A stretch of 64,000 nt of DNA, from the IMG/VR virus record IMGVR_UViG_3300032236_000747, positions 290,681-354,680 of that record; one strand, written 5' to 3'. Each line of letters starts with the position of its first letter. Positions within the stretch are counted from its first letter, which is position 1. Shown here piece after piece: positions 1 through 64,000 of the stretch. The notes beneath the pieces were generated by a model. That model had not been told where the DNA came from and made no database searches. It worked only from the letters and a program-made list of their open reading frames with translations. The translations under genes and the position numbers were made by a program.

Positions 1-19
1 GATATCAGTCAGTCAATCT

Positions 20-682
20 ATGGCTATTAAATTAGATGACACATATGTTCAAATTACTCCTGTTGATCAGTATTCTAATAGTACTACCCCTTGGACTTTT
101 AGTAGTACTGGCACACTTACATTCCCTAACGATACTGTGCAAACCACAGCCTATTTAGGAACTGCTACAACTGGAAGAGTTGGTGGAGTTAAGATTGGTA
201 GTGGCATTAGTATAACAGCAGATGGTACCATATCGGCTGCGGCAATTAGCACATCTAGTTTCTTAGTTAATAACTTTACCGCAGTAGGTACAACCACGGT
301 AGGTGTATTTAAAGCAACACAGGTAGCGGAAACATTCACTAGTTTAACTCCTGCCAACGCATCAACTGCTACACTTAACTGTTCAGGTGGTAATGTCTTT
401 AATATCACAATGGGGACATTGGGTCAAAACTGGACTCCATGGTTGACTAACCTTAATGTAACATCAGGCACAGTGGCTACTGTATCTATCATTGTTAACC
501 AAACAGGCACAGCTTACATTCCGACTAGTGTGGTTATTCCGGGCGCTACTAATACTAGTTTTACATGGCAAGGCGGATCTACTCCAACAGGTAGTCCTAA
601 CAAGAAAGATGTTATTGCTTATAACATCTACAGTACAGCAACTAACCAATATGTTGTATTAGCACAGTTGATATCATTCTAA
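20..682 (+). CDS. Putative virion fibre/structural protein (Thr/Ser-rich)
   Basis: 220 aa ORF; motifs GTLTFPNDTVQTTA and GGVKIGSGI recur in the large fibre at 9599. Confidence 0.6.
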   Translation: MAIKLDDTYVQITPVDQYSNSTTPWTFSSTGTLTFPNDTVQTTAYLGTATTGRVGGVKIGSGISITADGTISAAAISTSSFLVNNFTAVGTTTVGVFKATQVAETFTSLTPANASTATLNCSGGNVFNITMGTLGQNWTPWLTNLNVTSGTVATVSIIVNQTGTAYIPTSVVIPGATNTSFTWQGGSTPTGSPNKKDVIAYNIYSTATNQYVVLAQLISF

Positions 683-690
683 GGACTGCA

Positions 691-1509
691 ATGTTTGGAT
701 TTTTTACTAACGCTATAGGTTTTGGGGAACGACCTGCTATTAAGCAGACTGTTACTGCGGCCAACTTAACCGCTACTGTGACTGCTACAGTAGTTTGGTA
801 TGATATGAGTACTACTGGTACAAATTATGTAGATCAATTTGTACAAGCTACTTCTGCTGCTACCCCTATAAACAGCGGAACAGCTATTACTAAGTTTATT
901 AATCGAGCCAATACTGCAACTTATACAATGACAGTGTCGGGTAATCCGCAGTATGTTACTAATGCTAATAATACATTGGGTGCTGTCAAGTTCACAGGCA
1001 GTCAATACGGAACATTAGGTTCTATGTCAACAGTATTTGGTGGCAAGTCGGGGATGACTGCTATTGCTGTGGTCAAGCCCGCTGCAATGTCTACATCAAC
1101 ATCGGGTGGCTTGTGGATATGTGGTTCAGACAACGGTCCAGAGATGGTTATAAAATACGAAACTAGTGTATGGAAATGTACTGTTGCTGGATACACTGGC
1201 GCTACTACAGTTCCTTTGAACACTACTACTTGGCAAGTGTTCAGTTTTGTGTTTGATGGCATAGCACCAGCAACTGCTGGTAGACTGCGATTCCGTTATA
1301 ACAAAGCAGATCAAGTATTAACCTATAGTGGAACTGCTGGTACTGCCACAGGTGGTTCAACAGACAACTACTATATAGGTGGTATGGGATCAGGTCCTTC
1401 AAATCAAATGAGCGGACAGATAGGCGAGTTCTTTATTTGGAATCGTGCTCTTAAAGTTTCTGAAGTAAGTGCTATAGAAACTTATCTCGGAACCAAGTGG
1501 GGTATATAA
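691..1509 (+). CDS. Concanavalin A/LamG-like lectin-fold virion protein
   Basis: VVWYD N-terminal motif and C-terminal GQIGEFFIWNRALKVSEVSAIETYLGTKWGI typical of LamG-like domains. Confidence 0.75.
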   Translation: MFGFFTNAIGFGERPAIKQTVTAANLTATVTATVVWYDMSTTGTNYVDQFVQATSAATPINSGTAITKFINRANTATYTMTVSGNPQYVTNANNTLGAVKFTGSQYGTLGSMSTVFGGKSGMTAIAVVKPAAMSTSTSGGLWICGSDNGPEMVIKYETSVWKCTVAGYTGATTVPLNTTTWQVFSFVFDGIAPATAGRLRFRYNKADQVLTYSGTAGTATGGSTDNYYIGGMGSGPSNQMSGQIGEFFIWNRALKVSEVSAIETYLGTKWGI

Positions 1510-2873
1510 TGGCAATAACAATACGATCAGCACAGACTATCAGCAACGGTATTAAACTCAAAGGTAATTACAATATTAACGAAGGTATAATCTTATGGCT
1601 TGATGCTGCCAACCCAGCAAGTTATCCTGGTTCAGGAACAACCTGGTATGATTTAACCAGCAATCACTATAACGCTACCTTATATGGCGCTACTTATAGC
1701 AACAGGGCCATCAACTTTGACTACACACAAAGCCAGTATGCTGCACTAGCCGCTAACAATATCCTAGGTGGAGACTTTACAGCTATAGGTTGGGTCTATG
1801 TTCGCAGTTATCAAGCCTGGAGTAGACTATTTGATTTTGGTAATGGTGCAGGTGGTGTTAATGTGATTCTAGCAGTTACACAGGGCTCTAGTGGGAATCC
1901 TGTGTGGAGCACTGACGGAGCAGATAATATAAACAGCAGTCAACTATTACCTCTAAATCAATGGGTTCAGTTGTCAGCAACTCAATCAGGACTAACAGGC
2001 ACAATCTACATAAACGGACAACAAGTGGCTAGTGCTACTAATACTGGAATAGCTACTGTAACTCGTAATCTCAACTATATTGGCAAGAGTAACTGGAATG
2101 GTGATGGTTACCTAGATGGTAAGATTAAATCGTTGAAAATGTGGAATAGAACACTGAGTCCTAGTGAGATTAGTTTTGACTATCAAACTAACAATCCTAA
2201 TATTGTTACTACAGGACTCTACGCCAACTATGATGCCACTGCAATAACCAACACCACAACATTCCCAGACTCTAGCGGTAATGGTCGCAATGCTAGCTTG
2301 TTTAATGGTCCTACTACTACAATATTTAATGGTACACAAGTATTACAGTTAAACGGTAGCAGTCAATATTTTGCTAAAAATGATGGGTACGGTTCAGACT
2401 TGGACTCAGCGTTTACATTTGATGTATGGGCGTGTCCTGTAAGTGCTGGCACACCAGGAGTGCTGATAGCCGAATGGTCACCGACGGTTACTGGCGGCTG
2501 GCAAGATACACAGATGGGATTTACTAATGTGGATATCAGAGCAGGTGTTTATAATACTAATGCCGCTGTAGCCAAAGACAGTTGGACTGCTAACACTTGG
2601 TATCATATCGTAACAACATATGACGGGTCTATACTTAGAACCTATGTCAATAGTGTAGCAGGTGCTACTAGTGCAGGAGCAAAACAAAGTCCAACAGGAT
2701 CTAGTGTTGGGCCAACAGTTTTAAGTATGGGTATACCTTGTGCTGATTATCTAGGCGGCGTTAGCGGATACTTTCACGGATTTATTGGTGCTTGGAAAAT
2801 CTACAACCGAGCACTAACACCTGCAGAGGTAAATCAAAACTTTAACGCACTACGCGGTCAGTACGGAGTATAA
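1509..2873 (+). CDS. Tandem LamG/ConA-like domain virion protein
   Basis: Two repeats of LWLDAANPASY..WYDL / WNRTLS and YNRALT; ATG overlaps upstream TAA (TAATG). Confidence 0.8.
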   Translation: MAITIRSAQTISNGIKLKGNYNINEGIILWLDAANPASYPGSGTTWYDLTSNHYNATLYGATYSNRAINFDYTQSQYAALAANNILGGDFTAIGWVYVRSYQAWSRLFDFGNGAGGVNVILAVTQGSSGNPVWSTDGADNINSSQLLPLNQWVQLSATQSGLTGTIYINGQQVASATNTGIATVTRNLNYIGKSNWNGDGYLDGKIKSLKMWNRTLSPSEISFDYQTNNPNIVTTGLYANYDATAITNTTTFPDSSGNGRNASLFNGPTTTIFNGTQVLQLNGSSQYFAKNDGYGSDLDSAFTFDVWACPVSAGTPGVLIAEWSPTVTGGWQDTQMGFTNVDIRAGVYNTNAAVAKDSWTANTWYHIVTTYDGSILRTYVNSVAGATSAGAKQSPTGSSVGPTVLSMGIPCADYLGGVSGYFHGFIGAWKIYNRALTPAEVNQNFNALRGQYGV

Positions 2874-2874
2874 C

Positions 2875-3681
2875 ATGAGCCTAATAATTAATCCAGGATA
2901 CACAATAGGGCCAGGTACTACTCTACATAGTGGCAATCCAGTAATACCAGCACCAACGGGACTAACCAGTAGTAATCCTAGTACAAGTGCGTGGGCTATT
3001 AAACAGGCATATCCAAATAGTCCGGATGGCCGATACTGGATACAGAACGCTAACATTAACGGCGGAGCTCCTGTACAGATTTATGCTGATATGACCACAT
3101 TGGGTGGCGGCTGGACCTTATTAGTACAGAACCCTAGTTCAGACTGGACCACCTCAAATGGCTTATTACGCAATCAAACCTCACCACCTAGCAGTCTAGT
3201 TGACTTTAACAGCAATGGCTCCGGCACGGCCTACAGCATACTAGGTTGGGCAGATTATATCAAACGTAGCGCAAGCGGATTTGATTATATGTTTGATGCT
3301 GGCTACAGAGGACGCAACGGAGCGGCTTATACTGCTAACGAAGCCTATAGTTTTGTTGAAGTATGGAACAATCAATCAGTTGGAAGTGTTGGATTAGCTA
3401 ATAACGGTTGGCGCAAGAACATTACAGAAATTCAGCGTTTCCCAGCAGGTACTTCAAGCGATACTAACTTAACTTGGAACTACGATCAAGACGGTATAGA
3501 AGCTCGTATGCCCTGGTATGCCTACGGAGGCCACGATGCTCAAGCAATATTGACCACAGACGGCCCAGGCAATGGGGGGTGGTGGGGAACTATTATAGCA
3601 ACAGCTGGCTGGGATCCAGCACCATGGCATAACCCCTCAGGTTGGGGTTACCCAAAGGTTATCTGGTACTGGGTTAGATAA
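2875..3681 (+). CDS. Fibrinogen C-terminal-like (lectin) domain protein
   Basis: PDGRYWI...QIYADMTTLGGGWTLL motif characteristic of fibrinogen/intelectin-like domains. Confidence 0.7.
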   Translation: MSLIINPGYTIGPGTTLHSGNPVIPAPTGLTSSNPSTSAWAIKQAYPNSPDGRYWIQNANINGGAPVQIYADMTTLGGGWTLLVQNPSSDWTTSNGLLRNQTSPPSSLVDFNSNGSGTAYSILGWADYIKRSASGFDYMFDAGYRGRNGAAYTANEAYSFVEVWNNQSVGSVGLANNGWRKNITEIQRFPAGTSSDTNLTWNYDQDGIEARMPWYAYGGHDAQAILTTDGPGNGGWWGTIIATAGWDPAPWHNPSGWGYPKVIWYWVR

Positions 3682-3704
3682 CACAAAAACAGGTAAATAC
3701 GCAT

Positions 3705-4886
3705 ATGACACATCCAATACCATTTCCAACAAGCCCTCAAACAGGGCAACAATTTCTAGCAGATAATACAGTGACTTATATCTGGACTGGAGATCGTTGG
3801 TCTTCTAGTCGTGCTCTAGTTAATAGATATACAACATTTACTGTAGAAGAAGGCGCATTTGCAGATTTTGACTACAATCCATCAATTAATAAGTTATTAG
3901 ATAGTGGTGATAGTACTACAGAATCATACCGTTTTATAGATGCAGGCAGTTCTAATGTTGGACTTGAGCAAATAACTGTCACATCATCTTATCTAGCACC
4001 TAGCGGATACGCACCTGGTGATTTTGGCACAGTTACTTACTATATTGTACACGACGGCGCACAAGAAGCTGGTCTAGTTTTCCACGGACTAACCGGCGGT
4101 GGAGACCAAACAATAACAGGCACCTACGCTCAGGGCAGTAATACTTTAGTAATACCTCCATTATATCAGAGTTTATGGTCACAAATAGTATCTGTTAGAG
4201 CTTATGTGGTAGACAGTCTCGGTGATACATATTTTGCTGATGTTAGCGATATGTGGGAAACACCTTATGGTCCGTGTCTAGTAGCAGGCACATTAATGAC
4301 ATTGGCTGATGGAACACATAAGAAGATTGAAGACATTACATATGATGATGTATTGAGTGTATGGAACTTTGATCTAGGTGAAATGTCAGAAGCCCGTCCA
4401 CTATGGGTCAAACGCAAACAAACCGCCGGAGACTATACACTGGTAAAGTTCAGCGATGGTACAGAATTACGCACTGTTGGACACCATATATTCAACAAAC
4501 AAGTAGGCGAGTTTACAAAGATTATCACTGATGATACTCCGGTAGGTACTATCACCGTAAACGAACAAGGACAAGAGATTGCTATTGTTAGCAAAGAACT
4601 AGTGCGAGAAACTGTAGACTACTATAACATCTGGACACAGTATCATTTGAACGCTTATGCTAATGGTCTATTAACTGGCAACAAATATTGTAATATCTAC
4701 CCTGTTGTGGATATGAAGTATGTGAAAGATGACAGAACTTTACGCTCTGTAGAAGAATTTGCGGATATCGATGAGAAATATATCGCAGGTATGAGATTAC
4801 AAGAACAAACATTCGATTTAGCATTTATACAAACTATGGTAGATAGAATAGAATTATTAGACAGCAAGGCTGCTATAACAGCATAA
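3705..4886 (+). CDS. Virion-associated protein with Hint (intein/hedgehog-like) autoprocessing domain
   Basis: P/CLVAGTLMTLADG block A (Cys codon 4275), TVGH block B, YYNI...ANGLLTGN end (Asn codon 4680). Confidence 0.8.
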   Translation: MTHPIPFPTSPQTGQQFLADNTVTYIWTGDRWSSSRALVNRYTTFTVEEGAFADFDYNPSINKLLDSGDSTTESYRFIDAGSSNVGLEQITVTSSYLAPSGYAPGDFGTVTYYIVHDGAQEAGLVFHGLTGGGDQTITGTYAQGSNTLVIPPLYQSLWSQIVSVRAYVVDSLGDTYFADVSDMWETPYGPCLVAGTLMTLADGTHKKIEDITYDDVLSVWNFDLGEMSEARPLWVKRKQTAGDYTLVKFSDGTELRTVGHHIFNKQVGEFTKIITDDTPVGTITVNEQGQEIAIVSKELVRETVDYYNIWTQYHLNAYANGLLTGNKYCNIYPVVDMKYVKDDRTLRSVEEFADIDEKYIAGMRLQEQTFDLAFIQTMVDRIELLDSKAAITA

Positions 4887-4899
4887 TAGGAAAACAACT

Positions 4900-6522
4900 A
4901 TGACAACGAGAATTAAACAAAGACGCGACACAGCGGCAAACTGGTTAGGTTATAACCCAATTCTAGCACTGGGAGAAACAGGCTGGGAAACTGATACCGG
5001 CCGCGTAAAAATAGGCGACGGATCCTCAAACTGGCAAACCCTACAGTATGCAGTAGGTGGCGCAGGACACGGACTAGGTGGTGCTATTCAAATAGGAACG
5101 GTATGTACATCTGGTTCATATTGCGGTTGTTGTAATAACTCAGTGGCTATTGGCACAGGTGCTGGTTCTTGCTGTAGATGCAGCGGCCCGTCGATCGCTA
5201 TAGGACACGATGCAGGACATTGCAAACAACATGGATCTGCGATCGCAATTGGTCGCCAGGCAGGGCGTTGTTGCCAAGCTATGAATACAATAGCCATGGG
5301 TCGTTATGCTGGCTCATACGGTCAAAACTACGGTGCTGTTGCTATTGGTAAGTATGCTGGCAACTATGGTCAACAATCATATGGAGTAGCCATTGGGTAT
5401 GGTGCTCAAAACGGTTATGGTGGATGTAATGCTGTTGCCATCGGACATTATGCAGGCAGCTATGGGCAAAATACTTCTGCCGTAGCTATTGGACATCAAG
5501 CAGGTTCCTGTTGTCAAGGATATCGATCAGTTAGTATTGGACGTTGGGCAGGCCAGTGTTGTCAGTGCTACCAGTCAGTGGCTATCGGTGCATTGGCAGG
5601 AAGAGAATATCAAGGCGAGTGTTCGGTTGCTATCGGTCGTCATGCTGGTCTTGTAAATCAAGGTTCCAACTCTGTAGCTATCGGACATCAAGCAGGACAG
5701 GGATTAGGCGATAGTCAGTACTATTGTCACATAAACGCAACTTATGTATCTGGTGGTGCTAGTGGAGCTACAACATTTGTAGTCAATACTGTTGCAGGCA
5801 TTCACCCAGGTATGTATCCTGAAGGTGCTAACCTTGGCCCTCAAAAGGTCACAGCAGTTAACACAGCAACCAACGAAATCACTTTAGATTTTGGTACCTT
5901 TGGACAGTTAAGTGGTACATACTATTTCTACGGTGCTCAAGGTAGTAATGCTGTTGCTATTGGTGCATATGCTGGTCTTTCAGTTCAACAAGATAATAGC
6001 ATTATTATCAACGCTACAGGCATTGAAGTAAATTCAGCAGGTACAGGCACAACGGTAATTAAACCAGTTGCGCCAACTACTACTGGTAATCCTTTGTATT
6101 ATAATGCCGACACTGGTCAAATTACCTACGGTACTGTTAATCGTTATGTCAGCACTGCTACCAGTACACCTGTCAATGCCCCTGTAATTGATATAACTAG
6201 TAGTAAGGTATTCCTAGCACCGCTATCTGGTGGTAATGCCAGCTATGTAATACCAGGGAATGGATTATATGACGGACAAACTATTGAATTCTACCCACAA
6301 TGGGTCTCTGGCACAAATAACACAGATGTAGCGAACATCTTTATCTATGTGTCAAATATATTTGATATTAATTCAGGAAACGGTCAATACTCCGGTGGCG
6401 GATACTACAACTGGTATCCATTCCAAACTTATAACACAACAGGTGCCGCGAAAGGTACCGCAACTTGGGATGCCCACCAACAACATTGGGTGATTGATCC
6501 AGGTTGGACCAAGTTTGATTAA
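4900..6522 (+). CDS. Tail fibre: Mtd_N-like N-terminus plus Cys-rich YadA-head-like 14-residue repeats
   Basis: RIKQRRDTAANW...GETGWETDTGRVKIGDG N-terminus; repeated AVAIGxxAG units. Confidence 0.8.
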   Translation: MTTRIKQRRDTAANWLGYNPILALGETGWETDTGRVKIGDGSSNWQTLQYAVGGAGHGLGGAIQIGTVCTSGSYCGCCNNSVAIGTGAGSCCRCSGPSIAIGHDAGHCKQHGSAIAIGRQAGRCCQAMNTIAMGRYAGSYGQNYGAVAIGKYAGNYGQQSYGVAIGYGAQNGYGGCNAVAIGHYAGSYGQNTSAVAIGHQAGSCCQGYRSVSIGRWAGQCCQCYQSVAIGALAGREYQGECSVAIGRHAGLVNQGSNSVAIGHQAGQGLGDSQYYCHINATYVSGGASGATTFVVNTVAGIHPGMYPEGANLGPQKVTAVNTATNEITLDFGTFGQLSGTYYFYGAQGSNAVAIGAYAGLSVQQDNSIIINATGIEVNSAGTGTTVIKPVAPTTTGNPLYYNADTGQITYGTVNRYVSTATSTPVNAPVIDITSSKVFLAPLSGGNASYVIPGNGLYDGQTIEFYPQWVSGTNNTDVANIFIYVSNIFDINSGNGQYSGGGYYNWYPFQTYNTTGAAKGTATWDAHQQHWVIDPGWTKFD

Positions 6523-6542
6523 TACACAAAGGATAACATAAA

Positions 6543-6794
6543 ATGGCACAATATAACATTACAGCAACATCAGCTAGTAGAGACATGACAGTGAGTAACA
6601 CCACTATTGACATCTTGGTAGAAAATGAAGAAGGTGGTCGTCCAACAGCGGGCACAAGAATACAATTTCCAAGTCCTGCTGAGTTTGATACACTGGAACT
6701 AGCACAGAAATATGCCAACAGCTATGCTGGACATCTAAATGATCATTATCACGAAGGTGGCGATGATTGGGTTGGACAGGCTACAGCAGTTTAA
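6543..6794 (+). CDS. Hypothetical protein
   Basis: 83 aa ORF with AAGGA RBS. Confidence 0.6.
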   Translation: MAQYNITATSASRDMTVSNTTIDILVENEEGGRPTAGTRIQFPSPAEFDTLELAQKYANSYAGHLNDHYHEGGDDWVGQATAV

Positions 6795-7388
6795 TCAAGC
6801 TCTAATACCAGCGTCCTTCAACTGTAGGCAAGTTTTACATTTGCCGCAGGGTTGGATGCTTTCTTTTGAGTATACTGGAGTGCGGCATGACCAAAACATG
6901 TTCTTTAATGTGTCAGGCAAGCTGTCATAGATCTCACGCTTGGTCAAGTCAAGTACAGGGTAAATCTTCTTTACACTTGTAAAAGCTGACAGTATAGCAT
7001 TAGCACGGACTCTGCGCTCTTCTAGACTGTGATTGCTGTCATCAGACTGCATGCCTAGAGCTACTAGTTTGATATCAGGGTTTACACTACAGATATAGCC
7101 CGCAAAAAAGTTGATGCTGTCCGTGTCATACATATACTGTCCATTATAGGGTTGACTGGCTATTTGGCTTTCACTATAGACAAAACTGTAGCCTAGACGT
7201 TCTAGTTCTCTTAGTGCCATTTCGACTGTAATGGCCTCGGCACGGTGTCTGTCCTCTACATTGTGTTGATGCACGTGATGTATGTGTATCTGGTAGTCTT
7301 GATATTCAGGATCTGTTAATAACTTATAAACAGTACCTAGACTGTCTAGGCCACCTGAATACATTACAAGGATTGTTTTTTGTTCCAT
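6795..7388 (-). CDS. QueC-like adenine nucleotide alpha-hydrolase (7-cyano-7-deazaguanine synthase-like)
   Basis: SGGLDS PP-loop and C-terminal WSC...CGKCKTC zinc site. Confidence 0.8.
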   Translation of the reverse strand: MEQKTILVMYSGGLDSLGTVYKLLTDPEYQDYQIHIHHVHQHNVEDRHRAEAITVEMALRELERLGYSFVYSESQIASQPYNGQYMYDTDSINFFAGYICSVNPDIKLVALGMQSDDSNHSLEERRVRANAILSAFTSVKKIYPVLDLTKREIYDSLPDTLKNMFWSCRTPVYSKESIQPCGKCKTCLQLKDAGIRA

Positions 7389-7825
7389 ATATAAAATGTG
7401 TAAACGTTGTTAACGGGATGCTCTTCTGGCTGTGGATCTAGTTCATAGACACGTGGAAAATACACAGCGTATTTTGTGGGCCAGTTGGGATTTAAAAACG
7501 TGCGTGATATAAATCGATCACAATGATCTAGAACAATGGGCAACAAGCGTTCTGTAAAATCTTTACCCAAGGCTAGTCCGCCGTCGATTATTATAGTGTC
7601 CCAATGTTCGTTCAAACTAAACCAATCTTTGACCCTTATTTTAGGATCATTGTAAACTGGCTCTAGGTCCCATGCTTCTGTACATAAAGGTAATAGTAGC
7701 TTAGTGCTACCCAGCAATAAAACTTTACCTCTACAATATCTTTCAAATACAGCATAATCATCTTGATTAGGAGCAGCGGGCCACTCTAATGTTGTCCAGA
7801 ATTCGGGGTCGTTGATCATGCTCAT
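7364..7825 (-). CDS. Hypothetical protein, possible truncated class I SAM-methyltransferase fold
   Basis: KVLLLGST and DTIIIDGGL segments; preceded by TAAATA-N5-ATG. Confidence 0.4.
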   Translation of the reverse strand: MSMINDPEFWTTLEWPAAPNQDDYAVFERYCRGKVLLLGSTKLLLPLCTEAWDLEPVYNDPKIRVKDWFSLNEHWDTIIIDGGLALGKDFTERLLPIVLDHCDRFISRTFLNPNWPTKYAVYFPRVYELDPQPEEHPVNNVYTFYIWNKKQSL

Positions 7826-7913
7826 GTGGATATTTAAGCGGTAAATAACGGTAGAACATACAATAATGGCTGAGATTACCTAACTAGGTAAATATAGCAA
7901 ACGGAGACAACAA

Positions 7914-8240
7914 ATGTCAGTAAACTTTAGAAAAGGTGCTTATTACCCAGGCACAACCCAGAATCAAACAACAACTAGCACTAATGCTGTGACCAATGCT
8001 TTTAGTTCAACTACGAGCATTATTCGTGTCGCAGTACAAAATGATACATATGTTCAGCCTGTTAACAACTCTAGCACAACGGCCACTGTTAGCAGTATGA
8101 TCATCCCAGGTGGTGGCGTAGAGTTCTTCGCAGTTCGCCCGAATACATATCTAGCACACCTATTAGTGAGTTCGGCGGGTTGGATAAGTGTTACTGAACT
8201 TTCTAATCTAAACAATATTGTAAACGGAACAACTTACTAA
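7914..8240 (+). CDS. Hypothetical small virion protein
   Basis: 108 aa beta-rich ORF, TAAATA at 7889 and GGAG RBS. Confidence 0.6.
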   Translation: MSVNFRKGAYYPGTTQNQTTTSTNAVTNAFSSTTSIIRVAVQNDTYVQPVNNSSTTATVSSMIIPGGGVEFFAVRPNTYLAHLLVSSAGWISVTELSNLNNIVNGTTY

Positions 8241-9289
8241 TGTGGGCAAAACCTGGTCATGTTAAACCAGCTGGAAGTCTACACACCGTAGCCAAAGCTA
8301 TTAATATTAAGAATACTGTGGATCGTTACGGTTTCTTTGAACAGCAACTAGATGGTGGAACTTATATTGATTTTAATCAAAGTATTTCTAGACAACAGGT
8401 AAAGTTTATCTGTACCAACTTCAACGGCAATCCAACACACGGCAGCTATATCAAAGTTAACGGTACACTGATAGCAGGTGACAAGCAGGGTCTTGCCCCG
8501 GACGGTGTTAACACTAACCTTGCACCATTCCAAATGGGTCGCGGACATACCATTGTGGTCATAAACCCAGCTGATGGTTCTATAAGAGCTGGTTATCCAA
8601 AATTATATGATACCTACGGCAACTCCGCACTATGTAGCCAAATGAGACTTGATCTCAATATTGTAGACCCTAATGATATTGTAGCCATTGGCACATATGA
8701 TGCTACCAGCTGTACACAAGATCTTCGCGACGGTCTAACCAATTACTTCGGCGACATTACTTATAGTAACACATGGACCAGCAGTCGTATCAGCCAGATG
8801 TTCTTGGGCAAGCGAAACTCCTTCATTGACTATCTACCAGGTGCGGTTCGCAGAACCTATGGATCATACTATAACGGTACCAAAGCATATTTTAATACAG
8901 CCAGTGTTACAGCAACAACCGTTGCTACAGACTTTCAAGTTAGTACAAACACCGCTAACTTCAGCTATCAGTATCAAGGTTACATACTGGCAGACTATAC
9001 AGGAACTTGGACATTTGCGTTTACCACAGATGACTATTGTCATATCTGGATAGGACCTGAGGCACTTCGTTCACCGGACGTTGCTGGCGCAGAAAATGCT
9101 GCAAGTCCAATCGGCAGTGGTAGTTTTACAGTTAATATGGTATCGGGCACGTACTACCCAATTAAAGTAATGTACGGAAACAGTGGCGGGCCGGGAAATC
9201 TTACATTGTCCTGGAACCGCAACGGATCTGGTGCATCAACTAACTGGACCAACAAACTGTACTTCAACCCAAGAACAAATGGCTTCTAA
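8240..9289 (+). CDS. ILEI/PANDER-like plus PA14 carbohydrate-binding domain protein
   Basis: RGHTIVVINP..YDTYG..DIVAIGTYDA (ILEI-like); GYILADYTGTWTFAFTTDDY..YYPIKVMYGNSGGPGNLTLSW (PA14-like). Confidence 0.7.
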   Translation: MWAKPGHVKPAGSLHTVAKAINIKNTVDRYGFFEQQLDGGTYIDFNQSISRQQVKFICTNFNGNPTHGSYIKVNGTLIAGDKQGLAPDGVNTNLAPFQMGRGHTIVVINPADGSIRAGYPKLYDTYGNSALCSQMRLDLNIVDPNDIVAIGTYDATSCTQDLRDGLTNYFGDITYSNTWTSSRISQMFLGKRNSFIDYLPGAVRRTYGSYYNGTKAYFNTASVTATTVATDFQVSTNTANFSYQYQGYILADYTGTWTFAFTTDDYCHIWIGPEALRSPDVAGAENAASPIGSGSFTVNMVSGTYYPIKVMYGNSGGPGNLTLSWNRNGSGASTNWTNKLYFNPRTNGF

Positions 9290-9300
9290 TAAATACTATC

Positions 9301-9576
9301 ATGAGAGCAAAAGAATTTACAATTAACATTCCTATCAACATTAAGATCAATGGTGATGGCGAGCCTGAAATCAGCACAAGTCAAGATACCGAAGCTGATG
9401 TAGATTCTAACCCTGTATTTGTTCCGCCTCTACAGCAACATTTAGAGCTACACAAAGCAGAACTAGGTAAAGAAAGCCCTGTCATTGACAAACTTACACA
9501 AGATAATGATATTGGCACAGAACCGGACGGAACCGAAGCACAGCTAGCTAGACTCAAGCAACTGATGGCCCGATAA
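9301..9576 (+). CDS. Hypothetical protein, putative internal head protein
   Basis: MRAKEF N-terminus; TAAATA-N5-ATG. Confidence 0.55.
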   Translation: MRAKEFTINIPINIKINGDGEPEISTSQDTEADVDSNPVFVPPLQQHLELHKAELGKESPVIDKLTQDNDIGTEPDGTEAQLARLKQLMAR

Positions 9577-9598
9577 ATACTCAAACTAGGGTATTTTA

Positions 9599-12500
9599 AT
9601 GGCCTTCATTCAGAAGTTATTCACAACACTACAAAACTACGATAATGGCGATACTCGTATTGGCGAGCTCAACCGTATTTGGTATGACTCTAATCGTAAT
9701 GCCTTCTACATATCTGACGGCCAAACAGAAGGCGGTATACTAATTGGTGGCGGTGGTGGTGGCGGAACTTACACACTATTAACAGCAACTACTACCCGCC
9801 TAGGTGGTGTTAGAATCGGTGCTGGTATTCAAGTTGATTATCGCGGTGTTATTAGTGTAAACACATCTACGCTAGCAGGACCACAAGGTCCTAAAGGCGA
9901 CACTGGTCCTAAAGGGGATACTGGAACACAAGGATCAGTTGGGGCTCAAGGCGATCCCGGTATAGGAGTTCCTGTCGGCGGCGTTGCTGGACAAGTGCTG
10001 GCTAAAATTGACGGTGTTGATTATAATACATATTGGGTTGATCAAACTGGTGGTACAGGTAATGGTAGCGTAATACAAAGTGATATAGCTCCTACTCCTG
10101 CAAATACTACGACTCTTTGGTATGATACAGTAGGCGGTCGTAGTTATGTGTATTATTACGGGGGTTGGGTTGACGCTAGCCCAGGAATAGGCGGGATACC
10201 TGGACCAAAAGGCGATACAGGTACGCAAGGACCTACTGGACTACAAGGAGACATAGGTCCAAAAGGTGATACAGGTACTCAGGGACTAATAGGTCCAATG
10301 GGTCCGAAAGGCGATACAGGTACTCGAGGCCTTACTGGTGATATAGGCCCAGTTGGACCAAAGGGAGATACCGGAACACAGGGATTGATAGGACCAACAG
10401 GACCTAAAGGGGACACTGGTACACAAGGTATTCAAGGACCGATTGGTCTAACTGGAAACACTGGAACACAGGGTATACAAGGAATTCCGGGCGAAGGCGT
10501 TCCGGTAGGCGGAACTGCCGGGCAAGTATTAACCAAGATTGACGGTGTTGATTACAATACACACTGGGTTGATGCTAATTTTTCTAGTTCAACTGCTACT
10601 GCTGGTGTAAGTGATATTACCGCAGGGACAGGAACTTATGTATCTGCTAATACAGGTTCAGTGAGCATCTGGGTTGATCCAAACGTAGTCGAAGGCACGG
10701 TAGCTCCTGCATCTACAGCTTCATTTTGGTATGATACTAATGTAGGTCGACTATTCATATATTATAATGGGTCTTGGATTGATGCTAGTCCGGGAACTAC
10801 TGGTATACCTGGTCCAAAGGGAGACACTGGAACTACTGGTCCAACTGGACTACAGGGAGATATTGGCCCTAAAGGTGATACCGGTACAGCAGCTACCCTA
10901 GTTATAGGAACAGTTACCTTAGGAACTTATACAAGTGTAATTAATGTAGGCGATCAATACAATGCTGTGTTTGACTTTGTATTACAGCAAGGACCTAAAG
11001 GTGATGCTGGGCTCAAAGGCGACACAGGAACCACAGGTGCAACTGGCGCACAAGGACCTAAAGGTGATACTGGCACCCAAGGAATACAAGGCATACAAGG
11101 TTTTCAGGGAATACAAGGCATTAAAGGTGATACTGGCACCACCGGAGCAACTGGTGCTACAGGCAGTGTTGGTCCAAAAGGTGATACCGGTACACAGGGT
11201 ATTCAAGGTATTCAGGGACCAAAAGGCGATACAGGAACTACCGGCGCACAAGGTATCCAAGGCATACAAGGTATCCAGGGCGTAACGGGTAGTACAGGTA
11301 CTCAAGGACCAAAAGGCGATACTGGCTCAATTGGCATAGCTACATTAAATTTAGGCACAGGTACATACGGCACACTAACATCGCAGACATTAAGTTTATG
11401 GATCGGCCAAGATGTTTCTGCTACAAGTAATGTAACATTTAACTCTGTGGCTATTAGTAATCTTGGTAGCATTTTATCATCTCAAGTAAACATTGATGCA
11501 TTTATTACAGTCTATACCTTAACTAATGTTGTTGACTATAGTTCTACTGCTACTTTGGCATCGGGTGTTTACGGTAACATCAATGGAGTTCAACCTCCGT
11601 GGACTGTATTTGATCTAAGTCCCGGACCTTCAGGTACTCCTGTAAGTACTATTGCTATTAACGATAAACTAACAGGTGCTGGTATTATTCCTAGTACCGT
11701 AGAAGATCGCGGCACCGGAACTTATGCATCTTATGTTATTGTTAATTTAGATCTAGCTGGCCTAGGACAGATACAACCTTTAGTTGGGGCGGCATTTAAC
11801 CTTGTACGCCCACTACAAAAAGCTGGCTTGGACATTACTACACAAAACAACACAGACATTTTCCTAAACAGCAATGGTCTAGGTGATGTACTAGTTAACA
11901 CCAACATTCTACCAGTTGCCACCAATGTAAGTAATTTAGGAAGTCCAGACTTTAGATGGAAGAGTTTGTATGTTGGCCCAGGTACTATCTATGTCTTAGA
12001 TGAAACATTAGGCAAAGATATTAGCATTGGCGCTCGTGACGGACTACTATATGTACAAAACGGTGCTGGGCTTGTAGTAGGTGAGTTTACTCTTATTGAC
12101 AATCAGATTAAGATTGCCAATCCCGATCGTGATATTATTATTGGAACTACTACTGCTACAGGTAGTGTAGTATTAAATCGTCCTATTAGAGTTAACACAC
12201 TAGCAGGACAAACTTCATTTAGTGTAGATAGACTAGGTCTAACTACAATCCACCCACTTATCTCAATGAGCTCTACTCAATCAGCATTGAATATTGTGGG
12301 CAACACTAGCGGACTACAGCAACCTCGTAATTTTAACGATACAATGTTGCAGATTACAGGTGCAGACAATACTGCTACTCGTGTAAGTTTAGATTCATTT
12401 GGTACAGGCACATATCCAGTTATTGCTGGTCGTCAAGCAGGCGGAACAGTAGCGTCTCCAAGTCAAACAAAATTAAACGATACGCTGTTAAGATTTAGTG

Positions 12501-15500
12501 CCCAGGGTTGGGGGACTACAGGATATGTAAGTACTATTGCTCGTATAAACATGCGAGCTCTACAAGATTTTACTGACACCGCCGCAGGCACAGGAATACG
12601 TTTTCAATTAACTCCTATAAACACAACTACAATACAAACTGTTACAGTAGACATCACTGCTACAGGTATAAGTTTTGTTGGTAACTCTATTGGCGGAATC
12701 ACATTCAGTAACAATGACAGACTAACTTACTTCCCAACACCTGTGGGACAAGCCGGCTTATATTTAAAGTCAGATGGTACTACAATGAGTTGGCAAACAG
12801 GAGGTGCTGGCGCCAAAGGTGATACCGGTACAGCAGCTACAATTACAATAGGTACTGTTACAGTTTCTACAACTACAGCAAGTGTAACCAATGTAGGTAA
12901 CTCTAGTAGTGCTATACTTAATTTTGTCTTACAACAAGGTCCACAAGGTATCCAGGGAGCTACCGGTAGCACAGGAACACAGGGACCCAAAGGCGATACA
13001 GGTACTACTGGCGCACAGGGCATACAAGGTATTCAAGGCATTCAGGGAGCAACCGGAACCAGTGCGACAGTTATGGTTGGACTAGTTACTACAGGTTCAA
13101 CAGCTCTAGTTACTAACACAGGAACAAGTGCTAACGCGGTACTTAACTTCCAAATTCCATGGATACCGGGCCCACAGGGCGCAACTGGTGCTACGGGAAG
13201 TACAGGTACACAAGGACCTAAAGGGGATACCGGAACACAGGGTATTCAAGGACCTATTGGGCCAACTGGAACATTTACAGGTAGTGTAGTTACTCTAGCA
13301 TCTGCTGATACTGCGGCACTGACTTATACATCATCAACTGGCATATTCTCATTCACTCCTAACAATGTCTATAAGACATTGTCTAGTTTAAGTGATGTTA
13401 ATGTTCCAGCACCCGGCAACAATCAAGTACTAACCTGGAGTACCGGCACTAATCGTTGGATTCCTACAACAGTAAACGGTGTTGGTGTTCCTATTACAGG
13501 TATTGCCTACTATGGTACATTCTACGACGTGGGCGCGGATCAAACAGCGCCACTGACAACCAGCAGTTATGTTGTAAGAATAGATCACACTGACGGTAGC
13601 AATGGCATCAGCATTGTTGACAATAATCAAATAACATTTGCCTACGGCGGAACTTATGAAGTAGAGTTTAGCATACAGTTCCAAAATACAGATACTAAAG
13701 ATGCCACTGTTAGTGTATGGTTTAGAAAGAACGGCGCAGACATAGCAGATTCAAACAGCATATTCACAGCGCCAAGTAAGCAAAACGGTAATGGATTCTT
13801 GATAGCAGTCACTCCGTTTATCGTCACAGTCAACGCCGGCGACTATGTACAGATTATGTGGTCAAGTGACAATACAGTAACCAAAATCGTCACAACAGCG
13901 GCTGGAACTACCCCAACTGTTCCACGCACACCGGGCGTTATTATCACAGTGGTGCCGGTTACCTCAGTGGTTATCCCAGGCACCGTTGAGAGTTTAACAG
14001 TAACGGGCAATGCCAGTGCCAATAACTTTATCTCAGCGTATCTGCCCATAGTGTCAAGTGGTACTACTACTGTGCTGTCTGTTACAAGTCCGCACTATAT
14101 ATCAGTAAGTGGTGTATCAACACAGACTATCAAACTGCCAAACGCTACCTTATTGACTGTAGGACAAAGTTACAAGATTGACAACAACTCAAGTGGCAAT
14201 GTTTACATACAAGATGCTACTGGTGCTCAGATTGGCGGTGCTCTGTTACCGGGTGCGGCCACTGAAGGTAGAGTTATTAATGTAGGTACAACAGCAGGCA
14301 CATGGGATGGTTGGAACTATGTTCCTGGCAATGTATCATTTGGCACAAGTCAGATGGTGTTTACTGGCGGGACCATTGTAGCCAGCACATTCACTGGTAG
14401 TTTAGTAGGTACTGCTACCACAGCAACCTACGCACAATCATTTAATACTGCGACTCTAGTAACTACTGCTGTTAGTGCTACTACTGCCACTAACGCTGGT
14501 TACGCATATTCATTTAATACAAACACAGTCGTAACTACAGCAGTTACAGCAACTAACGCTGGGTATGCCTACTCGTTCAACACATCAACCCTAGTATTGA
14601 AAGCAACTACAGCTACACTGGCACAAACTGTTACTGCGGCCGCACAGCCTGCTATCACAAGTGTAGGAACACTAACAAGTCTATCACTTCAGGGCAGTAT
14701 AACATTTAATGATGCCACTACACAATCTACAGCATGGACTGGTAGTACATATAGAATAATCAAAGTTGCTGACGGTTTTGGAGTAGGCCTACCATTCCAG
14801 TCTTATGTAACTGCTGATACCAGCACAGGCATTATTGTTTCCGCATTAACTGGTATTCCAGCAAGCCCTACATATAAAACTTGGACATTTGGGTTTGACG
14901 GAGTCTTAACATTCCCAGATAACTCAACACAAACAGTTGCGTGGAATACAAGCACAGCAGTTTATTATTCACAGATAAGGAATGCGCCTTCTACTACAGG
15001 CACAGCAGTATTCAATATTGTTAGTGCTACTAACATAACAGTTGGCGGAACAACAATACAAAACTTGTTTAGTGTATCAACAGCTACAGTGAGCAATACT
15101 GCTACTAGTCTTGTCTATAATACTAGCACCGGTGTTTATACATTTACACCATTTAGTCTAAACACCAGTACACTAATGGCTCGAGCTGTCACTGTTACAA
15201 GTTCAACACAAGCGGCTATTACCGCACTTGGTACATTAACGTCTCTATCAGTTAGCGGAGCATCAACAGTTAGTGGGCTTGCTACCTTTAACTATACAGG
15301 CGGTGGATCAACTTCAACTATTTCTGTCAGTGGGCAAAATAGCAAAGGTGGCGCACTATATCACGACTTCCTAAGTGCTACTAACGGGTTAGCCACTGCT
15401 ACCAATGCTACCAAATATTTCCGTCTAAACAACGTAGGCACCTTAGAAATATTGAATAGTGCTTATAATGCAACTGTATTCTCAGTAACTGATAACGGAT

Positions 15501-16525
15501 ATATTGCTATCAATGCGGCATCCGGTGTTTCAAACGGTTTGCCTGGTAATAATGCTATAGCGATGAATAACAACAGTTACATCTACGATGATGGTAACTA
15601 TCACCTTACAAGTAAGTCTGGTAGCATTTGGATCAATGCCAACGGTGGTAATGATGTTAATATAAACACACAAGTCCCTAGTGGTACTATGCCAGGCGGG
15701 TTGAATGTACAGGGTGCTATAACAAGTCAAGGCTCTGGTACAGCCGCTACATCGTTTATATCAGGTGTAAACGCATATAGTGGCGTAGCACTACAGCTGA
15801 CTCCAAACGGTACAGGTGCGGCAAACCAAGCTATTCGTGATACATCAAGTGCGGCAAGCACAATGTATTTTGACGTTAATACTGGTGGTAGTGCTCACGG
15901 CCAATTCCAATTTAGATCAAGCAATGCGTTTAGTCAACTCTTGGTTGTAAGTAATAGTGCCGTAACAGTTAACAGACAAATGTTGATAGGTGGTGGTAGT
16001 CAAGGCGCCTATGTTACTATTAACGGAACAAACACTTACAACATCAATGGGCCTTTTGGATACTTAAACGGTGGCGGCGCAGGCGCCATCAACAGCAGTG
16101 GATCAACGGGTAATCAAGGGTTTTCATTACAATGTAGTGGACGTATTCAAGCTAATGAAGTTGACGTTCCTTCAGACGAACGATTAAAAGACATACAGGG
16201 CACTATTCCTTTAGATAAGGCACTACAGTTTGTTCGAGCCGTAGATGGTATCTTGTATACTTGGAAGCCAGGATTTGGCGACAACGGATTAAAGTCAGGG
16301 TTTAATGCTCAAGGTGTATACAAAGCTGGATTTGATCATATGGTTGTTCCTGTGCCAAATGATCGTGTAGCGGGTTCAACTGATGCTGATGGATTTACAA
16401 GCCCAGATAAGTTCCAATTAAGTTTAAACTATCAAGAAGCTATCCCATATCATCACGAAGTTATCAAGCACTTGCTAGATCGTATTGAGCAGCTAGAAGC
16501 TACAGTAGCCAAGTTAACTAAATAA
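9599..16525 (+). CDS. Giant collagen-like tail fibre with C-terminal peptidase S74 intramolecular chaperone
   Basis: Several G-X-Y tracts (GPKGDTG repeats), duplicated modules, C-terminal SDERLKDI...GFNAQ...LNYQ and coiled coil. Confidence 0.9.
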   Translation: MAFIQKLFTTLQNYDNGDTRIGELNRIWYDSNRNAFYISDGQTEGGILIGGGGGGGTYTLLTATTTRLGGVRIGAGIQVDYRGVISVNTSTLAGPQGPKGDTGPKGDTGTQGSVGAQGDPGIGVPVGGVAGQVLAKIDGVDYNTYWVDQTGGTGNGSVIQSDIAPTPANTTTLWYDTVGGRSYVYYYGGWVDASPGIGGIPGPKGDTGTQGPTGLQGDIGPKGDTGTQGLIGPMGPKGDTGTRGLTGDIGPVGPKGDTGTQGLIGPTGPKGDTGTQGIQGPIGLTGNTGTQGIQGIPGEGVPVGGTAGQVLTKIDGVDYNTHWVDANFSSSTATAGVSDITAGTGTYVSANTGSVSIWVDPNVVEGTVAPASTASFWYDTNVGRLFIYYNGSWIDASPGTTGIPGPKGDTGTTGPTGLQGDIGPKGDTGTAATLVIGTVTLGTYTSVINVGDQYNAVFDFVLQQGPKGDAGLKGDTGTTGATGAQGPKGDTGTQGIQGIQGFQGIQGIKGDTGTTGATGATGSVGPKGDTGTQGIQGIQGPKGDTGTTGAQGIQGIQGIQGVTGSTGTQGPKGDTGSIGIATLNLGTGTYGTLTSQTLSLWIGQDVSATSNVTFNSVAISNLGSILSSQVNIDAFITVYTLTNVVDYSSTATLASGVYGNINGVQPPWTVFDLSPGPSGTPVSTIAINDKLTGAGIIPSTVEDRGTGTYASYVIVNLDLAGLGQIQPLVGAAFNLVRPLQKAGLDITTQNNTDIFLNSNGLGDVLVNTNILPVATNVSNLGSPDFRWKSLYVGPGTIYVLDETLGKDISIGARDGLLYVQNGAGLVVGEFTLIDNQIKIANPDRDIIIGTTTATGSVVLNRPIRVNTLAGQTSFSVDRLGLTTIHPLISMSSTQSALNIVGNTSGLQQPRNFNDTMLQITGADNTATRVSLDSFGTGTYPVIAGRQAGGTVASPSQTKLNDTLLRFSAQGWGTTGYVSTIARINMRALQDFTDTAAGTGIRFQLTPINTTTIQTVTVDITATGISFVGNSIGGITFSNNDRLTYFPTPVGQAGLYLKSDGTTMSWQTGGAGAKGDTGTAATITIGTVTVSTTTASVTNVGNSSSAILNFVLQQGPQGIQGATGSTGTQGPKGDTGTTGAQGIQGIQGIQGATGTSATVMVGLVTTGSTALVTNTGTSANAVLNFQIPWIPGPQGATGATGSTGTQGPKGDTGTQGIQGPIGPTGTFTGSVVTLASADTAALTYTSSTGIFSFTPNNVYKTLSSLSDVNVPAPGNNQVLTWSTGTNRWIPTTVNGVGVPITGIAYYGTFYDVGADQTAPLTTSSYVVRIDHTDGSNGISIVDNNQITFAYGGTYEVEFSIQFQNTDTKDATVSVWFRKNGADIADSNSIFTAPSKQNGNGFLIAVTPFIVTVNAGDYVQIMWSSDNTVTKIVTTAAGTTPTVPRTPGVIITVVPVTSVVIPGTVESLTVTGNASANNFISAYLPIVSSGTTTVLSVTSPHYISVSGVSTQTIKLPNATLLTVGQSYKIDNNSSGNVYIQDATGAQIGGALLPGAATEGRVINVGTTAGTWDGWNYVPGNVSFGTSQMVFTGGTIVASTFTGSLVGTATTATYAQSFNTATLVTTAVSATTATNAGYAYSFNTNTVVTTAVTATNAGYAYSFNTSTLVLKATTATLAQTVTAAAQPAITSVGTLTSLSLQGSITFNDATTQSTAWTGSTYRIIKVADGFGVGLPFQSYVTADTSTGIIVSALTGIPASPTYKTWTFGFDGVLTFPDNSTQTVAWNTSTAVYYSQIRNAPSTTGTAVFNIVSATNITVGGTTIQNLFSVSTATVSNTATSLVYNTSTGVYTFTPFSLNTSTLMARAVTVTSSTQAAITALGTLTSLSVSGASTVSGLATFNYTGGGSTSTISVSGQNSKGGALYHDFLSATNGLATATNATKYFRLNNVGTLEILNSAYNATVFSVTDNGYIAINAASGVSNGLPGNNAIAMNNNSYIYDDGNYHLTSKSGSIWINANGGNDVNINTQVPSGTMPGGLNVQGAITSQGSGTAATSFISGVNAYSGVALQLTPNGTGAANQAIRDTSSAASTMYFDVNTGGSAHGQFQFRSSNAFSQLLVVSNSAVTVNRQMLIGGGSQGAYVTINGTNTYNINGPFGYLNGGGAGAINSSGSTGNQGFSLQCSGRIQANEVDVPSDERLKDIQGTIPLDKALQFVRAVDGILYTWKPGFGDNGLKSGFNAQGVYKAGFDHMVVPVPNDRVAGSTDADGFTSPDKFQLSLNYQEAIPYHHEVIKHLLDRIEQLEATVAKLTK

Positions 16526-16549
16526 TATACTAACTTTTAAAGGTTTAAC

Positions 16550-17371
16550 ATGAAGAAGATTTTATTTGCACTATTGCTAGCAGCCACAAGCCTAGCACAC
16601 GCTTGGGACCAACGTGCCCCTAATCCAGTACAAGCCTGTGCTGTCCATAGCCCATATGGCTTTGCTCAAACAGCTCGTACAGCACAACCAATCTGCAGAG
16701 AGGCCTATCTAGTAGCATATGATGCACCAGTTAAAATTCCGGCTTATGTCGCTTATACACTACAGCCACAGAACGCACTTGGATGCTTTCCTCGCACTAA
16801 TGCTTTTGTCGCTGATCAGTCAATCACTGGTGGAGCTCGCCCTGACGACTACGCAGGAACAGGCTACGACAAAGGACACGCAGCCCCAGATGGAGATTTG
16901 TCTTGGTCTGCACAAGTAGAATACGAAAGTTTTTTAATGACAAACATGTATCCACAACACGGTTCTTTAAACAGGGGAATCTGGAAGTTGTTAGAGACAT
17001 CAGTCCGCGGATGGGCCGTCCAACTGAACCAACCATTTACTATATACGTTGGCGCTTTATATGGCGCTGGTGATCCTACTATTGGTAATGGCGTTATCGT
17101 TCCGCACGGTTTCTACAAGATTGTTATTAATAACACAACAGGTCAAGTTGCAGGCTGGATGTTCCCACATACCAAACCTTATGTTAATCTAGGCAACGAC
17201 CTAACCAAGTTCCGTGCTACTATAGCACAGATACAACAGCAAGCAGGAGTACAATATAAGTTTCCTGCCAAGGCTGTTGAACTACAACCTGGTCAAGAAT
17301 GGCCGGTCAACTTTGGCGCACTAACAAACGCTAAAAGAGCAAAGTGCGGCGCTAATGCATCCGCAGATTAA
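16550..17371 (+). CDS. Secreted DNA/RNA non-specific endonuclease (NucA/EndA beta-beta-alpha-metal family)
   Basis: Sec signal peptide MKKILFALLLAATSLAHA; YDKGHAAP and NMYPQHGSLNRGIWKLLE motifs. Confidence 0.9.
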   Translation: MKKILFALLLAATSLAHAWDQRAPNPVQACAVHSPYGFAQTARTAQPICREAYLVAYDAPVKIPAYVAYTLQPQNALGCFPRTNAFVADQSITGGARPDDYAGTGYDKGHAAPDGDLSWSAQVEYESFLMTNMYPQHGSLNRGIWKLLETSVRGWAVQLNQPFTIYVGALYGAGDPTIGNGVIVPHGFYKIVINNTTGQVAGWMFPHTKPYVNLGNDLTKFRATIAQIQQQAGVQYKFPAKAVELQPGQEWPVNFGALTNAKRAKCGANASAD

Positions 17372-17382
17372 GGAAATAAGAA

Positions 17383-17586
17383 ATGCAAGGTACAGTGAAG
17401 TGGTTTAATACCGTAAAAGGGTTTGGTTTTATCACACCCGAAACAGGCGGAGCGGATGTATTTGTACATTATTCGCAAATTCAAGCAGATGGCTATAAAA
17501 ACTTAAAAGAAGGACAACAAGTTCAGTTTGAGCTAGTTAGTACTCCAAAAGGCGATTTAGCAAATTCGGTTACTGTTGTCGGTTAA
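17383..17586 (+). CDS. cspA: Cold shock protein
   Basis: GTVKWFN..KGFGFI..DVFVHYS RNP1/RNP2 motifs. Confidence 0.95.
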
Positions 17587-17636
17587 AATAAATAAAGGAT
17601 ACACTTAAAACTGTATCCTTTACTATTTGCCACACA

Positions 17637-18473
17637 ATGAAAACATTCAAAGACTATCTTAGGGAAGCACAACAGGCCGCAGCAGCGGAACCTGAAGATG
17701 ATGAACCTCCTAAGAAAAGAACACAAACACAAGATCGTCCTAATACCAGTGCCTATGATAGAGCATTCGGACAACAAGGACAAGATCACCCCCTAGCACA
17801 AAATCCTGATCACAATCGCAGAGAACGTGAACCAGAACAGCCAGATGATCCTAGAGGCCGTCAATCTAGCAGAGATAATACTCGCAATAGAACAAGCGGT
17901 CTAAGCACACCGGGTATGTCGGATTTACTTGCTAACCTAAGAGATATAGAGCCACATCCAGATGATGTTCCTAATCCAGACCAAGAACCTAGACAAGACA
18001 TAGAACTAAGAGTAGACACAGAAAACCTACCATCGGTGGCAGGACAGGCTCTACAAGCTTCGGGTATTGTCAATCCAGAATGGCACAAGGTAGCTAACCT
18101 ACCAGGCAACATGAAACGTGCTATACAATCACTAGGTCGACATTTGTTTAGTAGCATGACAAGTACTCCTACAGAAGAAATACAAATGATTGCTAATCTA
18201 GGAGGACAAGGTCCTAACACTACAAGAGAAGTTAACTCTGTGGCTAACTGGATTCGTGAACACGGTGATGATCAAGGACCAGGCAACATAGATTTCGCAA
18301 CTAGCATCCCAGGATACAACGCAGAGATACATAACTATGTAGCAGCAGGAATACATTGGTTGTTGGTTAGAGATGAGTTTGGACAATACATTTATAGTTG
18401 GCCAGAGCAAGATTCTCTAGAGCATCGATCAGCTGCAAGACTAGGCAACGATAGACCAAGATTAGGTAGGTAA
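17637..18473 (+). CDS. Putative internal head protein
   Basis: N-terminus MKTFKDYLREA resembles the T4 internal protein capsid-targeting sequence. Confidence 0.6.
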   Translation: MKTFKDYLREAQQAAAAEPEDDEPPKKRTQTQDRPNTSAYDRAFGQQGQDHPLAQNPDHNRREREPEQPDDPRGRQSSRDNTRNRTSGLSTPGMSDLLANLRDIEPHPDDVPNPDQEPRQDIELRVDTENLPSVAGQALQASGIVNPEWHKVANLPGNMKRAIQSLGRHLFSSMTSTPTEEIQMIANLGGQGPNTTREVNSVANWIREHGDDQGPGNIDFATSIPGYNAEIHNYVAAGIHWLLVRDEFGQYIYSWPEQDSLEHRSAARLGNDRPRLGR

Positions 18474-18480
18474 ATATAAA

Positions 18481-19422
18481 ATGAGACCAGAACGATTAAG
18501 ATTATTTGCTCAACTAGCAGAGCAGTTAATGGAAGCTAGTACCGCCGGCGATTTAGTTAAGCGCCATCCAGGTGGTAATGAGATCATGCAGAAGTTGCAT
18601 AGAGATCTAGGACTACCACACAACGTAACATGGTCCGAACTAGGCATGGGAGAACGTTTCCATTGGACTCCGTTTAAAGAAACCAAGTTCGGTAGCTGGG
18701 TTATTGTTAAAGGACCAAAAGGCACAGGAGCCATTCAAGCTCAGAAAGGCGGCGGCGCATATCTAGGCATGGCTAGCACAGGTGGCCCTATTGAAACAAT
18801 CAGAGATGACCGTGGTGGTAACATTGTAGACTTTCTAGTAAGACATCTAGGCAAGGATCTAAGAAGATATAGCGGAGACACAGTAGGACCAGCGTCGACA
18901 TATCAACGAACTGATAATCCAAGACAAATGACATATCCTGAAAAAACAAAATACAGGAAAGATCTTAAAACACTGGGCGGTTCAAAGAAAACCATGGATG
19001 CTGATGCCATACTAAAAAGATTTAAACCTCTATGGAAATCTGGTGTAGTAAAAGCTATGGCTGACATTCAAGGTTTTGTTTCTCAACAAATCAAAGCAGG
19101 TGCCTATGCCAAAGCTGAAAGTAAAATTCAAAGATTAAAAAAACTTCAATCAATAATGAATATTTTAGACAATGATGAAGAACTACCACCATCAAATGAT
19201 TACAGTGATAGTAATATTCTTTCATCTGCTGTTAAGAGTGCTATTACTCTCGGAGCAGCGCACTACTATCCAGAGTTAACAGGTAATGTAACTAAAAACG
19301 GTTACTCTTATCGTGCAGGTAATGCTGAAGGTACACAAAAGTTATTACAAGATATCGCAGGAGGTGATACAAGTAAAATGTTTACAGTAGCACATTTCTT
19401 TAGAAGGAGTTTAATATCATGA
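18481..19422 (+). CDS. Hypothetical late protein, putative internal head protein
   Basis: LAE/LME motifs near N-terminus; TAAATA-N4-ATG. Confidence 0.55.
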   Translation: MRPERLRLFAQLAEQLMEASTAGDLVKRHPGGNEIMQKLHRDLGLPHNVTWSELGMGERFHWTPFKETKFGSWVIVKGPKGTGAIQAQKGGGAYLGMASTGGPIETIRDDRGGNIVDFLVRHLGKDLRRYSGDTVGPASTYQRTDNPRQMTYPEKTKYRKDLKTLGGSKKTMDADAILKRFKPLWKSGVVKAMADIQGFVSQQIKAGAYAKAESKIQRLKKLQSIMNILDNDEELPPSNDYSDSNILSSAVKSAITLGAAHYYPELTGNVTKNGYSYRAGNAEGTQKLLQDIAGGDTSKMFTVAHFFRRSLIS

Positions 19423-20459
19423 AGCTAGGACAGATTGTTACAGAAGCCAACATAGCCCTTAAGGTATTAAAAGACCCTAAACTACCTAAGCAGTTATACA
19501 TTGCTTTTACTCATGATAGTAGTCTTCCTGGAAACATTATTGCTAGACTAGGAACAAAGCCTACAGTAGAGCAAGTAGTTAAAGCATGGAGTGATCTAAT
19601 AGATAGTTCTCTAAGAGATAGTAACTACGGTGACCTAAGTTCTAATGGTAAGTTTGATGATTGGTTGTTAAGATTGTATATATCCGGTCAAGTTGATTAT
19701 GAAGATATCAACGGAGAAGCAGGAGATGCTCTTGGACTGTGGAGTGCCCTAAGCAGAAGAGGTAGACTTGATGTTAAAGATCAAGACTTCAACAAGTTTA
19801 AAGATATCCATAGCCTTAGAGCAGCAATGAATAAACCTCAGTATCGTGCTGAACTAGAAAGAATTAAAAACTCGGAAATTATTGAAAAACACAAGCGTGC
19901 TAGAAAAGAAGTTGTGTTAATCGACGATGACAGATTCCATGTTATTCTACCATTGAACTATGGTGCTTGTTATACATTTAATAACTCCGAAGGTATTCAA
20001 GCAAACTTCTGTACTGGAGGTAGTAACGGTCTACACTGGTTCCAGAACTATGCTCCTTATACACCTATTATCAGTATTCTAGATAAAACTAATATGAATA
20101 ATAAGTGGGGCAAATGGCAGTTACACGCATGGCCAGCTTTTGGTGCTGCCGGACAGTTAGTTAATGCTGAACAAAATAACAGAGGTGATCTACCGGGAAA
20201 TGATCGTAAGTTTGCTGAACTATTTCCGGGATTAATGAAGAGAATAGTAGCAGCTCTGGCAGAGAAGGGCCCTGAGATTGAACAACTCAGCGGTGAACCG
20301 GATTCTACAGGAACTACACTAATTCGCGGAGGCTACGATATACAAGACGCTATTTCTCGTATTAAACAAACTTTTCCAGCTAGCTATGCTTCGGAAGAGC
20401 CCGGAGCAGAAGAACCGGGCGCCGGCGAACCAGCACCAGGCGGCGAAGAGTTGTACTAA
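19419..20459 (+). CDS. Hypothetical late protein, putative internal head protein
   Basis: MKLGQIVTEA N-terminus; ATGA overlap with upstream gene. Confidence 0.55.
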   Translation: MKLGQIVTEANIALKVLKDPKLPKQLYIAFTHDSSLPGNIIARLGTKPTVEQVVKAWSDLIDSSLRDSNYGDLSSNGKFDDWLLRLYISGQVDYEDINGEAGDALGLWSALSRRGRLDVKDQDFNKFKDIHSLRAAMNKPQYRAELERIKNSEIIEKHKRARKEVVLIDDDRFHVILPLNYGACYTFNNSEGIQANFCTGGSNGLHWFQNYAPYTPIISILDKTNMNNKWGKWQLHAWPAFGAAGQLVNAEQNNRGDLPGNDRKFAELFPGLMKRIVAALAEKGPEIEQLSGEPDSTGTTLIRGGYDIQDAISRIKQTFPASYASEEPGAEEPGAGEPAPGGEELY

Positions 20460-20460
20460 A

Positions 20461-20565
20461 CCCACCTTAGGGCCGTTGTCGCTAACGGTTAGGACGAAAG
20501 TCCAGGCGTCACAAGGCGGCTGCTGCCGACCACATTACTTACGCCAGAGTATTGTGATAAGTGAG
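20461..20565 (+). ncRNA. Candidate structured RNA of unknown class
   Basis: GC-rich intergenic stretch; stems CCGTT/AACGG, GGAC-GAAA-GTCC, GGCGT/ACGCC, CGGC/GCCG; possible pseudoknot TCACAA/TTGTGA. Confidence 0.55.
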
Positions 20566-20579
20566 CAATAAATACTATT

Positions 20580-21863
20580 ATGAAAATACATCATCTCTTA
20601 AATGAAACTGTAGAAACTTATACTACTGTAGATGAGTTCGTGGACATTATGAAGGATTTTTTACCTTTGGCCATGCATCATCTTAAGATAGATGCGCTAC
20701 CTCACATTAGGTTAGAAAAGTATATCAAAGACTCACATCAGCCTACGTTTGGCAAATACGTTAACGAAGAAAATGTGATACACGTAGGCATTGAAAATCG
20801 TCACCCATTAGATGTTCTAAGAACACTAGCACATGAACTAGTACACTTTAAACAAGGAACAGAGAATAGATTAGATGCCAAGAGCGGCGAAACTGGCAGT
20901 CCTATAGAGAATGAAGCACACGAGGTAGCTGGTATTATCATGCGTCATTTTGGTAAAAGATATCCTCATTATTTTACAGACACAGCTATTACTATTTCCG
21001 AAGATTGGAACAAAGTTAATCACCACGATAAAACTAACGGCCTAAGTCGTAAAGCAGTCAAAGCCTATCGTCGTGAACATCCAGGTAGTAAACTACAAAC
21101 AGCAGTTACTACTAAACCTAGTAAGTTAAAGGCGGGTAGTAAGGATGCTAAACGCCGTAAAAGTTTCTGTGCTCGTATGAGTGGCAACAAAGGCCCAATG
21201 AAAAAGCCTAATGGTAAACCTACTCCTAAAGCATTGGCCTTGCGCCGTTGGAACTGTGAGAGCATTGAAGAAATGCGTCAGCTGATCGAAACAGCTGAAC
21301 AGGTTATCATGCAGGAAAAATGGAGCAAGAAGTATAAGAGTAGTATCAACTGCTCACATCCTAAAGGCTTTAGTCAACGTGCCCATTGTGCCGGTAAGAA
21401 GAAGCACAATGAAAGTCATGACGTTATGGAACATGTATGCCCTGATTGCGGTATGTGCCAAACACATGGTACACTTAATGAGATTAAGAAAGGCGCCAAA
21501 GACTCAAACGGCTTTACCAAGTGCTGGCCAGGACATCATGCCGCTGGTACTAAGAAAGGTAAAAATGGTGGACAGGTTCGTAACTGTGTGCCTAACGAAA
21601 GTGTGGCGGAAGGTGGTGGAGCTCAACAAGCAGCCATAGCTATTGCTAAACGTGAAAGCGGCAAGTATACCAAAGACGGCAAGCGAATAAAAGAAAACTT
21701 TGCTGACGGAAAGCATCCCGAAGACAAAGGCGACAGCAAACGCTATGGGGTTCCTACTAAAGCAAGCGTGAGCACACTACGCAAGGTAGCACATCAAGGT
21801 GGTCGTAAAGGACAACTAGCTCATTGGATGGCTAATATGAAAGCAGGCAAAGCCAAAAAATAA
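20580..21863 (+). CDS. Modular late protein: HExxH metallopeptidase-like module plus basic/Cys-His modules separated by x-x-E sites
   Basis: TLAHELVHFKQ; KRRKSFCARM, CSHPKGFSQRAHC, CPDCGMC, KCWPG..NCVP modules; LNE, ISE, MQE, LNE, VAE, IKE linkers. Confidence 0.7.
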   Translation: MKIHHLLNETVETYTTVDEFVDIMKDFLPLAMHHLKIDALPHIRLEKYIKDSHQPTFGKYVNEENVIHVGIENRHPLDVLRTLAHELVHFKQGTENRLDAKSGETGSPIENEAHEVAGIIMRHFGKRYPHYFTDTAITISEDWNKVNHHDKTNGLSRKAVKAYRREHPGSKLQTAVTTKPSKLKAGSKDAKRRKSFCARMSGNKGPMKKPNGKPTPKALALRRWNCESIEEMRQLIETAEQVIMQEKWSKKYKSSINCSHPKGFSQRAHCAGKKKHNESHDVMEHVCPDCGMCQTHGTLNEIKKGAKDSNGFTKCWPGHHAAGTKKGKNGGQVRNCVPNESVAEGGGAQQAAIAIAKRESGKYTKDGKRIKENFADGKHPEDKGDSKRYGVPTKASVSTLRKVAHQGGRKGQLAHWMANMKAGKAKK

Positions 21864-21887
21864 GGACTAGCTGTTACACTAGTCCTT
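21862..21887. terminator. Hairpin between convergent genes (probable terminator)
   Basis: AAGGACTAG/CTAGTCCTT inverted repeat. Confidence 0.55.
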
Positions 21888-21911
21888 GTAGATGCGCTAT
21901 GCGCCTTATAA

Positions 21912-22181
21912 TTATTTTGTTTTGTTTCCGGTGTTAACAAAAGCGTACATTTTTTCCGCAGTCTCTAGAACCTTTTCGATTCCTGGGAACTCTGGCATAG
22001 TAACGCTGCTAACTAGTTGCCCAGTTTTTTCATCACGCTTGCTAGACATTTCCCAACCTTGGAACTTCATAGCATATTCCTGACCAACTAGGTCCTTGGC
22101 CATTGCTAGAATGTCTGTACGGATTTCATATCCGTTTTTATTAAATTTAACTTCTGGTACTTTTGGAGTTAGATCAGTCAT
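21912..22181 (-). CDS. Hypothetical protein
   Basis: 89 aa ORF, coupled to upstream minus-strand gene. Confidence 0.7.
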   Translation of the reverse strand: MTDLTPKVPEVKFNKNGYEIRTDILAMAKDLVGQEYAMKFQGWEMSSKRDEKTGQLVSSVTMPEFPGIEKVLETAEKMYAFVNTGNKTK

Positions 22182-22405
22182 TACACAGTTCCCTTCGTGG
22201 CTTTGTAAAATGAATCGCTGGCATTCTTAACGATTGCTTGAGCGATATCCATAGAACTTTTAACTGAACCTTTTGCAAAGTTAGTTTGTGCGTCGATGAG
22301 TTTGATTAGATCTGCTTTGAACTTAGCATCGGTAACAAAAGTGTTAACGAGCTTCTTTTTACCATCCTGAATGGATTCGATAATTGTATCTTGATTGATA
22401 AACAT
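22181..22405 (-). CDS. Hypothetical helical protein (phasin-like, tentative)
   Basis: 74 aa amphipathic helix pattern; AAGGAG RBS; minus-strand TAAATA promoter. Confidence 0.5.
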   Translation of the reverse strand: MFINQDTIIESIQDGKKKLVNTFVTDAKFKADLIKLIDAQTNFAKGSVKSSMDIAQAIVKNASDSFYKATKGTV

Positions 22406-22476
22406 ATTTTTCTCCTTTGTGTGTATGTTTGTGTGTAGACAGCAATATTGCCGTCTAAGTATTTATTATACAGATA

Positions 22477-23040
22477 TTACTTTAATATTGCAAGTGGTTT
22501 AGCAAAACGTTTGCCCCAATAATCCATAACTGCTATATTACTGTCGGTAGCTTCTGTGAAGTAGGTCTGTAAACTAGGATGGTCTAAGTGAATATTAGCA
22601 AGTGTTTCGCCGTCCTCACTCTCCATATGAATGCCGTGTTTAGTACATAAATGCTTAATGACTCTGTTTGTACTTAAACAGACCATAGTACCTTCTAGGA
22701 AGTTATGTGTCCGGCACCATTGGATAGCACGTTTCATAAGATGTGTACCCATACCTTGCCCTTGATATTCTTTAAGAACACTAAAGGCTAGTTCCATTTC
22801 ACTTTTCTTGTCAATGGCAATGTGTGCCACTGCTATCAAATCTAGGTTATTGTCTTCTATGGCAAATAGGATATTGTGCTCATAATCCTTTTCCCACCCA
22901 TTGCATAGGTTATCGATAACACTATCAGACAGAGGATTGGCAAAACGCAGGGTCTTGCTTTCTCTGTCTAGTGCTTTTAGATGTTTGCGATACTTTGGAT
23001 ACTCATGATGAAGTACCCGCCTTACAGTGGTAAATGGCAT
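22477..23040 (-). CDS. GNAT family N-acetyltransferase
   Basis: ELAFSVLKEYQGQGMGTHLM acetyl-CoA binding motif A. Confidence 0.9.
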   Translation of the reverse strand: MPFTTVRRVLHHEYPKYRKHLKALDRESKTLRFANPLSDSVIDNLCNGWEKDYEHNILFAIEDNNLDLIAVAHIAIDKKSEMELAFSVLKEYQGQGMGTHLMKRAIQWCRTHNFLEGTMVCLSTNRVIKHLCTKHGIHMESEDGETLANIHLDHPSLQTYFTEATDSNIAVMDYWGKRFAKPLAILK

Positions 23041-23041
23041 G

Positions 23042-23155
23042 TTATTGATTCCATACTAGCCAAATGACCATAAGGACAACACCCCATGCTGCTGCCTTGG
23101 GACCCCAATGATCTTCAGTACCAGGCTTTGTAACCGTGCTTTTTGTAGTATTCAT
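23042..23155 (-). CDS. Small membrane protein (37 aa, not in ORF track)
   Basis: MNTTKSTVTKPGTEDHWGPKAAAWGVVLMVIWLVWNQ; AGGAG RBS. Confidence 0.6.
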   Translation of the reverse strand: MNTTKSTVTKPGTEDHWGPKAAAWGVVLMVIWLVWNQ

Positions 23156-23209
23156 GCTTTAACTCTCCTAGTTCTATTAAAAAATTCCAAATAGATTGTG
23201 CTGTTTTGA

Positions 23210-23401
23210 TTAACATGGAAAACCTCCGCATTGGCGATTTGACATCTTGTTGTCAAACTCGCGCATTAAACGATCTACATCTCCGGCGTTTTGTGGATCG
23301 TGACTTACAATATATGCTTCTAACGCTGAGCCATAGGTTAATGGCTTCTCAAATGATTCAGCTAGGCTCTTGACCCAACTTACTAGTGGTTGTATAAACA
23401 T
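23210..23401 (-). CDS. DUF3563-like small protein
   Basis: LEAYIVSHDPQNAGDVDRLMREFD resembles this betaproteobacterial family (from memory). Confidence 0.55.
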   Translation of the reverse strand: MFIQPLVSWVKSLAESFEKPLTYGSALEAYIVSHDPQNAGDVDRLMREFDNKMSNRQCGGFPC

Positions 23402-23559
23402 TTTGTTTTTCCTCTGTGTATAAAATGTGTAGTACTCATGGTTTCTACTGAGTATTTATGCTAGTATACATTGCAGTGCAACAAAAGTCAACGTTGCATT
23501 TTACCAAAATATGTGTTACACTAATAGCAGATAACAATAAATACCAAAAGGGAATAAAA

Positions 23560-23862
23560 GTGCAAAGAAAAACCCGAAGTCTACTAGAAGAACTAAACGA
23601 CATATCTGTTAAAAAAGACAGTGAAGCCTTCATTGAAGCTAGGGCAGGGCATGTTATTGATAGTGCTATCAACTTACTAGCTCTTATAAAAGAAAACTTT
23701 GATCCCGAAACAGCCTACGAACTAGAGCGCAGACTAATAAACAGCATTAAAGGTGCTGATCCCAGTAAGTTTACCAGAGGCATACGTAAACTTAGAGATA
23801 GTAAAGAAACAGCCAAGAACCTTACTATCATAAACGGTAATCTCGAATCCGATTCAAATTAA
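23560..23862 (+). CDS. Hypothetical late protein
   Basis: GTG start after TAAATA (23539) and AAGGGA RBS; shorter than ORF-track call. Confidence 0.6.
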   Translation: MQRKTRSLLEELNDISVKKDSEAFIEARAGHVIDSAINLLALIKENFDPETAYELERRLINSIKGADPSKFTRGIRKLRDSKETAKNLTIINGNLESDSN

Positions 23863-23946
23863 CATATATTGGGCCCTTTTCTCCTAAATGACTAAATAGT
23901 AGTACACCGATCTCGGAGCGAGATCATATATTCAAGGAGAACTAAA

Positions 23947-24414
23947 ATGGGTGGAATTTCAAGAGTACATGGTGGCTTACTAGCACCAAAAAACTTCGCA
24001 GGCGTTAATCTACAAGACTATACACTAACTTTCTGGGTTGGTGACGCAGCAGCAGTTTGGGCTGATTATGTCTATGTTGGTGCTAACTCAACAGGCGCAA
24101 GCATCTATGCTACACAAGGTACATATCCAGGTGGCGCATTTGATCAAATCTTCCGTAATGCTACTGGTAACATTGGCTCTATCAGCCGTGTTGGTACACT
24201 ACAAAGCACAGCTACATCAGCTACACTAAACTTCGCAGTTGAAGTATTGGGCGCTGATTACCTAAGCACAGGTACACTAGGTCAAGGTAGTTCAGAAGAT
24301 ACAACTTACGCATATGCTACAACAGCATTGGCTTTACAAGGTCGTATCCGTGAACTAGGAACAGTTAACGGCGTCCACTTGACAAGCGCAACAGTTGCTG
24401 CATTTGTATATTAA
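23947..24414 (+). CDS. Putative virion structural protein
   Basis: TAAATA, 5' hairpin GATCTCG/CGAGATC, strong AAGGAG RBS, highly biased codons, downstream terminator. Confidence 0.65.
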   Translation: MGGISRVHGGLLAPKNFAGVNLQDYTLTFWVGDAAAVWADYVYVGANSTGASIYATQGTYPGGAFDQIFRNATGNIGSISRVGTLQSTATSATLNFAVEVLGADYLSTGTLGQGSSEDTTYAYATTALALQGRIRELGTVNGVHLTSATVAAFVY

Positions 24415-24441
24415 TCAGTAACACACAGTTTTATTACTGTA

Positions 24442-24472
24442 GAAAGGCATCTTTTTTAGATGCCTTTTTCTT
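24442..24472 (+). terminator. Rho-independent terminator
   Basis: AAAGGCATCT/AGATGCCTTT stem followed by T-tract. Confidence 0.75.
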
Positions 24473-24501
24473 TGACCATAAATATCATAAAGTAGGTACT
24501 T

Positions 24502-24927
24502 ATGGAAAACATAGAAATAAAAACTCTTATAGATATAACAAACACAAACAAGAGTAGGCCAAATCAAGCAAACGGAGTAGAGTACGATCAATACAGAAAC
24601 TATACAACATTGATGCAGACTATAGGACTAAGATGTATTATCACCTACGATAGTAATCCCACTGTAGAAAATATAGATGTTAGCAATCTGGGGTTTGGAT
24701 CAGAGTATACAGGCAAACATAATGTATGGACGTTTCGCTTTAGACCTGATAGGCAACTAGCGTTTGAAGACGAAGGTAATCCTGTGGGCTTGTTAGTGCA
24801 CGACATGCATGAGATACCTGTTATTAAAAAATTAACTGAAACGATAAATATCGATAAGGCTGTATTCTTTACCTATGAATCACAGTACAAAAATACACTC
24901 ATCACGGCACTTTCAGGCAACTCTTAA
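24502..24927 (+). CDS. Hypothetical late protein
   Basis: 141 aa ORF after TAAATA. Confidence 0.65.
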   Translation: MENIEIKTLIDITNTNKSRPNQANGVEYDQYRNYTTLMQTIGLRCIITYDSNPTVENIDVSNLGFGSEYTGKHNVWTFRFRPDRQLAFEDEGNPVGLLVHDMHEIPVIKKLTETINIDKAVFFTYESQYKNTLITALSGNS

Positions 24928-24966
24928 TATTTTTCTATAGCAGTACAACTAAACAGGAGACCTTAA

Positions 24967-25248
24967 ATGGCATCAGTAGCAGAACGAGTAAGCGTGCTAG
25001 AAACGCAGGTATTAAACATAGACGAAAAAATTGACGACATCAAAGAAGATGTTAAACAAAATCATACAGATATCAAGACCCAACTTACTGATATGTATAA
25101 TGCGTCTTGCACCCAACACTCCGAGTTAGCTAAAAAAATAGGCGACATTGAAAAGTTTAAGAACAAATGGATGTATATGATCATTGGCGGTGTTGCAGTA
25201 CTAGGTTACCTAGCAGGACATTCGGGAATACTTAAAATACTTTCATGA
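24967..25248 (+). CDS. Coiled-coil protein with C-terminal TM helix (holin/XhlA-like, tentative)
   Basis: ERVSVLETQV coiled coil; WMYMIIGGVAVLGYLAG TM segment. Confidence 0.5.
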   Translation: MASVAERVSVLETQVLNIDEKIDDIKEDVKQNHTDIKTQLTDMYNASCTQHSELAKKIGDIEKFKNKWMYMIIGGVAVLGYLAGHSGILKILS

Positions 25249-25958
25249 GAGCCTACGAAATATTCCTAGAAGATGTAACTGATCAGATCCAACCTAATCA
25301 AGCTGTAGGTAGTGGACCTGGTAAGATTGCACAGACTCCAGGAAATAAAGCAGCAAAGCCTGCTATGCCTAGTGCTACAACAATAGCAAATGCTGCTCAA
25401 GGAGCAGGAACCACACCGGATGCTACACAACCGGTTGGACAAAAACAAATGATGGGACAAAATGTCCCTGGACAACAACAAACAGGATCTGCTACACAAG
25501 GAACTGTAGGTACTATGGGTACAGCAGGAAGACCAGGTACACCCGATCCCAAGAGTGGCATGACACAAACACCTGCTCAACAACAAAGTCAGTTACAAAA
25601 AGCGCAGAGTCAGCTACAGCAAAAACAACAACAAGATCAAATAGCTCAGAAAAAGACTGATCTAACCAAAGACCTTAATCAACTTAAAACTGTAGCACCT
25701 AGTATTAATGTTTCCAAGGATGCAGATGCTCTAACAAAACCAGCAGATGAAAGATCCCCACAGGACCTTAAAAACATGGCAGGTATCACGAATGATATTG
25801 CCAGCATCATTGGACAACAGAACGGAACACAACAACTAAAACAGTTGTTAATGAAAATGAAAACCCTCGATGCTCAAAAGCAACAAGCACAGCAAGCAGA
25901 TAATCAAGCAGAGTTAGATAGTCTATCTCAACAAAATACCCCAACTCAGGCTAGATAA
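25245..25958 (+). CDS. Gln-rich low-complexity putative internal head protein
   Basis: MRAYEIFLED N-terminus; Q/P/G-rich body. Confidence 0.55.
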   Translation: MRAYEIFLEDVTDQIQPNQAVGSGPGKIAQTPGNKAAKPAMPSATTIANAAQGAGTTPDATQPVGQKQMMGQNVPGQQQTGSATQGTVGTMGTAGRPGTPDPKSGMTQTPAQQQSQLQKAQSQLQQKQQQDQIAQKKTDLTKDLNQLKTVAPSINVSKDADALTKPADERSPQDLKNMAGITNDIASIIGQQNGTQQLKQLLMKMKTLDAQKQQAQQADNQAELDSLSQQNTPTQAR

Positions 25959-25966
25959 ATATCACT

Positions 25967-26182
25967 ATGCGAATACATCATATCATCGATGGAATATCTA
26001 TTATCATTACCAATGAAGAACGCCGATTCATTTCTAAAAATGATGATAAGACTGTGACCATCGAATCACTAGACGATCACGATCAGTGGGTCGCTCAGAA
26101 CCTAGTACGCAAGGGTGTTTACACACTAAGTAAAGATAAGAAACACATTACTAGGATTGACAATGCTAGAGAAAGTCTATAA
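25967..26182 (+). CDS. Hypothetical late protein
   Basis: TAAATA-N5-ATG. Confidence 0.6.
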   Translation: MRIHHIIDGISIIITNEERRFISKNDDKTVTIESLDDHDQWVAQNLVRKGVYTLSKDKKHITRIDNARESL

Positions 26183-26615
26183 ACAGATTGAAAACCTTGC
26201 CCGTGGCGTTAAAACAGATTTACGCCACAAAGGTTTTGTAGTCCCTATTGAAAACAGAGACGGGTCAATAAGTGTAGACCTTTACACTATATCTAAATCA
26301 AAGGCAGGATTCTATAAGATTACTAGCAATGCTGGTGATGTATTAGTAGATCATATTAACTTACCGCAAACCGCTGCCCTATTGGCTAACAGTCTAGCAC
26401 TTGGACGCTGGGTAGATGATAGGCTACTAAACGAAGATAGGCAATATGGATACAGTTTGTTTGAAGAACTTCAGGCCAAACACATAATAGACAAGCGCCG
26501 TGATTGGGATAGGGTAGATATTATGTATACTAAGATGTCATTAGCAAAGCATAGAAAAACTGCCGCTAAACAGGCCATAATGAATAGTTTTGAAAAACTA
26601 CGCAACGTGAGATAA
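26163..26615 (+). CDS. Hypothetical protein
   Basis: ATG after AGGA RBS; 150 aa. Confidence 0.6.
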   Translation: MLEKVYKQIENLARGVKTDLRHKGFVVPIENRDGSISVDLYTISKSKAGFYKITSNAGDVLVDHINLPQTAALLANSLALGRWVDDRLLNEDRQYGYSLFEELQAKHIIDKRRDWDRVDIMYTKMSLAKHRKTAAKQAIMNSFEKLRNVR

Positions 26616-26642
26616 ATATAATATCATTTTCTGGAACCTAGC

Positions 26643-28052
26643 ATGATTACAAACGATTTAAACGCCAAGTTAACAGCGGCCAAACTTAATGAAAATATGT
26701 ACAAGAAGTTTGGCACAAAGATTAACTTTGACAAATACACGAGAGAAGAACTAGAAAACTATCGTAATCTTCTACGTACTAATATTCATCAAGTAGAAAC
26801 TAGCAGCAACTTTAATGATTTGTTAGCCAACGAAACATATCAAAAAGACAAATACATGATGGGTGTATTAAACACTAAGATCAAAGAGATGTTAGGTGAA
26901 GCTAGGATCCTATCAGAAAAGAGCAAAACACAGAAGCAAGCACGTACGATGGCAGCAGCCGCACACGATCCAAAGTTTGCTAAGAAAGTGGGAATCAAAC
27001 AAAGCGTGGCCAAGGAATTCAACAAGGCCGATACAGGAACTAAAAAATTGAGCCAAGCTATGAAAAACAAAAAAACAACCGAAGCCCTAAAAGGCAACCA
27101 ATATAAAATAGATGCCAACAAAAACGGAAAAATAGACGGCGACGACTTTAAAAAGTTACGTGCTAAAAAGACCGAAGGCGCAATGGACACAGTTAAGGCA
27201 GTAGGCAAGAAAGTTGCTGGCGCTGTTAACAAAGCCATCGGTCATGGAAGCGATGAGGAAATGCGCAAAGATCTACAGAAAAAAGTAGGAGTAGCACAAA
27301 CTGGTAAGAAACCAGCAGCTCCTGTCAAAGAAGCCTCTAAGAAAAAGAATGACGGCAATCTGGCCAACAATGCCAAACCATACGACAAAGTAACACGCGG
27401 TGATGTTATCTCCGGTCGCCTTGGTAAAGATGAAATGGGTGGCAAGAGGAAAACAACTATGAAAAAGAAAGCAACTGAATCACAACTAATCTTCCGTAAC
27501 CACGTTAAGATTGTTAATGAAAGTCTAGCATACTTGCTAAACGAAGATGAAGAAGGCAAAGCCAAAGCCATTACCGCTGCCAGTGATATGGTCAATGACT
27601 TTACAACATGGATGCAACGTGTTGGTCAATACCAAACTAAATCTATGATTGAACTAGCTGATAGCATCCGTGCTGAGTTTGGTCAAGCCGAAGCAGAAGC
27701 ATTTAAGAATGCAGTTGCTCCTGCTCTACAAGCTACACTAGAAACAATGACACAACAACGCGAAGCTATTAGTCATGCTGTTGCTGTGCTAGCAGGTGAA
27801 GCCAGCGACATGGACCAAATGGGTGGAATGGGCGGCGGCGAAGTTCCTGACATGACTGGCGGTGCCGATGAGTTCTCTAGCCCATCAGGACAAGACAGCA
27901 TGAATGCAGGCGACGAGTTTGGTGCCAGTGATGCTGCTGCAGGTGGAATGGAAACCAGCGGACGTGAACTACGTGAAAGCCATAAGCGTGCTGCTGCCAA
28001 GAGCCGTATTGCTGAATCACATGCCATCATGAGTATCCTAAGCGGAAAATGA
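26643..28052 (+). CDS. Putative prohead core/scaffold-like protein with many x-x-E sites
   Basis: LNE, LSE, TTE, KTE, VKE, ATE, VNE, LNE, LRE, IAE motifs separating basic segments; late promoter at 26613. Confidence 0.6.
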   Translation: MITNDLNAKLTAAKLNENMYKKFGTKINFDKYTREELENYRNLLRTNIHQVETSSNFNDLLANETYQKDKYMMGVLNTKIKEMLGEARILSEKSKTQKQARTMAAAAHDPKFAKKVGIKQSVAKEFNKADTGTKKLSQAMKNKKTTEALKGNQYKIDANKNGKIDGDDFKKLRAKKTEGAMDTVKAVGKKVAGAVNKAIGHGSDEEMRKDLQKKVGVAQTGKKPAAPVKEASKKKNDGNLANNAKPYDKVTRGDVISGRLGKDEMGGKRKTTMKKKATESQLIFRNHVKIVNESLAYLLNEDEEGKAKAITAASDMVNDFTTWMQRVGQYQTKSMIELADSIRAEFGQAEAEAFKNAVAPALQATLETMTQQREAISHAVAVLAGEASDMDQMGGMGGGEVPDMTGGADEFSSPSGQDSMNAGDEFGASDAAAGGMETSGRELRESHKRAAAKSRIAESHAIMSILSGK

Positions 28053-28435
28053 GATTATTTGAAGTAGAAGGCAACATTGTCAATGATCTTGTTGTCTTGT
28101 TAAGAAACCAGGTAGGCAGGACAGATAGCGTAAGTCATAACAAAGCTCCACAGACTTTAACGTATCCTGCTTTAGCCAGCCTTATGAACAATTTAGGTTA
28201 CCCTGGTATTACCAAAGATAGTTTAAAACAACTATACGATGGTAGTGATGAGCTTAAGAAGTTAATCAGAGATCCAAAACCAGCAGGTGAAGATCCTAAT
28301 GCCAACGCAGCCGACGTTGTCACATTAAAAACATCCGAAGAACGTACCAAAGATGAACCAGCTACAGCAGCCGGGGGCAAGAGTATAGACTCTATGGCTA
28401 AATCTGGTGCTAACTATAAACCCGAACTAAGTTGA
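28049..28435 (+). CDS. Hypothetical putative internal head protein
   Basis: MRLFEV N-terminus; ATGA overlap. Confidence 0.55.
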   Translation: MRLFEVEGNIVNDLVVLLRNQVGRTDSVSHNKAPQTLTYPALASLMNNLGYPGITKDSLKQLYDGSDELKKLIRDPKPAGEDPNANAADVVTLKTSEERTKDEPATAAGGKSIDSMAKSGANYKPELS

Positions 28436-28460
28436 CATTAACTTAGAGAAGTAGTATACT
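28432..28460 (+). promoter_or_regulatory. Sigma70-like promoter, probably leaderless
   Basis: TTGACA-N17-TATACT, ATG 5 nt downstream, no SD. Confidence 0.75.
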
Positions 28461-28465
28461 CAAGT

Positions 28466-29188
28466 ATGATATACACTCCTCCGCCTTTTATTGAGCGGTT
28501 CCAATACAAAAACTGTAAACAAATAAACGATCCTGTTACACGCAAGCGTGTATACCTAACACCAGACGGCGAAAGTCTTCCAAGCGTTACAACTATCCTT
28601 AGTGCTACTAAAGATATGACCCATTTAAATGAATGGAAAAAGCGTGTTGGTGTAGAAAACGCACAACGTATAACCACCGAAGCTGCTGGAGTAGGCACAG
28701 CAATGCACGCCAATCTAGAACGTTTTATCATTGGTGAACAACGTCAACCCGGCAACAATGTAGTGCATGTACAAGCCAACAAAATGGCTGATGTTATTAT
28801 CGAAAATGGACTAAGCAAGGTAAACGAAGTATGGGCCATGGAACAGAGCTTGTACTTTCCGGGCTTGTTTTCAGGCACCACTGACCTAGTAGGTGTATAC
28901 GAAGATGAACCAGCAGTAATGGACTACAAACAAACTAATAAGCCTAAGAAAGCAGAGTGGGTAGACGACTACTATATGCAGCTAATGGCCTATATATTAG
29001 CACATAACGAAGTATACGGCACCGACATTCGCAAAGGTGTTATCTTTATGTGTAGTAGAGACTTCCAATACCAGCAGTTTACTCTAGAGCCCAAAGACTT
29101 TAACAAGTGGCAAGATGCTTGGTTAAACAAAGTAGAAGAGTATTACACAACAGGTATGAAAGGCCTCAAGCAACTACTCACGCAGTAA
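28466..29188 (+). CDS. PD-(D/E)XK exonuclease (Cas4/MGME1-like phage family)
   Basis: LPSVTTIL, GTAMH, EQSL...GTTDL...DYKQ motifs. Confidence 0.85.
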   Translation: MIYTPPPFIERFQYKNCKQINDPVTRKRVYLTPDGESLPSVTTILSATKDMTHLNEWKKRVGVENAQRITTEAAGVGTAMHANLERFIIGEQRQPGNNVVHVQANKMADVIIENGLSKVNEVWAMEQSLYFPGLFSGTTDLVGVYEDEPAVMDYKQTNKPKKAEWVDDYYMQLMAYILAHNEVYGTDIRKGVIFMCSRDFQYQQFTLEPKDFNKWQDAWLNKVEEYYTTGMKGLKQLLTQ

Positions 29189-29215
29189 GATAAATATCTA
29201 ACTAGGGGATATTAT

Positions 29216-30964
29216 ATGGCTGTTATAGAGATTGCTAAGATACAAGTACGCAGAGGAAATGAAGGTGATGTTGGAATGCCTCAACTCGACAGCGGTGAGT
29301 TCGGTTGGGCTATAGACACACAAACACTTTACATCGGTAATGGTAGTGTAGCAGAAGGAGCGCCAGCAGTTGGCAATACAGAGGTTATTACAGCTAATAA
29401 CATATCAAACTTCTTTAACTTAAATGCTGTTTATACATACGGATCTAGCTACGGAAATCCGTATTCTATTGTAGATTCAAACATAAGAAAAGCTGTTACT
29501 AGATCTGTTTCGTCAAAGTTAGATGACTTTGTTAATGTTGTAGACTTTGGCGCAGTAGCAGACTGGAACGGAGTTAGTGGTACTGATAATACACAAGCGT
29601 TTCAAACAGCGATAGATAACCTATATCTAACAAACACATCTACAAATGGTCAGCTATTAAGAATACCAGCAGGTACTTATTATATTGCCGGAACTATATA
29701 CGTACCACCTAACGCTACTATAACAGGTGACGGACCCGACAAGACTGTACTAGTAGGTGTTTCTGGAAGTAACCCATTGATTCAACTATGCGACGGTAGC
29801 AGCCCAGGCAACGGATCATATATTATATTTGTACCAGGGCAGGTTAATATAACAGGACCCGGAAAACCAACTAACATATATATAGAAGGAATGACCTTCA
29901 CCTATACTACAGATCCTAGTTCTTTCAGTCCATTAACATCTTATTCTCCTTTGTTAAGCCTGGACTGTGTTACAACTTGCCGAGTCGTCAACTGTAAGTT
30001 TTTAGGATTATATACAGCACAAACTATATACACTAGCGATACTAACGACCAATATAATGGATACACCGGTATAGACATCAGGAGTCAAGGTACTTCTATT
30101 AGTGTACTAACTTCGGATAATATATTGATTAAAGATTGTGTGTTTATTGGATTAAAATACGGTATCACTTCAAACTATAACTGTTCTGATATACTGATTG
30201 TTAATAACCTATTTGAAATATTGAATAGGGGAGTTAACTGGGCAACCAACCTTGCTAACTACAACACAGAAGGTCCTATTAGATCAAGAATCAATAGTAA
30301 TATTTTTGACTACATTTATAACGAAGGTATCTACGCAGGATCTAGTATTAATCAAACACAGCACATATCTAGTTTTAACTCGTTTTTTACAGTAGGAACA
30401 CACTTAGATAGCGCACCATTTGACGATACAAATGCCATTACACCTAGTATTAGATTTAACAGCGCAGGTAACGTATCTGTTGAAGATAAGTTTTATAGAG
30501 ACGAAAAGGTAGCAAGACTAACAACGGCCCCTACAAAATATGTACCTAGTATACTAGGTAAGGTATCTGTGTCATCTAATGTAGCATACACCAAGACTTG
30601 GGATATAACCGGCATTCCAACTTTGCCAACGGCACTAGTCTATATTCCATATGCTGGCAATGATCAAACAATCAACATACCTTATCTATATACTACATCC
30701 GGTGTTGGGGCTACTCCTAATGTGTATGTGACTAGAAAAGGAGTACTGTCAATATCTGTTTCTACTATAGCAGGAGCAGGACCACAACCAGTAACTGATA
30801 CATTTACATACACCTATACAGGTGGTGGTGGCACTGACCCGGAACCATTAAACGGTTTAACATTTACAGCAACGTTGGATACCACAGGCAACTTTATCAA
30901 AGTAGCCTACACAGGTAACTACAACGCAGGCACAATAGAATATCAATACAACTATCTAGGTTAA
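29216..30964 (+). CDS. Tail/baseplate protein with pectate-lyase-like beta-helix (putative depolymerase)
   Basis: IQVRRG..GEFGWAIDTQTLYIGNG N-terminus; VNVVDFGA..DNTQAFQTAID..IPAGTY motif. Confidence 0.75.
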   Translation: MAVIEIAKIQVRRGNEGDVGMPQLDSGEFGWAIDTQTLYIGNGSVAEGAPAVGNTEVITANNISNFFNLNAVYTYGSSYGNPYSIVDSNIRKAVTRSVSSKLDDFVNVVDFGAVADWNGVSGTDNTQAFQTAIDNLYLTNTSTNGQLLRIPAGTYYIAGTIYVPPNATITGDGPDKTVLVGVSGSNPLIQLCDGSSPGNGSYIIFVPGQVNITGPGKPTNIYIEGMTFTYTTDPSSFSPLTSYSPLLSLDCVTTCRVVNCKFLGLYTAQTIYTSDTNDQYNGYTGIDIRSQGTSISVLTSDNILIKDCVFIGLKYGITSNYNCSDILIVNNLFEILNRGVNWATNLANYNTEGPIRSRINSNIFDYIYNEGIYAGSSINQTQHISSFNSFFTVGTHLDSAPFDDTNAITPSIRFNSAGNVSVEDKFYRDEKVARLTTAPTKYVPSILGKVSVSSNVAYTKTWDITGIPTLPTALVYIPYAGNDQTINIPYLYTTSGVGATPNVYVTRKGVLSISVSTIAGAGPQPVTDTFTYTYTGGGGTDPEPLNGLTFTATLDTTGNFIKVAYTGNYNAGTIEYQYNYLG

Positions 30965-31399
30965 ATGCAATATCAAGAAGTAGAAGAAAACCTTGACGAG
31001 TGGGTCAAGTTTAGAAATAATCTCACTCATAGTACCACTCCATTGGGTGATGTAGCAGACTTTTGGGGCAAGGTAAAACAAATCCAGTTCAACCACAAAA
31101 TAGATCCTCATCATCCTGCAAGTTGGCCTACCCCTTGGTCAATCATAGCAGACGGACAATACGATGATCTGACCACAGCCATAATGATTGGTTATACCAT
31201 TAAGCTAACAGATCAGTACAAAGATAGTAAAGTAGAAATCCGTATTCAAGTTGACGAAGACCGAACTAGGTTGTATAATCTAGTATACGTGGATGATATG
31301 TATGTACTAAATTACGAAAGGTTTAGAGTAGTTAAAGCCCAAGACATAGATGATTCGTTTTTTATAGAAAATCTAGTTGAGCTAGCAAGACCTAGGTAA
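30965..31399 (+). CDS. Hypothetical protein
   Basis: 144 aa ORF directly after the tail gene. Confidence 0.6.
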   Translation: MQYQEVEENLDEWVKFRNNLTHSTTPLGDVADFWGKVKQIQFNHKIDPHHPASWPTPWSIIADGQYDDLTTAIMIGYTIKLTDQYKDSKVEIRIQVDEDRTRLYNLVYVDDMYVLNYERFRVVKAQDIDDSFFIENLVELARPR

Positions 31400-31452
31400 A
31401 TATCTTCCTAGGTAAGTCGATCCCAAGAACAATAACAAAAAGAAGGTAAAGT

Positions 31453-33783
31453 ATGATCACAGTTGTTAAGCGCAACGGAGAGAGAGTTCCATTAGATATC
31501 AACAAGATACAGAGACAAGTAGCACACGCATGTAAGGGGATAGACGGAGTAAGCCCTAGCATGATTGAAATCAAAGCCCAGATTGAAATACATGATGGGA
31601 TGACAACACAGACCATAGACGAGCTCTTGCTCAAGGCAATGGTTGACTTAATAGACGAGTCAGAGAATCCAGAGATTAACAACGTTAACTATCAATATGT
31701 GGCAGGCCGTCAAAAGGTCAGTATGTTGCGTAAAGAAATCTACGGAGAGTACGAACCTCCTAGACTTTTTGATATAGTTAAGAAAAATACTGAATCGGGT
31801 CTATACAGCAAAGAACTACTACAATGGTATACAGAAGATGAGTGGAACATTATCGACTTATTCATTGATCATGCCAAGGACGAAACATATACGTTTGCTG
31901 CTATTGCGCAGCTAGCAGAAAAATATCTTGTGCAGAATCGGGCCACTGGTCAAATCTACGAAACTCCGCAAGTACGTTATGCAGTTGCAGCGGCAACCGC
32001 TTTCCATAATGAACCTAAAGAAAAGAGATTAAAATATGTTAAAGAATATTATGAGTGCGCATCTGATGGTCACTTTACTTTGGCTACTCCTGTACTTGCT
32101 GGCCTTGGTACTCCTACCAAACAGTTCAGTTCATGTGTTCTTATTAGTTCTGACGATACACTCGACTCTATTTTTGCCGCCGGAGAAATGATGGCCAAGT
32201 ATGCTAGCAAGCGTGCTGGCATTGGTTTAGAGATTGGACGCATAAGACCTGTTGGAGCCCCTATTAGAAATGGAGAGATCAAACATACAGGTTTAATCCC
32301 ATTCCTTAAGAAATGGTTTGCTGACCTTCGTAGTTGTAGTCAAGGCGGCATTCGTAACGCAAGCTGTACAGTTACATTCCCTGTCTGGCATTATCAGTTT
32401 GAAGACCTTATCGTTCTAAAGAACAATCAAGGCACTGAAGAAGTGCGTGTTCGTCAAATGGATTATAGTGTAGTTGTCAACAAGATGTTTTGGAATCGTT
32501 ATAAGAACAATGAAATGATTACATTGTTTGATCCGCATGACGTACCAGATCTCTATGAATCTTATTATCGTAATAGCACAGAGTTTGAAAAGTTATATAC
32601 AAAATATGAGCAAGATAAGAACATTAAAAAGAAAGTTGTATCGGCAGATGCGATATTCAAAGGTGGAATCCTTAAGGAGAGGACTGATACGGGGCGTATA
32701 TATCTTGTCAATATCGACAACGTTATTGGCCAGGGACCGTTTGATACTACCACAGATCCAATATATCAATCAAATTTATGCCAAGAGATACTTTTACCCA
32801 CAAAGCCTTTCCAGAGAATTGAAGATCCAGAGGGACGAATTGCTCTTTGCACTCTTGGCAGCGTAAACTGGGGAGCGTTCCGTAACCCACAAGAAATGCG
32901 CAAAGCCTGTAGAGTATTACTACGTTCGTTGTCTAATCTACTAAGCTATCAAGATTTTTTAAGTGTTCAAAGTCAGTTAGCTAATAATGAGTTTGAGCCA
33001 CTAGGCATCGGTGTAACCAACCTTGCTTATTGGCATGCCAAACGTAACCTGAAGTACGGAAACCCTGACTCACTTGCTGAAGTCAAGCGTTGGATGGAAC
33101 ATCAAGCATTTTACTTGACAGAAGTCAGCGTTGAACTAGCACAAGAGAGAGGAGCTTGCGAGCGTAGCTCATACACATATTACGGTAAAGGTATTTTTCC
33201 TTGGGAACGACGTAACCCAGGAGTTAATGAGCTAACTGACTTTACTCCTAGTTTAGATTGGGAACCACTACGTGCTCGTATGAAACAATACGGTATTCGT
33301 AATGCTACACTAATGGCCGTGGCACCGGTCGAATCCAGCTCAGTTGTGTTAAACTCCACCAACGGAATTGAAATGCCGATGGAATTGATTTCTGTGAAGG
33401 AATCGAAAGCTGGATCGTTTGTACAAGTCGTGCCAGAGTACAAACGTCTAAAAAATCGTTATCAGCTAATGTGGGATCAAATGGACTGCGTTGATTACTT
33501 GAAGACAGCATGTGTGCTAGGAGCATACATTGACCAAAGTCTAAGTACCAATACATTCTACAATCCAGCACACTTTGTAGGTAACAAGGTTCCTGCTACT
33601 TTGGTTGCTAAAAACCTAATGCTGGCTTACAAATGGGGTTTGAAGACAGTATACTATAGTTTAATCAATAAGGTTGGCGCTAAAGCAGAAATAACAGGCA
33701 CCAATGTTATACCCGGCATTGCTATTAGCTCTGCTGACAACGTTCTATTAATAGACGAAGACTGCGAGGCATGTAAGTTATGA
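31453..33783 (+). CDS. nrdA: Class Ia ribonucleotide reductase alpha subunit
   Basis: N-terminal ATP cone VVKRNG; FSSCVL, SNLCQEI, C-terminal CEACKL. Confidence 0.98.
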   Translation: MITVVKRNGERVPLDINKIQRQVAHACKGIDGVSPSMIEIKAQIEIHDGMTTQTIDELLLKAMVDLIDESENPEINNVNYQYVAGRQKVSMLRKEIYGEYEPPRLFDIVKKNTESGLYSKELLQWYTEDEWNIIDLFIDHAKDETYTFAAIAQLAEKYLVQNRATGQIYETPQVRYAVAAATAFHNEPKEKRLKYVKEYYECASDGHFTLATPVLAGLGTPTKQFSSCVLISSDDTLDSIFAAGEMMAKYASKRAGIGLEIGRIRPVGAPIRNGEIKHTGLIPFLKKWFADLRSCSQGGIRNASCTVTFPVWHYQFEDLIVLKNNQGTEEVRVRQMDYSVVVNKMFWNRYKNNEMITLFDPHDVPDLYESYYRNSTEFEKLYTKYEQDKNIKKKVVSADAIFKGGILKERTDTGRIYLVNIDNVIGQGPFDTTTDPIYQSNLCQEILLPTKPFQRIEDPEGRIALCTLGSVNWGAFRNPQEMRKACRVLLRSLSNLLSYQDFLSVQSQLANNEFEPLGIGVTNLAYWHAKRNLKYGNPDSLAEVKRWMEHQAFYLTEVSVELAQERGACERSSYTYYGKGIFPWERRNPGVNELTDFTPSLDWEPLRARMKQYGIRNATLMAVAPVESSSVVLNSTNGIEMPMELISVKESKAGSFVQVVPEYKRLKNRYQLMWDQMDCVDYLKTACVLGAYIDQSLSTNTFYNPAHFVGNKVPATLVAKNLMLAYKWGLKTVYYSLINKVGAKAEITGTNVIPGIAISSADNVLLIDEDCEACKL

Positions 33784-34880
33784 GTAAAGCACAATACGAT
33801 TTTAGTAAACCAACTAACTATTTAAAACGACATATGTTTCTGGACCCAGCTGGTCCAGTTACTGTTCAAAGATTTGAAGAAGTTAAATATCCAAAAATAC
33901 AAAAGTACGAGGAACTTGCTCGTGGGTTCTTTTGGGTACCTGAAGAAATATCTTTAACTAAAGACAAGATTGATCATAAGGAAGCTAGCGATGCTGTTAA
34001 ACATATCTTTACTAGCAATCTATTGCGCCAGACTGCTTTGGACTCCATTCAGGGTCGTGCGCCTTTCCAAGTATTTGGACCAGTCAGTTCAATCCCAGAG
34101 CTTGAAGCACTAACACTTACATGGAGTTTCTTTGAAACAAGTATCCATAGTAAGAGTTATAGTCACATCATTCGTAATGTCTACGGTGTGCCTAAAGAAG
34201 AGTTTAACAAGATCCACGATACTAAAGAAATCATAGGCATGGCGGCCAGTGTCGGTCGTTACTATGAAGAACTGCACATACTTAACAGCCGTAAAGAGCT
34301 AGGCGAAGAAGTTGCTCTACGCACGCATAAGCGAGCCATTTGGATGGCCTTACACGCTAGCTATGCTCTAGAAGCTCTACGCTTTATGGTATCCTTTGCT
34401 ACAAGTCTAGCCATGGTTGAGAATAAGATCTACATCGGCAACGGTAACATTATTTCATTGATTCTACAAGACGAGTTACTACATACAGAATGGACAGGCT
34501 GGTTAATCAACCAAGTACCAAAAGATGATCCAGACTTTATTTCCATTGCTGAAGAATGTGCTGCTGAAGTGTATGCTCTATACATGGACGTTATCCGTGA
34601 AGAAAAAGAGTGGGCTACCTACTTGTTTAAACTAGGTCCAGTTATTGGATTGAATGCTATTATCCTACAAGACTTTGTAGACTATACAGCATTTACTAGA
34701 TTAAAAGAAATCGGAATCAAGTACCTTGAAGATCATCCACGCCAGAGTCCTATCCCGTGGTTTAACAAGCATGTAAATATCAATAAGAAACAAACCGCTC
34801 TACAAGAAAACGAATCAACAAACTATGTTATTGGTGTAATGAGCGATGCGGTAGAGTACGCAGAACTACCAGATTTATAA
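33780..34880 (+). CDS. nrdB: Class Ia ribonucleotide reductase beta subunit
   Basis: FFWVPEEI, ETSIHSKSY, EALRF, DELLH di-iron ligands. Confidence 0.98.
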   Translation: MSKAQYDFSKPTNYLKRHMFLDPAGPVTVQRFEEVKYPKIQKYEELARGFFWVPEEISLTKDKIDHKEASDAVKHIFTSNLLRQTALDSIQGRAPFQVFGPVSSIPELEALTLTWSFFETSIHSKSYSHIIRNVYGVPKEEFNKIHDTKEIIGMAASVGRYYEELHILNSRKELGEEVALRTHKRAIWMALHASYALEALRFMVSFATSLAMVENKIYIGNGNIISLILQDELLHTEWTGWLINQVPKDDPDFISIAEECAAEVYALYMDVIREEKEWATYLFKLGPVIGLNAIILQDFVDYTAFTRLKEIGIKYLEDHPRQSPIPWFNKHVNINKKQTALQENESTNYVIGVMSDAVEYAELPDL

Positions 34881-34893
34881 TAAGGAAGAACAA

Positions 34894-35124
34894 ATGAATG
34901 CGATTGTATGGAGTAAGTATCACTGCCCTTTTTGCGACCAAGCAAAGGCATTGTTAAAATCAAAAGGATATACTATTGAAGAACGCAAGATCGGAGATGG
35001 CTATACCAAAGAAGAGTTGCTAGAAGCAGTTCCTAGCGCACGTACAGTACCACAAATATTTTTAGATGGTGCTCATGTTGGTGGATTTGATGAACTGAAG
35101 AGACATTTTAATACGGTGATCTAA
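34894..35124 (+). CDS. grxC: Glutaredoxin
   Basis: CPFC active site, TVPQIF, GGFDEL. Confidence 0.95.
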   Translation: MNAIVWSKYHCPFCDQAKALLKSKGYTIEERKIGDGYTKEELLEAVPSARTVPQIFLDGAHVGGFDELKRHFNTVI

Positions 35125-35597
35125 TGTCACAGTCTTTACCTTCTAGCGATGAAAGAAAGATGGAAGATCTTACAGACGACGATTTTGATATCAATAGCCA
35201 GACGATTAACATCAATGGTGGTAATAGTTGGCCTTATACTATGTCTACACTTAACACAGCTAGCTATTCTTGGCAACCAAGTTTAGGTAATATAACTGTT
35301 AGCAGTACACCTTCTAGTGGTAGCTGGTTAACTTCTAACGGAAGCGGAAGCACAGTATATACATCTAGTAATCTTAACGGATCAAATCTAAAGGTTTCGG
35401 GAGATGCTGAAGTCGACGGCGATATAAAAATCAAAGGTAAGAGCCTCGGTGAGTTTATGGATACCCTAGAAAGGCGCCTTGCTATATTAACTCCTGATCC
35501 TGATAAACTAGCACACTTCGAAGCTCTCAAGAAAGCATATAACCATTACAAGGTATTGGAAGCACTATGTGAGCTTCCAAATAAAAAAGATGAGTGA
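35124..35597 (+). CDS. Hypothetical protein
   Basis: Ser/Thr-rich N-half, helical C-terminus. Confidence 0.7.
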   Translation: MSQSLPSSDERKMEDLTDDDFDINSQTININGGNSWPYTMSTLNTASYSWQPSLGNITVSSTPSSGSWLTSNGSGSTVYTSSNLNGSNLKVSGDAEVDGDIKIKGKSLGEFMDTLERRLAILTPDPDKLAHFEALKKAYNHYKVLEALCELPNKKDE

Positions 35598-35733
35598 ATC
35601 CAATAAAATCAACGAGCTAGAAAAACAAATAAGATTTCTAACACAACAAGTTAGTAACTTAAATAAACGAGTAGACTTTTTAGAGCGTGAAAACAAACGC
35701 CGTAGAAGTGAAATACAACAACAGAAAAAATAA
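35590..35733 (+). CDS. Small coiled-coil protein (47 aa, not in ORF track)
   Basis: MSESNKINELEKQIRFLTQQVSNLNKRVDFLERENKRRRSEIQQQKK. Confidence 0.6.
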   Translation: MSESNKINELEKQIRFLTQQVSNLNKRVDFLERENKRRRSEIQQQKK

Positions 35734-35740
35734 GGACAGT

Positions 35741-36028
35741 ATGTTATTAAGTAAACCAATCGCTGCTAATGATATTATCAGCATTAAACTAATCAACGGT
35801 GATGAACTCATCACACGTTTTGTGGGTGAAGATGCTACCAGCATTGAAATCGAGCGCCCGCTAGCATTAACTATGGGAGCACAAGGGCTAGGTATGATTC
35901 CTTGGGTATTCTTAGGTGATAAGAATGTAATGTCACTAAAGAAAGATCATGTGTTTGTAATGGTACCTGCTAAAAAGGATGCCGCTGATCAGTACACGGA
36001 AGGCACTACTGGCATTGCGTTGAGATAA
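35741..36028 (+). CDS. Hypothetical protein, Sm-like fold (tentative)
   Basis: IISIKLINGDELITR pattern; AAGGA RBS places the start at 35741. Confidence 0.55.
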   Translation: MLLSKPIAANDIISIKLINGDELITRFVGEDATSIEIERPLALTMGAQGLGMIPWVFLGDKNVMSLKKDHVFVMVPAKKDAADQYTEGTTGIALR

Positions 36029-36029
36029 C

Positions 36030-37397
36030 ATGGCAACTAGTAATCAAGATACTGGTAGTGTTAATGCTGCAGGATCGGCTGCTAGTTATGCCACACAACC
36101 TGCAGGTACTGTAACCGGCGTTTCTAGACTATGGACTAGTGGTCAGGCTGCGCCTGTTGTTGAACGGTCGGTGTCTGTAGTCGGAGCATCAACTGATATT
36201 ACTACAGGGATTACTAGTGTAAATGCAGGAGTAGAAGCAACTAGCGCAGCAACTGTCGCAGCACCTAGTGTAACTTCTACTTTGGGTGCTGCTGCTGGTA
36301 CTGTTGGTACAGCCTTGGCAGCGGCTAGTGCTGTGGCAATAGGCGGTGGGGCAGTAATGGGGTTGATTAAATCAGTGTTAGGCCCTTGGAGAATAGCACC
36401 TTCTGTGAGTCTTACTGTCGGCGGCCTGCCTGCCATGAAGCAGTTATCTGGATTAGGTGCTCTCAAACAGTTTGCTAATAATATAACTAGTGGAGCCAAG
36501 GCAGGTTACAAAGGTCTACAAGCAATAGAAGGAAAAGTTTTAGGAACAGTTATTTCTGCAGTAGCAGGACAGGGTAGCAGTAATCCAAACGCAGCATCAA
36601 CTCCAGTTACTACGGCTAGTAACATTGTTGCGGCCAGTGCTATTGCCAACGTTGATACAACTAAGGTCAATCCGTATTCTACAGCACTTATAGAAGACAT
36701 GGTTTTCTGTAAAGTCTTGTCAACTGCTACAACTAGTACAGTTATATACCTAGCAGGTAATACAGGTACATCAGCTGGCGCTGTATTTTGGCAAGTACAA
36801 CAAGACTTTGCTAGTACTGCTACAGGATCTTATCAAAGTATTTTTTATTCAGCAAAACTCTTAACTGACGGATTATGCGGAGTATCCCAAACATCGGGGA
36901 TTATGAGTCTTGAAGATATTATTAAATCTAGTTCAACTAGTACGTTCGGCTCTGGTGTAATAACAATGCCTTCTGTTGGAACTTTTGCCGGAACACTCTA
37001 CTACTCGGATTTTATAAATTCTTCTACCGTGGCATTAGCTAACCTAATCATTGCGGCTAATACTTCTACTAGCACAGTTGCTCAAATAACTACACTTAGA
37101 AGCAATCTTAATCTTTATACTCAAAACTTATCAAATAGAGTTAACGCAGATATAAACAATCAAATAACTTATCTTACACAGATGGGTAACATAGGTAGTG
37201 TTGCTAATGCTGCTAAGACATTAACTGAGATTAGAAGCAATCAACCATTAGATATTATTAATCTCTACCAAAGTACGATCAACCCTGCTCTATATAATCA
37301 TATTAATACACTTTCGATACTAAGTTATATAGATTCATCTAACACAGCAACAGCAGCAGCGGCTGTATCTGTTCTAACAGCAACTACTGCTACATAA
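36030..37397 (+). CDS. Ala/Thr/Ser-rich hypothetical (probably virion) protein
   Basis: 455 aa open frame, low complexity. Confidence 0.55.
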   Translation: MATSNQDTGSVNAAGSAASYATQPAGTVTGVSRLWTSGQAAPVVERSVSVVGASTDITTGITSVNAGVEATSAATVAAPSVTSTLGAAAGTVGTALAAASAVAIGGGAVMGLIKSVLGPWRIAPSVSLTVGGLPAMKQLSGLGALKQFANNITSGAKAGYKGLQAIEGKVLGTVISAVAGQGSSNPNAASTPVTTASNIVAASAIANVDTTKVNPYSTALIEDMVFCKVLSTATTSTVIYLAGNTGTSAGAVFWQVQQDFASTATGSYQSIFYSAKLLTDGLCGVSQTSGIMSLEDIIKSSSTSTFGSGVITMPSVGTFAGTLYYSDFINSSTVALANLIIAANTSTSTVAQITTLRSNLNLYTQNLSNRVNADINNQITYLTQMGNIGSVANAAKTLTEIRSNQPLDIINLYQSTINPALYNHINTLSILSYIDSSNTATAAAAVSVLTATTAT

Positions 37398-37416
37398 ACT
37401 AGTAATAAATACCTAC

Positions 37417-37479
37417 ATCCAAATAGCATCCCGGCGTAGCCAGGGCTAGATAGGGCTAGGCGAAGCTAACTGTTTGGAT
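37417..37479 (+). ncRNA. Candidate small structured RNA or leader transcribed from a late promoter
   Basis: TAAATA 37406-11 predicts +1 at 37417, the first base of the closing stem ATCCAAATAG/CTGTTTGGAT; two internal hairpins. Confidence 0.45.
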
Positions 37480-37486
37480 CGTCGGG

Positions 37487-37515
37487 TTGACAACATTCCT
37501 TGATTGTTGTATAAT
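37487..37515 (+). promoter_or_regulatory. Sigma70 promoter for the tmRNA precursor
   Basis: TTGACA-N17-TATAAT perfect consensus. Confidence 0.9.
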
Positions 37516-37520
37516 AAAAG

Positions 37521-37586
37521 TTATTGCTGTATGAAGCAAAGAGAAAAGTGTTCTGGACGCGGGTTCGACTCCCGCCAGGTCCACCA
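37521..37586 (+). ncRNA. ssrA: Permuted two-piece tmRNA, acceptor piece
   Basis: T-arm GCGGG-TTCGACT-CCCGC, acceptor 3' strand CAGGTCC-A-CCA. Confidence 0.93.
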
Positions 37587-37597
37587 TAAGGAAGTTT

Positions 37598-37840
37598 GTG
37601 AAAGAGTATTACATAGTTAATGGTAAAAAGTGTAAAAGAGATTCATTGCAAGATGACCTCATTTGGTCCATGAAACAATCCGATAACACTTTCAAACATT
37701 ATTGGATAGACGAACAGCAAGGATTAGGAAACAGTCACGGTGGACAATATATGCCTCCGTGGATTATGAATCGTAATCGTTATGTTGTTGATGATTTTGG
37801 AACGGTTGTAAAATATCTTCCATACAAAGTTTCTTTATGA
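37598..37840 (+). CDS. 80-aa ORF inside the tmRNA intervening segment
   Basis: AAGGA RBS plus GTG right after CCA; stop ends 1 nt before tmRNA G1. Confidence 0.7.
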   Translation: MKEYYIVNGKKCKRDSLQDDLIWSMKQSDNTFKHYWIDEQQGLGNSHGGQYMPPWIMNRNRYVVDDFGTVVKYLPYKVSL

Positions 37841-37841
37841 T

Positions 37842-38030
37842 GGGCCTGCCATGGTTTCGACAGGGCAAAGAGTAACAGAGTGGACAGCAGGGCAAAGCAG
37901 AAGCCCTTAGGGTTGGGGATTCCCGGCCGTAGACGCAAAAAAAGTAAATGCAAACGACTCACAGTTTCTAATGGTTGCCTGATAAAGGCTTCCGGGGTAG
38001 GAAATACCTTGCAACAGAAAATAACAGAAC
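37842..38030 (+). ncRNA. ssrA: Permuted two-piece tmRNA, coding piece; tag ANDSQFLMVA*
   Basis: GGGCCTG pairs with CAGGTCC giving G3.U70; GGTTTCGAC; TAAAT-GCA resume at 37950; TGA TAA at 37980-85; 3' end approximate. Confidence 0.92.
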
Positions 38031-38049
38031 CCGCTTCGGCGGGTTTCTT
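38026..38049. terminator. Bidirectional Rho-independent terminator
   Basis: AACCCGC-TTCG-GCGGGTT between convergent transcripts. Confidence 0.85.
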
Positions 38050-38728
38050 ATGTTTTCTTAGAAGCCCATTGTTTAACTGCTGGATAGTATGTTGTAAACA
38101 GTTGATGACGTTTTTTGATTTCAGCAGCAGGCGCAGCTTTTCCATTAATGGCTCTTGTAACTGAAGCAGTATCAGCAAAGTCCTTTATACGTCTTTTAAC
38201 ATTTTGATCCCAAAACCATTTAGCAATCTTTGCCGCTTCGTGGGGATCTGCTGCCTTACTAGGATGTTCAACATAATATGATTCATCGCCATGCACGCCT
38301 GCGCCAGCAGCAATATAGTTACCCTTGCCTGTTAACTGAATGAATCCACGTCCGGCATATTCCAAAGCATCATTTGCGCCTTGGTTACCTGTGCTACGTG
38401 CATATTTGTGAGCTGCTTTATTAGGCCGACCTATCTCGCCGAGGTGTTTAAAGTTACCTGTTTCTGCGCTACACTGTGCTAGAAACTGTGCTAGTTCTGT
38501 TGGCTCGGTCATACCGCTGTTAATAGCATGTGAAGACAGTATTTTACGTGCTACATCGGCATCAACTTTTGGTGCTTGAACTAGTGGTTGCACTTTTGTA
38601 CTACGTGGATCTATTTTTTGGGGATGTTGAACAGGCTTGGCTTGTGCTATACCTGCTGCCATTGCGGCTGCTCCACCAAGGAATCCCCTGCGTGTTAAAT
38701 CTTCTCTAGTAATTTCGTATATTCGCAT
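38048..38728 (-). CDS. Glycoside hydrolase family 19 (endolysin/chitinase-like) with twin-arginine-like N-terminus
   Basis: FLAQCSAETG and YAGRGFIQLTGKGNY motifs; TRRGFLGG; TAAATA-N4-ATG. Confidence 0.88.
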   Translation of the reverse strand: MRIYEITREDLTRRGFLGGAAAMAAGIAQAKPVQHPQKIDPRSTKVQPLVQAPKVDADVARKILSSHAINSGMTEPTELAQFLAQCSAETGNFKHLGEIGRPNKAAHKYARSTGNQGANDALEYAGRGFIQLTGKGNYIAAGAGVHGDESYYVEHPSKAADPHEAAKIAKWFWDQNVKRRIKDFADTASVTRAINGKAAPAAEIKKRHQLFTTYYPAVKQWASKKT

Positions 38729-38757
38729 CAAGTATTTAGTTATGGATAAAAGATGAC

Positions 38758-38786
38758 TTTACAACCGACGATTTCTTGTGTATAAT
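38758..38786 (+). promoter_or_regulatory. Sigma70-like early promoter (leaderless ORF 38793)
   Basis: TTTACA-N17-TATAAT, ATG 6 nt downstream. Confidence 0.7.
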
Positions 38787-38792
38787 ATTACT

Positions 38793-38912
38793 ATGATAGC
38801 TTATTGGATAGTCGCAGGATTTTTTACCGCATTCGGGTGGCATTATGGTGAAAAGTTTATTGTGACATATGTTGACAAACCCGAAACTAAAATAGAACAA
38901 CTGGAAAAGTAA
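38793..38912 (+). CDS. Small membrane protein (39 aa)
   Basis: MIAYWIVAGFFTAFGWHYGEKF... Confidence 0.55.
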   Translation: MIAYWIVAGFFTAFGWHYGEKFIVTYVDKPETKIEQLEK

Positions 38913-38913
38913 T

Positions 38914-39138
38914 ATGGCAACAAAGAAAAAAGCCAAACAGTTTAACTATGCTGTAGGTCACTACTGGGAAGGCGAAAGCGGATCAGTAGGTACTTATGCT
39001 TACGGCAATGATATCTTCTACGGCACTATGGAACAAGCACAAAGCTTCTTGAAATATGTACAGGAAGAGAACAAAAAGAAAAAAGTAGCTGATCGCAGAG
39101 ATTGGCGTATCTTTCAACTAATCGAAGTTCCGGTATGA
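38914..39138 (+). CDS. Hypothetical early protein
   Basis: 74 aa, coupled array. Confidence 0.65.
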   Translation: MATKKKAKQFNYAVGHYWEGESGSVGTYAYGNDIFYGTMEQAQSFLKYVQEENKKKKVADRRDWRIFQLIEVPV

Positions 39139-39251
39139 CAGAATTTAGCTGGGGGCCAATCATTGGCACAGTTATTGCTATTGCGGGTATGTTGTTTGCG
39201 TTGGTATTGGGTTATATCATCGGTTATAGTGATGCCAAGGAAGGCAGATGA
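39135..39251 (+). CDS. Small membrane protein (38 aa)
   Basis: ATGA overlaps both ends; hydrophobic segment. Confidence 0.55.
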   Translation: MTEFSWGPIIGTVIAIAGMLFALVLGYIIGYSDAKEGR

Positions 39252-39457
39252 ATGAATCCGAGAACACCATGCGAGCCTTGGCAGAAAAGCCGTTGCTGGT
39301 CAAAAGCCGCTGGTGCTTGGTTGGATGGCATCGTTGGACACAGTGGGGTAAACCACTAATCCGAGAAGAAGGCGCCTATACAGTAGACTATCAAACTCGA
39401 GTTTGTGCCAGTTGTAATGTGTATAATGTTAAAGTTTTGAGAAGGGTATGGAAATGA
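39248..39457 (+). CDS. Hypothetical protein with C-x4-H-x-W and CxxC motifs
   Basis: WCLVGWHRW...VCASC. Confidence 0.6.
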   Translation: MNESENTMRALAEKPLLVKSRWCLVGWHRWTQWGKPLIREEGAYTVDYQTRVCASCNVYNVKVLRRVWK

Positions 39458-39470
39458 TGCAAGATTTAGA

Positions 39471-39495
39471 AGTTTTTTATGAGGATGACGAATGA
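39471..39495 (+). repeat. 25-bp direct repeat copy 1 (gene junction)
   Basis: AGTTTTTTATGAGGATGACGAATGA identical to 40255-40279. Confidence 0.9.
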
Positions 39496-39941
39496 AAACA
39501 CAAACAGTTGAAACATACGATTGGCAAGAAGATGTTGAGCCTATTCTTCGTGCCAATCTAAATGAACTACTTGTTGCTAAAGGTATTGACCCATTAGATG
39601 ACTTACACGGCGGTACCTTCAAAGATGGCAAGTGGGTTAGTGTTAGTGAATCACGGGACTATCGTAACTACTGGCATGCCTATGTTGAGATGTGGGGTGA
39701 GCGACTACATAACGACAGTTATCAAAATGTTTGGTTCAATGACGCCGATGATGACGAAGAATGGCACTACTGTGTCAAACATCTACGTCAATGGGCTAAC
39801 CATACCTATCGTCAGTATAATCACACTGACCCTAACTGGACAGATGACTTAGTTATTGCGTTGCGTAAGGTAGTGAAAGAACATTTCCCTAAAGATGAAG
39901 TACATGGTGGTCATCCTGTTGTATTCTGGTGGAGTTGGTAA
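39492..39941 (+). CDS. Hypothetical protein
   Basis: 149 aa, GAGGA RBS inside repeat. Confidence 0.7.
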   Translation: MKTQTVETYDWQEDVEPILRANLNELLVAKGIDPLDDLHGGTFKDGKWVSVSESRDYRNYWHAYVEMWGERLHNDSYQNVWFNDADDDEEWHYCVKHLRQWANHTYRQYNHTDPNWTDDLVIALRKVVKEHFPKDEVHGGHPVVFWWSW

Positions 39942-40279
39942 TGATTACACTACAACTATTGGAAGCTGATGATGTTGTACATCCAGATGATTGGTGCCGT
40001 CCTTTAAGCATTGTATCAATGAGCGGTGGACACAGTGATTACTATTCATTTACTAATCAATACACGGGCGCACCTGAGAACAATGTCAAATGGGTCAAAG
40101 TCAAATATATTCTTGGCAAACCTTGGCACGGCAAAACAGTCAAAGAGATTGACGCAGGTCTAGGTAAGTTTATAAAATATGAATATGTAAGGGGAGATAT
40201 CCCAATACGAAGCCGACTGAGTCTGAGTGGTTACAACATCACTGACTATACAAAAGTTTTTTATGAGGATGACGAATGA
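39941..40279 (+). CDS. Hypothetical protein
   Basis: TAATG overlap, GGAG RBS. Confidence 0.65.
   Translation: MITLQLLEADDVVHPDDWCRPLSIVSMSGGHSDYYSFTNQYTGAPENNVKWVKVKYILGKPWHGKTVKEIDAGLGKFIKYEYVRGDIPIRSRLSLSGYNITDYTKVFYEDDE
40255..40279 (+). repeat. 25-bp direct repeat copy 2
   Basis: Identical to 39471-39495. Confidence 0.9.
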
Positions 40280-40455
40280 TGATTCCACACACTGAATATG
40301 AAAAACTTGCCCTCCTTGAAGAAATTCAACGAGGGGACAAGGTCGTTCTTCCTACCAGTATGGAACACGCTAGGTTTATGGTGATGGTTGGGCAGGCCTA
40401 TATCAATGAGCATCATCAGGCTTTAATGGATACCATTAAATACTCTGATAAATAA
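40276..40455 (+). CDS. Hypothetical protein (59 aa, not in ORF track)
   Basis: ATGA overlap; MMIPHTEYEKLALLEEIQRGDKVVLP... Confidence 0.6.
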   Translation: MMIPHTEYEKLALLEEIQRGDKVVLPTSMEHARFMVMVGQAYINEHHQALMDTIKYSDK

Positions 40456-40456
40456 A

Positions 40457-40513
40457 TTTGCGGGTGGTCCGCAAACCCACAGACTTTAATAATAAGCGTT
40501 TAGTCTGTACGCT
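40457..40513 (+). promoter_or_regulatory. Structured 5' leader: hairpin plus H-type pseudoknot
   Basis: TTTGCGG/CCGCAAA; ACAGACT/AGTCTGT whose loop AGCGT pairs with adjacent ACGCT, just upstream of AAGGAG. Confidence 0.5.
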
Positions 40514-40528
40514 GTATAAGGAGATACC

Positions 40529-41425
40529 ATGATGTATCAATCAAAACTCGTTGCGAGTCTAAAAGCTAACGGCAAAATTCTACGTGAATTTAAAGACACA
40601 GTATACATTCCATTCGGCAGTGAATACTCATTCCTAATCAAGAACCTTCATACACAACGAGCATGTGTTAATATTTTTATTGACGGTGAAGATGTTGTAG
40701 AGGGCGGACTTGTTGTTAACGCAGGACAAGAAGTTAACCTAGAACGTTATGTAAAGAACGGTAACCTCACAGCAGGTAACAAGTTTAAGTTTATTGAACG
40801 CACAGGTGCAGTTGAAGAGCACCGAGGTATAAAACTAGAAGATGGTCTAGTGCGCATTGAGTTCCAATACGAAAAGTATACACCACCATTGGTTACAACG
40901 AAATGGGTTCCGGGACATTATGAGTACGACACTAGCCTTACTCGCGGCCTGTTTAACAATCCAATGTATGGTGGTATGACTGGCATTAGCAATAGCACCG
41001 GAGATCGTTTCAGCGTAACTGCTAGCGGTGCTAGCTATTCAACTAATGTTAACGGCCAAATGCGTGGTGTTGATTTTAGCAAAGGAGAAAGTGTAAAAGC
41101 AACTGCTGCGGCCGCAATCAACAAAGTAGCACCTCAGTCTAGCGAAGTACACGATGGTATGGCCACTTGTGATTGGAACGATGTTGGTATTACTGTTCCC
41201 GGTAGCAAGTCAGATCAACGTTTCACTCATATTACAATGGGGGCAATGGAAATAGAAAAGCATAGTATTGTTCTTAAACTACTAGGCGAAACCCCTGATA
41301 ACAAACCTGTACTACAGCCCGTTACAGTTGAACGCAAGCCCGAGTGTGTGACCTGCGGCAAGAAGAACAAGGCTACTGCTAAGTTTTGCGCAGAGTGTGG
41401 TACAGCACTAGAAATATTTGCTTAA
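40529..41425 (+). CDS. Hypothetical protein with C-terminal double zinc ribbon
   Basis: CVTCGKK...FCAECGT at C-terminus; strong RBS. Confidence 0.75.
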   Translation: MMYQSKLVASLKANGKILREFKDTVYIPFGSEYSFLIKNLHTQRACVNIFIDGEDVVEGGLVVNAGQEVNLERYVKNGNLTAGNKFKFIERTGAVEEHRGIKLEDGLVRIEFQYEKYTPPLVTTKWVPGHYEYDTSLTRGLFNNPMYGGMTGISNSTGDRFSVTASGASYSTNVNGQMRGVDFSKGESVKATAAAAINKVAPQSSEVHDGMATCDWNDVGITVPGSKSDQRFTHITMGAMEIEKHSIVLKLLGETPDNKPVLQPVTVERKPECVTCGKKNKATAKFCAECGTALEIFA

Positions 41426-41439
41426 TATTTTAGTACTAC

Positions 41440-41459
41440 AAATCCGCTTCGGCGGATTT
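41440..41459 (+). terminator. Rho-independent terminator
   Basis: AAATCCGC-TTCG-GCGGATTT. Confidence 0.75.
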
Positions 41460-41462
41460 CTA

Positions 41463-41491
41463 TTGACTATTTGATAAAACCACTGTATAAT
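41463..41491 (+). promoter_or_regulatory. Early promoter with TAAAACCA(C/G)TG spacer motif
   Basis: TTGACT-N17-TATAAT; ATG at 41498 (leaderless). Confidence 0.8.
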
Positions 41492-41497
41492 AATAAC

Positions 41498-41905
41498 ATG
41501 GAATACAAAGTTCAATGCCGTAGCACTAAGACAAAGCGTTATGTGGAATCACTAATGCCTAGTTTAATCAAACAGCTGAAACTTGAAAATAGTCGCAGAT
41601 TTGTGTTGATCGACATATCTAAAAATGCTCCTAATCCACTAGCACTCGGTAGCACCACTACGTTGCCTGGATTAGATAGCTATGTTATAGCATTGCGTCC
41701 TCAAAAGTTATTAGAACTAGGCTCTACCCTAGCACATGAAATGATTCATGTTAAACAGTTTGCCAAGGGACAGTTTCAGATTGTAGACGGCAAGTATTTC
41801 TGGATGGGCAAGCGTGTTACAAAACGTACAAAATACTTAGACCAACCCTGGGAAGTAGATGCTTACAGTAAACAAGAAATCGTTTTTCGAAAGGCCTTAG
41901 AATGA
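41498..41905 (+). CDS. HExxH zinc metallopeptidase-like protein
   Basis: TLAHEMIHVKQF ... PWEVDAY. Confidence 0.8.
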   Translation: MEYKVQCRSTKTKRYVESLMPSLIKQLKLENSRRFVLIDISKNAPNPLALGSTTTLPGLDSYVIALRPQKLLELGSTLAHEMIHVKQFAKGQFQIVDGKYFWMGKRVTKRTKYLDQPWEVDAYSKQEIVFRKALE

Positions 41906-42105
41906 ACATCCAAACCGTAGCAGACAATCTGCGTAACACAATCTCCGGCAAGGAATACATGCTCCAAGAACTTGAAGGAATGAAGTTCAACGAGATAGGC
42001 AAGAACATTGCCAATGATGCAACAATCAAGTTTCTTACTATCAACATCGGCGAACTCCGGCGTATCTTAGAGGATGTGGAACAGTGTATCGGAGTTGAAG
42101 AATGA
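41902..42105 (+). CDS. Hypothetical protein ending GVEE
   Basis: Ends in TCGGAGTTGAAGAATGA, shared with 58785 and 59203. Confidence 0.65.
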   Translation: MNIQTVADNLRNTISGKEYMLQELEGMKFNEIGKNIANDATIKFLTINIGELRRILEDVEQCIGVEE

Positions 42106-42115
42106 ATAAAAAGCC

Positions 42116-42144
42116 TTGACATCTTGGTAAAACCAGTGTATAAT
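42116..42144 (+). promoter_or_regulatory. Early promoter
   Basis: TTGACA-N17-TATAAT with GGTAAAACCAGTG spacer. Confidence 0.9.
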
Positions 42145-42170
42145 AATATACATCGCAACAAGGAGTTAAC

Positions 42171-42551
42171 ATGGCACGTTTAACCAAAGCAGAAAAACTG
42201 GCACTTGAGCACGCAGAGCGTGAAGAGCGTGAGGCAACTGCCGCTGCACATTACTTTCCACGCTTAATGGCAGCATTAGCCACAGCTACAAACTATCCAA
42301 ATAACTTTGAGCTCAAAGTTAAAGACGGAATGTTTTTACTATATAATCGCAATACGGAAGAAACTTATGCGTTAAGCCCTTCTTGGAATCGCGAAGTATG
42401 GGAGTTAGACAACTTAGAAACAGAGCTTGAACATGCCGAACAAGCTCGCATTGAAGCCAAGCGTATTGATGATCTTGCTAGGGCCGCTTTTAACAAGCTG
42501 ACCAAAGAAGAACAACAAGCTCTGGGATTGAATAGCCGTTACAACTGGTAA
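42171..42551 (+). CDS. Hypothetical early protein
   Basis: AAGGAG RBS, 126 aa. Confidence 0.75.
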   Translation: MARLTKAEKLALEHAEREEREATAAAHYFPRLMAALATATNYPNNFELKVKDGMFLLYNRNTEETYALSPSWNREVWELDNLETELEHAEQARIEAKRIDDLARAAFNKLTKEEQQALGLNSRYNW

Positions 42552-42561
42552 GGAGTCCAAA

Positions 42562-42729
42562 ATGGATGAACTTAAAATTCGCTTCGACGAGGACGAAGGT
42601 AAGTATTATGTATACTTTAATGGACCTTGGGGGCAATGTGCTTATCAAAGTGATCCTTTTGATACTCTAGAAGAAGCCGAGGCTTTTAAGCAAGAACAAG
42701 AAGATTCTGCCGATTATTCTGGCGAATAA
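42562..42729 (+). CDS. Small acidic hypothetical protein (55 aa)
   Basis: AAGGAG RBS; MDELKIRFDEDEGKYYVYF... Confidence 0.65.
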   Translation: MDELKIRFDEDEGKYYVYFNGPWGQCAYQSDPFDTLEEAEAFKQEQEDSADYSGE

Positions 42730-42732
42730 TGG

Positions 42733-42761
42733 TTGACAATACGGTAAAACCAGTGTATAAT
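42733..42761 (+). promoter_or_regulatory. Early promoter for rIIA
   Basis: TTGACA-N17-TATAAT with GGTAAAACCAGTG spacer. Confidence 0.9.
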
Positions 42762-42799
42762 AAACACATACAGACAAACACACAACTGAAAGGTAAAAA

Positions 42800-44998
42800 A
42801 TGATTCTTAACACAGCACCACAAGACCAAGCTATTTTAAGCAACGTCGGTGAAATTGGCGACTTTAAGATTAAAGCAAGTGCCAAGGCATTCAGTATCTT
42901 GAGCTCAGGCTTGTATGCTAACAAGATCCGTGCTATTGTGCGTGAGTTGTCGTGTAATGCGGTAGACAGTCATGTGGCTGCAGGCAAAGAAGAGGTACCG
43001 TTTGAAGTACATTTGCCTAACCAACTTAGTCCACATTTTAGTGTGCGTGACTTTGGTACTGGTTTAAGCCACGAGCAAGTTACACAAATCTATACAACTT
43101 ACTTTGAAAGTACCAAGACTGACAGTAACTCCTTTATTGGTGCATTGGGCCTAGGCTCAAAGAGCCCGTTCTCTTACACAGATAACTTCACTGTTACTGC
43201 TATCAAAGATGGTCGTAAGGGCATTTACTCTGCGTTCATCAACAACGACGGTGTGCCTAGCATTGCGTTGATGATGGAAGAACAAACTGACGAACCAGCA
43301 GGTGTTGAAGTTAAGTTTGCCGTTGAAGATCGCTATGACACTTCTAAGTTTGCTGAAGAAGCTCGTCATGTGTTTATCAACTTCAAGTTGCGTCCAACTA
43401 TCCTAGGTAGCTCAGGATTCCAGTTCTATGAGCGCAAATATGAATCCAAGGACATTATTCCAGGCGTACACAACTTTACTACACGTGGCTATGATAAGAG
43501 TATTGCTGTTATGGGCAATATTGGTTATCCGATCGATGTTCCTAACGCAGAAAAGAATCTAGGTGAACTAGAAAACTTGTTGAGCTGTGGTTTGGAAATG
43601 CACTTTGCTATCGGTGAGCTTGACTTCCAAGCAAGCCGCGAAGGTTTGTCATACATTCCTAGTACCATTGAAGCTATTCGTAAAAAGTTAAAAGATGTTA
43701 ATGAAGCATTAACTGTAGTGTTAGCTAAAGAAGCAGACGCTATTGTTAATCTCTGGGAACGTGCAGACTTTTTGAATCGTCGTTCAAACAACTATCTGTG
43801 GCGAGCCGCTGTTGAGAAATATGTAACTGACTCGAAATTTGAGTTGATTGAAAAGACTCATAACTATTTGCGTACACGAGTATTTGAACTCGGTGTATCC
43901 GATCTGGCATCTAAGTTCAATATTTCATTAAACGGCTTTATCAAACAACAGAGTTATTCAGCTTGTACTAAGATGAGTTCTCACAGCAAGAGCATCGGCC
44001 CTGACCCTGATCGTCCTGGTTATTACCTTACTAAACAAGTGTGGGACGTTAGTGCCAGTTTAGACACGGGCTTTGTAATCAACGATACAAAAGTTGGTGC
44101 CACAGAGCGTGCCAAGTATCATTGGAGAAATACTCCCCGCAAGAATGATGACGGTACAACTATTCCTTCAAATGTCTTTGTGTTAGAAAAAGCTGACCGT
44201 AGTAAAGAAATGAAACTCAAGGAATTCTTTGATTACATTTCTAGTCCACCAACTGCCAATGTCTTTACGGCATCTGATTTGAAGGAAAAGCCACGCCAAA
44301 CATCATCTGCCTTGGGTCGTAATGTTAGCCTAATGCGCATGGAAGAACGTGGCATGGGCGGTTACTATCGTGAAAAGGAAATGGTATGGCGTGATGCTGG
44401 AAAGCTCGACTCTTACGACAATAGCAAGACCTACTACTATTTGCCTTTGAGTGGATACACTGTTCAAAGTGCGTATGGGTACACTAGTGCTACAGAGATG
44501 TATAAAGATCTCAACGAGTGTGGTATCGGTGGTTTGATTCCAGAAACTGTTTTTGGTGTTCGTAAGATCGACATCGAAGCTGTTAAGGCCAAGAAGAACT
44601 GGGTCAACCTTGAAAAGTTTGTTTTGGATAAACTGACCAAGCAGAATCCCAATGATTTGATGTCGTTGGCTGTTAGTGCCATTGACGACTACGAAAGAGT
44701 CAAGTATAATAGTAAGATCGTCAACAAAGTCTCTGATCCTAAGAGTCCGTACTCGGTATTGGCAAATAAGTTCAAAGGCGTAACAGCAAAACGTTACAGT
44801 AGTCATCGTTTGAATAGTGTGTGTTCTAAGTTTATTCCTAAGAACCCTATTAATCCAGACAAGATTATTGCATCGTTTGTTAAAGAATCAAAGGATGTGA
44901 TTGCCCGGTATCCTTTGTTAGAAATCATGCGTTCGGATTCGAAACATGAAGCAGTGGCAGAGTACATTAACATGATTGACGCAAAGAAAGGTGTCTAA
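42800..44998 (+). CDS. rIIA: T4 rIIA-like protein (N-terminal GHKL/HSP90-like ATPase)
   Basis: RELSCNAVDSH, VRDFGTGL, STK, GALGLGSKSPF motifs; adjacent rIIB-like gene. Confidence 0.88.
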   Translation: MILNTAPQDQAILSNVGEIGDFKIKASAKAFSILSSGLYANKIRAIVRELSCNAVDSHVAAGKEEVPFEVHLPNQLSPHFSVRDFGTGLSHEQVTQIYTTYFESTKTDSNSFIGALGLGSKSPFSYTDNFTVTAIKDGRKGIYSAFINNDGVPSIALMMEEQTDEPAGVEVKFAVEDRYDTSKFAEEARHVFINFKLRPTILGSSGFQFYERKYESKDIIPGVHNFTTRGYDKSIAVMGNIGYPIDVPNAEKNLGELENLLSCGLEMHFAIGELDFQASREGLSYIPSTIEAIRKKLKDVNEALTVVLAKEADAIVNLWERADFLNRRSNNYLWRAAVEKYVTDSKFELIEKTHNYLRTRVFELGVSDLASKFNISLNGFIKQQSYSACTKMSSHSKSIGPDPDRPGYYLTKQVWDVSASLDTGFVINDTKVGATERAKYHWRNTPRKNDDGTTIPSNVFVLEKADRSKEMKLKEFFDYISSPPTANVFTASDLKEKPRQTSSALGRNVSLMRMEERGMGGYYREKEMVWRDAGKLDSYDNSKTYYYLPLSGYTVQSAYGYTSATEMYKDLNECGIGGLIPETVFGVRKIDIEAVKAKKNWVNLEKFVLDKLTKQNPNDLMSLAVSAIDDYERVKYNSKIVNKVSDPKSPYSVLANKFKGVTAKRYSSHRLNSVCSKFIPKNPINPDKIIASFVKESKDVIARYPLLEIMRSDSKHEAVAEYINMIDAKKGV

Positions 44999-45231
44999 TG
45001 AAAACATTTGATACATTTGAAGAGGTAGTAGAAATGCTACCTTGTATGAAAAAACCGATTGTAGTTCACACAAAGCGTATTGACGAAGAGTTTCGAGTTA
45101 ATACACTGGAAGGTAATTACAAACAAGGCAAGCCCGGAGACTATTTGATGAAGGGCATCGACGGAGAGTTGTATATTTGCGACGGTCCGATTTTTGAGAA
45201 AACTTACGATATTTTGAAAGAAGGCAAGTAA
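44998..45231 (+). CDS. Small hypothetical protein (PGDY-motif)
   Basis: TLEG...GKPGDYLMKGIDGELY. Confidence 0.7.
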   Translation: MKTFDTFEEVVEMLPCMKKPIVVHTKRIDEEFRVNTLEGNYKQGKPGDYLMKGIDGELYICDGPIFEKTYDILKEGK

Positions 45232-45232
45232 A

Positions 45233-46042
45233 ATGGCATACCCATATTTGATCCAAGGTAAGAACATTGTTGTTGTTATTGGCAATAACAGTCATACTAT
45301 TAACAAGAGTCACATTAACTATCAGAAGGTTCTTGATGCTATTAAAGCTGATGATTGGGACACAGTTAAGAATGTGATTGAACCACAGAAGGTTGTCCTT
45401 AACTATGGCGCTGGCAATATCAGCATCAAAGGTGATGTACTGTATTGGAAGAATGAAGAACTTCATACTAGCCTTACAGTTCGTATCATCGAGATGTTGG
45501 AAGAAGGCTTTCCGATTGAGCCAATGGTTAACTTTATGGAAAACTTGATGTCTAACCCAAGTAAGCGTGCCGTTAGTGAGTTGTATGGTTTCTTGTCAAA
45601 GAATAACTTGCCAATCACTCCAGATGGTCACTTCTTGGCCTACAAGAAAGTACGCGATACTTACTTCGACGTCCACAGCAACACCATGGACAATAGCGTT
45701 GGTAAAGTTCTTGAAATGGAACGTAATCAAGTTGACGATGATCAGAACAATACTTGTTCAACAGGTCTGCACTTCTGTAGTCAAAGCTATTTGAATCACT
45801 TTGGTGGAGAGCGTACAGTTATTGTTAAGATCAATCCACGTGACGTTGTAAGTATTCCTACTGACTACAATGACAGCAAAGGTCGCACTTGCCGCTATGA
45901 AGTTATCGGCGAGTTGGGCGTTGATGCCGACGAAGCGTTTACAGCGCCTGTACAAGAAAATGCCAATCAACCAGTGTTTGATAATGTCAACTACGGTGCT
46001 GGTACTTCAAACATGCCATTTGGTTCTCCAAACGGTGGTTAA
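45233..46042 (+). CDS. rIIB: T4 rIIB-like protein
   Basis: ITPDGHFLAYKKV, MERNQVDDD, CSTGLHFCS, VKINPRDVVSIPTDYN..KGRTCRYEV. Confidence 0.88.
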   Translation: MAYPYLIQGKNIVVVIGNNSHTINKSHINYQKVLDAIKADDWDTVKNVIEPQKVVLNYGAGNISIKGDVLYWKNEELHTSLTVRIIEMLEEGFPIEPMVNFMENLMSNPSKRAVSELYGFLSKNNLPITPDGHFLAYKKVRDTYFDVHSNTMDNSVGKVLEMERNQVDDDQNNTCSTGLHFCSQSYLNHFGGERTVIVKINPRDVVSIPTDYNDSKGRTCRYEVIGELGVDADEAFTAPVQENANQPVFDNVNYGAGTSNMPFGSPNGG

Positions 46043-46065
46043 AAAAGGGGCTTAGACCCCTTTTT
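46041..46065 (+). terminator. Rho-independent terminator
   Basis: AAAAAAGGGG/CCCCTTTTT. Confidence 0.75.
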
Positions 46066-46338
46066 ATGTTGTAAAAGGACAGCGCGGTAAGGTTGGCGCC
46101 CGTGGCAAAATGTAACTCGGATTCCATAGGATGCGGCGATGCTTAAATGCTCCCCGAGGTAGAATATGCCTAAGTTACGATCAACCCTTCCAGCAGTCGG
46201 GAAAAAGCGAAAACGCGAAAGCGGTCAGTAAAGGTTGGCAAATATGGACAAGGCACCCGCTTTTAGGAACCCCCATATAACCGTTGTAAAACTGGCAAGT
46301 GAGGTTACCACCGGTCAAATCCAAGACTGCTACAACAT
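46066..46338 (+). ncRNA. Candidate large (about 270 nt) structured RNA of unknown class
   Basis: ORF-free, GC-rich; terminal stem ATGTTGTA/TACAACAT and nested long-range stems. Confidence 0.65.
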
Positions 46339-46357
46339 ATTTTGAATAATAAATCAC

Positions 46358-46415
46358 TTTACAACGTGATTAAATGATAGTATAATAAATACATACAGCA
46401 AAGAGATAGACTCTG
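46358..46415 (+). promoter_or_regulatory. Composite sigma70/late promoter plus GAUAGAC-loop leader hairpin
   Basis: TTTACA-N17-TATAAT overlapping TAAATA; AATCAC-N8-GTGATT palindrome; AGAG-ATAGA-CTCT hairpin. Confidence 0.7.
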
Positions 46416-46441
46416 AGCACATTTATACAAAGGATTTTTGT

Positions 46442-47461
46442 ATGTCAAAACAATATAACACTCTAGTCCTCATCGGACGTTTTCAACCCTTACACAATGC
46501 TCACCTTGAGATTATCAAGCGAGCCACAGCACTTACAGATGAACTAGTTATCATCGCTGGTAGCGCAAACCAACCACGTACTTATAAGAACCCGTTTACG
46601 TTTGATGAGCGTGTTGCAATGATCAAGGCTGCTACTAGCGGTTTAGCAATGCGGGTCCATGTTGAATCTAACATTGATACTATCTATAATGATCAAGCAT
46701 GGGCAGTTCGTATCCAAAGCATTGTTAGCAAGTACCGTGTCCTAGGTGGTCGTACTGCTGTTATCGGTCATAAGAAAGATGCTAGCTCATTCTACTTGGA
46801 TATGTTCCCCCAATGGGAATACGTAGATGTAGAAAAGATCGAGCCACTGGGTGCCACTGACATCCGAGACTTGTACTTCAAACAAAGTTTCAACAGCAAC
46901 TTTATTAAGAATGTTGTTCCAACTACTACCTACGACTTCTTAATGGAATTCCGCCAAACCGAAGAGTTCCAACAAATCATTCGTGAGCGTGAGTTCGTCG
47001 AAACCTACAAGAAGCAGTATGCTAGTTTGCCATATCCTCCAATCTTCAGTACTGCTGACGCTGTTGTTATTCAAAGCGGCCACGTGCTAATGATTAAACG
47101 TAGAGCAGAGCCAGGTAAGGGCCTGTGGGCATTGCCAGGTGGTTACGTTAACGCTAACACAGACCGTACAGTAGAAGATGCCGCTATCCGTGAACTCCGT
47201 GAGGAAACAATGATTAAGGTGCCTGCGCCTGTACTGCGTGGCAACATTGTTCGCAGTAAAGTATTTGATGCTATTGACCGTAGCCCACGTGGACGCATTA
47301 TTACACACGCCTTCTTTATCCAACTGCCAGATGGTGAGTTGCCTCGAGTAAAAGGTAGCGACGATGCTGAGAAAGCACGTTGGGTTCCGATCGCAGAGGT
47401 CAAATCAGAGGAATGCTTTGAAGACCACTACGAAATCATTCAACACTTTCTTGGAGCATAA
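46442..47461 (+). CDS. natV: Bifunctional NMN adenylyltransferase / Nudix ADP-ribose pyrophosphatase (NadM-Nudix)
   Basis: GRFQPLHNAH (HxGH-like), GSAN..KNPF, GATDIR; Nudix box GGYV..EDAAIRELREETM. Confidence 0.95.
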   Translation: MSKQYNTLVLIGRFQPLHNAHLEIIKRATALTDELVIIAGSANQPRTYKNPFTFDERVAMIKAATSGLAMRVHVESNIDTIYNDQAWAVRIQSIVSKYRVLGGRTAVIGHKKDASSFYLDMFPQWEYVDVEKIEPLGATDIRDLYFKQSFNSNFIKNVVPTTTYDFLMEFRQTEEFQQIIREREFVETYKKQYASLPYPPIFSTADAVVIQSGHVLMIKRRAEPGKGLWALPGGYVNANTDRTVEDAAIRELREETMIKVPAPVLRGNIVRSKVFDAIDRSPRGRIITHAFFIQLPDGELPRVKGSDDAEKARWVPIAEVKSEECFEDHYEIIQHFLGA

Positions 47462-47462
47462 T

Positions 47463-47792
47463 ATGAACTGGAAAGTTAAAATCAAGCTAGATGATATTAC
47501 ATACGGTCCTAAAGATGAAGAACTCGACGAGCTGACTGTAATGACCTTTGCTCATGAACTTATGAAGCAAGGCTATCGCAAGACCAGTAATGCCTACTGC
47601 ATGGTTAGTCGCATTGATCGTAAAGATTGGGTAGAAGTTATGGCTAAAGAGCGTCACTGTAGTGTAGCAGACTTTTACAATCTAGACGGTAGCGGAATAA
47701 GAGACAGCCACCGTGATCATTATATTCGTTGTTTCAGCAACGACACACTAACTGTGCATCCGTTGATTCACAGAAAAATGAAAGGTTATTAA
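47463..47792 (+). CDS. Hypothetical protein
   Basis: ATG after GGAG; 109 aa. Confidence 0.7.
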   Translation: MNWKVKIKLDDITYGPKDEELDELTVMTFAHELMKQGYRKTSNAYCMVSRIDRKDWVEVMAKERHCSVADFYNLDGSGIRDSHRDHYIRCFSNDTLTVHPLIHRKMKGY

Positions 47793-47943
47793 AATGAAAG
47801 ATAAGATAGACATAGCGGTTTTTATCTGTTTATTTGTAGCTCTCTATGTTAACCTAACAAGTATTCCTAAGAAAGAATATCCTCGAGAAGTGCGTGGAGC
47901 ATTGATAAGATTAGAAACAAAATGAAAGGTTATTAAAATGAAA
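47775..47943 (+). repeat. Pair of 25-bp direct repeats (47775-47799, 47919-47943) flanking a 43-aa ORF
   Basis: AAAATGAAAGGTTATTAAAATGAAA twice. Confidence 0.9.
47794..47925 (+). CDS. Small membrane protein (43 aa)
   Basis: MKDKIDIAVFICLFVALYVNLTSIPKK... Confidence 0.55.
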   Translation: MKDKIDIAVFICLFVALYVNLTSIPKKEYPREVRGALIRLETK

Positions 47944-48129
47944 TTTATTTTAGTTGCGTATTTGATATCAGGCGTACCTAGTACAGGAATGTCTATTAAC
48001 TGGGAAGTCAAGGGTGATTATGACACAAGGGCTGAATGTATCTACGCAAGATCACAGTTGATTAAATCTGTTCAAACAGGACCTAAGAAAAAATACGAAT
48101 GCCACGCCATGGAGGTAAGTGTAGAATGA
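47938..48129 (+). CDS. Small hypothetical protein with two Cys
   Basis: 63 aa; hydrophobic N-terminus. Confidence 0.6.
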   Translation: MKFILVAYLISGVPSTGMSINWEVKGDYDTRAECIYARSQLIKSVQTGPKKKYECHAMEVSVE

Positions 48130-48605
48130 CACTAAAGCACACAAAAGGTAATCTCCTCAACCTAGCAGAAGCAGGCGAGTTTGATGTTGTGGTACAAGGC
48201 TGTAATTGCTTTAACACAATGGGTGGTGGTATTGCTCGAGAGATTCGCGAACGCTATCCTCATGTAGCCGCAGTAGACAGCAAAACTGTTCGCGGTGACT
48301 ACAACAAGTTAGGCACGTGGACCAGTGAAAATGTTATTGTAAAAAATGGTACAGTTACATTTGATATTATCAACGCCTACACTCAATACAATATGAGTAC
48401 AGGTGAAGATGTATTTGAGTATACTGCTTTCTTGTTGATTCTAGAAAAACTTTTATACGCTCACGGCGATAAACGAATTGGCTTGCCATACATTGGTATG
48501 GGACTAGCAGGTGGTGATCGAGAAACGATCATTCCGATGATTGAGGAATTTGCCTACCGTGTTGCTGATAAAGGTGGTACAGTCACTTTGGTAGAATTTG
48601 GTTGA
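48126..48605 (+). CDS. Macrodomain (ADP-ribose binding/hydrolase) protein
   Basis: KGNLL..DVVVQGCNCFNTMGGGIA..IINAYTQ..LPYIGMGLAGG; ATGA-coupled start. Confidence 0.9.
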   Translation: MTLKHTKGNLLNLAEAGEFDVVVQGCNCFNTMGGGIAREIRERYPHVAAVDSKTVRGDYNKLGTWTSENVIVKNGTVTFDIINAYTQYNMSTGEDVFEYTAFLLILEKLLYAHGDKRIGLPYIGMGLAGGDRETIIPMIEEFAYRVADKGGTVTLVEFG

Positions 48606-48659
48606 CACAATAATGATGTTGTGTTATGCTGATAACAAGTCCACTAGATAGACTGGTGG
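48602..48659 (+). promoter_or_regulatory. Sigma70 promoter plus GAUAGAC-loop leader hairpin
   Basis: TTGACA-N17-TATGCT with TG extension; ACACAA-N8-TTGTGT palindrome; CCACTAG-ATAGA-CTGGTGG. Confidence 0.75.
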
Positions 48660-48683
48660 CATTTTAAATAAAGGAACTTTATT

Positions 48684-50081
48684 ATGAAACTCGCAAAAAA
48701 CATTATTCTGAACACTGACTCATACAAAGTGAGCATGTTCAAACAATACCCAGCAGGTACTACAGGTGTATATTCTTACATTGAATCACGAGGCGGACGT
48801 TACGATCAGACAGTATTCTTCGGACTCCAAGCGTTCATTAAAGAGTACTTACTCGACCCCATCACACAGGCAGACATTGATGTGGCTGACGAAATCCTTA
48901 CCGCGCACGGTGAGCCTTTCAACCGAGCAGGATGGCAATACATTCTTGACAAGCACAATGGACGCCTCCCAGTTGTCATTCGGGCCGTCCCTGAAGGAAC
49001 ACTTGTACCTGTCAAAAACGTACTCGCTACTATTGAAAACACTGACCCAGAATGCTTCTGGTTAACTACTTGGCTTGAAACAGCCTTGCTTCGTGCTATT
49101 TGGTATCCTACCACAGTAGCTACTCAATCTTACACAATCAAGAAAGTTATTCTTGACTATTTGGAGAAAACAGGTGAAACTAGTACAATCAATTTTAAAC
49201 TGCACGATTTCGGTGCTCGTGGTGTATCTAGCTTTGAGTCAGCGGGCATCGGAGGCGCAGCACACTTGGTTAACTTCATGGGTAGTGATACTATTTCTGG
49301 TGTTCTTTATGCTCGTGAATACTATGATGCTGGGATTGCAGGTTTTAGTATCCCTGCCGCCGAGCACTCAACAATCACTAGTTGGGGCCGTGCTGGTGAA
49401 GTCGATGCCTACAGAAACATGCTCAAACAGTTTGGACGAGAAGGATCAATCTTCGCAGTTGTCTCCGACAGTTACGACATTTTCAATGCCGCAAGCAAAC
49501 TCTGGGGTGAAGAACTCCGAGATGAAGTAATCGCTAGCGGAGCAACAGTTGTTATTCGACCAGACAGCGGTGATCCTGTTACTGTTAACCGTCAGTTGAT
49601 TGCTATCTTAGATCAAAAGTTTGGACACACAGTTAACAGCAAAGGATTCAAAGTCCTTAACAATGTTCGCCTCATTCAAGGAGATGGTGTAAATGAACTT
49701 ACTATTCGCGGGATTCTGGGTGCTTTTATGGCTCTTGGGTATAGTGCTGATAATATTGCTTTTGGCATGGGTGGAGCGTTGTTGCAAATCGTGGACCGCG
49801 ACACACAACGATTCGCAATGAAGTGCAGTTCCATGCAAGTGGGCGATAAGTGGGTAGATGTACAAAAAGATCCAATCACTGACGCCGGTAAGAAGTCTAA
49901 AGCAGGTAGTGTAACTCTTTGGGAGAGCGGTGGAGAATGGGTAAGTGCTGTTGATCAACCAAAAGGTTGGACAGATAAAGGATTTGGCCCATTCACCGAA
50001 ATGCTTGAAGAAGTTTACCGTGATGGTCGCCTAATCAAAGAAATTACTTTTGACCAGGTTCGGGCAAACAGCAATAAATAA
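48684..50081 (+). CDS. nadV: Nicotinamide phosphoribosyltransferase (NAMPT)
   Basis: TDSYKVS, LHDFGARG, IPAAEHSTIT, VVSDSYD, VVIRPDSGDP, LIQGDGV motifs. Confidence 0.97.
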   Translation: MKLAKNIILNTDSYKVSMFKQYPAGTTGVYSYIESRGGRYDQTVFFGLQAFIKEYLLDPITQADIDVADEILTAHGEPFNRAGWQYILDKHNGRLPVVIRAVPEGTLVPVKNVLATIENTDPECFWLTTWLETALLRAIWYPTTVATQSYTIKKVILDYLEKTGETSTINFKLHDFGARGVSSFESAGIGGAAHLVNFMGSDTISGVLYAREYYDAGIAGFSIPAAEHSTITSWGRAGEVDAYRNMLKQFGREGSIFAVVSDSYDIFNAASKLWGEELRDEVIASGATVVIRPDSGDPVTVNRQLIAILDQKFGHTVNSKGFKVLNNVRLIQGDGVNELTIRGILGAFMALGYSADNIAFGMGGALLQIVDRDTQRFAMKCSSMQVGDKWVDVQKDPITDAGKKSKAGSVTLWESGGEWVSAVDQPKGWTDKGFGPFTEMLEEVYRDGRLIKEITFDQVRANSNK

Positions 50082-50086
50082 TTTGC

Positions 50087-50115
50087 TTGACAAGCGTCAC
50101 TATAAGTTGTATACT
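50087..50115 (+). promoter_or_regulatory. Sigma70 promoter
   Basis: TTGACA-N17-TATACT. Confidence 0.85.
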
Positions 50116-50167
50116 CAACACAGTGACGTAAGTCATTTATTTTAATATATTAAAAGGAAACTTAAAA

Positions 50168-50620
50168 ATGAAAAAAATCGCATTCGCAACAATCTTGGCT
50201 GTAGCAGCAATGGCAGCATCAGCGGTTGAAGTTGGTGTAGTTGGCGTTGAACAAACAACTCCAAACCCAAATCGTTATGGTTATGGTGTTACTGTTGGTG
50301 AGAACTTCGGTGCTTACAATGTAACAGCAGGTGTTAGCCGTTTCATCCGTGAAGCAAATGACCAAACTCGTGTTACCCTAGTTGGTAGCAAAGAAGTTGC
50401 TAAGTTGGGCCCAGTTGCAGTCAGCGGTCGCGTTGGCTATGCTTACTTGAATAACCGTACAGGTGATGATGGTTCAGCATTAACAGTTGGTGTTGGAGCA
50501 AGTGTTCCAGTTACAAAGACTGTAGCAGTTGGCGTAAGCGTTGATCGTCAATACGGCCAAAACCGTGTTAGCTCATTTGACGGTAACGTTGTAACAGCTG
50601 GTGTTAAAGTAGGATTCTAA
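50168..50620 (+). CDS. Outer-membrane beta-barrel protein (8-stranded, Ail/Lom/OmpA-like)
   Basis: Signal peptide, alternating beta strands, C-terminal VKVGF BAM signal. Confidence 0.8.
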   Translation: MKKIAFATILAVAAMAASAVEVGVVGVEQTTPNPNRYGYGVTVGENFGAYNVTAGVSRFIREANDQTRVTLVGSKEVAKLGPVAVSGRVGYAYLNNRTGDDGSALTVGVGASVPVTKTVAVGVSVDRQYGQNRVSSFDGNVVTAGVKVGF

Positions 50621-50637
50621 TCCACGATTTAATTAGC

Positions 50638-50659
50638 AGAGGCTCTTCGGAGCCTTTTT
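50638..50659 (+). terminator. Rho-independent terminator
   Basis: AGGCTC-TTCG-GAGCCT plus T-tract. Confidence 0.85.
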
Positions 50660-50674
50660 ATTTGAAAGACTATA

Positions 50675-50923
50675 ATGACCTACGCTGAATATTTCGACCT
50701 AGTAACCTATAAAGCAACATATCACCTAGGTGATAGAATCATAGGTAAGCATAATGGTATTCCATTTGTAGGCACTGTTGGCAATGATAGACAACTTAAT
50801 CCAACGGAAGGTCCACGTATTAGTGTTCATTTAGATTTGCCATTAAAGGTTGACGGAACAGTTAAATGTGTTATACTAGTTAAACACAAAGATGTTAAAC
50901 GTCTTAAAGAATTAAGCGTCTGA
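50675..50923 (+). CDS. Hypothetical SH3-like small protein
   Basis: 82 aa; last 8 nt overlap tRNA 5' end. Confidence 0.6.
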   Translation: MTYAEYFDLVTYKATYHLGDRIIGKHNGIPFVGTVGNDRQLNPTEGPRISVHLDLPLKVDGTVKCVILVKHKDVKRLKELSV

Positions 50924-50990
50924 GGCTAAGTGGTATTGCAAGGGCTTCTAAAACCCGAGACAGCAGGTTCGAACCCTGTCAGGCGCACCA
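50916..50990 (+). tRNA. tRNA with CUA anticodon (amber suppressor-like)
   Basis: 75 nt; GCGTCTG/CAGGCGC-ACCA acceptor; D-loop AGTGGTA; loop TTCTAAA; T-loop TTCGAAC; anticodon stem only 3 WC pairs. Confidence 0.75.
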
Positions 50991-51005
50991 AACAAAAGAA
51001 AAAAT

Positions 51006-51299
51006 ATGAATGTAACTGTAATGGGTGATCGTGTATTGATCAAACGAGTTGTTAATGAAGCTAAAACAACAGGCGGTATTATTTTCTCCTGGAATGGTGA
51101 AGATAAAACCAGCGAAGGGATTGTAATGGAAGTTGGTCCTGGCCATAAGACTGACGAAGATATTATTATTCCTACAGGTGTTGAAGTTGGAGACAGAGTT
51201 CTCTATAATGTCACAGCTGGTGTACCAGTAAAGGTAGACGGCGAGGATATGACTATGTTAAAAGCAGAAGATATCTACGCTGTAGTTGGAGAAGAGTAA
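51006..51299 (+). CDS. groES: Co-chaperonin GroES
   Basis: GDRVLIKR..TTGGII..VMEVGPG..VGDRVLY. Confidence 0.93.
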   Translation: MNVTVMGDRVLIKRVVNEAKTTGGIIFSWNGEDKTSEGIVMEVGPGHKTDEDIIIPTGVEVGDRVLYNVTAGVPVKVDGEDMTMLKAEDIYAVVGEE

Positions 51300-51325
51300 A
51301 AATGGAAAATCCAAGGAGAAACGCA

Positions 51326-51685
51326 ATGCGTAGTGTAAAAGTAAACAAAAAAGAGTTAATGACTATTCTAGCAGACAATAAAAAGAAACATGTCAAAGAG
51401 TTTGAAGAAGCAGTCAAAGATTATAAAAAGGCCGCCCTTAAGGTAGCCAAGGAACACGTAGAACTAGCCAAGACAGGCGAGCTAGATAAGATTGCTAAGA
51501 TCCGTAGTATGCCAAACGGGCCTATAAGCTATGAAGACAGCTATAATCGTGCTATCCGTATGATGGAACTAAGCGTAGACGAAGTCATCGAACTTGAAGA
51601 ACAGATCTTTAATCAGCTGGTCCTTGATGAGTGGATGTGGAAGCAGGCATTTGTCGCTTCTGCTAGTTTGTATAAAACAATTTAA
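51326..51685 (+). CDS. Hypothetical helical protein
   Basis: AAGGAG RBS places the start at 51326. Confidence 0.7.
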   Translation: MRSVKVNKKELMTILADNKKKHVKEFEEAVKDYKKAALKVAKEHVELAKTGELDKIAKIRSMPNGPISYEDSYNRAIRMMELSVDEVIELEEQIFNQLVLDEWMWKQAFVASASLYKTI

Positions 51686-51763
51686 AGAACCTGGGTTTGA
51701 CAGTTTTTCCTGCACCCCCTAAAAACTGTCACTAAATATATTGTCAACTAAGGAGAAACTAAA

Positions 51764-52336
51764 ATGACAAAATCGTAGATTGAATATAGTTGTAAGGACC
51801 TAGTGTTCCATTTTAACAAAAAACATCTAGAAGATCCGACCATACCTATGTGGGTCGTTAAAGCACATGGCGTCACGTTCTACGTCAATCACGTAACAGC
51901 AGATATGCCTTGGAGTACCAAAGAAACTCCTGACAATGATAAAACCAAAGGCAGTATCAAGTTCCAGAAATGTAAACTAGTCATTGACGATGATAACTGT
52001 GCTACTATCTCTAAGTTAGGTGTACTTGAATCTCTTACCTTAGATCATCCCAGAGTAGTACACGCTCGTATCATGGCTGCTAATGGCGGAAAGTTTCACT
52101 GTGCTTTAAAGCTAGGCGAGTTCAAGCACAGCAAAATCAAATTCATCCAAGGCGCTTGTAGTAGTGGGTATATTATCTGCGACTTACTTGAACCTAAAGA
52201 GATTACTATGGCTAGTTTAAAGTATACTCGTGACTTCCGTATATTAAGTGCCAACGAAGTATACTACAAGGAATATGCCAAGACTGGGGATTTTATCGAC
52301 GAAGATGCCTTGTGGGATGAAGACGAAGATGATTAA
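51764..52336 (+). CDS. Hypothetical protein with in-frame TAG at codon 5 (readthrough candidate; code-11 alternative start GTG 51803)
   Basis: TAAATA 51733, AAGGAG-N8-ATG ACA AAA TCG TAG ATT GAA..., in frame with ORF 51803-52336. Confidence 0.65.
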
Positions 52337-52443
52337 TAGTTTGCCTATTACAGGCATTGAAAAATACAATAGCTTTTTCCTATAAAATCGTTGATTTCAT
52401 TAGTAAATACTATTATAATATAACTTTACAAGGAGAGACACAC

Positions 52444-52893
52444 ATGTCTATTACAATAAAAAATCTCGAAAGCGCACTTGCTGGTGAGTCACAAGCTCAC
52501 ATCAAGTACCGTTACTTTGCCAAACTAGCAAGAGCAGAGGGCCATGAAGAAGTTGCTAAACACTTTGAACACACAGCGGACCAAGAGTTGCTACACGCAT
52601 GGGGGCATTTAGAGTTGCTTATCGGTAAGCCAACAACTAAAGAGTGTTTGGAAAAAGCCATTGAAGGTGAAACATACGAGTTTACCGAAATGTATCCAAA
52701 GATGGAAGAAGAAGCCGAACTCGAAGGCAACGACGAAGCATTGCTCGAAGCACGTCTTCAAACAGCAGAAAGCAAAGAACACGCAGAGCAATTTGCCCAA
52801 GTTCTAGCCAAAGCTGAAAAACGTTTTGCAGCATTGACCAAGGTCGAGAAGAGACACGCATTAGCATATCAACAAGTAAAGGAGACACTATAA
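52444..52893 (+). CDS. rbr: Rubrerythrin (ferritin-like di-iron domain)
   Basis: AGESQAHIKY, QELLHA, GETYEFTEMYP, EHA motifs; AAGGAG RBS. Confidence 0.92.
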   Translation: MSITIKNLESALAGESQAHIKYRYFAKLARAEGHEEVAKHFEHTADQELLHAWGHLELLIGKPTTKECLEKAIEGETYEFTEMYPKMEEEAELEGNDEALLEARLQTAESKEHAEQFAQVLAKAEKRFAALTKVEKRHALAYQQVKETL

Positions 52894-53024
52894 TGGATCG
52901 CATTTGTATTGTATGTGGACACGTTCACGATGAAGAACTAGAAGGTAAGTGGGAAGAACTAGCAGAAACATTTGAATGTCCAGAATGTGGTGTGGGCAAA
53001 GAAGACTACGTGTTAATGGAATAA
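52893..53024 (+). CDS. Rubredoxin (43 aa, not in ORF track)
   Basis: CIVCGHVHDE...WEEL..TFECPECGVGKEDY. Confidence 0.92.
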   Translation: MDRICIVCGHVHDEELEGKWEELAETFECPECGVGKEDYVLME

Positions 53025-53048
53025 TATCTTATATTATTATTGGTAAAG

Positions 53049-53095
53049 AAATGGTAAACTTGTCTCTTGACAGTTTACCATTTTTCGTTTATAAT
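53049..53095 (+). promoter_or_regulatory. Terminator-like 12-bp inverted repeat overlapping a sigma70 promoter
   Basis: AAATGGTAAACT/AGTTTACCATTT plus T-tract; TTGACA 53067-N17-TATAAT 53090. Confidence 0.7.
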
Positions 53096-53116
53096 AATAC
53101 AAAGGAGAGATAGTTT

Positions 53117-53449
53117 ATGTCATCTAATAAAACAATCGAAAGTCTAATGGAGTTTTGTAAAAAGAATTCCGGTGACGAGCAGATTTGGTCCGGCAAGAGT
53201 GGTACATACTTTTGGAACACAGGTAAGACAACAGCAGATATGGTACTTAACGGTGTAGTACGAAAGTTAGCAGGCATCGACGCAAGCGGCAGGAAGATTT
53301 GGACTGTAGCAGGTTCATTCAAGATTGCAGAAAATGGCACTATTCTACGTTTTACAGGTCTTGCTAAAAAAGATCAAGTAACCATTGCCCGTGTTGGTCA
53401 AATCAAAGTTGAAGCTAAAGCCACTGTAGCAGAAACAGCCCTAGTATGA
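53117..53449 (+). CDS. Hypothetical protein
   Basis: AAGGAG RBS, 110 aa. Confidence 0.7.
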   Translation: MSSNKTIESLMEFCKKNSGDEQIWSGKSGTYFWNTGKTTADMVLNGVVRKLAGIDASGRKIWTVAGSFKIAENGTILRFTGLAKKDQVTIARVGQIKVEAKATVAETALV

Positions 53450-53841
53450 GTATGCATCTACATCACCCATCCTTGTCTTATAATGGTAAGAAAAAAGGCA
53501 AGCAAAAGTTCCGCAATGCTGACGAGGCCGCAAGATCACGCGAGCTCGATGCTAGCTGGAAAGAAATGCAAAAGAAATGGGGAGTTGAAGCAGAAGAAAA
53601 GAAACGTAGTCGAGCAATGAATGCTGAACCGTTGACCTATAAGTTATCTGTTCCAGCTGGTCGTGCAACTAACTCTGCTATCCCTAGTAGAGACACAGGG
53701 CACCTTGGCACAGTTCGTTCTAAGGACATTCCTAAATACACCGGTACCAAAGTTATCGGTATCGGTACTATGCATAAATCAAACGCAGTACCTATCTTCA
53801 GCGATGAGGAAGCTATAGATATCAGTAAGATGCGACGATAA
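53446..53841 (+). CDS. Conserved T4-like phage hypothetical protein
   Basis: YTGTKVIGIGTMHKSNAVPIF motif. Confidence 0.7.
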   Translation: MSMHLHHPSLSYNGKKKGKQKFRNADEAARSRELDASWKEMQKKWGVEAEEKKRSRAMNAEPLTYKLSVPAGRATNSAIPSRDTGHLGTVRSKDIPKYTGTKVIGIGTMHKSNAVPIFSDEEAIDISKMRR

Positions 53842-53849
53842 ATATCCCT

Positions 53850-55199
53850 ATGAAACCATCATTCAACGACAAACTAATAGCATATCTAGTATTATTCAGT
53901 GGACTGGCGATTTCCGGTGTAGCAGAATATTACTCCATTATGGGCCTAATGGCCATCTACCCTGCTGCACTTATTCCTATTGTTATCATGGGTGTAGTGC
54001 TAGGCATTGGGAAGATTAGCGGAACTGTTTGGCTCAAACAAAACTGGGAATGGTCACCGTTCTTTCTTAAAGCATATGTGTTACCTGCTATTGTTGTCTT
54101 GATGTTGATTACAAGTTTAGGTGTATTTGGTTTCCTAAGTAAAGCACACAGTGATCAAAGTTTAGTTAGCGGTGATGTACTAAGTAAGATTGCGGTATAC
54201 GACGAAAAGATTAAGGTAGCAAAGGAAAATATCGATGCTAATCGCAAAGCTCTCAAACAGATGGATGAGTCTGTGGACCAAGTTATGGGTCGAAGTCAAG
54301 ACGAAAAAGGTGCGGACAAAGCGGTTGCGCTACGTAAAGGGCAGGCCAAAGAACGCACTCGATTACTTTCTGAGATTACAGCCGAACAGAAAGCTATTGC
54401 CCAGCTTAGTGAAGAACGGGCACCCATTGCCGCAGAAGTGCGTAAGGTGGAAGCAGAAGTTGGTCCGATAAAATACATTGCACACTTACTCTATGGAGAA
54501 AATCCAGATGCTAATATTCTTGAAAAAGCGGTTATTTGGGTCACTGTTCTTATTGTTATCGTTCTCGATCCTTTGGCTGTTGTCTTATTGTTAGCAAGTC
54601 AATACAGTTTCCAACGCTTCCGTGAATACGAAGAAAGTAGCTGGTTAGATGATCAAGCAGACGAGTTAACAGAAGCTTTTTATGTGGCAGATGTAGGAGA
54701 AAAACCTACAGCAGAAGAAAAAGTTCCTGAAGAGGAAGATCTCCTAGTTGAAAACGAACCAGAAAAGGCTTATCTAAAACAACCATTTGTGCATTTTAGA
54801 AATCTAACTCCTATGCCAGCGCCTTCAAATGATATTACATCTGGGTTTGGTAGGTCAGAGATTGTAGAGATTCCAGACATGGAACGTCCTGGCGATTACC
54901 TAACACCGCCCGACGATACTCCGAACTTTGAAGGTGTTAAGATAGACGGTGAGTGGGTACAAACAGGCCCAGCGATTGAGCCGGACCCATTTGAGGGCAA
55001 AGAATATGTAATGATGGATGGACAGCAAATGCATGTCAGTGCCGCTAGAACAGTACTTGCTCATAAAAATCGTGAAAACAGCGGATACGTTCAAAATGAA
55101 GAACAGGGCGAAGGCACTAAGTGGAACCGTGTTATCAGTGAAGCAGAATACAGAGACAAAATAAATGACAATAAAGATAACCCTAGTAACACCGCCTGA
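53850..55199 (+). CDS. Membrane protein with coiled-coil and acidic tail
   Basis: Three N-terminal TM helices, central coiled coil, further TM; TAAATA-N5-ATG. Confidence 0.75.
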   Translation: MKPSFNDKLIAYLVLFSGLAISGVAEYYSIMGLMAIYPAALIPIVIMGVVLGIGKISGTVWLKQNWEWSPFFLKAYVLPAIVVLMLITSLGVFGFLSKAHSDQSLVSGDVLSKIAVYDEKIKVAKENIDANRKALKQMDESVDQVMGRSQDEKGADKAVALRKGQAKERTRLLSEITAEQKAIAQLSEERAPIAAEVRKVEAEVGPIKYIAHLLYGENPDANILEKAVIWVTVLIVIVLDPLAVVLLLASQYSFQRFREYEESSWLDDQADELTEAFYVADVGEKPTAEEKVPEEEDLLVENEPEKAYLKQPFVHFRNLTPMPAPSNDITSGFGRSEIVEIPDMERPGDYLTPPDDTPNFEGVKIDGEWVQTGPAIEPDPFEGKEYVMMDGQQMHVSAARTVLAHKNRENSGYVQNEEQGEGTKWNRVISEAEYRDKINDNKDNPSNTA

Positions 55200-55566
55200 T
55201 ATATACCAGAACGACAATGAGGGTATATTTTTAGCCAACTTATCAGAAGATGAACAAACAGCAGCCACACAGTGGTTGAGCAAGTTTGAAACCGAGCAAG
55301 ATATTAATATATACTTCTATCAAGGTGAGGTAGAAGTGCCTTGGTTTTTGCACAGCATGGCCGCCAGCAAGTATAAGTACATTGAGCTAGATACTAAAAT
55401 AGACGTCGGACTATTATTAGCAGGTTACTTGTTAGGTAAACCAAATACATTTTATGCTAGTAAAAATCCCAACATTTTAGCTGTTTACAATCACATCAAT
55501 CAAAATCAAGTTAGGGGTGTGGTTGAATTTTTTGAAAGAACACTAGGTGCAGAAAAACAACGATAA
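55165..55566 (+). CDS. Hypothetical protein
   Basis: 133 aa, precedes clpX. Confidence 0.65.
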   Translation: MTIKITLVTPPDIYQNDNEGIFLANLSEDEQTAATQWLSKFETEQDINIYFYQGEVEVPWFLHSMAASKYKYIELDTKIDVGLLLAGYLLGKPNTFYASKNPNILAVYNHINQNQVRGVVEFFERTLGAEKQR

Positions 55567-56788
55567 TAATCACAGTTGTGATTTTTGTGGGAAAAGTAAA
55601 GACGATGTAGAAAAACTTATAGTAGGAGAAAGCTCTGCTATATGTAATGACTGTGTTGAACTTTGCGTAGACATCCTCAAGGATGATAAAGTTAAAAAGT
55701 TTCCAGCAGATGAAACTAAACAACTATTCAATCCTGTGTCCATTAAAGACTTTCTTGACAACTATATCATTGGACAAGACGAAGCTAAGATTGCTATCAG
55801 TGTTGCTGTATGCCAACACTTTAAGCGCATTAACAATCCCAATAAAGATATACAGTTAGAAAAGACCAACGTATTAATGATGGGTCCGACTGGTTGTGGT
55901 AAAACACTAATGGCCAAGAAGATAGCTGAATATCTAGATCTACCATTTGCTATATGTGATGCTACAGGTATAACTGAAGCAGGATACGTAGGTGACGATG
56001 TGGAAAGCGTTCTAACACGTTTATTAAATGCCGCTGACGGAGATGTTGAAAAAGCACAGCGTGGCATTGTTTATATCGACGAAATCGATAAGCTAAGTCG
56101 TAAAGGTGAAAACGTTAGTACCACAAGAGATGTAGGCGGAGAGGGCGTCCAGCAAGCTCTACTTAAAATGGTAGAAGGCACTATCATGCGTTTGCCCAGC
56201 GATAATAAACGCAAGCACCCCAGGGGTGAAATGAACGAAATCGATACAAGTCAAATCTTGTTTATCTGCGGTGGGGCTTTTGTTGGCTTAGATAAGATTA
56301 TTCAAAAGCGTACAAGTTCCAGTAGCATTGGATTCCACGGTACTCCAACTAAGAAAGACGAAGTGTTGGCTAGCTATCATGATGTTACTACCAAAGATTT
56401 GATTAACTTTGGACTTATTCCTGAGTTTATTGGACGCTTTGGTCTTATCACAGCAGTTGACGAGCTAGGCGAAACTCAGTTAATATCTATTCTAAAAGAA
56501 CCTAAGAATAGTTTGATATCGCAATATCAATATCTGTTTCAGTTAGATGGCGTAGAACTAGCATTTGAAGATACAGCATATTCTGCTATTGCTGACAAAG
56601 CCAAAGAGATGAAGACTAATGCTAGGGGCTTAAAGAGCATTTTAGAAAAAACATTATTGCCCTATCAGTTTGAAGCTATCGATCTTGTAGCACGAGGTTT
56701 AACAAAGATTGTTATAAGTAAAGATACAGTAGAAGGAAAACCTGCTACACTTATATTTGAACAACAGAATGAGAAAACCAAACAGTAA
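55547..56788 (+). CDS. clpX: ClpX AAA+ unfoldase
   Basis: CDFCGK zinc domain, [34 protein letters not shown] loop. Confidence 0.97.
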
Positions 56789-57002
56789 ACGAGGCTTGGC
56801 AGTTGAAGTAAGAGACGACAATGTTAATGTTGCTCTTAGGAAATTCAAAAGAAAGATAGACGATAGTGAACGTTTGATAGATTATCTTGCACACGAGTTC
56901 TATGAGAAACCAACTACTGAACGCAAACGTAAAGCAGGCGCTGCCAAAGCCCGCTGGAAAAAGAAACTAAGAGAACAACAGTTACCTAAGAAACTATACT
57001 AA
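56769..57002 (+). CDS. rpsU: Ribosomal protein S21
   Basis: [11 protein letters not shown]...[14 protein letters not shown]. Confidence 0.9.
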
Positions 57003-57007
57003 AAGTA

Positions 57008-57901
57008 ATGAAGCAGTACCACATTATTTGTAGCGACAATGTTTCCGCTTTGGCACAACTGCCTGAGAATAGCATTGATGCCTGTATCACTGATCCTCCA
57101 TACGGCATGGATATTGCGGGCGCAGGATGGGATAAGAATGTCCCTCCAAGAGCAACTTGGGAAGCTGTATTTCGTGTGCTCAAGCCCGGCGCATTTGTAC
57201 TAAGCTTCTGTAATCCAGAGTTCTATCATAGAATGGCCGTAAACGTAGAAGACGCAGGATTTATTCCTAAAGATATGATTATCTGGATGGTCACTACAAA
57301 GATGGCCAAGGCAAACAGACTTAAGCCAGCACACGAGCCTATATTTGTAGCACAGAAGCCCCTAGACGGTACCATTGAAAATAATGTAGCTACATGGGGA
57401 TGCGGGCGCATTAACACAACTACTACTCGTGTACCTTGGGACGGCAAACCTCCCAAAGGATGGATCAAGGGAGGAGTTAAGCGCAGAGCATTCGGCGGTG
57501 ATGTTGCTAAGGCAGCAGACGCAGTCACCGAAACTGAAGACGCTAATCCAAATGGCCGTTATCCCACAGATATTATTGGTCATTTTGACGAACCCGATCA
57601 TCAAAAGTATTTCTATGCTCCTAGAGCAACACGCAAAGAACGTGGAGAGTATAATGACCATCCTACTCCCAAACCTATTAATCTAATGCGTTATCTGTGT
57701 AGAGTGTATGCTCCTCAAGGCGGAGTAGTGCTTGACCCATTCATGGGCAGTGGTAGCACAGGCATTGCTGCTCTACAAGAGGGCATGGAGTTCTACGGTA
57801 TAGATTTAAGTCAACATTACTGCGATATTGTACACAAACGTATTACAGATCATGTTGTAAATCAGTTGCCCGCTGATAAACTATTTGACTACGAACCCTA
57901 A
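57008..57901 (+). CDS. DNA N6-adenine/N4-cytosine methyltransferase (beta class)
   Basis: DPPY motif IV, HPTPKP, VLDPFMGSGSTG motif I. Confidence 0.93.
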   Translation: MKQYHIICSDNVSALAQLPENSIDACITDPPYGMDIAGAGWDKNVPPRATWEAVFRVLKPGAFVLSFCNPEFYHRMAVNVEDAGFIPKDMIIWMVTTKMAKANRLKPAHEPIFVAQKPLDGTIENNVATWGCGRINTTTTRVPWDGKPPKGWIKGGVKRRAFGGDVAKAADAVTETEDANPNGRYPTDIIGHFDEPDHQKYFYAPRATRKERGEYNDHPTPKPINLMRYLCRVYAPQGGVVLDPFMGSGSTGIAALQEGMEFYGIDLSQHYCDIVHKRITDHVVNQLPADKLFDYEP

Positions 57902-57913
57902 GTGTGTTATAAT
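57885..57913 (+). promoter_or_regulatory. Sigma70-like promoter
   Basis: TTGACT-N17-TATAAT with TG extension. Confidence 0.75.
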
Positions 57914-57939
57914 ATTATATACATTTTAGAAAGATACTC

Positions 57940-58470
57940 ATGGCAAAACATTTAATGGTTGACTTGGAAACTATGGCAGTTACCCCAAGAGCAACAATAC
58001 TTACACTAGGTGCAGTTCATTTTAATCCACACGGTAACGGTATCGGTGAACAGTTATACTTTCGCATTGACATTGATGCTCAGGATGCACTAGGTCGTGA
58101 AGTAGATCCAAACACTCTCGATTGGTGGAGCAAGCAAGATCCTGCTATCATGGAAGAAGCATTTAGTCCAGACAATCGTTTGCCGTTAGATGAAGCTGTT
58201 GACAAGTTTCATAAGTTTGCTTGGGGATGCGATGCGTTTTGGAGTCACGGTGCTGTGTTCGACTTAATCATTATTGAAGATTTGTATCGTCAAATGGGGC
58301 GTGTTCTTCCTTGGCAGTTCTGGCAATGTCGTGACACACGCACATTGTTTGATCTAGGATTTGACCCGGATATGCCACAAGGGGGCAAACACGATGCCTT
58401 ACAGGATGCTATAAGACAAGCAGTTGGTGTTCAAAATATGTACACTAAACTAAAAATCAGGCCTCGTTAA
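57940..58470 (+). CDS. DEDDh 3'-5' exonuclease (DUF5051/Rv2179c-like)
   Basis: MVDLETM, FDLII, RDTRT, HDALQDA. Confidence 0.88.
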   Translation: MAKHLMVDLETMAVTPRATILTLGAVHFNPHGNGIGEQLYFRIDIDAQDALGREVDPNTLDWWSKQDPAIMEEAFSPDNRLPLDEAVDKFHKFAWGCDAFWSHGAVFDLIIIEDLYRQMGRVLPWQFWQCRDTRTLFDLGFDPDMPQGGKHDALQDAIRQAVGVQNMYTKLKIRPR

Positions 58471-58521
58471 ACCTCAAGTTCCGGATTGGTACGTAGTTGC
58501 TGAGTATGCTGGAGAAGTTCG

Positions 58522-58785
58522 ATGAATCAACAAATTAAAAAACTTGCCGGTCGAGCATTAGACGCCTCAGTACCGCAAACTTGGACAACCTTGACTGCTT
58601 ACGATTTAAATAAGTTTACAGAAAAATTCGCCGAGTTGATTGTCAAGGAATGTATTGAACGAATTACCACATATGATTTGGTGCCCGGTCATTCTGCTAA
58701 ATGGGAAGACATTTACGATATTCATGCTAGGTTGTTACAAGACTTAGGCGAAGATTTGAAAGAACATTTCGGAGTTGAAGAATGA
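58522..58785 (+). CDS. Hypothetical protein, FAELIV-EC/HFGVEE family
   Basis: Paralog of 58967-59203. Confidence 0.7.
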   Translation: MNQQIKKLAGRALDASVPQTWTTLTAYDLNKFTEKFAELIVKECIERITTYDLVPGHSAKWEDIYDIHARLLQDLGEDLKEHFGVEE

Positions 58786-58970
58786 ACGAATATTTCACAA
58801 AACAAATTGAACAAGGTGCCACAGAAATGTTTTTCTATGGACTAGAACGACCGGAACCTTTTACTGTAAGCATTATGAGTCACAAAGGCTCATTGGATAC
58901 ATTTCCTACCAACTTGAAATATGTGCGTCATTTAACTGATGGTATGCCCTTGTTCAAGGAAACAGTATGA
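58782..58970 (+). CDS. Hypothetical protein
   Basis: ATGA overlaps. Confidence 0.6.
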   Translation: MNEYFTKQIEQGATEMFFYGLERPEPFTVSIMSHKGSLDTFPTNLKYVRHLTDGMPLFKETV

Positions 58971-59203
58971 ACGAACGAATTCAACAACTTGCTCTACAGG
59001 CTAGAGAATATGCTAATTCTAAAGAGCCATATGAAAAGATAAAAAACAAAGCCTGGATCGATGTTTATGATGAAAAGTTCGCCGAGTTGATTGTTCGTGA
59101 ATGTATCAACCAGTGTGCCGATAATGATAGCAATGACGAATGGGATAAAGGTGTTCGTTGGGCGGCGGCACAGATTAAACAACATTTCGGAGTCGAAGAA
59201 TGA
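58967..59203 (+). CDS. Hypothetical protein, FAELIV-EC/HFGVEE family
   Basis: Paralog of 58522-58785. Confidence 0.7.
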   Translation: MNERIQQLALQAREYANSKEPYEKIKNKAWIDVYDEKFAELIVRECINQCADNDSNDEWDKGVRWAAAQIKQHFGVEE

Positions 59204-60018
59204 TAACGATTAATCTAGTTTCGGATTTACATTTAGACGTCTCTGGGTATTTAGATTTACCAGGCGGGGATGTTCTCATTTTAGCAGGCGACATCTGTGA
59301 AGCGAAAGAACTACACAAAGAGTTTCATAGTACTAAAGTAGTAGATCGAGAGCCCGGCGCTTTTCCCTGCCACGATTTCTTCGAGTTTGTCGTTCCACGC
59401 TATAAAAAAGTCTTTATGGTAATGGGCAATCACGAACACTATCGCGGCCGCTTTGACAAGACCTATAATCAACTTAAATCTATTCTTCCGCCTAATGTAA
59501 CTCTATTAGAAAACGAAGTAGTAGAATACGAAGGTGTGATGTTCCTTGGTGCTACATTGTGGACTGACCTTAACAAAGGCGATCCTATTACTGTGTATAC
59601 TATCAAGAATATGATGAATGAGTACAAGTGTGTGCAGAACTTCTATGAAGAAAAAGGTCTGTATCATAAACTGACTCCTGACCATACCGCCATGGTTCAT
59701 AGAGAAACCAAAGCGTATTTTAAAAAAGTTCTAGAAGAACACAAAGATAAACCTTTTGTTGTTATCACACACATGGCTCCTAGTTTCCAAAGCGTAAACT
59801 GGAAGTATGAAGGTCAAACAACCAGCAACGGTGGTTACTGTTCTAGCATGGAAGAGTTTATTTTGGATCACGAAAACATCAAAGTTTGGGTACACGGTCA
59901 TGTGCATGATCCGGTAGATTACACAATCGGTTGGGCCCGTGTACTTTGTAATCCACGTGGCTACCTACCTTGGGAAGCCGGTAATGGATTTGACCCAACA
60001 TTTACATTTGATATATGA
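59200..60018 (+). CDS. Calcineurin-like metallophosphoesterase
   Basis: SDLH, AGD, GNHE, THMAP, HGHVH motifs. Confidence 0.93.
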   Translation: MITINLVSDLHLDVSGYLDLPGGDVLILAGDICEAKELHKEFHSTKVVDREPGAFPCHDFFEFVVPRYKKVFMVMGNHEHYRGRFDKTYNQLKSILPPNVTLLENEVVEYEGVMFLGATLWTDLNKGDPITVYTIKNMMNEYKCVQNFYEEKGLYHKLTPDHTAMVHRETKAYFKKVLEEHKDKPFVVITHMAPSFQSVNWKYEGQTTSNGGYCSSMEEFILDHENIKVWVHGHVHDPVDYTIGWARVLCNPRGYLPWEAGNGFDPTFTFDI

Positions 60019-60242
60019 CCGCCGACTGGGGCGCCAAAGACAAATACAATGACTATCCTTACAAGATAGAAATATTTCCCATGGGCGGGCTCAAGGATAG
60101 TTGGGCACGTCAAGGTTGGTGTGCTGACAATGTAGGCGAAAGAGAAGAAGCCTGGGATTTTTACAGCGAACGATATGATCAGCAGGTATATGTATTTGCT
60201 AGACAGAAAGATGCTGTTAACTTTGCTTTAATATGGGTGTAA
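60015..60242 (+). CDS. Small protein, F-x-L-x-W C-terminal family
   Basis: Ends DAVNFALIWV. Confidence 0.65.
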   Translation: MTADWGAKDKYNDYPYKIEIFPMGGLKDSWARQGWCADNVGEREEAWDFYSERYDQQVYVFARQKDAVNFALIWV

Positions 60243-60243
60243 A

Positions 60244-60534
60244 GTGATCTCAAGTATTGTATGGGGAAGAAGTATTGGTTGGAATCTTGATTTTAGAAGT
60301 TCAAAGAAAAAAGGAATGGAATACACAATCATAGTAGATGGCCCAGGCTGTTATCCTTGGACCAAACATTTTGCTTGGCTTCCAGTTAAAACAATCACAG
60401 GTCTACGTGCTTGGGGTGTTACAGTTTACAAACGTAGGGTGTGGTTAGTGTGGGGCACAGGATTCCACATGGAACCACATGTAGAGTATGCTACATTATT
60501 TGAAGTACTAGCAGATGGCAGACGCGGTTACTAA
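60244..60534 (+). CDS. Small Trp-rich protein (FAWxPV family)
   Basis: KHFAWLPVK...EYATLFEVL; paralog of 60999. Confidence 0.65.
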   Translation: MISSIVWGRSIGWNLDFRSSKKKGMEYTIIVDGPGCYPWTKHFAWLPVKTITGLRAWGVTVYKRRVWLVWGTGFHMEPHVEYATLFEVLADGRRGY

Positions 60535-60790
60535 ACACCATAAAAAACTTAAAGGTACAATTCCACCTGTGGTCTTGCCACCGGGCGAGCATTTTGTTAT
60601 ATTAACTAAAGCAGACGTTGATGGAGAGCCGTGGTACACTGTGCGTATAAGCCCTAAAGTCCGAGATTGGTTAGTTAAACAACCTACTAATCAATGGTAT
60701 GAGCATTTTGGTAACAACCACTATAGGGTTGCGTGTACCTTTGACCTTAGTGAAAAACTATATACAACTATGTTGTTAACTTGGCTATGA
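60515..60790 (+). CDS. Small protein, F-x-L-x-W C-terminal family
   Basis: Ends LYTTMLLTWL. Confidence 0.65.
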   Translation: MADAVTKHHKKLKGTIPPVVLPPGEHFVILTKADVDGEPWYTVRISPKVRDWLVKQPTNQWYEHFGNNHYRVACTFDLSEKLYTTMLLTWL

Positions 60791-61002
60791 AAAAAGTAAC
60801 ACTCACAGATAAGTCTCCCAACGAAGTTATTGACATTGTTCGTGCTTTGCGAGAAGAAGGTCTAGTACAAGGCACTAACTTTGATTTTGCTTATCATCAA
60901 AGCAAATGGGACGAAATGATAGGAGAAATTCCTACGCAGGCTACGTTTACATTTTATAATGACAAGTATGCTACATTTTTTATATTAAAATATTGTAAAT
61001 GA
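60787..61002 (+). CDS. Small protein, F-x-L-K-Y C-terminal family
   Basis: Ends YATFFILKYCK; ATGA-coupled. Confidence 0.65.
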   Translation: MKKVTLTDKSPNEVIDIVRALREEGLVQGTNFDFAYHQSKWDEMIGEIPTQATFTFYNDKYATFFILKYCK

Positions 61003-61205
61003 AAAAAGAAATATTTGTTGCTAGGAAAATAGAAATACTATCTTGGAAAAAATGGTTTGCTTGGTATCCTGTAAAGATACACGGAAAAAGGGTATGGCTT
61101 AAAAATGTATATCGTCGTTGCATTAACACCTATGTTGATTACGATGATTGGAGTCGTTATGAGTATGGTACTTTATTTGATATATTGAAAGAAGACATAA
61201 CATGA
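60999..61205 (+). CDS. Small Trp-rich protein (FAWxPV family)
   Basis: KWFAWYPVK...EYGTLFDIL. Confidence 0.65.
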   Translation: MKKEIFVARKIEILSWKKWFAWYPVKIHGKRVWLKNVYRRCINTYVDYDDWSRYEYGTLFDILKEDIT

Positions 61206-61501
61206 AAGTTAACCCTAAAATAGAAGATGCTTTTCTTCCCATGTACGAAGATGATATTATTCCTCTTGAAGAAATAAAGAAAAAACGTGATCGATATTGG
61301 GCCATGTTGCGCAGAGCTAAAAACGAGTATTTAAGTCTAGTAGACGGCACAGAGTACAACGATGGTATTAATGGTTTCTATTATTTCATGCAGCAGAACT
61401 ACGGTCTTCAACCAGAGTTGATTGACGGCAACCTAGGATCAACGTATAATATAGTTGACGAAAAGAAATATCTATTGTTTTTACTAAAGTACGGATCATA
61501 G
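61202..61501 (+). CDS. Small protein ending in TAG, in frame with next ORF
   Basis: Ends KKYLLFLLKYGS-TAG-GCA-ACC-GCC-ATG. Confidence 0.7.
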   Translation: MKVNPKIEDAFLPMYEDDIIPLEEIKKKRDRYWAMLRRAKNEYLSLVDGTEYNDGINGFYYFMQQNYGLQPELIDGNLGSTYNIVDEKKYLLFLLKYGS

Positions 61502-61510
61502 GCAACCGCC

Positions 61511-61759
61511 ATGGAGTTAAAAATAAGTGAAGGTCGTGTATACGGTTCACGATATTATACAGTTGAAGTTGTTACTGGTCTGTTCTCCAGAGAAAAACTA
61601 ATAAAGATAGACGATGTAAAAAACTGGGTCACTGAAGCATTTGGCTCAACCTCTGCAAAAAGTATATTAGAACCCGGTAGCCGATGGTATTATACCTATG
61701 ATACTTTCTGGTTTCGTAATCAGAAAGATCTAACATTATTTGTGTTGAGATGGTCATGA
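61511..61759 (+). CDS. Small protein, LRWS family
   Basis: Ends KDLTLFVLRWS. Confidence 0.7.
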   Translation: MELKISEGRVYGSRYYTVEVVTGLFSREKLIKIDDVKNWVTEAFGSTSAKSILEPGSRWYYTYDTFWFRNQKDLTLFVLRWS

Positions 61760-61947
61760 GAGTTTTAAATAAAAAATACTGGCCTCACCAGTTCAATGTT
61801 AATCCCGATAAAATATCCGAAGCACGTAAATGGTGCTATAGTAGTTTTAAAAGCGGCAACTGGAAATCGTTTGATGTCGGTAATAATACAAAGTTTGCTT
61901 TTAAAAGAGGCATCGATGCTACTATGTTTTCACTGAGGTGGTCATGA
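61756..61947 (+). CDS. Small protein, LRWS family
   Basis: Ends DATMFSLRWS. Confidence 0.7.
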   Translation: MRVLNKKYWPHQFNVNPDKISEARKWCYSSFKSGNWKSFDVGNNTKFAFKRGIDATMFSLRWS

Positions 61948-62192
61948 AACCCGATAAACTAGAAACAATATTGGCACGAGCCGTATTAGAAGTAGGAGTA
62001 GGACGAAATGGTCGTTGGCAACTTACACCGGAGGCAAGGGTAATCACTGGCAATCCAAAATATGATGCACAAATTCATCATGTGTTGGTTGAGTATGGTA
62101 TAGAAGTAAAGTTAGACAAAAATAACAATATGGAAGATTACCGTGTAGTTGATGAAAAAAAGTTTATAATGTTTTTACTGAGGTGGTCATGA
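61944..62192 (+). CDS. Small protein, LRWS family
   Basis: Ends KKFIMFLLRWS. Confidence 0.7.
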   Translation: MKPDKLETILARAVLEVGVGRNGRWQLTPEARVITGNPKYDAQIHHVLVEYGIEVKLDKNNNMEDYRVVDEKKFIMFLLRWS

Positions 62193-62581
62193 TTGAGTGG
62201 ATTAAAGATAAATGGCTTACCTGGCGCACAGGCAAGGACAAAGATCAGCGTGATTGGGAAGCGTGGTATGAAACTAATGTAGTTTATCGTGCGTCTACAA
62301 TCCCTAACATGTTTATGAACTTTAAACATGTTATTGAAGTTTCACACGAAAAGTTTTTAGACTACTGCGAACCATTTGACTGGGTCCCTTGCGAAGATGC
62401 ACTACAATACTTCTGGCCACAACGCGAACTAGGCAATAACGCTGTCTGGAGATTTGAACGAGTCATTTGGGACAAGTGGGAACAAAGATGGCACATAAGC
62501 TCACTCGGCGACGAAGACAAAGTGTTTGTAGCAACAAATAATCAACGAGATGCTGTAATGATAGCATTAAAATATGCATGA
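62189..62581 (+). CDS. Hypothetical protein, same C-terminal family
   Basis: Ends RDAVMIALKYA. Confidence 0.7.
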   Translation: MIEWIKDKWLTWRTGKDKDQRDWEAWYETNVVYRASTIPNMFMNFKHVIEVSHEKFLDYCEPFDWVPCEDALQYFWPQRELGNNAVWRFERVIWDKWEQRWHISSLGDEDKVFVATNNQRDAVMIALKYA

Positions 62582-62784
62582 AACTCAAAGTTAAATCATT
62601 GAGCTCTATAGAACAGTGGTGCGAAAAGCATCTGGGCCCACGGTTATACTATATTCATGATCGTCGAGGTGGCATGGTATGGAGAATAAAAAAGGATCCT
62701 GCGGGCGGCTGGGAACTAGAAATAGACAATGACCATCAAGCACTATTGTTGATATTAAAATTCAGTGATGAAATATCAACCTAA
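62578..62784 (+). CDS. Small protein, same C-terminal family
   Basis: QALLLILKF near the C-terminus. Confidence 0.65.
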   Translation: MKLKVKSLSSIEQWCEKHLGPRLYYIHDRRGGMVWRIKKDPAGGWELEIDNDHQALLLILKFSDEIST

Positions 62785-63067
62785 CGAATCCTATGATGAA
62801 TGGGCTACCCGAGTTTCTATGTATGAAAAGGGTAGAGCTCTTCAGCGAATCGCCAGCGGAGAAAACATAGAAGAAGTAATGGAAGAAATGAGTCGTAGAA
62901 TCACTGACAAACTATTACATCCAATCCGCAAAGTTATAACAGAATCCGGACCTAAAACAACCGAAGCAGAAATGGAAGAAAGCAGGCAACGTTATAAAGC
63001 AGAAATGGATAAAAAAGGGCTAACTGCTGATCAAGTTGATGGCCAAATATTTGACAAAAATCAATAA
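62768..63067 (+). CDS. Hypothetical protein (C-terminal half resembles the glutamyl-tRNA reductase dimerisation helix, tentative)
   Basis: EEMSRRITDKLLHP motif. Confidence 0.5.
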   Translation: MKYQPNESYDEWATRVSMYEKGRALQRIASGENIEEVMEEMSRRITDKLLHPIRKVITESGPKTTEAEMEESRQRYKAEMDKKGLTADQVDGQIFDKNQ

Positions 63068-63113
63068 ACTGTGTATAAATATATTTGTAAGATACTTTTA
63101 AGGTCTTACAAAT
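63051..63113 (+). promoter_or_regulatory. Composite sigma70/late promoter and leader hairpin for dnaK
   Basis: TTGACA-N17-TATAAA with full TATAAATA; ATTTGTAAGA/TCTTACAAAT inverted repeat. Confidence 0.7.
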
Positions 63114-63135
63114 CTTACTTTTTAAGGAGAATATT

Positions 63136-64000
63136 ATGAGTAAAGTAATCGGTATCGACTTGGGTACCACAAACAGTTGCGTAGCTATTATTGAAAATGG
63201 AACCACAAAGGTTATTGAAAATAGTGAAGGCGCAAGAACAACACCCTCAATCATAGCTTACACTGACAGTGAAATACTAGTTGGCGCAACAGCTAAAAGA
63301 CAAGCAGTAACAAACCCCAAAAACACAATCTACGCAGCCAAGCGTTTAATCGGACGCAAGTTTAAAGAACAGGCTGTACAGAAAGACATCGACTTAATGC
63401 CCTATGAAATCGTCGAAGCAAGCAACGGCGACGCATGGGTAAAAGCACAAGGCAAAGAACTAGCACCTCCACAAATCAGTGCTGAAGTTCTACGCAAAAT
63501 GAAACAAACTGCTGAGGATTATCTAGGTGAGACAGTTACACAAGCGGTTATCACAGTACCTGCGTACTTTAATGATAGCCAAAGACAAGCGACTAAGGAT
63601 GCTGGAAAAATCGCCGGCTTGGAAGTACTCCGTATTATTAACGAGCCTACTGCGGCAGCTCTTGCTTATGGCGTTGATAAAGCTACTAAAGGTGACAGGA
63701 AAGTTGCTGTTTACGATCTTGGTGGCGGTACATTCGATGTTTCGATCATTGAAATCGCGGATTTGGACGGCGAAAAACAAATCGAAGTATTAAGCACTAA
63801 CGGAGATACATTCCTCGGTGGTGAAGATTTTGACCAACGCATCATGGACTACCTAGTTGACGAGTTTAAGCGTGATACTGGTGTTAATCTCAAGAATGAT
63901 ATGCTGGCCTTACAGCGTTTGAAAGAAGCTGCTGAAAAAGCCAAGATTGAACTTTCTAGCTCACAACAAACTGATGTCAACTTGCCATACATCACAGCAG
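63136..64000 (+). CDS. dnaK: DnaK/Hsp70 chaperone (runs off the window end; not in ORF track)
   Basis: [50 protein letters not shown]. Confidence 0.99.

Follow-up and report, generated by a model that had tools for sequence, protein, structure and literature searches.

The two-piece tmRNA gene of a large phage carries a genuine 80-codon protein gene in its intervening segment (IVS), the spacer predicted to be cut out when the tmRNA matures. In related phages the same spacer holds at least 38 unrelated families of small open reading frames (ORFs), so that it acts as a swappable gene slot, of which we found no description in the full-text literature searched, a collection lacking many subscription papers. 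The observation made in an earlier note, that a 255-nt spacer is filled by a Shine-Dalgarno (SD) site and an 80-codon ORF and that its paired ends extend the acceptor stem by about 17 bp, is correct. The interpretation offered there is partly supported: the idea that a cargo gene exploits the excised spacer as an insertion or cassette site is strongly supported, whereas the idea that tmRNA maturation releases or controls an mRNA is compatible with the anatomy and remains an inference from sequence alone.

A protein-coding gene inside a permuted tmRNA gene

The window (the whole 64,000-nucleotide stretch of DNA that was analysed) is from a large phage and carries ribonucleotide reductase subunits, rIIA, an endolysin and a NadR-like gene. 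ARAGORN calls one permuted tmRNA in it, and the Rfam model RF04321 (tmRNA_permuted) scores 106.9 bits against a cut-off of 47, treating the entire IVS as one large insertion between CCA and the 5' acceptor strand. The hallmarks of alanine identity are present, namely a G3.U70 pair, a discriminator A and an encoded CCA, together with a tag reading frame with an Ala resume codon and a hydrophobic C-terminus, although the window's ...LMVA ending is atypical; tags of relatives end in ...ALAA. A single promoter and a single terminator delimit a self-contained transcription unit of about 530 nt. A standard tmRNA model also gave a hit at 37400-37586, suggesting an upstream tmRNA remnant, but when re-run with context this proved to be only the T-arm piece.

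Table 1. Features of the tmRNA gene and its intervening segment (positions in the window, + strand).
Position	Feature	Basis
37487..37515	Sigma-70-type promoter TTGACA-17-TATAAT (12 of 12 matches); the only promoter-like site ahead of the tmRNA/ORF unit	Promoter search; equivalent TTGACA...TATA(A/C)T boxes at the same place in related loci L005, L012 and L020 (alignment)
37494..38073	Permuted tmRNA gene	ARAGORN
37525..37982	Match to RF04321	Rfam covariance model
37525..37586	First tmRNA piece, beginning with the 5' pairing strand	Rfam alignment, ARAGORN, sequence
37559..37575	T-arm	Sequence
37576..37582	Acceptor 3' strand CAGGTCC	Sequence
37583..37586	Discriminator A and CCA (ACCA)	Sequence
37583..37600	5' strand of the precursor helix prolonging the acceptor stem (ACCA + UAAGGAAGUUUGUG); contains the SD and start codon	Folds, covariation
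37587..37841	IVS, 255 nt, predicted to be absent from mature two-piece tmRNA	Rfam insertion between CCA and G1; same boundaries in 128 related loci
37588..37594	SD AAGGAAG, starting 2 nt after CCA; part of the 5' helix strand	Sequence
37598..37840	80-codon ORF, GTG start at 37598; small protein of unknown function (family A)	ORF listing, dN/dS, homologues
37823..37841	3' strand of the precursor helix (UACAAAGUUUCUUUAUGAU); encodes the last residues YKVSL and the stop codon	Folds, covariation
37838..37840	Stop TGA, one base before G1	Sequence
37842..38026	Second tmRNA piece, including the pseudoknot region	ARAGORN, Rfam
37842..37848	Acceptor 5' strand GGGCCTG	Sequence
37935..37985	Tag as placed by ARAGORN (AKKVNANDSQFLMVA, then two stops)	ARAGORN
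37950	More likely resume codon GCA, giving ANDSQFLMVA	Analogy with tags of relatives
38027..38056	Intrinsic terminator (8-bp GC-rich stem, then a T run); also delimited as 38027-38046	Terminator search; conserved in the relatives (alignment)

To determine whether the ends of the IVS pair, we folded the IVS alone and the whole 535-nt precursor. The helix appeared in both the minimum free energy and centroid structures of the IVS, and in both structures of the precursor, in which the 7-bp acceptor stem continues into 17 more pairs (precursor z-score -3.29). The fold of the IVS alone is not unusually stable (z = -1.49), and the evidence for the helix therefore comes from comparison between loci rather than from folding energy.

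Next, we tested whether the ORF is a real gene. In 5000 dinucleotide-preserving shuffles of the IVS interior, the frame stayed open from the GTG to the terminal TGA only 24 times. A word-indexed protein search found only near-identical proteins, one 90% cluster of 22 members plus one other, and in all of their contigs the ORF lies inside a permuted tmRNA; a metagenome scan by protein added only one locus. Among eight distinct nucleotide versions, pairwise dS reaches 0.79 while dN stays at or below 0.05, giving dN/dS of 0.04-0.08, and variable sites by codon position number 8, 5 and 28, so that 28 of 41 are at third positions, indicating strong purifying selection. An exhaustive phmmer search of 1.84 billion representatives found three distant homologues, P0017 (51% identity, E = 5e-21), P0018 (E = 3e-16) and P0020 (E = 7e-4). 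Full-length identities are 34-51%, with 69% over the part covered by the N-terminally shorter P0018. The homologues lie outside any tmRNA, P0017 and P0020 being encoded in tightly packed phage-like gene arrays with no tmRNA, and the protein family therefore exists independently of tmRNA. Its conserved core is G-x-G-x-x-H-G-x-x-x-x-P-P-W ... V-x-D-D-x-G. Searches for a function gave nothing: Pfam and PHROGs returned only sub-threshold noise, the ESM Atlas gave scores of 0.62 or less, and an AlphaFold2 model from a 7-sequence alignment was unreliable (pLDDT 47, pTM 0.24). All related sequences come from uncultured phages; blastn against 50,697 phage records matched only the T-arm region and found no isolated phage with this ORF.

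A hypervariable slot closed by a covarying helix

We subsequently compared IVS content across related phage loci, the test that the earlier note had proposed. The first informative locus, L020, has a partial tmRNA unit carrying this ORF, followed by a second promoter and a complete tmRNA whose 184-nt IVS holds a different, 56-aa ORF between the same ends. Two further loci, L024 and L025, carry homologues of both of these ORFs as free-standing genes immediately upstream of a permuted tmRNA whose 402-nt IVS holds a third ORF of 125-130 aa. We then scanned IMG/VR with two exact patterns taken from the IVS boundaries and extracted every IVS lying between a T-arm/acceptor/ACCA and a complementary GGG... 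acceptor strand. Because the loci were found in this way, conservation of the pattern bases (TAAGGAA and CTTTATGAT) and the apparent prevalence of the phenomenon are biased. A scan of a genome collection with a 15-mer pattern returned chance matches and no tmRNA locus, and carries no information on host or bacterial tmRNA genes.

The IMG/VR scan gave 128 loci with 95 distinct IVSs of 67-482 nt. Of these 95, 83 have AAGG/AGGA/GGAG in their first 12 nt with the start codon 4-8 nt after the GG core, and in 68 the SD-proximal ORF covers at least 80% of the IVS. The 76 ORFs of at least 20 aa fall into 38 families with no detectable similarity to each other. Several match known families: a thioredoxin with the CGPC motif (PF00085, 75 bits), a GNAT acetyltransferase (PF13508, 28.5 bits against a cut-off of 27), a DUF2061 membrane protein (75.7 bits) and an Oxidored-like peptide (PF09791, 37-41 bits), while one IVS (L127, 482 nt) carries an HNH-like gene just under threshold (20.6 bits, cut-off 21.4). 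Many others are short hydrophobic peptides. Families with several members show dN/dS of 0.11-0.46. A few short IVSs in the same lineage (L257, L248 and L191) have no ORF.

The ends of the slot are shared. In 45 of 95 IVSs the ORF stops at the UGA 1 nt before G1, so that unrelated proteins all end in ...(V)SL; in 16 more, the ORF's own TAA or TAG sits 8-16 nt before the IVS end, in most cases directly abutting the 3' strand of the helix, and others stop earlier still. The stop is not conserved within the window's own family, being TGA in the window and in loci L015-L017 but TGC or TAC in most others, without other change in close relatives, which gives 83-98-aa read-through products. Some IVSs hold two ORFs: in L250 these are joined by the 3'-end motif fused to the 5'-end motif (...CTTTA-A-TAAGGAAGTTTT), whereas the junction in L209 keeps only the 5' SD motif.

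To examine whether the helix is under selection, we compared 42 distinct end combinations, in which positions +1 to +10 after CCA pair with the positions counted back from G1 in 35-42 cases. Positions +7, +8 and +9 and their partners, which lie outside both search patterns, show compensatory changes (A-U/U-A/U-G; G-U/A-U/U-A/G-C; and U-G/U-A/G-C, respectively). Cognate end pairs fold at -12.2 kcal/mol and non-cognate pairs at -9.9 kcal/mol, and none of 2000 permutations reached the cognate mean. The statement in the earlier note that permuted-tmRNA spacers are typically short holds for the Rfam consensus (about 24 nt), on which, together with the 2025 tmRNA database paper (PMC11915505), our view of bacterial IVS lengths rests. 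Cultured Stenotrophomonas and Xanthomonas phages with the same tmRNA type have IVSs of 57-137 nt, also closed by a perfect 9-11-bp helix and preceded by UGAU|GGG, but with no SD and no contained ORF. The helix and the UGAU are therefore features of the tmRNA precursor, older than the ORFs, and the helix is not primarily an ORF regulator; in the ORF-bearing lineage the 5' strand has become an SD and the UGA serves as a stop.

Cassettes also move independently of the tmRNA body. Among loci that carry the window's ORF, the IVS is 87-100% identical, the T-arm piece 71-100%, the first 60 nt after the IVS 66-100% and the pseudoknot/tag region 45-82%, with tags ranging from 10 to 32 residues. Loci L003 and L019 share an identical 255-nt IVS, including all synonymous sites, inside tmRNA genes whose corresponding parts are 71%, 66% and 45% identical, and L015 and L016 have identical IVSs with tag regions 49% identical. 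Selection on the protein cannot produce this pattern, whereas recombination can. The different ORFs are unlikely to be assembly chimeras, because the same cassettes recur in independent samples. In the accepted model, permuted RNA genes arise by tandem duplication followed by loss of the outer segments (Williams 2002, as summarised in PMC3978253), which makes the IVS a former intergenic spacer, and L020 looks like such a tandem intermediate.

Models for the cargo gene and its expression

In our favoured reading, to which we assign a probability of roughly 0.65, the ORF is a genuine small phage protein gene in the IVS of a phage-encoded, betaproteobacterial-type two-piece tmRNA gene, and in this phage tmRNA lineage the IVS is a hypervariable gene slot. 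The slot supplies a ready-made translation start (UAAGGAAG, 3-4 nt, then AUG/GUG, directly after CCA) and a ready-made end (...GUU UCU UUA UGA U, directly before G1), and these conserved ends are the two strands of the helix. The anatomy, the coding selection, the helix covariation, the cassette diversity and the mosaicism are demonstrated by our analysis; what follows about transcription, translation, processing and exchange is inferred, without expression, processing or proteomic evidence. The cargo, having no promoter of its own, would be transcribed from the tmRNA promoter as part of the precursor. Ribosomes would load on the SD, most plausibly while the transcript is nascent, during the roughly 240 nt before the 3' strand exists, after which the helix would close, hiding the SD and start and bringing the two tmRNA halves together across the long insert. 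RNase P (at 37841/37842) and 3'-end trimming to CCA (37586) would then release the two tmRNA pieces and the IVS. Since a terminating ribosome at the UGA would cover the acceptor 5' strand, translation and tmRNA folding on one molecule should be mutually exclusive. Sequestration of the SD and start argues against efficient translation of the finished precursor or of the excised IVS, and in the best-studied analogue, the Coxiella 23S IVS, the ORF appears untranslated and the IVS RNA is rapidly degraded (PMC4990558). Cassettes would be exchanged by recombination in the conserved tmRNA/helix flanks, with tandem intermediates such as L020 moving them in and out of the slot.

A less likely alternative is that the ORFs are purely selfish or neutral passengers, morons or homing-type elements inserted where DNA does no harm because it is discarded from the mature RNA, with a helix that exists only for tmRNA folding and processing. 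This overlaps with our favoured reading and differs only in denying any functional link to the tmRNA. The ORF-less helices and UGAU of the Stenotrophomonas and Xanthomonas phages, the HNH-like gene of L127, the identical cassettes in divergent tmRNA genes and the view of the 23S rRNA IVS as a selfish element (PMC4990558) are in line with it. However, the 5' strand has become a strong, correctly spaced SD in most distinct IVSs but not in the ORF-less cultured relatives, the ORFs use the slot's own start region and stop with no spare nucleotides, they are under purifying selection, and only one of about 40 cargo families looks like an endonuclease.

Trans-translation-coupled expression is also unlikely on present evidence. 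In this view, RNase P cleavage leaves the IVS mRNA with its stop codon 1 nt from the 3' end, or with no stop at all in the TGC/TAC variants, so that ribosomes finishing the ORF on the excised IVS would be substrates for the phage or host tmRNA, and the amount of untagged cargo protein would report the cell's trans-translation capacity in an ArfA-like feedback. The geometry allows this reading; ArfA, which is made from an RNase III-truncated non-stop mRNA and controlled by tmRNA, is a precedent, and the stop lies at -4..-2 relative to G1 in the 45 IVSs noted above. Against this, the UGAU before G1 is also present in ORF-less IVSs of cultured phages, where it pairs with ACCA, so that the UGA is explained by the helix and need not be there as a stop; many IVSs stop earlier; and the cargoes are too heterogeneous (thioredoxin, GNAT, membrane peptides) for one shared regulatory logic. 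A related and doubtful, though not excluded, possibility is that the precursor is a bifunctional RNA whose maturation is mechanistically tied to cargo expression, with translation of the nascent IVS and closure of the SD-containing helix mutually exclusive and protein output from the stop-at-the-very-end or non-stop message gated by the trans-translation system in which it is embedded; this would be a phage-borne cassette platform with built-in, tmRNA-dependent post-transcriptional control. Finally, that the ORF is a chance open frame in an AT-rich structured spacer, as the lack of Pfam or PHROG matches, the low-confidence AlphaFold2 model, the GTG start and the unremarkable IVS fold might suggest, is effectively refuted by the shuffles, the dN/dS of about 0.05, the homologues in tmRNA-free contexts and the canonical thioredoxin among sister cassettes.

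tmRNA genes are among the best-catalogued RNA genes, with about 97,000 curated sequences, yet their intervening segments are treated as discarded spacers. Use of this spacer as a standardised slot, with a fixed ribosome-binding site, start position and stop, for small genes that are shuffled between phages adds a new way in which phages package and exchange accessory genes, and gives genome annotators a concrete reason not to discard ORFs that overlap tmRNA calls. It also offers a compact natural system for asking how translation and the folding and processing of a structured RNA compete on one transcript and, if the stop-at-the-end geometry matters, it would link cargo expression to ribosome rescue.

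Comparison with known systems

Genes nested in an excised segment of a stable-RNA gene have precedents; the distinctive property here is a standardised, hypervariable slot. Circularly permuted tmRNA genes of betaproteobacterial type, including phage-borne copies (PMC9004378, PMC11915505), share the gene order of T-arm/CCA piece, IVS, then acceptor 5' strand, pseudoknot and tag, as well as G3.U70 and the encoded CCA; in addition to the RF04321 match, RF01850 (beta_tmRNA) hits the relative L020 at 105 bits. Described IVSs are short non-coding spacers, and the 2025 database paper singles out only a tRNA-Ala gene and a repetitive element as unusual contents (PMC11915505), whereas here the IVS is a protein-coding slot with a built-in SD, start and stop.

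[quoted passage not shown] We found no intron family hit at the locus and no endonuclease domain in the window ORF, no religation is expected, and the cargo is not an endonuclease, apart from possibly that of L127. Integron cassettes resemble the slot in that promoterless, compact, unrelated ORFs are swapped at one site and expressed from a resident promoter, and arrays of two cassettes occur, as in L250 and L209; however, by eye no attC-type site, integrase or GTTRRRY core was seen at the boundaries, and exchange is more simply explained by homologous recombination in the conserved tmRNA flanks.

The closest precedent is the ORF-bearing IVS of 23S rRNA in Coxiella and Leptospira (PMC4990558), also a segment inside a stable-RNA gene that is closed by a long helix formed by its own ends and excised without religation, leaving the mature RNA in two pieces. 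There the host RNA is rRNA, excision is by RNase III, and one ORF family (S23p) lacks a good RBS and appears untranslated and decaying; here the host RNA is tmRNA, RNase P and 3' trimming are expected, and at least 38 unrelated families occur with a strong SD and under purifying selection, the window ORF giving no S23p (PF05635) match in the Pfam scan. The helix predicted here (7 + 17 bp) would in principle be long enough for excision by RNase III. In tRNA-punctuated transcripts, such as those of mitochondria and the phage T4 tRNA-cluster co-transcripts, an mRNA and tRNA-like RNAs are also made as one transcript and the mRNA ends are set by tRNA-processing enzymes, but here the mRNA lies between the two halves of one tRNA-like domain, and its SD and its stop are themselves paired with each other in the predicted precursor.

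An Oxidored-like peptide and a longer HNH-like gene in the intervening segment

We next examined a class of intervening segments (IVSs) of 109–115 nt, present in the related phage tmRNA loci L146, L152, L160, L162, L179, L185, L192, L202, L204, L207, L225, L230, L233, L235 and L238, which had appeared to lack an ORF. These segments encode a conserved Cys-rich peptide (CCG[KR]GCExCVW...) that matches the Pfam family Oxidored-like (PF09791) at 37–41 bits, above the cut-off of 24, with synonymous variation between variants. There is no ATG, GTG or TTG in that frame inside the IVS; the only canonical start is the ATG of the conserved tmRNA 5′ motif GTATGAAG, meaning that the frame, if it is translated at all, would run through the whole T-arm/CCA piece.

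The longest IVS found (482 nt, locus L127) carries an HNH-like gene of 156 aa, whose match to PF01844 (20.6 bits) falls just below the cut-off of 21.4. A homing-type nuclease in this slot could drive local gene conversion and help explain the mosaicism of the cassettes.

Tandem and free-standing arrangements, and a probably coincidental called read-through

In the related locus L020, two tmRNA units lie in tandem, the first consisting of a promoter, a T-arm piece, an IVS with the window's ORF and a degenerate acceptor piece without a tag (RF04321, 48.4 bits). This is followed by a second consensus promoter and then by a complete permuted tmRNA with a different IVS ORF, an arrangement that looks like an intermediate of unequal recombination. 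In L024, and also in L025, homologues of the window's ORF (N-terminally shorter, with a coiled-coil-like C-terminal extension) and of the second ORF of L020 lie as ordinary adjacent genes, directly upstream of a tmRNA whose IVS holds a third ORF of 125–130 aa.

Additionally, in a variant from a 1066-bp contig of NCBI assembly GCA_041442895.1 (P0002), the called ORF runs from inside the IVS gene through the acceptor piece and pseudoknot region, continues in frame into the tmRNA tag (...AKNVNANDESFALAA) and ends at the stop of the tag. This is probably a gene-caller coincidence created by the change from TGA to TGC.

Coordinates of features in the window and in related phage loci
Sequence	Coordinates	Strand	Feature
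L020	650-1550		Two tmRNA units in tandem
L024	2501-3578		Adjacent free-standing homologues directly upstream of a tmRNA with a third IVS ORF
L127	5958-6425		HNH-like gene in the longest IVS
Window	37950-37985		Tag peptide
Window	38048-38731	-	Endolysin/chitinase-like protein
Window	50916-50990	+	tRNA called by Rfam

The tag and the surroundings of the window's tmRNA

The tag peptide of the window ends in ...FLMVA followed by two stop codons, in contrast to nearly all relatives, which end in the canonical ...ALAA; this difference may alter protease recognition of tagged proteins. Converging on the tmRNA terminator is a gene for a 227-aa endolysin/chitinase-like protein (PHROG 181, 4e-29), which has an N-terminal twin-arginine-like signal (RRGFLGGAAAMAAGIAQA).

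Elsewhere in the window, Rfam calls a tRNA (46 bits, with an encoded CCA) that is not called by ARAGORN. In the Rfam alignment, its anticodon stem has mismatches at both ends and the middle of the loop reads CUA, which would be an amber-reading anticodon. The fold is not more stable than shuffles (z = -0.39).

In several relatives (L005, L008, L009, L010 and L003), the tmRNA lies within or next to a tRNA gene cluster, with Met, Arg and Leu upstream, and Glu, Tyr, Asp, Arg and His downstream, compared to the window's copy, which lies between a 455-aa Ala/Ser/Thr-rich gene and the endolysin, with no tRNA nearby.

Follow-up and report, generated by a model that had tools for sequence, protein, structure and literature searches.

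Why does an uncultivated giant lake phage, which has an ordinary lysis enzyme, encode a second predicted cell-wall-cutting enzyme that begins with a short T4-like leader followed by a Tat-type export signal? The gene lies in the window, a stretch of 64,000 nucleotides (positions 290,681 to 354,680 of the 354,680-bp IMG/VR record IMGVR_UViG_3300032236_000747), and all positions below refer to the window unless stated otherwise. An earlier note, made from the sequence alone, had described a leaderless late gene with an internal-protein-like leader ending in x-x-E, an S/T-R-R-x-F-L twin-arginine motif, a hydrophobic stretch, an AxA site and a GH19 domain. This observation was confirmed, as each of these sequence elements was found in the predicted protein, with one correction to the leader site given below. 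The features of the locus are as follows.

38733..38739, minus strand: T4-late-promoter-like element CTAAATA, 4 nt upstream of the ATG, predicting a leaderless mRNA
38048..38728, minus strand: coding sequence from ATG, 226 aa plus stop, with leader, Tat-type signal, linker and GH19 domain (an ORF listing starts one codon earlier, at TTG 38731)
38702..38728, minus strand: N-terminal leader, residues 1-9 (MRIYEITRE), a member of the M-[RK]-x-x-E-[FIV] tag family
38639..38701, minus strand: Tat-type signal peptide, residues 10-30, with T-R-R-G-F-L-G, a Gly/Ala-rich core and A-Q-A|K
38561..38638, minus strand: conserved linker, residues 31-56 (around D-P-x-S-T-K-V-Q-P-L-V), predicted to pack onto the domain
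38051..38560, minus strand: GH19 catalytic domain, residues 57-226, with E89 (38462-38464), E98 (38435-38437) and the G-R-G-F-I-Q-L-T-G signature
38027..38046, both strands: bidirectional intrinsic terminator following the stop codon, shared with the convergent tmRNA gene, with an 8-bp stem and T-run on the plus strand and a 7-bp stem and T-run on the minus strand

To determine whether the enzyme belongs to GH19, profile, sequence and structure comparisons were performed. The protein scored 27.8 bits against Pfam PF00182 (cut-off 25.5) and matched PHROG 181 'endolysin' with an E value of 4e-29, and solved GH19 endolysins matched by sequence (9ms7, E 3e-18). The AF2 model had a pLDDT of 87.8 (above 90 for residues 41-226, 74-95 over residues 31-60 and below 50 for residues 1-27), and its top Foldseek hits were 9ms7, 7r6s and 4ok7, with a probability of 1.00 to these and to the chitinase C entries. 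E89, E98, G126, R127, G128, Q131 and T133 were invariant in 26 aligned homologues, and the two glutamates are assigned as the acid/base pair from what is established for GH19. The protein is thus almost certainly a GH19 muralytic enzyme, with hydrolysis of peptidoglycan rather than chitin being inferred. No close DNA relative was found among 50,697 phage records, where only a chance-like match of 39 nt was obtained.

The Tat-type signal comprises the twin-arginine motif T12-R13-R14-G15-F16-L17, a Gly/Ala-rich hydrophobic core (G18-I27) and the AxA site A28-Q29-A30|K31. Pfam TAT_signal (PF10518) remained below its cut-off (14.4 vs 22.7), but NCBIfam TIGR01409 was above its cut-off (18.3 vs 16.7), and a six-frame scan of the whole 354,680-bp genome with TIGR01409 returned exactly one place, this one (22.5 bits, E 7.5e-5). 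The RRGFLG motif was conserved in 29 homologues, and all 14 de-replicated members of the class carrying the twin arginines (RR class) ended in a small-x-small-K site, with an uncharged core averaging 17.6 residues and a mean hydropathy of 1.27. Use of this signal by the host Tat system is considered probable, with dependence on TatABC and on the RR pair being inferred; no phage-encoded TatA was found.

The public gene call (P0001, 204 aa) starts at M23 and misses the leader and the RR motif. A cytoplasmic, signal-less product starting at M23 was therefore considered, since a gene caller chose this start and a GGAG lies 8 nt before the M23 codon. However, the 22 upstream residues are conserved as protein in orthologues of 66-79% identity, with synonymous changes in the Arg codons, M23 is absent in several orthologues (P0002, P0007), the GGAG is simply the Gly-Gly-Ala codons, and the late-promoter-like element is conserved in front of the long start, making the short product the least likely of the explanations considered. 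No Shine-Dalgarno sequence precedes the ATG. The orthologues at related loci L027 and L028 keep CTAAATA-N4-ATG, and that at L029 has ATAAATA-N5-ATG. Genome-wide, 18 genes have [AT]TAAATA 4-5 nt before their ATG, with the spacing peaking at 5 nt (13 genes) and 4 nt (5 genes). Promoter function of this element is inferred from T4 (TATAAATA). Among the matching sequencing runs, all except one probable source run, six RNA libraries included, contained only pieces of the neighboring tmRNA, and no contig of the four runs mapped spanned the GH19 gene (only trace depth, under 6, in one bin), giving no expression or 5'-end evidence.

Is this gene the endolysin of the phage? The earlier note had left two readings open, a holin-independent, Tat-exported endolysin, or a packaged protein whose Tat signal is exposed by the prohead protease, and its interpretation is partly supported. 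The first reading is weakened, since a complete lysis cassette with its own signal-less GH19, an Rz-like protein and an Rz1-like lipoprotein (a spanin-like pair) and candidate holins lies about 270 kb away (G000:C1:60149-62637, in coordinates of the phage genome). The neighbors of the present gene are instead a tmRNA gene and sigma-70-driven small ORFs, indicating that it is not the endolysin of that cassette. In four related loci examined with Rfam, no tmRNA was found next to the orthologues, so the tmRNA neighborhood is not conserved. For host inference, a 36-nt pattern from the tmRNA acceptor piece found nothing, and a 28-nt pattern hit 19 genomes of many phyla, which is uninformative.

A Tat-exported accessory lysin of the producing cell, however, remains the main rival, although a doubtful one. 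In this view the full-length precursor would be made late, exported by Tat without any capsid step and released by signal peptidase, weakening the wall independently of the holin, and the leader would simply be the n-region of the signal or have another role shared by late proteins. This is consistent with the complete, N-terminal position of the signal in this protein, with a gene that looks like a late, monocistronic unit, and with the signal-peptidase-type site kept in all 14 RR-class members. Long n-regions are normal in Tat signals, and a 9-residue acidic extension is within their normal range, so the precursor could be exported in the producing cell without any cleavage. On the other hand, unregulated export of an active muralytic enzyme would defeat the timing given by the phage's own holin-endolysin-spanin cassette, and this rival does not explain the three observations on leader, fusions and cleavage-like sites that follow.

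The first of these is that the leader is a portable tag. The pattern M-[RK]-x-x-E-[FIV] stood at 11 of 594 ORF starts of this genome against 4 of 2230 internal Met (P 2e-8), and MR..EF occurred 7 times at starts and never internally. The ORFs carrying it are unrelated, often of low complexity, and about ten of them lack a signal. Most GH19 homologues also start with the pattern, and it was observed in related IMG/VR contigs, partly in tandem arrays. Three further leader-bearing ORFs lie in the window, none with a family hit.

9301..9576, plus strand: ORF of 91 aa, starting MRAKEF, with ATAAATA-N5-ATG upstream
25245..25958, plus strand: ORF of 237 aa, starting MRAYEI, then F-L-E|D, Gln-rich and of low complexity
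28049..28435, plus strand: ORF of 128 aa, starting MRLFEV

Pfam and PHROGs searches of ten leader or leader-like ORFs gave no hits, except for one borderline leader-like late protein (starting M-K-T-I-E-I), whose homologues are annotated as virion structural proteins, and a 479-aa HExxH-bearing ORF had no match in the phage collection. The idea that the leader is a nucleotide-level feature of leaderless mRNAs was rejected, since the Arg, Glu and Phe codons vary, only some of the 18 leaderless genes carry the tag, and several tagged genes are not leaderless. The leader resembles the N-termini of the T4 internal proteins, as read from NC_000866: ipII and ipIII start M-K-T-Y-Q-E-F-I-A-E and ipI starts M-K-T-F-K-E-F-T-S-T, while ORFs here start M-R-A-K-E-F-I-I-K-E, M-R-A-K-E-F-T-T-S-K and the like, although the E-F is shifted by one residue relative to T4. 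In the cultured relatives XbC2, SCTP-2, ph0011 and PA5oct the leader pattern was at background level only, so no virion proteome can be transferred. That the leader is a head-targeting propeptide is judged somewhat more likely than not.

In addition, the phage encodes a prohead protease of the T4 gp21 family (G000:C1:141516-142142; Peptidase_S77, PF03420, 90 bits; PHROG 207, E 5e-58), located in a module ordered portal, small protein, acidic protein, protease, scaffold-like protein, major capsid protein. A predicted complex of this protease with residues 1-45 gave a score of 0.00, that is, no answer, which is not evidence either way.

The second and third observations come from the homologues, in which the signal-like segment often lies 100-170 residues inside the protein, behind GNAT, NUDIX, ART (ART-PolyVal), DUF5661 or HExxH domains. 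The twin-arginine signal is N-terminal here (RR at residues 13-14) but internal, at residues 104-140, in the homologues P0028, P0012, P0045 and P0010, with the Tat model scoring 22.1 bits at residues 104-124 of P0028. A [LIV]-x-E site precedes the segment in fixed register in 39 of 46 distinct contexts, namely 11 of 14 in the RR class and 28 of 32 in the W class, against a background of 1.15% per position, but these counts are not independent events, because the module is inherited as a unit. The 10 residues ending at that Glu are acidic, with a net charge of -1.4 (RR class) and -3.5 (W class). At this register the present protein has T-R-E (residues 7-9), lacking an aliphatic P3, and its only canonical site, I3-Y4-E5, lies inside the leader. 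Internal twin-arginine signal-anchors work in Rieske proteins, so the fusions do not strictly need a protease.

Most homologues carry the W-class segment without RR, and RR and W swapped at least 3-5 times on the GH19 tree. The W-class segment is too weakly hydrophobic (mean hydropathy 1.0) to be an obvious Sec signal, and only 9 of 32 have a clear small-x-small-K end. The prevalence of the W-class segment and these swaps leave room for an entry enzyme released straight into the periplasm, which would be packaged, ejected first through the tail tube and digest peptidoglycan locally for penetration, with the Gly/Ala-rich segment inserting into the inner membrane on its own and the twin arginines being incidental. 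Gly/Ala-rich segments resemble glycine-zipper membrane helices, and no T4-lysozyme (PF00959) or SLT (PF01464) domain was found anywhere in the genome, so no common tail lysozyme is evident, although a tail lysin of a family outside this search (M23, amidases, GH108) may exist. This reading is unlikely, because the RR class matches the full Tat consensus, not just two arginines, passes a curated model and keeps the signal-peptidase-type site in 14 of 14 members. A SAR-like or signal-anchor enzyme, held inactive at the membrane by an uncleaved tether until depolarization, is less likely still. SAR endolysins are Gly/Ala-rich, and the segment has a similar composition with low hydropathy (1.0-1.3) over 17-20 uncharged residues, but in this protein the uncharged core is only about 15 residues, it is preceded by a textbook Tat motif and followed by AQA|K, no pinholin is adjacent, and the leader and the fusions remain unexplained.

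The second reading of the earlier note, packaging with exposure of the signal by the prohead protease, thus gains comparative support from the tag, the gp21-type protease, the upstream fusions and the fixed [LIV]-x-E site. "Masking" is not shown for this protein, since nine extra residues need not block recognition by Tat. What the sequence itself shows is a gene that looks like a single-gene late unit of a T4-like-headed jumbo phage, encoding a second GH19 enzyme whose N-terminus joins a clade-specific 9-residue leader to a complete Tat-type signal peptide and which is not the lysis-cassette endolysin. Packaging, cleavage, ejection, Tat-dependent export and peptidoglycan hydrolysis are inferred. 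In the favored model, the leader would work like the T4 capsid targeting sequence and bring the precursor into the prohead core late in infection, the gp21-type protease would cut after a Glu of the leader (E5 or E9), leaving a protein that begins with the Tat signal, and after injection the protein would refold and be exported by the host TatABC system, with signal peptidase cutting after A30 and the free GH19 domain acting on peptidoglycan from the periplasmic side early in infection, although no benefit of such early hydrolysis is established. Multi-domain relatives would be cut at the [LIV]-x-E junction, releasing a cytoplasm-acting enzyme (ART, NUDIX, GNAT or HExxH) and a periplasm-bound GH19 from one packaged polypeptide. 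The whole chain is given a probability of about 0.4.

A wider and more doubtful reading is that an uncultivated clade of lake jumbo phages marks its injected cargo with the T4-like tag and places prohead-protease sites directly in front of cryptic host-export signals, so that one polypeptide is split in the capsid and its wall-cutting part is sent back out to the periplasm by the Tat (or another) export pathway of the new host. This would be an inside-out route for a virion-borne muralytic enzyme, not described for any phage. If the reading is true, this would be the first natural case of a phage muralytic enzyme routed through Tat, a third export route beside holin holes and Sec (signal-peptide and SAR endolysins). 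It would also show that capsid maturation proteolysis can work as a switch that arms a host-targeting signal, so that injected proteins could be addressed to compartments other than the cytoplasm. Furthermore, the easily recognized tag (M-R-x-x-E-F at the start, then [LIV]-x-E) would allow the injected protein set of a whole uncultivated jumbo-phage clade to be read from sequence alone, including ART, NUDIX, GNAT, peptidase-like and kinase-like candidates for host takeover or counter-defense. In practice, public gene calls truncate this gene at M23 because the mRNA is, by prediction, leaderless, and such N-terminal signals are therefore systematically missed in metagenomic annotation.

Among known systems, the closest are the T4 internal proteins IPI, IPII, IPIII and Alt, with their capsid targeting sequence (CTS) and gp21 processing. 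They share with the present case a short conserved N-terminal tag on unrelated, fast-evolving, often tandem late genes, with a core M-[KR]-x-x-(x)-E-F-[IT] often followed by x-E and a small residue, together with a gp21-family protease, a T4-like head gene module and, in the relatives, cargo-type enzymes such as ART. They differ in that the E-F here is one residue closer to Met1 and that no T4 internal protein is known to carry an export signal or a muralytic domain, and packaging of the present protein is only inferred. In the giant-phage ejection protein SPN3US gp47, removal of a propeptide by the prohead protease at an x-X-E site leaves a hydrophobic segment (an N-terminal transmembrane helix) at the new N-terminus of a protein thought to act at the host membrane (PMC5694885). 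That propeptide, however, has 111 residues, the helix is plain, with no Tat motif and no enzyme domain, and the phage belongs to a different lineage whose protease prefers A-X-E.

Signal-peptide endolysins (Lys44 of phage fOg44) and SAR endolysins (P1 Lyz, R21) likewise are muralytic enzymes that reach the wall through a host export pathway rather than through a holin hole, but they use Sec, are the lysis endolysin of their phage and sit with holin or pinholin genes, whereas this protein has a Tat-type signal, stands alone, and has a separate classical cassette in the same genome. No natural Tat-dependent phage endolysin was found in the literature on endolysins and the twin-arginine pathway, only part of which was checked for it. 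In polyvalent proteins of phages and conjugative elements (Iyer et al. 2017, PMC5512222), a design proposed for proteins delivered with the DNA, several effector domains are joined in one polypeptide, as in the relatives that combine ART-PolyVal, NUDIX, GNAT or peptidase-like domains with a wall-degrading domain, while the present protein has a single catalytic domain. The leader-site-signal module is not described in that paper, which does not contain the words 'signal peptide', 'transmembrane', 'chitinase' or 'leader', and a jumbo-phage overview does not mention such a module. Finally, the GH19 phage endolysins with solved structures (PWe2 9ms7, SPN1S 4ok7, KTN6 gp46 8p8e) share the fold and the catalytic signature, but in the alignments these chains are matched from near their own N-termini (for example residue 14 of 9ms7) with no leader or signal segment aligned, and the 26-residue conserved linker is specific to the clade of the present protein.

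The 354,680-bp IMG/VR virus record, of which bases 290681-354680 were analyzed, is rated as complete by CheckV and has a G+C content of 40%. No cultured phage was close to it at the DNA level. The prohead protease gene was distantly similar (65-69% over about half its length) to those of Salicola phage SCTP-2, Escherichia Asteriusvirus phages, Xanthomonas XbC2 and Pseudomonas PA5oct, indicating that the phage belongs to the broad group of jumbo myoviruses with T4-like heads. No alternative genetic code was needed. One sequencing run contained nearly the whole stretch and may be its source. Of the four other runs compared, three are labelled freshwater or lake water, and they contained only the tmRNA pieces. 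Other genes in the window include a glutaredoxin-like small ORF with a C-P-F-C motif (34894-35124, plus strand), which is ordinary for large T4-like phages, and a tRNA (50916-50987, plus strand) called by Rfam (46 bits) but not by ARAGORN.

The gene under study encodes 226 aa, and the sequence elements that the earlier note had described, a leader, a twin-arginine motif, a hydrophobic stretch, an AxA site and a GH19 domain, were all confirmed. The gene and its parts are as follows:
38048-38728, minus strand: coding sequence of 226 aa
Residues M1-E9: leader
Residues T12-R13-R14-G15-F16-L17: twin-arginine motif
Residues up to I27: Gly/Ala-rich core
Residues A28-Q29-A30, followed by K31: AxA site
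Residues 75-176: GH19 domain as placed by Pfam, above its gathering score

The GH19 assignment was supported by PHROG 181 'endolysin' (E 4e-29) and by sequence matches to solved GH19 endolysins (9ms7 at E 3e-18, 4ok7 and others). A structural model built on 26 homologues was confident from residue 41 onward and disordered for residues 1-27, and a Foldseek search with it returned only GH19 endolysins and chitinases. E89, E98 and the G-R-G-F-I-Q-L-T-G signature were invariant. For the Tat signal, the Pfam TAT_signal model was below its cut-off, while the curated NCBIfam model TIGR01409 was above its cut-off (18.3 vs 16.7 bits). When TIGR01409 was run over all six frames of the genome, this gene was the only place found (E 7.5e-5), so the Tat motif is more than chance.

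No Shine-Dalgarno sequence was found before the ATG, and CTAAATA lies 4 nt upstream. The two closest orthologous loci keep CTAAATA-N4-ATG, and a third has ATAAATA-N5-ATG. Across the genome, [AT]TAAATA stands exactly 5 nt (13 genes) or 4 nt (5 genes) before an ATG that opens a long frame, with no Shine-Dalgarno sequence, examples in the window being 9285-9303, 20564-20582 and 53834-53852. This is the spacing at which a T4-type late promoter (TATAAATA) would start the mRNA at the A of the ATG, and leaderless late genes appear to be a rule in this phage. A bidirectional terminator follows the stop codon, and two near-perfect sigma-70 promoters drive the flanking plus-strand units. The description of the gene in the earlier note as a leaderless late gene is thus well supported as a prediction from sequence. 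The public gene call (homologue entry P0001) starts at M23, behind a GGAG formed by Gly-Gly-Ala codons, and drops the leader and the RR motif; gene callers may mis-start other leaderless genes of this phage in the same way. Translation from M23 only is considered very unlikely, since residues 1-22 are conserved at the protein level, with synonymous changes in the Arg codons, which speaks for the long form.

The neighboring unit, convergent with the GH19 gene, is a permuted (two-piece) tmRNA gene which shares the terminator:
37487-38046, plus strand: permuted tmRNA gene
37487-37515: sigma-70 promoter, matching at 12 of 12 positions
37525-37982: Rfam RF04321 match, 106.9 bits
37598-37840: ORF of 80 aa filling the intervening segment

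ARAGORN reads the tag peptide as A-K-K-V-N-A-N-D-S-Q-F-L-M-V-A. In the four other sequencing runs (DNA and RNA libraries), contigs matched the two conserved pieces and skipped the roughly 250-nt middle. Host inference from the tmRNA gave no result.

Outside the window, at 60149-62637 of the genome of this phage (G000:C1; locus L012, 2149-4637), a canonical lysis cassette was found, consisting of an Rz-like membrane protein with a coiled coil, an overlapping small Rz1-like lipoprotein with an L-L-S-G-C lipobox, a 210-aa signal-less GH19 endolysin (PHROG 181, E 4e-75) and three small membrane proteins that could be holins. The host is therefore Gram-negative, and the phage has the usual three-step lysis set. 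The gene under study is a second GH19 and not the endolysin of this cassette. The main rival to the reading presented below, and only somewhat less likely than it, is that the gene encodes a Tat-exported accessory lysin acting in the producing cell. In addition, no T4-lysozyme or SLT domain was found anywhere in the genome, in a search that did not cover other lysin families; direct periplasmic release of the enzyme for entry is a smaller and doubtful alternative.

The leader is a portable tag. Eleven ORFs of this genome begin with M-[RK]-x-x-E-[FIV], which is 11 of 594 ORF starts against 4 of 2230 internal Met (P 2e-8), and the strict form MR..EF occurs 7 times at starts and never internally. 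The tagged proteins are unrelated to one another, and most are small, charged or low-complexity and match no Pfam or PHROG family. Two pairs are adjacent in tandem. One tagged 91-aa ORF (9301-9576, plus strand) lies immediately before a 2308-aa ORF (9599-16525, plus strand). Another tagged protein of 479 aa (G000:C1:258376-259815, locus L007) has a C-terminal H-E-L-R-H motif of the HExxH type and is metallopeptidase-like; it had no Pfam or PHROG hit and no match in 50,697 phage records, and the HExxH domain fused to GH19 in the homologues P0010, P0012 and P0018 may be a counterpart. The codons for Arg, Glu and Phe vary, and some tagged genes are leaderless while others are not, indicating that the constraint is on the protein.

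Of the first 120 GH19 homologues, about 85% begin with the same tag whatever follows it. Related IMG/VR contigs carry 3-8 tagged genes each, and some are in tandem arrays of five within 5 kb, at locus L127 (831-5280; G003:C1:26830-31280) and locus L126 (G002:C1:86000-95000). One 373-aa member has a protein-kinase-like G-x-G-x-x-G...K loop, and this layout recalls the plastic internal-protein loci of T4-like phages. The tag was not observed in this way in cultured relatives. In the T4 genome (NC_000866), ipII and ipIII begin with M-K-T-Y-Q-E-F-I-A-E-A and ipI begins with M-K-T-F-K-E-F-T-S-T, while ORFs of this phage begin with M-R-A-K-E-F-I-I-K-E-A, M-R-A-K-E-F-I-V-E-R, M-R-A-Q-E-F-T-K-E-A and M-R-A-K-E-F-T-T-S-K. 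The resemblance is close, with a one-residue shift. In T4, these 10-20 residues target the internal proteins to the prohead core and are then removed by gp21 (PMC5694885). T4 cuts after [LI]-x-E (Black et al. 1994), and the T4, phiKZ and SPN3US proteases all cut after Glu (PMC5694885). This phage encodes a Peptidase_S77 (gp21-family) protease in a module ordered portal, 87-aa protein, acidic 356-aa protein, protease, 363-aa scaffold-like protein and major capsid protein, which is the order of T4 genes 20-67-68-21-22-23.

To further examine the module, the architecture of the homologues was compared. It consists of the tag, an optional N-terminal domain, an acidic stretch ending in [LIV]-x-E, either D-[LIM]-[ST]-R-R-G-F-L-G (RR class) or [GD]-W-[KR]-[DNS] (W class), 15-20 Gly/Ala-rich uncharged residues, often a small-x-small-K site, a linker and GH19. 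The optional N-terminal domains include GNAT, NUDIX, ART-PolyVal, DUF5661 and an HExxH domain, which act in the cytoplasm, and in such proteins the Tat motif is internal, for example at residues 104-124 of the homologue P0028 (22.1 bits). A sub-family (homologues P0083-P0110; loci L039, L047, L057 and L079) has, behind the tag, a K/R-rich run followed by a Gly/Tyr-rich low-complexity stretch (A-A-Y-G-P-G-P-x-G-G-Y-G-Y) before the W-class segment.

De-replication of the 12 upstream residues left 46 distinct contexts. In 11 of 14 RR-class contexts, [LIV]-x-E stands exactly 4 residues before the first Arg, and in 28 of 32 W-class contexts it stands exactly 2 residues before the Trp, against a background of 1.15% per position. 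P3 is always aliphatic, P2 varies freely and P1 is Glu, which is the pattern of a T4-type site. These counts are not independent events because the module is inherited as a unit, but it is kept next to many different upstream domains. The 10 residues ending at that Glu are acidic (net charge -1.4 in the RR class and -3.5 in the W class), which is the wrong charge for the start of a signal peptide unless they are removed.

On a GH19-domain tree, the RR and W forms changed at least 5 times (3 forced by well-supported branches), and the module moved between N-terminal and internal positions at least 14 times. The two forms therefore seem to serve the same end. The RR class is a complete Tat signal, with a small-x-small-K end in 14 of 14 and a mean hydropathy of 1.27. 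The W class, which could not be assigned to a known pathway, is weaker, with a mean hydropathy of 1.0 and such an end in 9 of 32. That the hydrophobic segment of the protein under study is a SAR-like tether is another unlikely alternative.

The reading that accounts for most of these facts is that the tag brings the precursor into the prohead, where the protease removes it and, in fusions, also separates the domains. The trimmed protein, now beginning with an export signal, would be ejected with the DNA into the cytoplasm, as T4 internal proteins and Alt are, exported by Tat and released by signal peptidase, so that it acts on peptidoglycan early in infection. The interpretation in the earlier note, which left open either a Tat-exported endolysin or a packaged protein whose Tat signal is exposed by the prohead protease, is thus partly supported. 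The family, signal, tag and cassette assignments rest on the sequence analysis itself, whereas late transcription, packaging, proteolytic trimming, ejection, Tat-dependent export and activity on peptidoglycan are inferred, without proteomic or expression data. The target has T-R-E at the register of the family, and its only canonical site (I-Y-E) lies inside the tag. In addition, a 9-residue extension need not hinder Tat, internal twin-arginine signal-anchors work in nature (Rieske proteins), and no advantage of early wall hydrolysis is known. The whole chain therefore remains tentative, with a probability of about 0.4. A precedent for the unmasking step exists in SPN3US, where propeptide removal at A-L-E-111 leaves an N-terminal transmembrane helix on the ejection protein gp47 (PMC5694885).

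Compared with known systems, no natural Tat-routed phage lysin was found in the literature, although only a small part of the papers retrieved was checked for the term. The polyvalent-protein paper (Iyer et al. 2017, PMC5512222) does not mention a signal peptide, transmembrane segment, chitinase or leader, and a jumbo-phage overview does not mention twin-arginine, signal peptide or chitinase. GH19 phage lysins, Tat signals, and the T4 CTS with gp21 processing are each known, while their combination is not, and this combination would be a striking one if the chain of packaging and re-export holds.

What the first reader, a model, noticed from the sequence alone, without database searches (positions are those of the whole stretch)
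46066..46338. About 270-nt highly structured orphan RNA between rIIB and the NAD salvage operon
Seen: an ORF-free GC-rich segment closed by ATGTTGTA/TACAACAT. Domain A has AAGGTTGG/TCAACCCTT, GTAAC/GTTAC and TCGG/CCGA. Domain B is closed by GCAGTC/GACTGC (46193-98/46325-30) and contains CGC-GAAA-GCG, AAAGCGG/CCGCTTT and ACTGG/CCGGT. TGGCAA occurs three times and AAGGTTGGC twice. I could not match it to tRNA, tmRNA, RNase P, group I intron or common riboswitch consensus. It is a candidate new large phage ncRNA or ribozyme.
Basis: partly seen in the sequence, partly recalled or inferred. Interest (0 to 1): 0.72.

Follow-up and report, generated by a model that had tools for sequence, protein, structure and literature searches.

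The report
New structured RNA of freshwater jumbo phages
The 270-base gap after rIIB holds a real, previously undescribed folded RNA gene. About 20 related freshwater phage contigs carry it, usually just after an amber-suppressor tRNA and a tmRNA, and its function is still unknown.

Summary
The segment 46066-46339 (+ strand) is a genuine, conserved, structured non-coding RNA gene. It matches no Rfam 15 family, even at E<=10, and it is not a tRNA or tmRNA.

Folding energy alone is not better than shuffles. Pattern scans did find about 20 full-length homologs, 16 of them distinct, in freshwater viral and metagenome contigs. These give strong covariation:
- 61 proposed pairs are 94.8% canonical.
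- 19 pairs carry compensatory changes, against 10.1 +/- 1.7 in shuffles.
- The tool count on the 5' half shows 100% paired cells and a covariation score of 0.246 against 0.110.

The fold is a closing helix P1 around an H-type pseudoknot that carries two large inserted domains, an invariant GAAA hairpin and a CCUAAG receptor-like loop.

In relatives the RNA lies on the tRNA strand, 1-480 nt downstream of a tRNA(CUA) that follows a permuted tmRNA, or inside an 18-tRNA array. It was not found in GenBank phages, in two pattern scans of prokaryote genomes, or in cultured jumbo relatives.

Function is inferred only: a stable trans-acting RNA released by tRNA processing.

The parts
46042..46065 (.). 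rIIB terminator-like hairpin AAAAAGGGG-CTTAGA-CCCCTTTTT. It is the left border of the RNA cassette and is symmetric, so it could terminate on either strand.
   Evidence: inverted repeat I3. The simple terminator scan did not call it.
46066..46339 (+). The structured RNA gene: a new family of about 260-290 nt.
   Evidence: nhmmer finds full-length homologs at E 1e-52 to 1e-78. Alignments are A2 and A3. The strand follows from conserved G-U pairs and from the strand of adjacent tRNAs.
46068..46072 (+). P1 5' strand (GUUGU). It pairs with 46332-46336. In this phage only, the helix extends to 46065-73/46331-39.
   Evidence: GC:12 AU:3 GU:1; CG:13 UA:3; AU:15 UA:1.
46073..46081 (+). Nearly invariant single-stranded joiner AAAAGGACA.
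   Evidence: Invariant columns.
46082..46085 (+). Pseudoknot helix, 5' strand (GCGC). It pairs with 46207-46210. This helix crosses stem B.
   Evidence: G46084-C46208 is GC:12 / AU:4 with no exception. The tool count gives GC:11 AU:5 (helix 1).
46086..46191 (+). Domain A. It has a basal stem 46086-98/46178-91, an invariant internal loop CCCGU (46099-103) / UAAGUUA (46171-77) that contains CCUAAG, a GGC/GCC helix 46104-06/46168-70, and a variable apical three-way junction 46107-46167 with stem 46116-20/46154-58.
   Evidence: Pairs 46092/46185 (GC:10 AU:6) and 46093/46184 (UA:6 GC:6 AU:4) are. The resemblance to a tetraloop receptor is recalled from memory and was not tested.
46192..46201 (+). 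Stem B 5' strand (AGCAGUCGGG). It pairs with 46320-46331, with an AA bulge at 46323-24.
   Evidence: The core is invariant. The outer pairs vary (AU:6 GU:6 GC:4; GC:9 AU:3 GU:4).
46202..46206 (+). Invariant AAAAA linker between stem B 5' and the pseudoknot 3' strand.
46207..46210 (+). Pseudoknot helix, 3' strand (GCGA here, GCGC or GUGC in relatives).
46214..46223 (+). Invariant hairpin CGC-GAAA-GCG (GNRA tetraloop). L149 carries a 13-nt insertion that lengthens this hairpin.
46224..46296 (+). Domain C. It has stem GUCAGU 46224-29 / ACUGGC 46291-96, stem GGUU 46233-36 / AACC 46279-82, and a variable terminal hairpin (here AUAUGG 46243-48 / CCAUAU 46273-78).
   Evidence: Pair 46229/46291 is UA:7 CG:7 AU:1 GU:1. 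Pair 46233/46282 is GC:10 GU:4 AU:1.
46299..46311 (+). Three-bp 3' hairpin GUG/CAC with a 7-nt loop, RGG conserved.
   Evidence: Pairs are GC:13 AU:2 and GC:12 CG:1 AU:2.
46320..46336 (+). Stem B 3' strand (46320-31) followed directly by the P1 3' strand (46332-36).
46340..46345 (+). T-rich tail after P1 (TTTTGA). A T-run follows P1 in 13 of 16 homologs.
   Evidence: last alignment block.
46337..46441 (+). Conserved promoter and 5' UTR of the NMNAT/Nudix (NatV-like) gene. This is the right border of the cassette. The sigma70-like promoter is TTTACA-17-TATAAT at 46358-46386.
   Evidence: Homology to more than 50 related loci starts at about 46337-46342.

Best explanation
46066-46339 (+) encodes a stand-alone, trans-acting, compactly folded stable RNA of a new family.

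Shown:
- The sequence is conserved as an RNA fold. A closing helix P1 encloses an H-type pseudoknot formed by a 4-bp helix and the 10-bp stem B. Domain A is inserted in the first pseudoknot loop. A GAAA hairpin, domain C and a small hairpin are inserted in the third loop.
- In related phages the RNA sits on the tRNA strand, directly after an amber-suppressor tRNA(CUA) and a permuted tmRNA, or between two tRNAs of a large array.

Inferred:
- The RNA is made as part of tRNA-type polycistronic transcripts.
- It is freed by the enzymes that trim tRNAs: RNase P at the next tRNA's 5' end, and 3'-end processing of the preceding tRNA.
- P1 then seals both ends against exonucleases.
- The invariant junctions around the pseudoknot form a binding or active pocket.
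- It works together with the phage's own translation RNAs (tRNAs, suppressor tRNA, tmRNA) during host takeover, most likely by binding a translation-related partner.

In this phage, rearrangement has moved the cassette between the rIIB terminator and the NatV promoter. Expression here would need read-through of that terminator.
For: - No known family: Rfam at gathering and at E<=10; ARAGORN; RF00028 and RF00010 find nothing in the whole phage genome.
- Homologs: about 20 contigs, 16 distinct sequences, 69-70% mean column identity, with invariant blocks and length-variable hairpins.
- Covariation: RNAalifold gives 44 pairs, 10 of them compensatory. My own count gives 61 pairs, 94.8% canonical, 19 compensatory against 10.1 +/- 1.7 in shuffles (0 of 500 reach it) and 30-40% canonical when partners are slid. 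The tool count on the 5' half gives 100% paired cells and a score of 0.246 against 0.110 +/- 0.012, with slid controls <=0.063.
- Strand: conserved G-U pairs (GU:13, UG:15, UG:13) would be C-A on the other strand. The RNA is on the same strand as the neighbouring tRNAs in every locus where one is near.
- Context: tRNA(CUA) lies 1-480 nt upstream in 11 loci, 5 of them also with an upstream tmRNA. In L149 the RNA fills the gap between tRNA-Glu (ends 10546) and tRNA-Tyr (starts 10822). This phage has the same tmRNA (37494-38073) and tRNA(CUA) (50916-50987).
- Not coding: stops in all frames, no tblastx match, and indels that are not multiples of 3.
- Retained intact despite reshuffled flanks.
- Conserved 31-mers occur in 11 freshwater metatranscriptome runs, and contigs 85-100% identical to 46074-46241 occur in RNA run X16.
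Against: - No direct transcript ends or abundance were obtained. RNA-library contigs may come from DNA carry-over, and most of them are from relatives rather than this phage.
- In this window there is no promoter between the rIIB terminator and P1, so expression here is uncertain.
- MFE is no better than shuffles.
- Only about 16 distinct, related sequences were available, so several compensatory changes may be single events inherited by a clade.
- For C46191 three alternative partners fit equally well.
- The link to the suppressor tRNA is not strict. L175 and L176 have tRNA(CUA) but no element within 2.5 kb. In six loci no tRNA lies within 1.2 kb.
- The translation-related function is inference from neighbourhood only.
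Confidence: 0.6

Rival explanations
1. It is a ribozyme. The pseudoknot core has the same strand order as the P3/P7 core of group I introns: helix 5' strand, large inserted domain, second helix 5' strand, short A-rich linker, first helix 3' strand, hairpin(s), second helix 3' strand. It catalyses self-processing or another RNA reaction within tRNA transcripts.
For: The crossing helices are supported by covariation. Invariant junction nucleotides are concentrated around the pseudoknot, and there is a GAAA tetraloop plus a CCUAAG loop. The size and complexity are typical of large ribozymes (my own knowledge).
Against: Rfam Intron_gpI and RNase P models give nothing at E<=10. The RNA is not inserted in any gene; in L149 it lies between two complete tRNAs. 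There are no identifiable splice-site features, and J3/4- and J6/7-like joiners are absent because the helices abut with no linker. No cleavage data exist.
Confidence: 0.12
2. It is a small counterpart of GOLLD and ROOL: a phage RNA near tRNA islands that works as an RNA-only homo-oligomeric assembly.
For: The genomic niche is the same. GOLLD and ROOL are encoded in phages and prophages, often near tRNA islands, and their functions are unknown (PMC12286853). No conserved protein partner lies next to it; the frequent downstream ORF is a small membrane protein with its own SD.
Against: It has no sequence or structure match to the GOLLD or ROOL Rfam models. It is 2-3 times smaller.
Confidence: 0.12
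3. It is an anti-defence decoy or sponge, for example for a tRNA- or RNA-targeting host nuclease, carried with the tRNA set.
For: It co-localises with tRNA genes. Its distribution among close relatives is patchy: absent from G001-G005, L175-L177 and cultured relatives. Patchy distribution is typical of accessory counter-defence genes (my own knowledge).
Against: There is no tRNA-like element in it and no evidence for any target.
Confidence: 0.08
4. It is a cis-regulatory leader or riboswitch for the gene downstream.
For: A P1-closed multi-helix aptamer-like architecture is followed by a T-run in 13 of 16 homologs. In 10 loci a small ORF starts 18-31 nt downstream.
Against: The downstream neighbour differs between loci: the NatV promoter here, tRNA-Tyr in L149, other genes in L143, L144 and L159. 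In this window a complete promoter lies between the RNA and the next gene. The upstream partner (tRNA) is the more constant one.
Confidence: 0.05
5. It is non-functional DNA: a decayed gene or a MITE-like mobile remnant bounded by a 9-bp inverted repeat.
For: The 9-bp terminal inverted repeat. The cassette sits flush between a terminator and a conserved promoter in a rearranged region. MFE is not significant.
Against: Compensatory changes maintain more than 10 helices. There is a single copy per genome. It has no coding similarity. Only the inner 5 bp of the terminal repeat are conserved as a pairing, not as a sequence.
Confidence: 0.03

Closest known systems
GOLLD and ROOL RNAs (large ornate ncRNAs of phages and prophages)
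   Same: They are phage-encoded and lie next to or inside tRNA islands. They have multi-domain pseudoknotted folds, no known protein partner and unknown function (PMC12286853; context here).
   Different: The Rfam models do not match. This RNA is about 260 nt, against about 580 and 800 nt. The secondary structure is different, and oligomeric state was not tested.
Group I intron catalytic core (P3/P7 pseudoknot with P4-P6 domain)
   Same: The strand order of the two crossing helices is the same, with a large domain inserted in the first loop. There is also a GNRA tetraloop and a CCUAAG receptor-like loop (the comparison itself is from memory).
   Different: It is not in a gene, has no exons, and has no P1/P2 substrate helix or omega-G. 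The ends are closed by a terminal helix. RF00028 gives nothing.
Phage T4 species 1 and 2 stable RNAs (rnaC/rnaD) in the tRNA cluster
   Same: They are small stable RNAs of unknown function, co-transcribed with phage tRNAs and released by tRNA-processing enzymes (my own knowledge).
   Different: blastn shows no similarity to any GenBank phage, T4-like phages included. This RNA is about twice as long and is pseudoknotted.
RNase P RNA
   Same: It has a terminal helix pairing the 5' and 3' ends, a long-range pseudoknot and an association with tRNA genes.
   Different: There are no CR-I to CR-V motifs and the order of crossing strands is different. RF00010 and all other Rfam RNase P models give nothing.

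Membership tests
Any Rfam 15 family (4227 models) | Covariance-model match at or near the gathering score | tested here: not met
   The whole window at gathering gives only tmRNA_permuted and tRNA, both elsewhere. The 551-nt and 286-nt stretches at E<=10 give no hit inside the element.
Group I intron | Match to RF00028 | tested here: not met
   The control genomes ring.
Group I intron | Inserted in a host gene whose exons are joined after excision | tested here: not met
   It is intergenic. In L149 it lies between complete tRNA-Glu and tRNA-Tyr. Here it lies between a terminator and a promoter.
Group I intron | P3/P7-type pseudoknot enclosing a P4-P6-like domain | tested here: inconclusive
   The crossing helices have the same strand order and are supported by covariation. 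Homology of the helices cannot be shown.
Group I intron | Self-splicing with a guanosine cofactor | not testable with these tools
   Needs a bench assay.
RNase P RNA | Match to RF00010, RF00011, RF00373 or RF02357, and the conserved regions CR-I to CR-V | tested here: not met
   By eye, GAGGAAAGUCC and ACAGAA motifs are absent from the sequence.
GOLLD / ROOL | Match to the Rfam GOLLD or ROOL models | tested here: not met
GOLLD / ROOL | Phage-encoded and adjacent to tRNA genes | tested here: met
GOLLD / ROOL | Homo-oligomeric RNA-only assembly | not testable with these tools
   Complex prediction refuses RNA-only jobs.
tRNA / tmRNA | Cloverleaf or tRNA-like domain detectable by ARAGORN or Rfam | tested here: not met
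Riboswitch / cis leader | Constant position upstream of one gene family | tested here: not met
   The downstream neighbours differ.
Protein-coding gene or pseudogene | Open frame or translated similarity | tested here: not met
   Stops in all six frames and no tblastx hit in 170 related loci or in its own genome. Indels are not multiples of three.

The most novel reading that the evidence does not exclude
The RNA is a new class of large natural ribozyme or RNA machine. It is built on a group-I-like pseudoknot core but is free-standing. It acts on the phage's tRNA/tmRNA set, for example by processing, modifying or sequestering the amber-suppressor tRNA or ribosomes.
Probability: 0.15. Interest if true: 0.9.

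Novelty: categorically new. Interest (0 to 1): 0.68.

Why it matters
Large, highly conserved, pseudoknotted RNAs with no known relatives are rare. In the past they have turned out to be ribozymes, riboswitch-like sensors or RNA-only assemblies.

This one is compact, at about 260 nt. It has a well-supported fold, an unambiguous strand and a telling neighbourhood: tmRNA, an amber-suppressor tRNA and tRNA arrays of uncultured freshwater jumbo phages. That makes it directly usable for in vitro structure probing, cryo-EM and activity screens.

It also adds a third, unrelated RNA class to the puzzle of why phages keep large structured RNAs in their tRNA islands, alongside GOLLD and ROOL. 'Categorically new' applies here to the RNA family and its fold. 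The genomic niche is already known.

Tried and rejected
1. Anchoring on the flanking genes. 52 rIIB loci and 80 NatV loci have no homolog of the element; homology starts only at the NatV promoter. The RNA is therefore not tied to this position.
2. blastn against GenBank phages gave nothing.
3. Five large related viral records, G001-G005, have no element. A DNA search with this phage's tRNA(CUA) found no homolog in them, though all have the permuted tmRNA. ARAGORN found no tRNA, and model R1 found no element, within about 1.5 kb of their tmRNAs.
4. Prokaryote genomes were scanned with two patterns. One gave 0 hits. The other gave 35 hits, all chance matches in GC-rich coding DNA.
5. L161 and L165 from the metagenome scan are chance matches.
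A 143-position model of the 5' half, R1, was used instead. It finds nothing in XacN1, Xoo-sp13, PA5oct, RsoM2USA or G001, while it scores 152 bits in the phage's own genome.
7. Search for a conserved protein partner. The neighbours are unannotated small proteins. The commonest downstream ORF is a one-TM membrane protein. This phage lacks a clear copy of it.
8. A 'specifier-like' UAG in the domain C loop was considered and rejected. The loop varies across homologs (UUGAG, UUGGG, UUAGG, UUGAA).
10. Literature searches found no description of this RNA.

Full report
**Setting.** The window is the last 64 kb of a 354,680-bp IMG/VR virus record that CheckV rates as complete. Genome GC is 0.404. Upstream of the finding lie rIIA (42800-44998), a 77-aa PGDYG ORF and rIIB (45233-46042). 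Downstream lie a bifunctional NMN adenylyltransferase/Nudix gene (46442-47461) and a NAMPT gene (48684-50081). After the rIIB stop comes a symmetric hairpin AAAAAGGGG/CCCCTTTTT at 46042-46065. A near-consensus promoter, TTTACA-17-TATAAT, lies at 46358-46386. The finding fills the space between the two.

**Checking the observation.**
- The stretch has stops in all six frames and no translated similarity to its own genome or to 170 related loci.
- GC is 0.48-0.49, and AT skew is strongly positive at 0.25-0.31, unlike the coding flanks.
- Thermodynamics does not support 'highly structured'. The MFE is -71.6 kcal/mol against -75.4 +/- 5.2 for dinucleotide shuffles (z = +0.74). The minus strand gives z = -0.54.
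- No Rfam 15 family matches. The gathering scan of the window finds only a permuted tmRNA (37525-37982) and a tRNA (50916-50987). E<=10 scans of 551 nt and of 286 nt find nothing inside the element. ARAGORN finds no tRNA or tmRNA there.

**Finding relatives.**
- Anchoring on the flanking genes failed in an informative way. 52 rIIB loci and 80 NatV loci from IMG/VR share no similarity with 46066-46336. More than 50 of them align from about 46337 onward, which is the NatV promoter and 5' UTR. In those relatives the NAD genes lie upstream of rIIA, so the region has been rearranged in this phage.
- The breakthrough came from public reads. Logan contigs of a freshwater metagenome (X2) and a freshwater metatranscriptome (X16) match 46074-46241 at 85-100% identity. 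The match falls in blocks separated by divergent stretches.
- Patterns taken from these blocks retrieved full-length homologs. Seven came from IMG/VR contigs and twelve from metagenome contigs. nhmmer E-values were 1e-46 to 1e-81 with the first profile and 3e-52 to 4e-78 with the 16-sequence profile.
- Two pattern hits, L161 and L165, are chance.

**Structure.** Sixteen distinct sequences align with 69-70% mean column identity. About 40% of columns are invariant, and the hairpins vary in length. RNAalifold predicts 44 pairs, 10 with compensatory double changes.

I refined the model by eye and tested it with a script. In window coordinates:
- P1: 46068-72 / 46332-36.
- A pseudoknot helix: 46082-85 / 46207-10.
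- Domain A: basal stem 46086-98 / 46178-91; an invariant internal loop CCCGU / UAAGUUA; a GGC/GCC helix; a variable apical three-way junction.
- Stem B: 46192-201 / 46320-31, with an AA bulge.
- An invariant AAAAA linker.
- An invariant CGC-GAAA-GCG hairpin.
- Domain C: 46224-29 / 46291-96 and 46233-36 / 46279-82, plus a variable hairpin.
- A 3-bp hairpin with a conserved RGG loop: 46299-311.

Statistics:
- Of 61 pairs, 94.8% of cells are canonical.
- 19 pairs show changes on both sides, against 10.1 +/- 1.7 in 500 partner shuffles; none of the 500 reaches 19.
- When partners are slid by 1-3 columns, 30-40% of cells are canonical.
- The independent tool count used a model-derived alignment of the 5' 150 nt. 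It gives 100% paired cells, a covariation score of 0.246 against 0.110 +/- 0.012 (0 of 500), and slid controls <=0.063.
- The pseudoknot pair G46084-C46208 switches to A-U in four sequences without exception. The tool count on 17 matches gives five.

Conserved G-U pairs fix the + strand as the RNA strand. The duplicated AAGGTTGGC is simply the 5' strand of two different stems and is not conserved as a repeat.

The CCUAAG in the invariant loop matches half of the classical 11-nt GAAA-tetraloop receptor, and the GAAA hairpin is invariant. I recall this from the literature. I could not test it, and L149 has lost the GAAA loop while keeping the CCUAAG loop.

**Context in relatives.**
- The RNA is always on the strand of nearby tRNAs.
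- In 11 loci a tRNA with anticodon CUA (amber suppressor) lies 1-480 nt upstream. In five of these a permuted tmRNA lies just before that tRNA.
- In L143, L166, L169 and L170 only 1-6 nt separate the tRNA's CCA end from P1.
- In L149 the RNA occupies the gap between tRNA-Glu (ends 10546) and tRNA-Tyr (starts 10822) in an 18-tRNA array.
- This phage has the homologous tRNA(CUA) at 50916-50987, which Rfam finds and ARAGORN misses. It has the tmRNA at 37494-38073. The three genes are now dispersed, with rIIA/B and the NAD genes between them.
- The element has stayed intact through this reshuffling, which argues for selection.

**Distribution.** It is patchy.
- Five related large records, G001-G005, have the tmRNA. 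A DNA search found no tRNA(CUA) homolog and no element in them.
- L175 and L176 have tRNA(CUA) but no element within 2.5 kb.
- Nothing was found in GenBank phages, in XacN1, Xoo-sp13, PA5oct or RsoM2USA with model R1 (positive control), or in 185,579 prokaryote genomes with two patterns.

**Expression.** Eleven freshwater metatranscriptome runs from several studies hold exact 31-mers of the element. X16 contains contigs of several variants. This is suggestive only, because RNA libraries can carry DNA and I could not lay more reads.

**Mechanism.**
- Shown: a conserved, pseudoknotted fold on the tRNA strand, inside tRNA/tmRNA gene clusters, with no coding capacity and no constant downstream gene.
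- Inferred: it is co-transcribed with tRNAs and released by tRNA-processing enzymes, and P1 protects its ends. It then acts in trans with the phage's translation RNAs.
- In this phage it has no promoter of its own between the rIIB terminator and P1. It would depend on terminator read-through.
- A T-run follows P1 in 13 of 16 homologs and may mark the 3' end.
- Rival readings cannot be separated computationally: a ribozyme with a group-I-like core topology, a GOLLD/ROOL-like RNA-only assembly, or an anti-defence decoy. A cis-regulatory role and a junk/MITE origin are disfavoured by the variable downstream context and by covariation.

**Comparison with known systems.** By niche it resembles GOLLD and ROOL, which are phage RNAs near tRNA islands with unknown function (PMC12286853), and the T4 stable RNAs of the tRNA cluster. 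By topology it resembles the P3/P7 core of group I introns. It fails the membership tests for all of them. I therefore regard it as a new RNA family in a known niche.

**Limits.**
- Only 16 related sequences were available.
- No tree-aware significance test was run.
- The full-length covariance model could not be built.
- Oligomerisation, catalysis and partners are untested.

Noticed in passing
window 37494-38073 (+): A permuted (two-piece) tmRNA gene with tag peptide AKKVNANDSQFLMVA. It scores 106.9 bits against Rfam RF04321. All five large related phage records also carry one.
   Followed up: partly
window 50916-50987 (+): An amber-suppressor tRNA (anticodon CUA), homologous to the tRNA(CUA) upstream of the element in relatives. 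Rfam finds it at 46 bits, but ARAGORN misses it in this window.
   Followed up: partly
whole genome G000: TAG is almost never used as a stop. Of 160 ORFs of at least 200 aa, 119 end in TAA, 39 in TGA and 2 in TAG. This fits a phage that carries an amber suppressor. There is no sign of widespread in-frame TAG recoding.
   Followed up: partly
window 46337-46441: The NatV promoter and 5' UTR are conserved at 80-94% DNA identity in more than 50 related loci. They are present at high depth in metatranscriptome X6. A palindrome, AATCAC-N8-GTGATT (46352-46371), overlaps the -35 box and looks like an operator. This could be a regulatory element of the NAD salvage genes.
   Followed up: no
window 42800-50081 vs loci L004, L011, L032, L022/L063: The gene order differs from relatives. 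There the order is NatV...NadV-rIIA-rIIB; here it is rIIA-rIIB-element-NatV...NadV. A 77-aa PGDYG-domain ORF (44998-45231) sits between rIIA and rIIB here and in L037.
   Followed up: no
window 51006-51299 (+): By eye, this 97-aa ORF looks like a GroES-type co-chaperonin (MNV..GDRVLIKR..GGI). It lies next to the suppressor tRNA and was not searched.
   Followed up: no
genome G000:C1:307-9703: The main tRNA cluster of this phage (13 tRNAs) lies at the other end of the linear record. It would be adjacent to the window if the genome is circularly permuted.
   Followed up: no
L157, L158, L160, L163, L164, L167, L169-L172 (18-31 nt after the element): A conserved 73-93-aa single-pass membrane protein with its own AAGGAAG ribosome-binding site follows the RNA in 10 loci. 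This phage has only a weak partial match elsewhere.
   Followed up: partly
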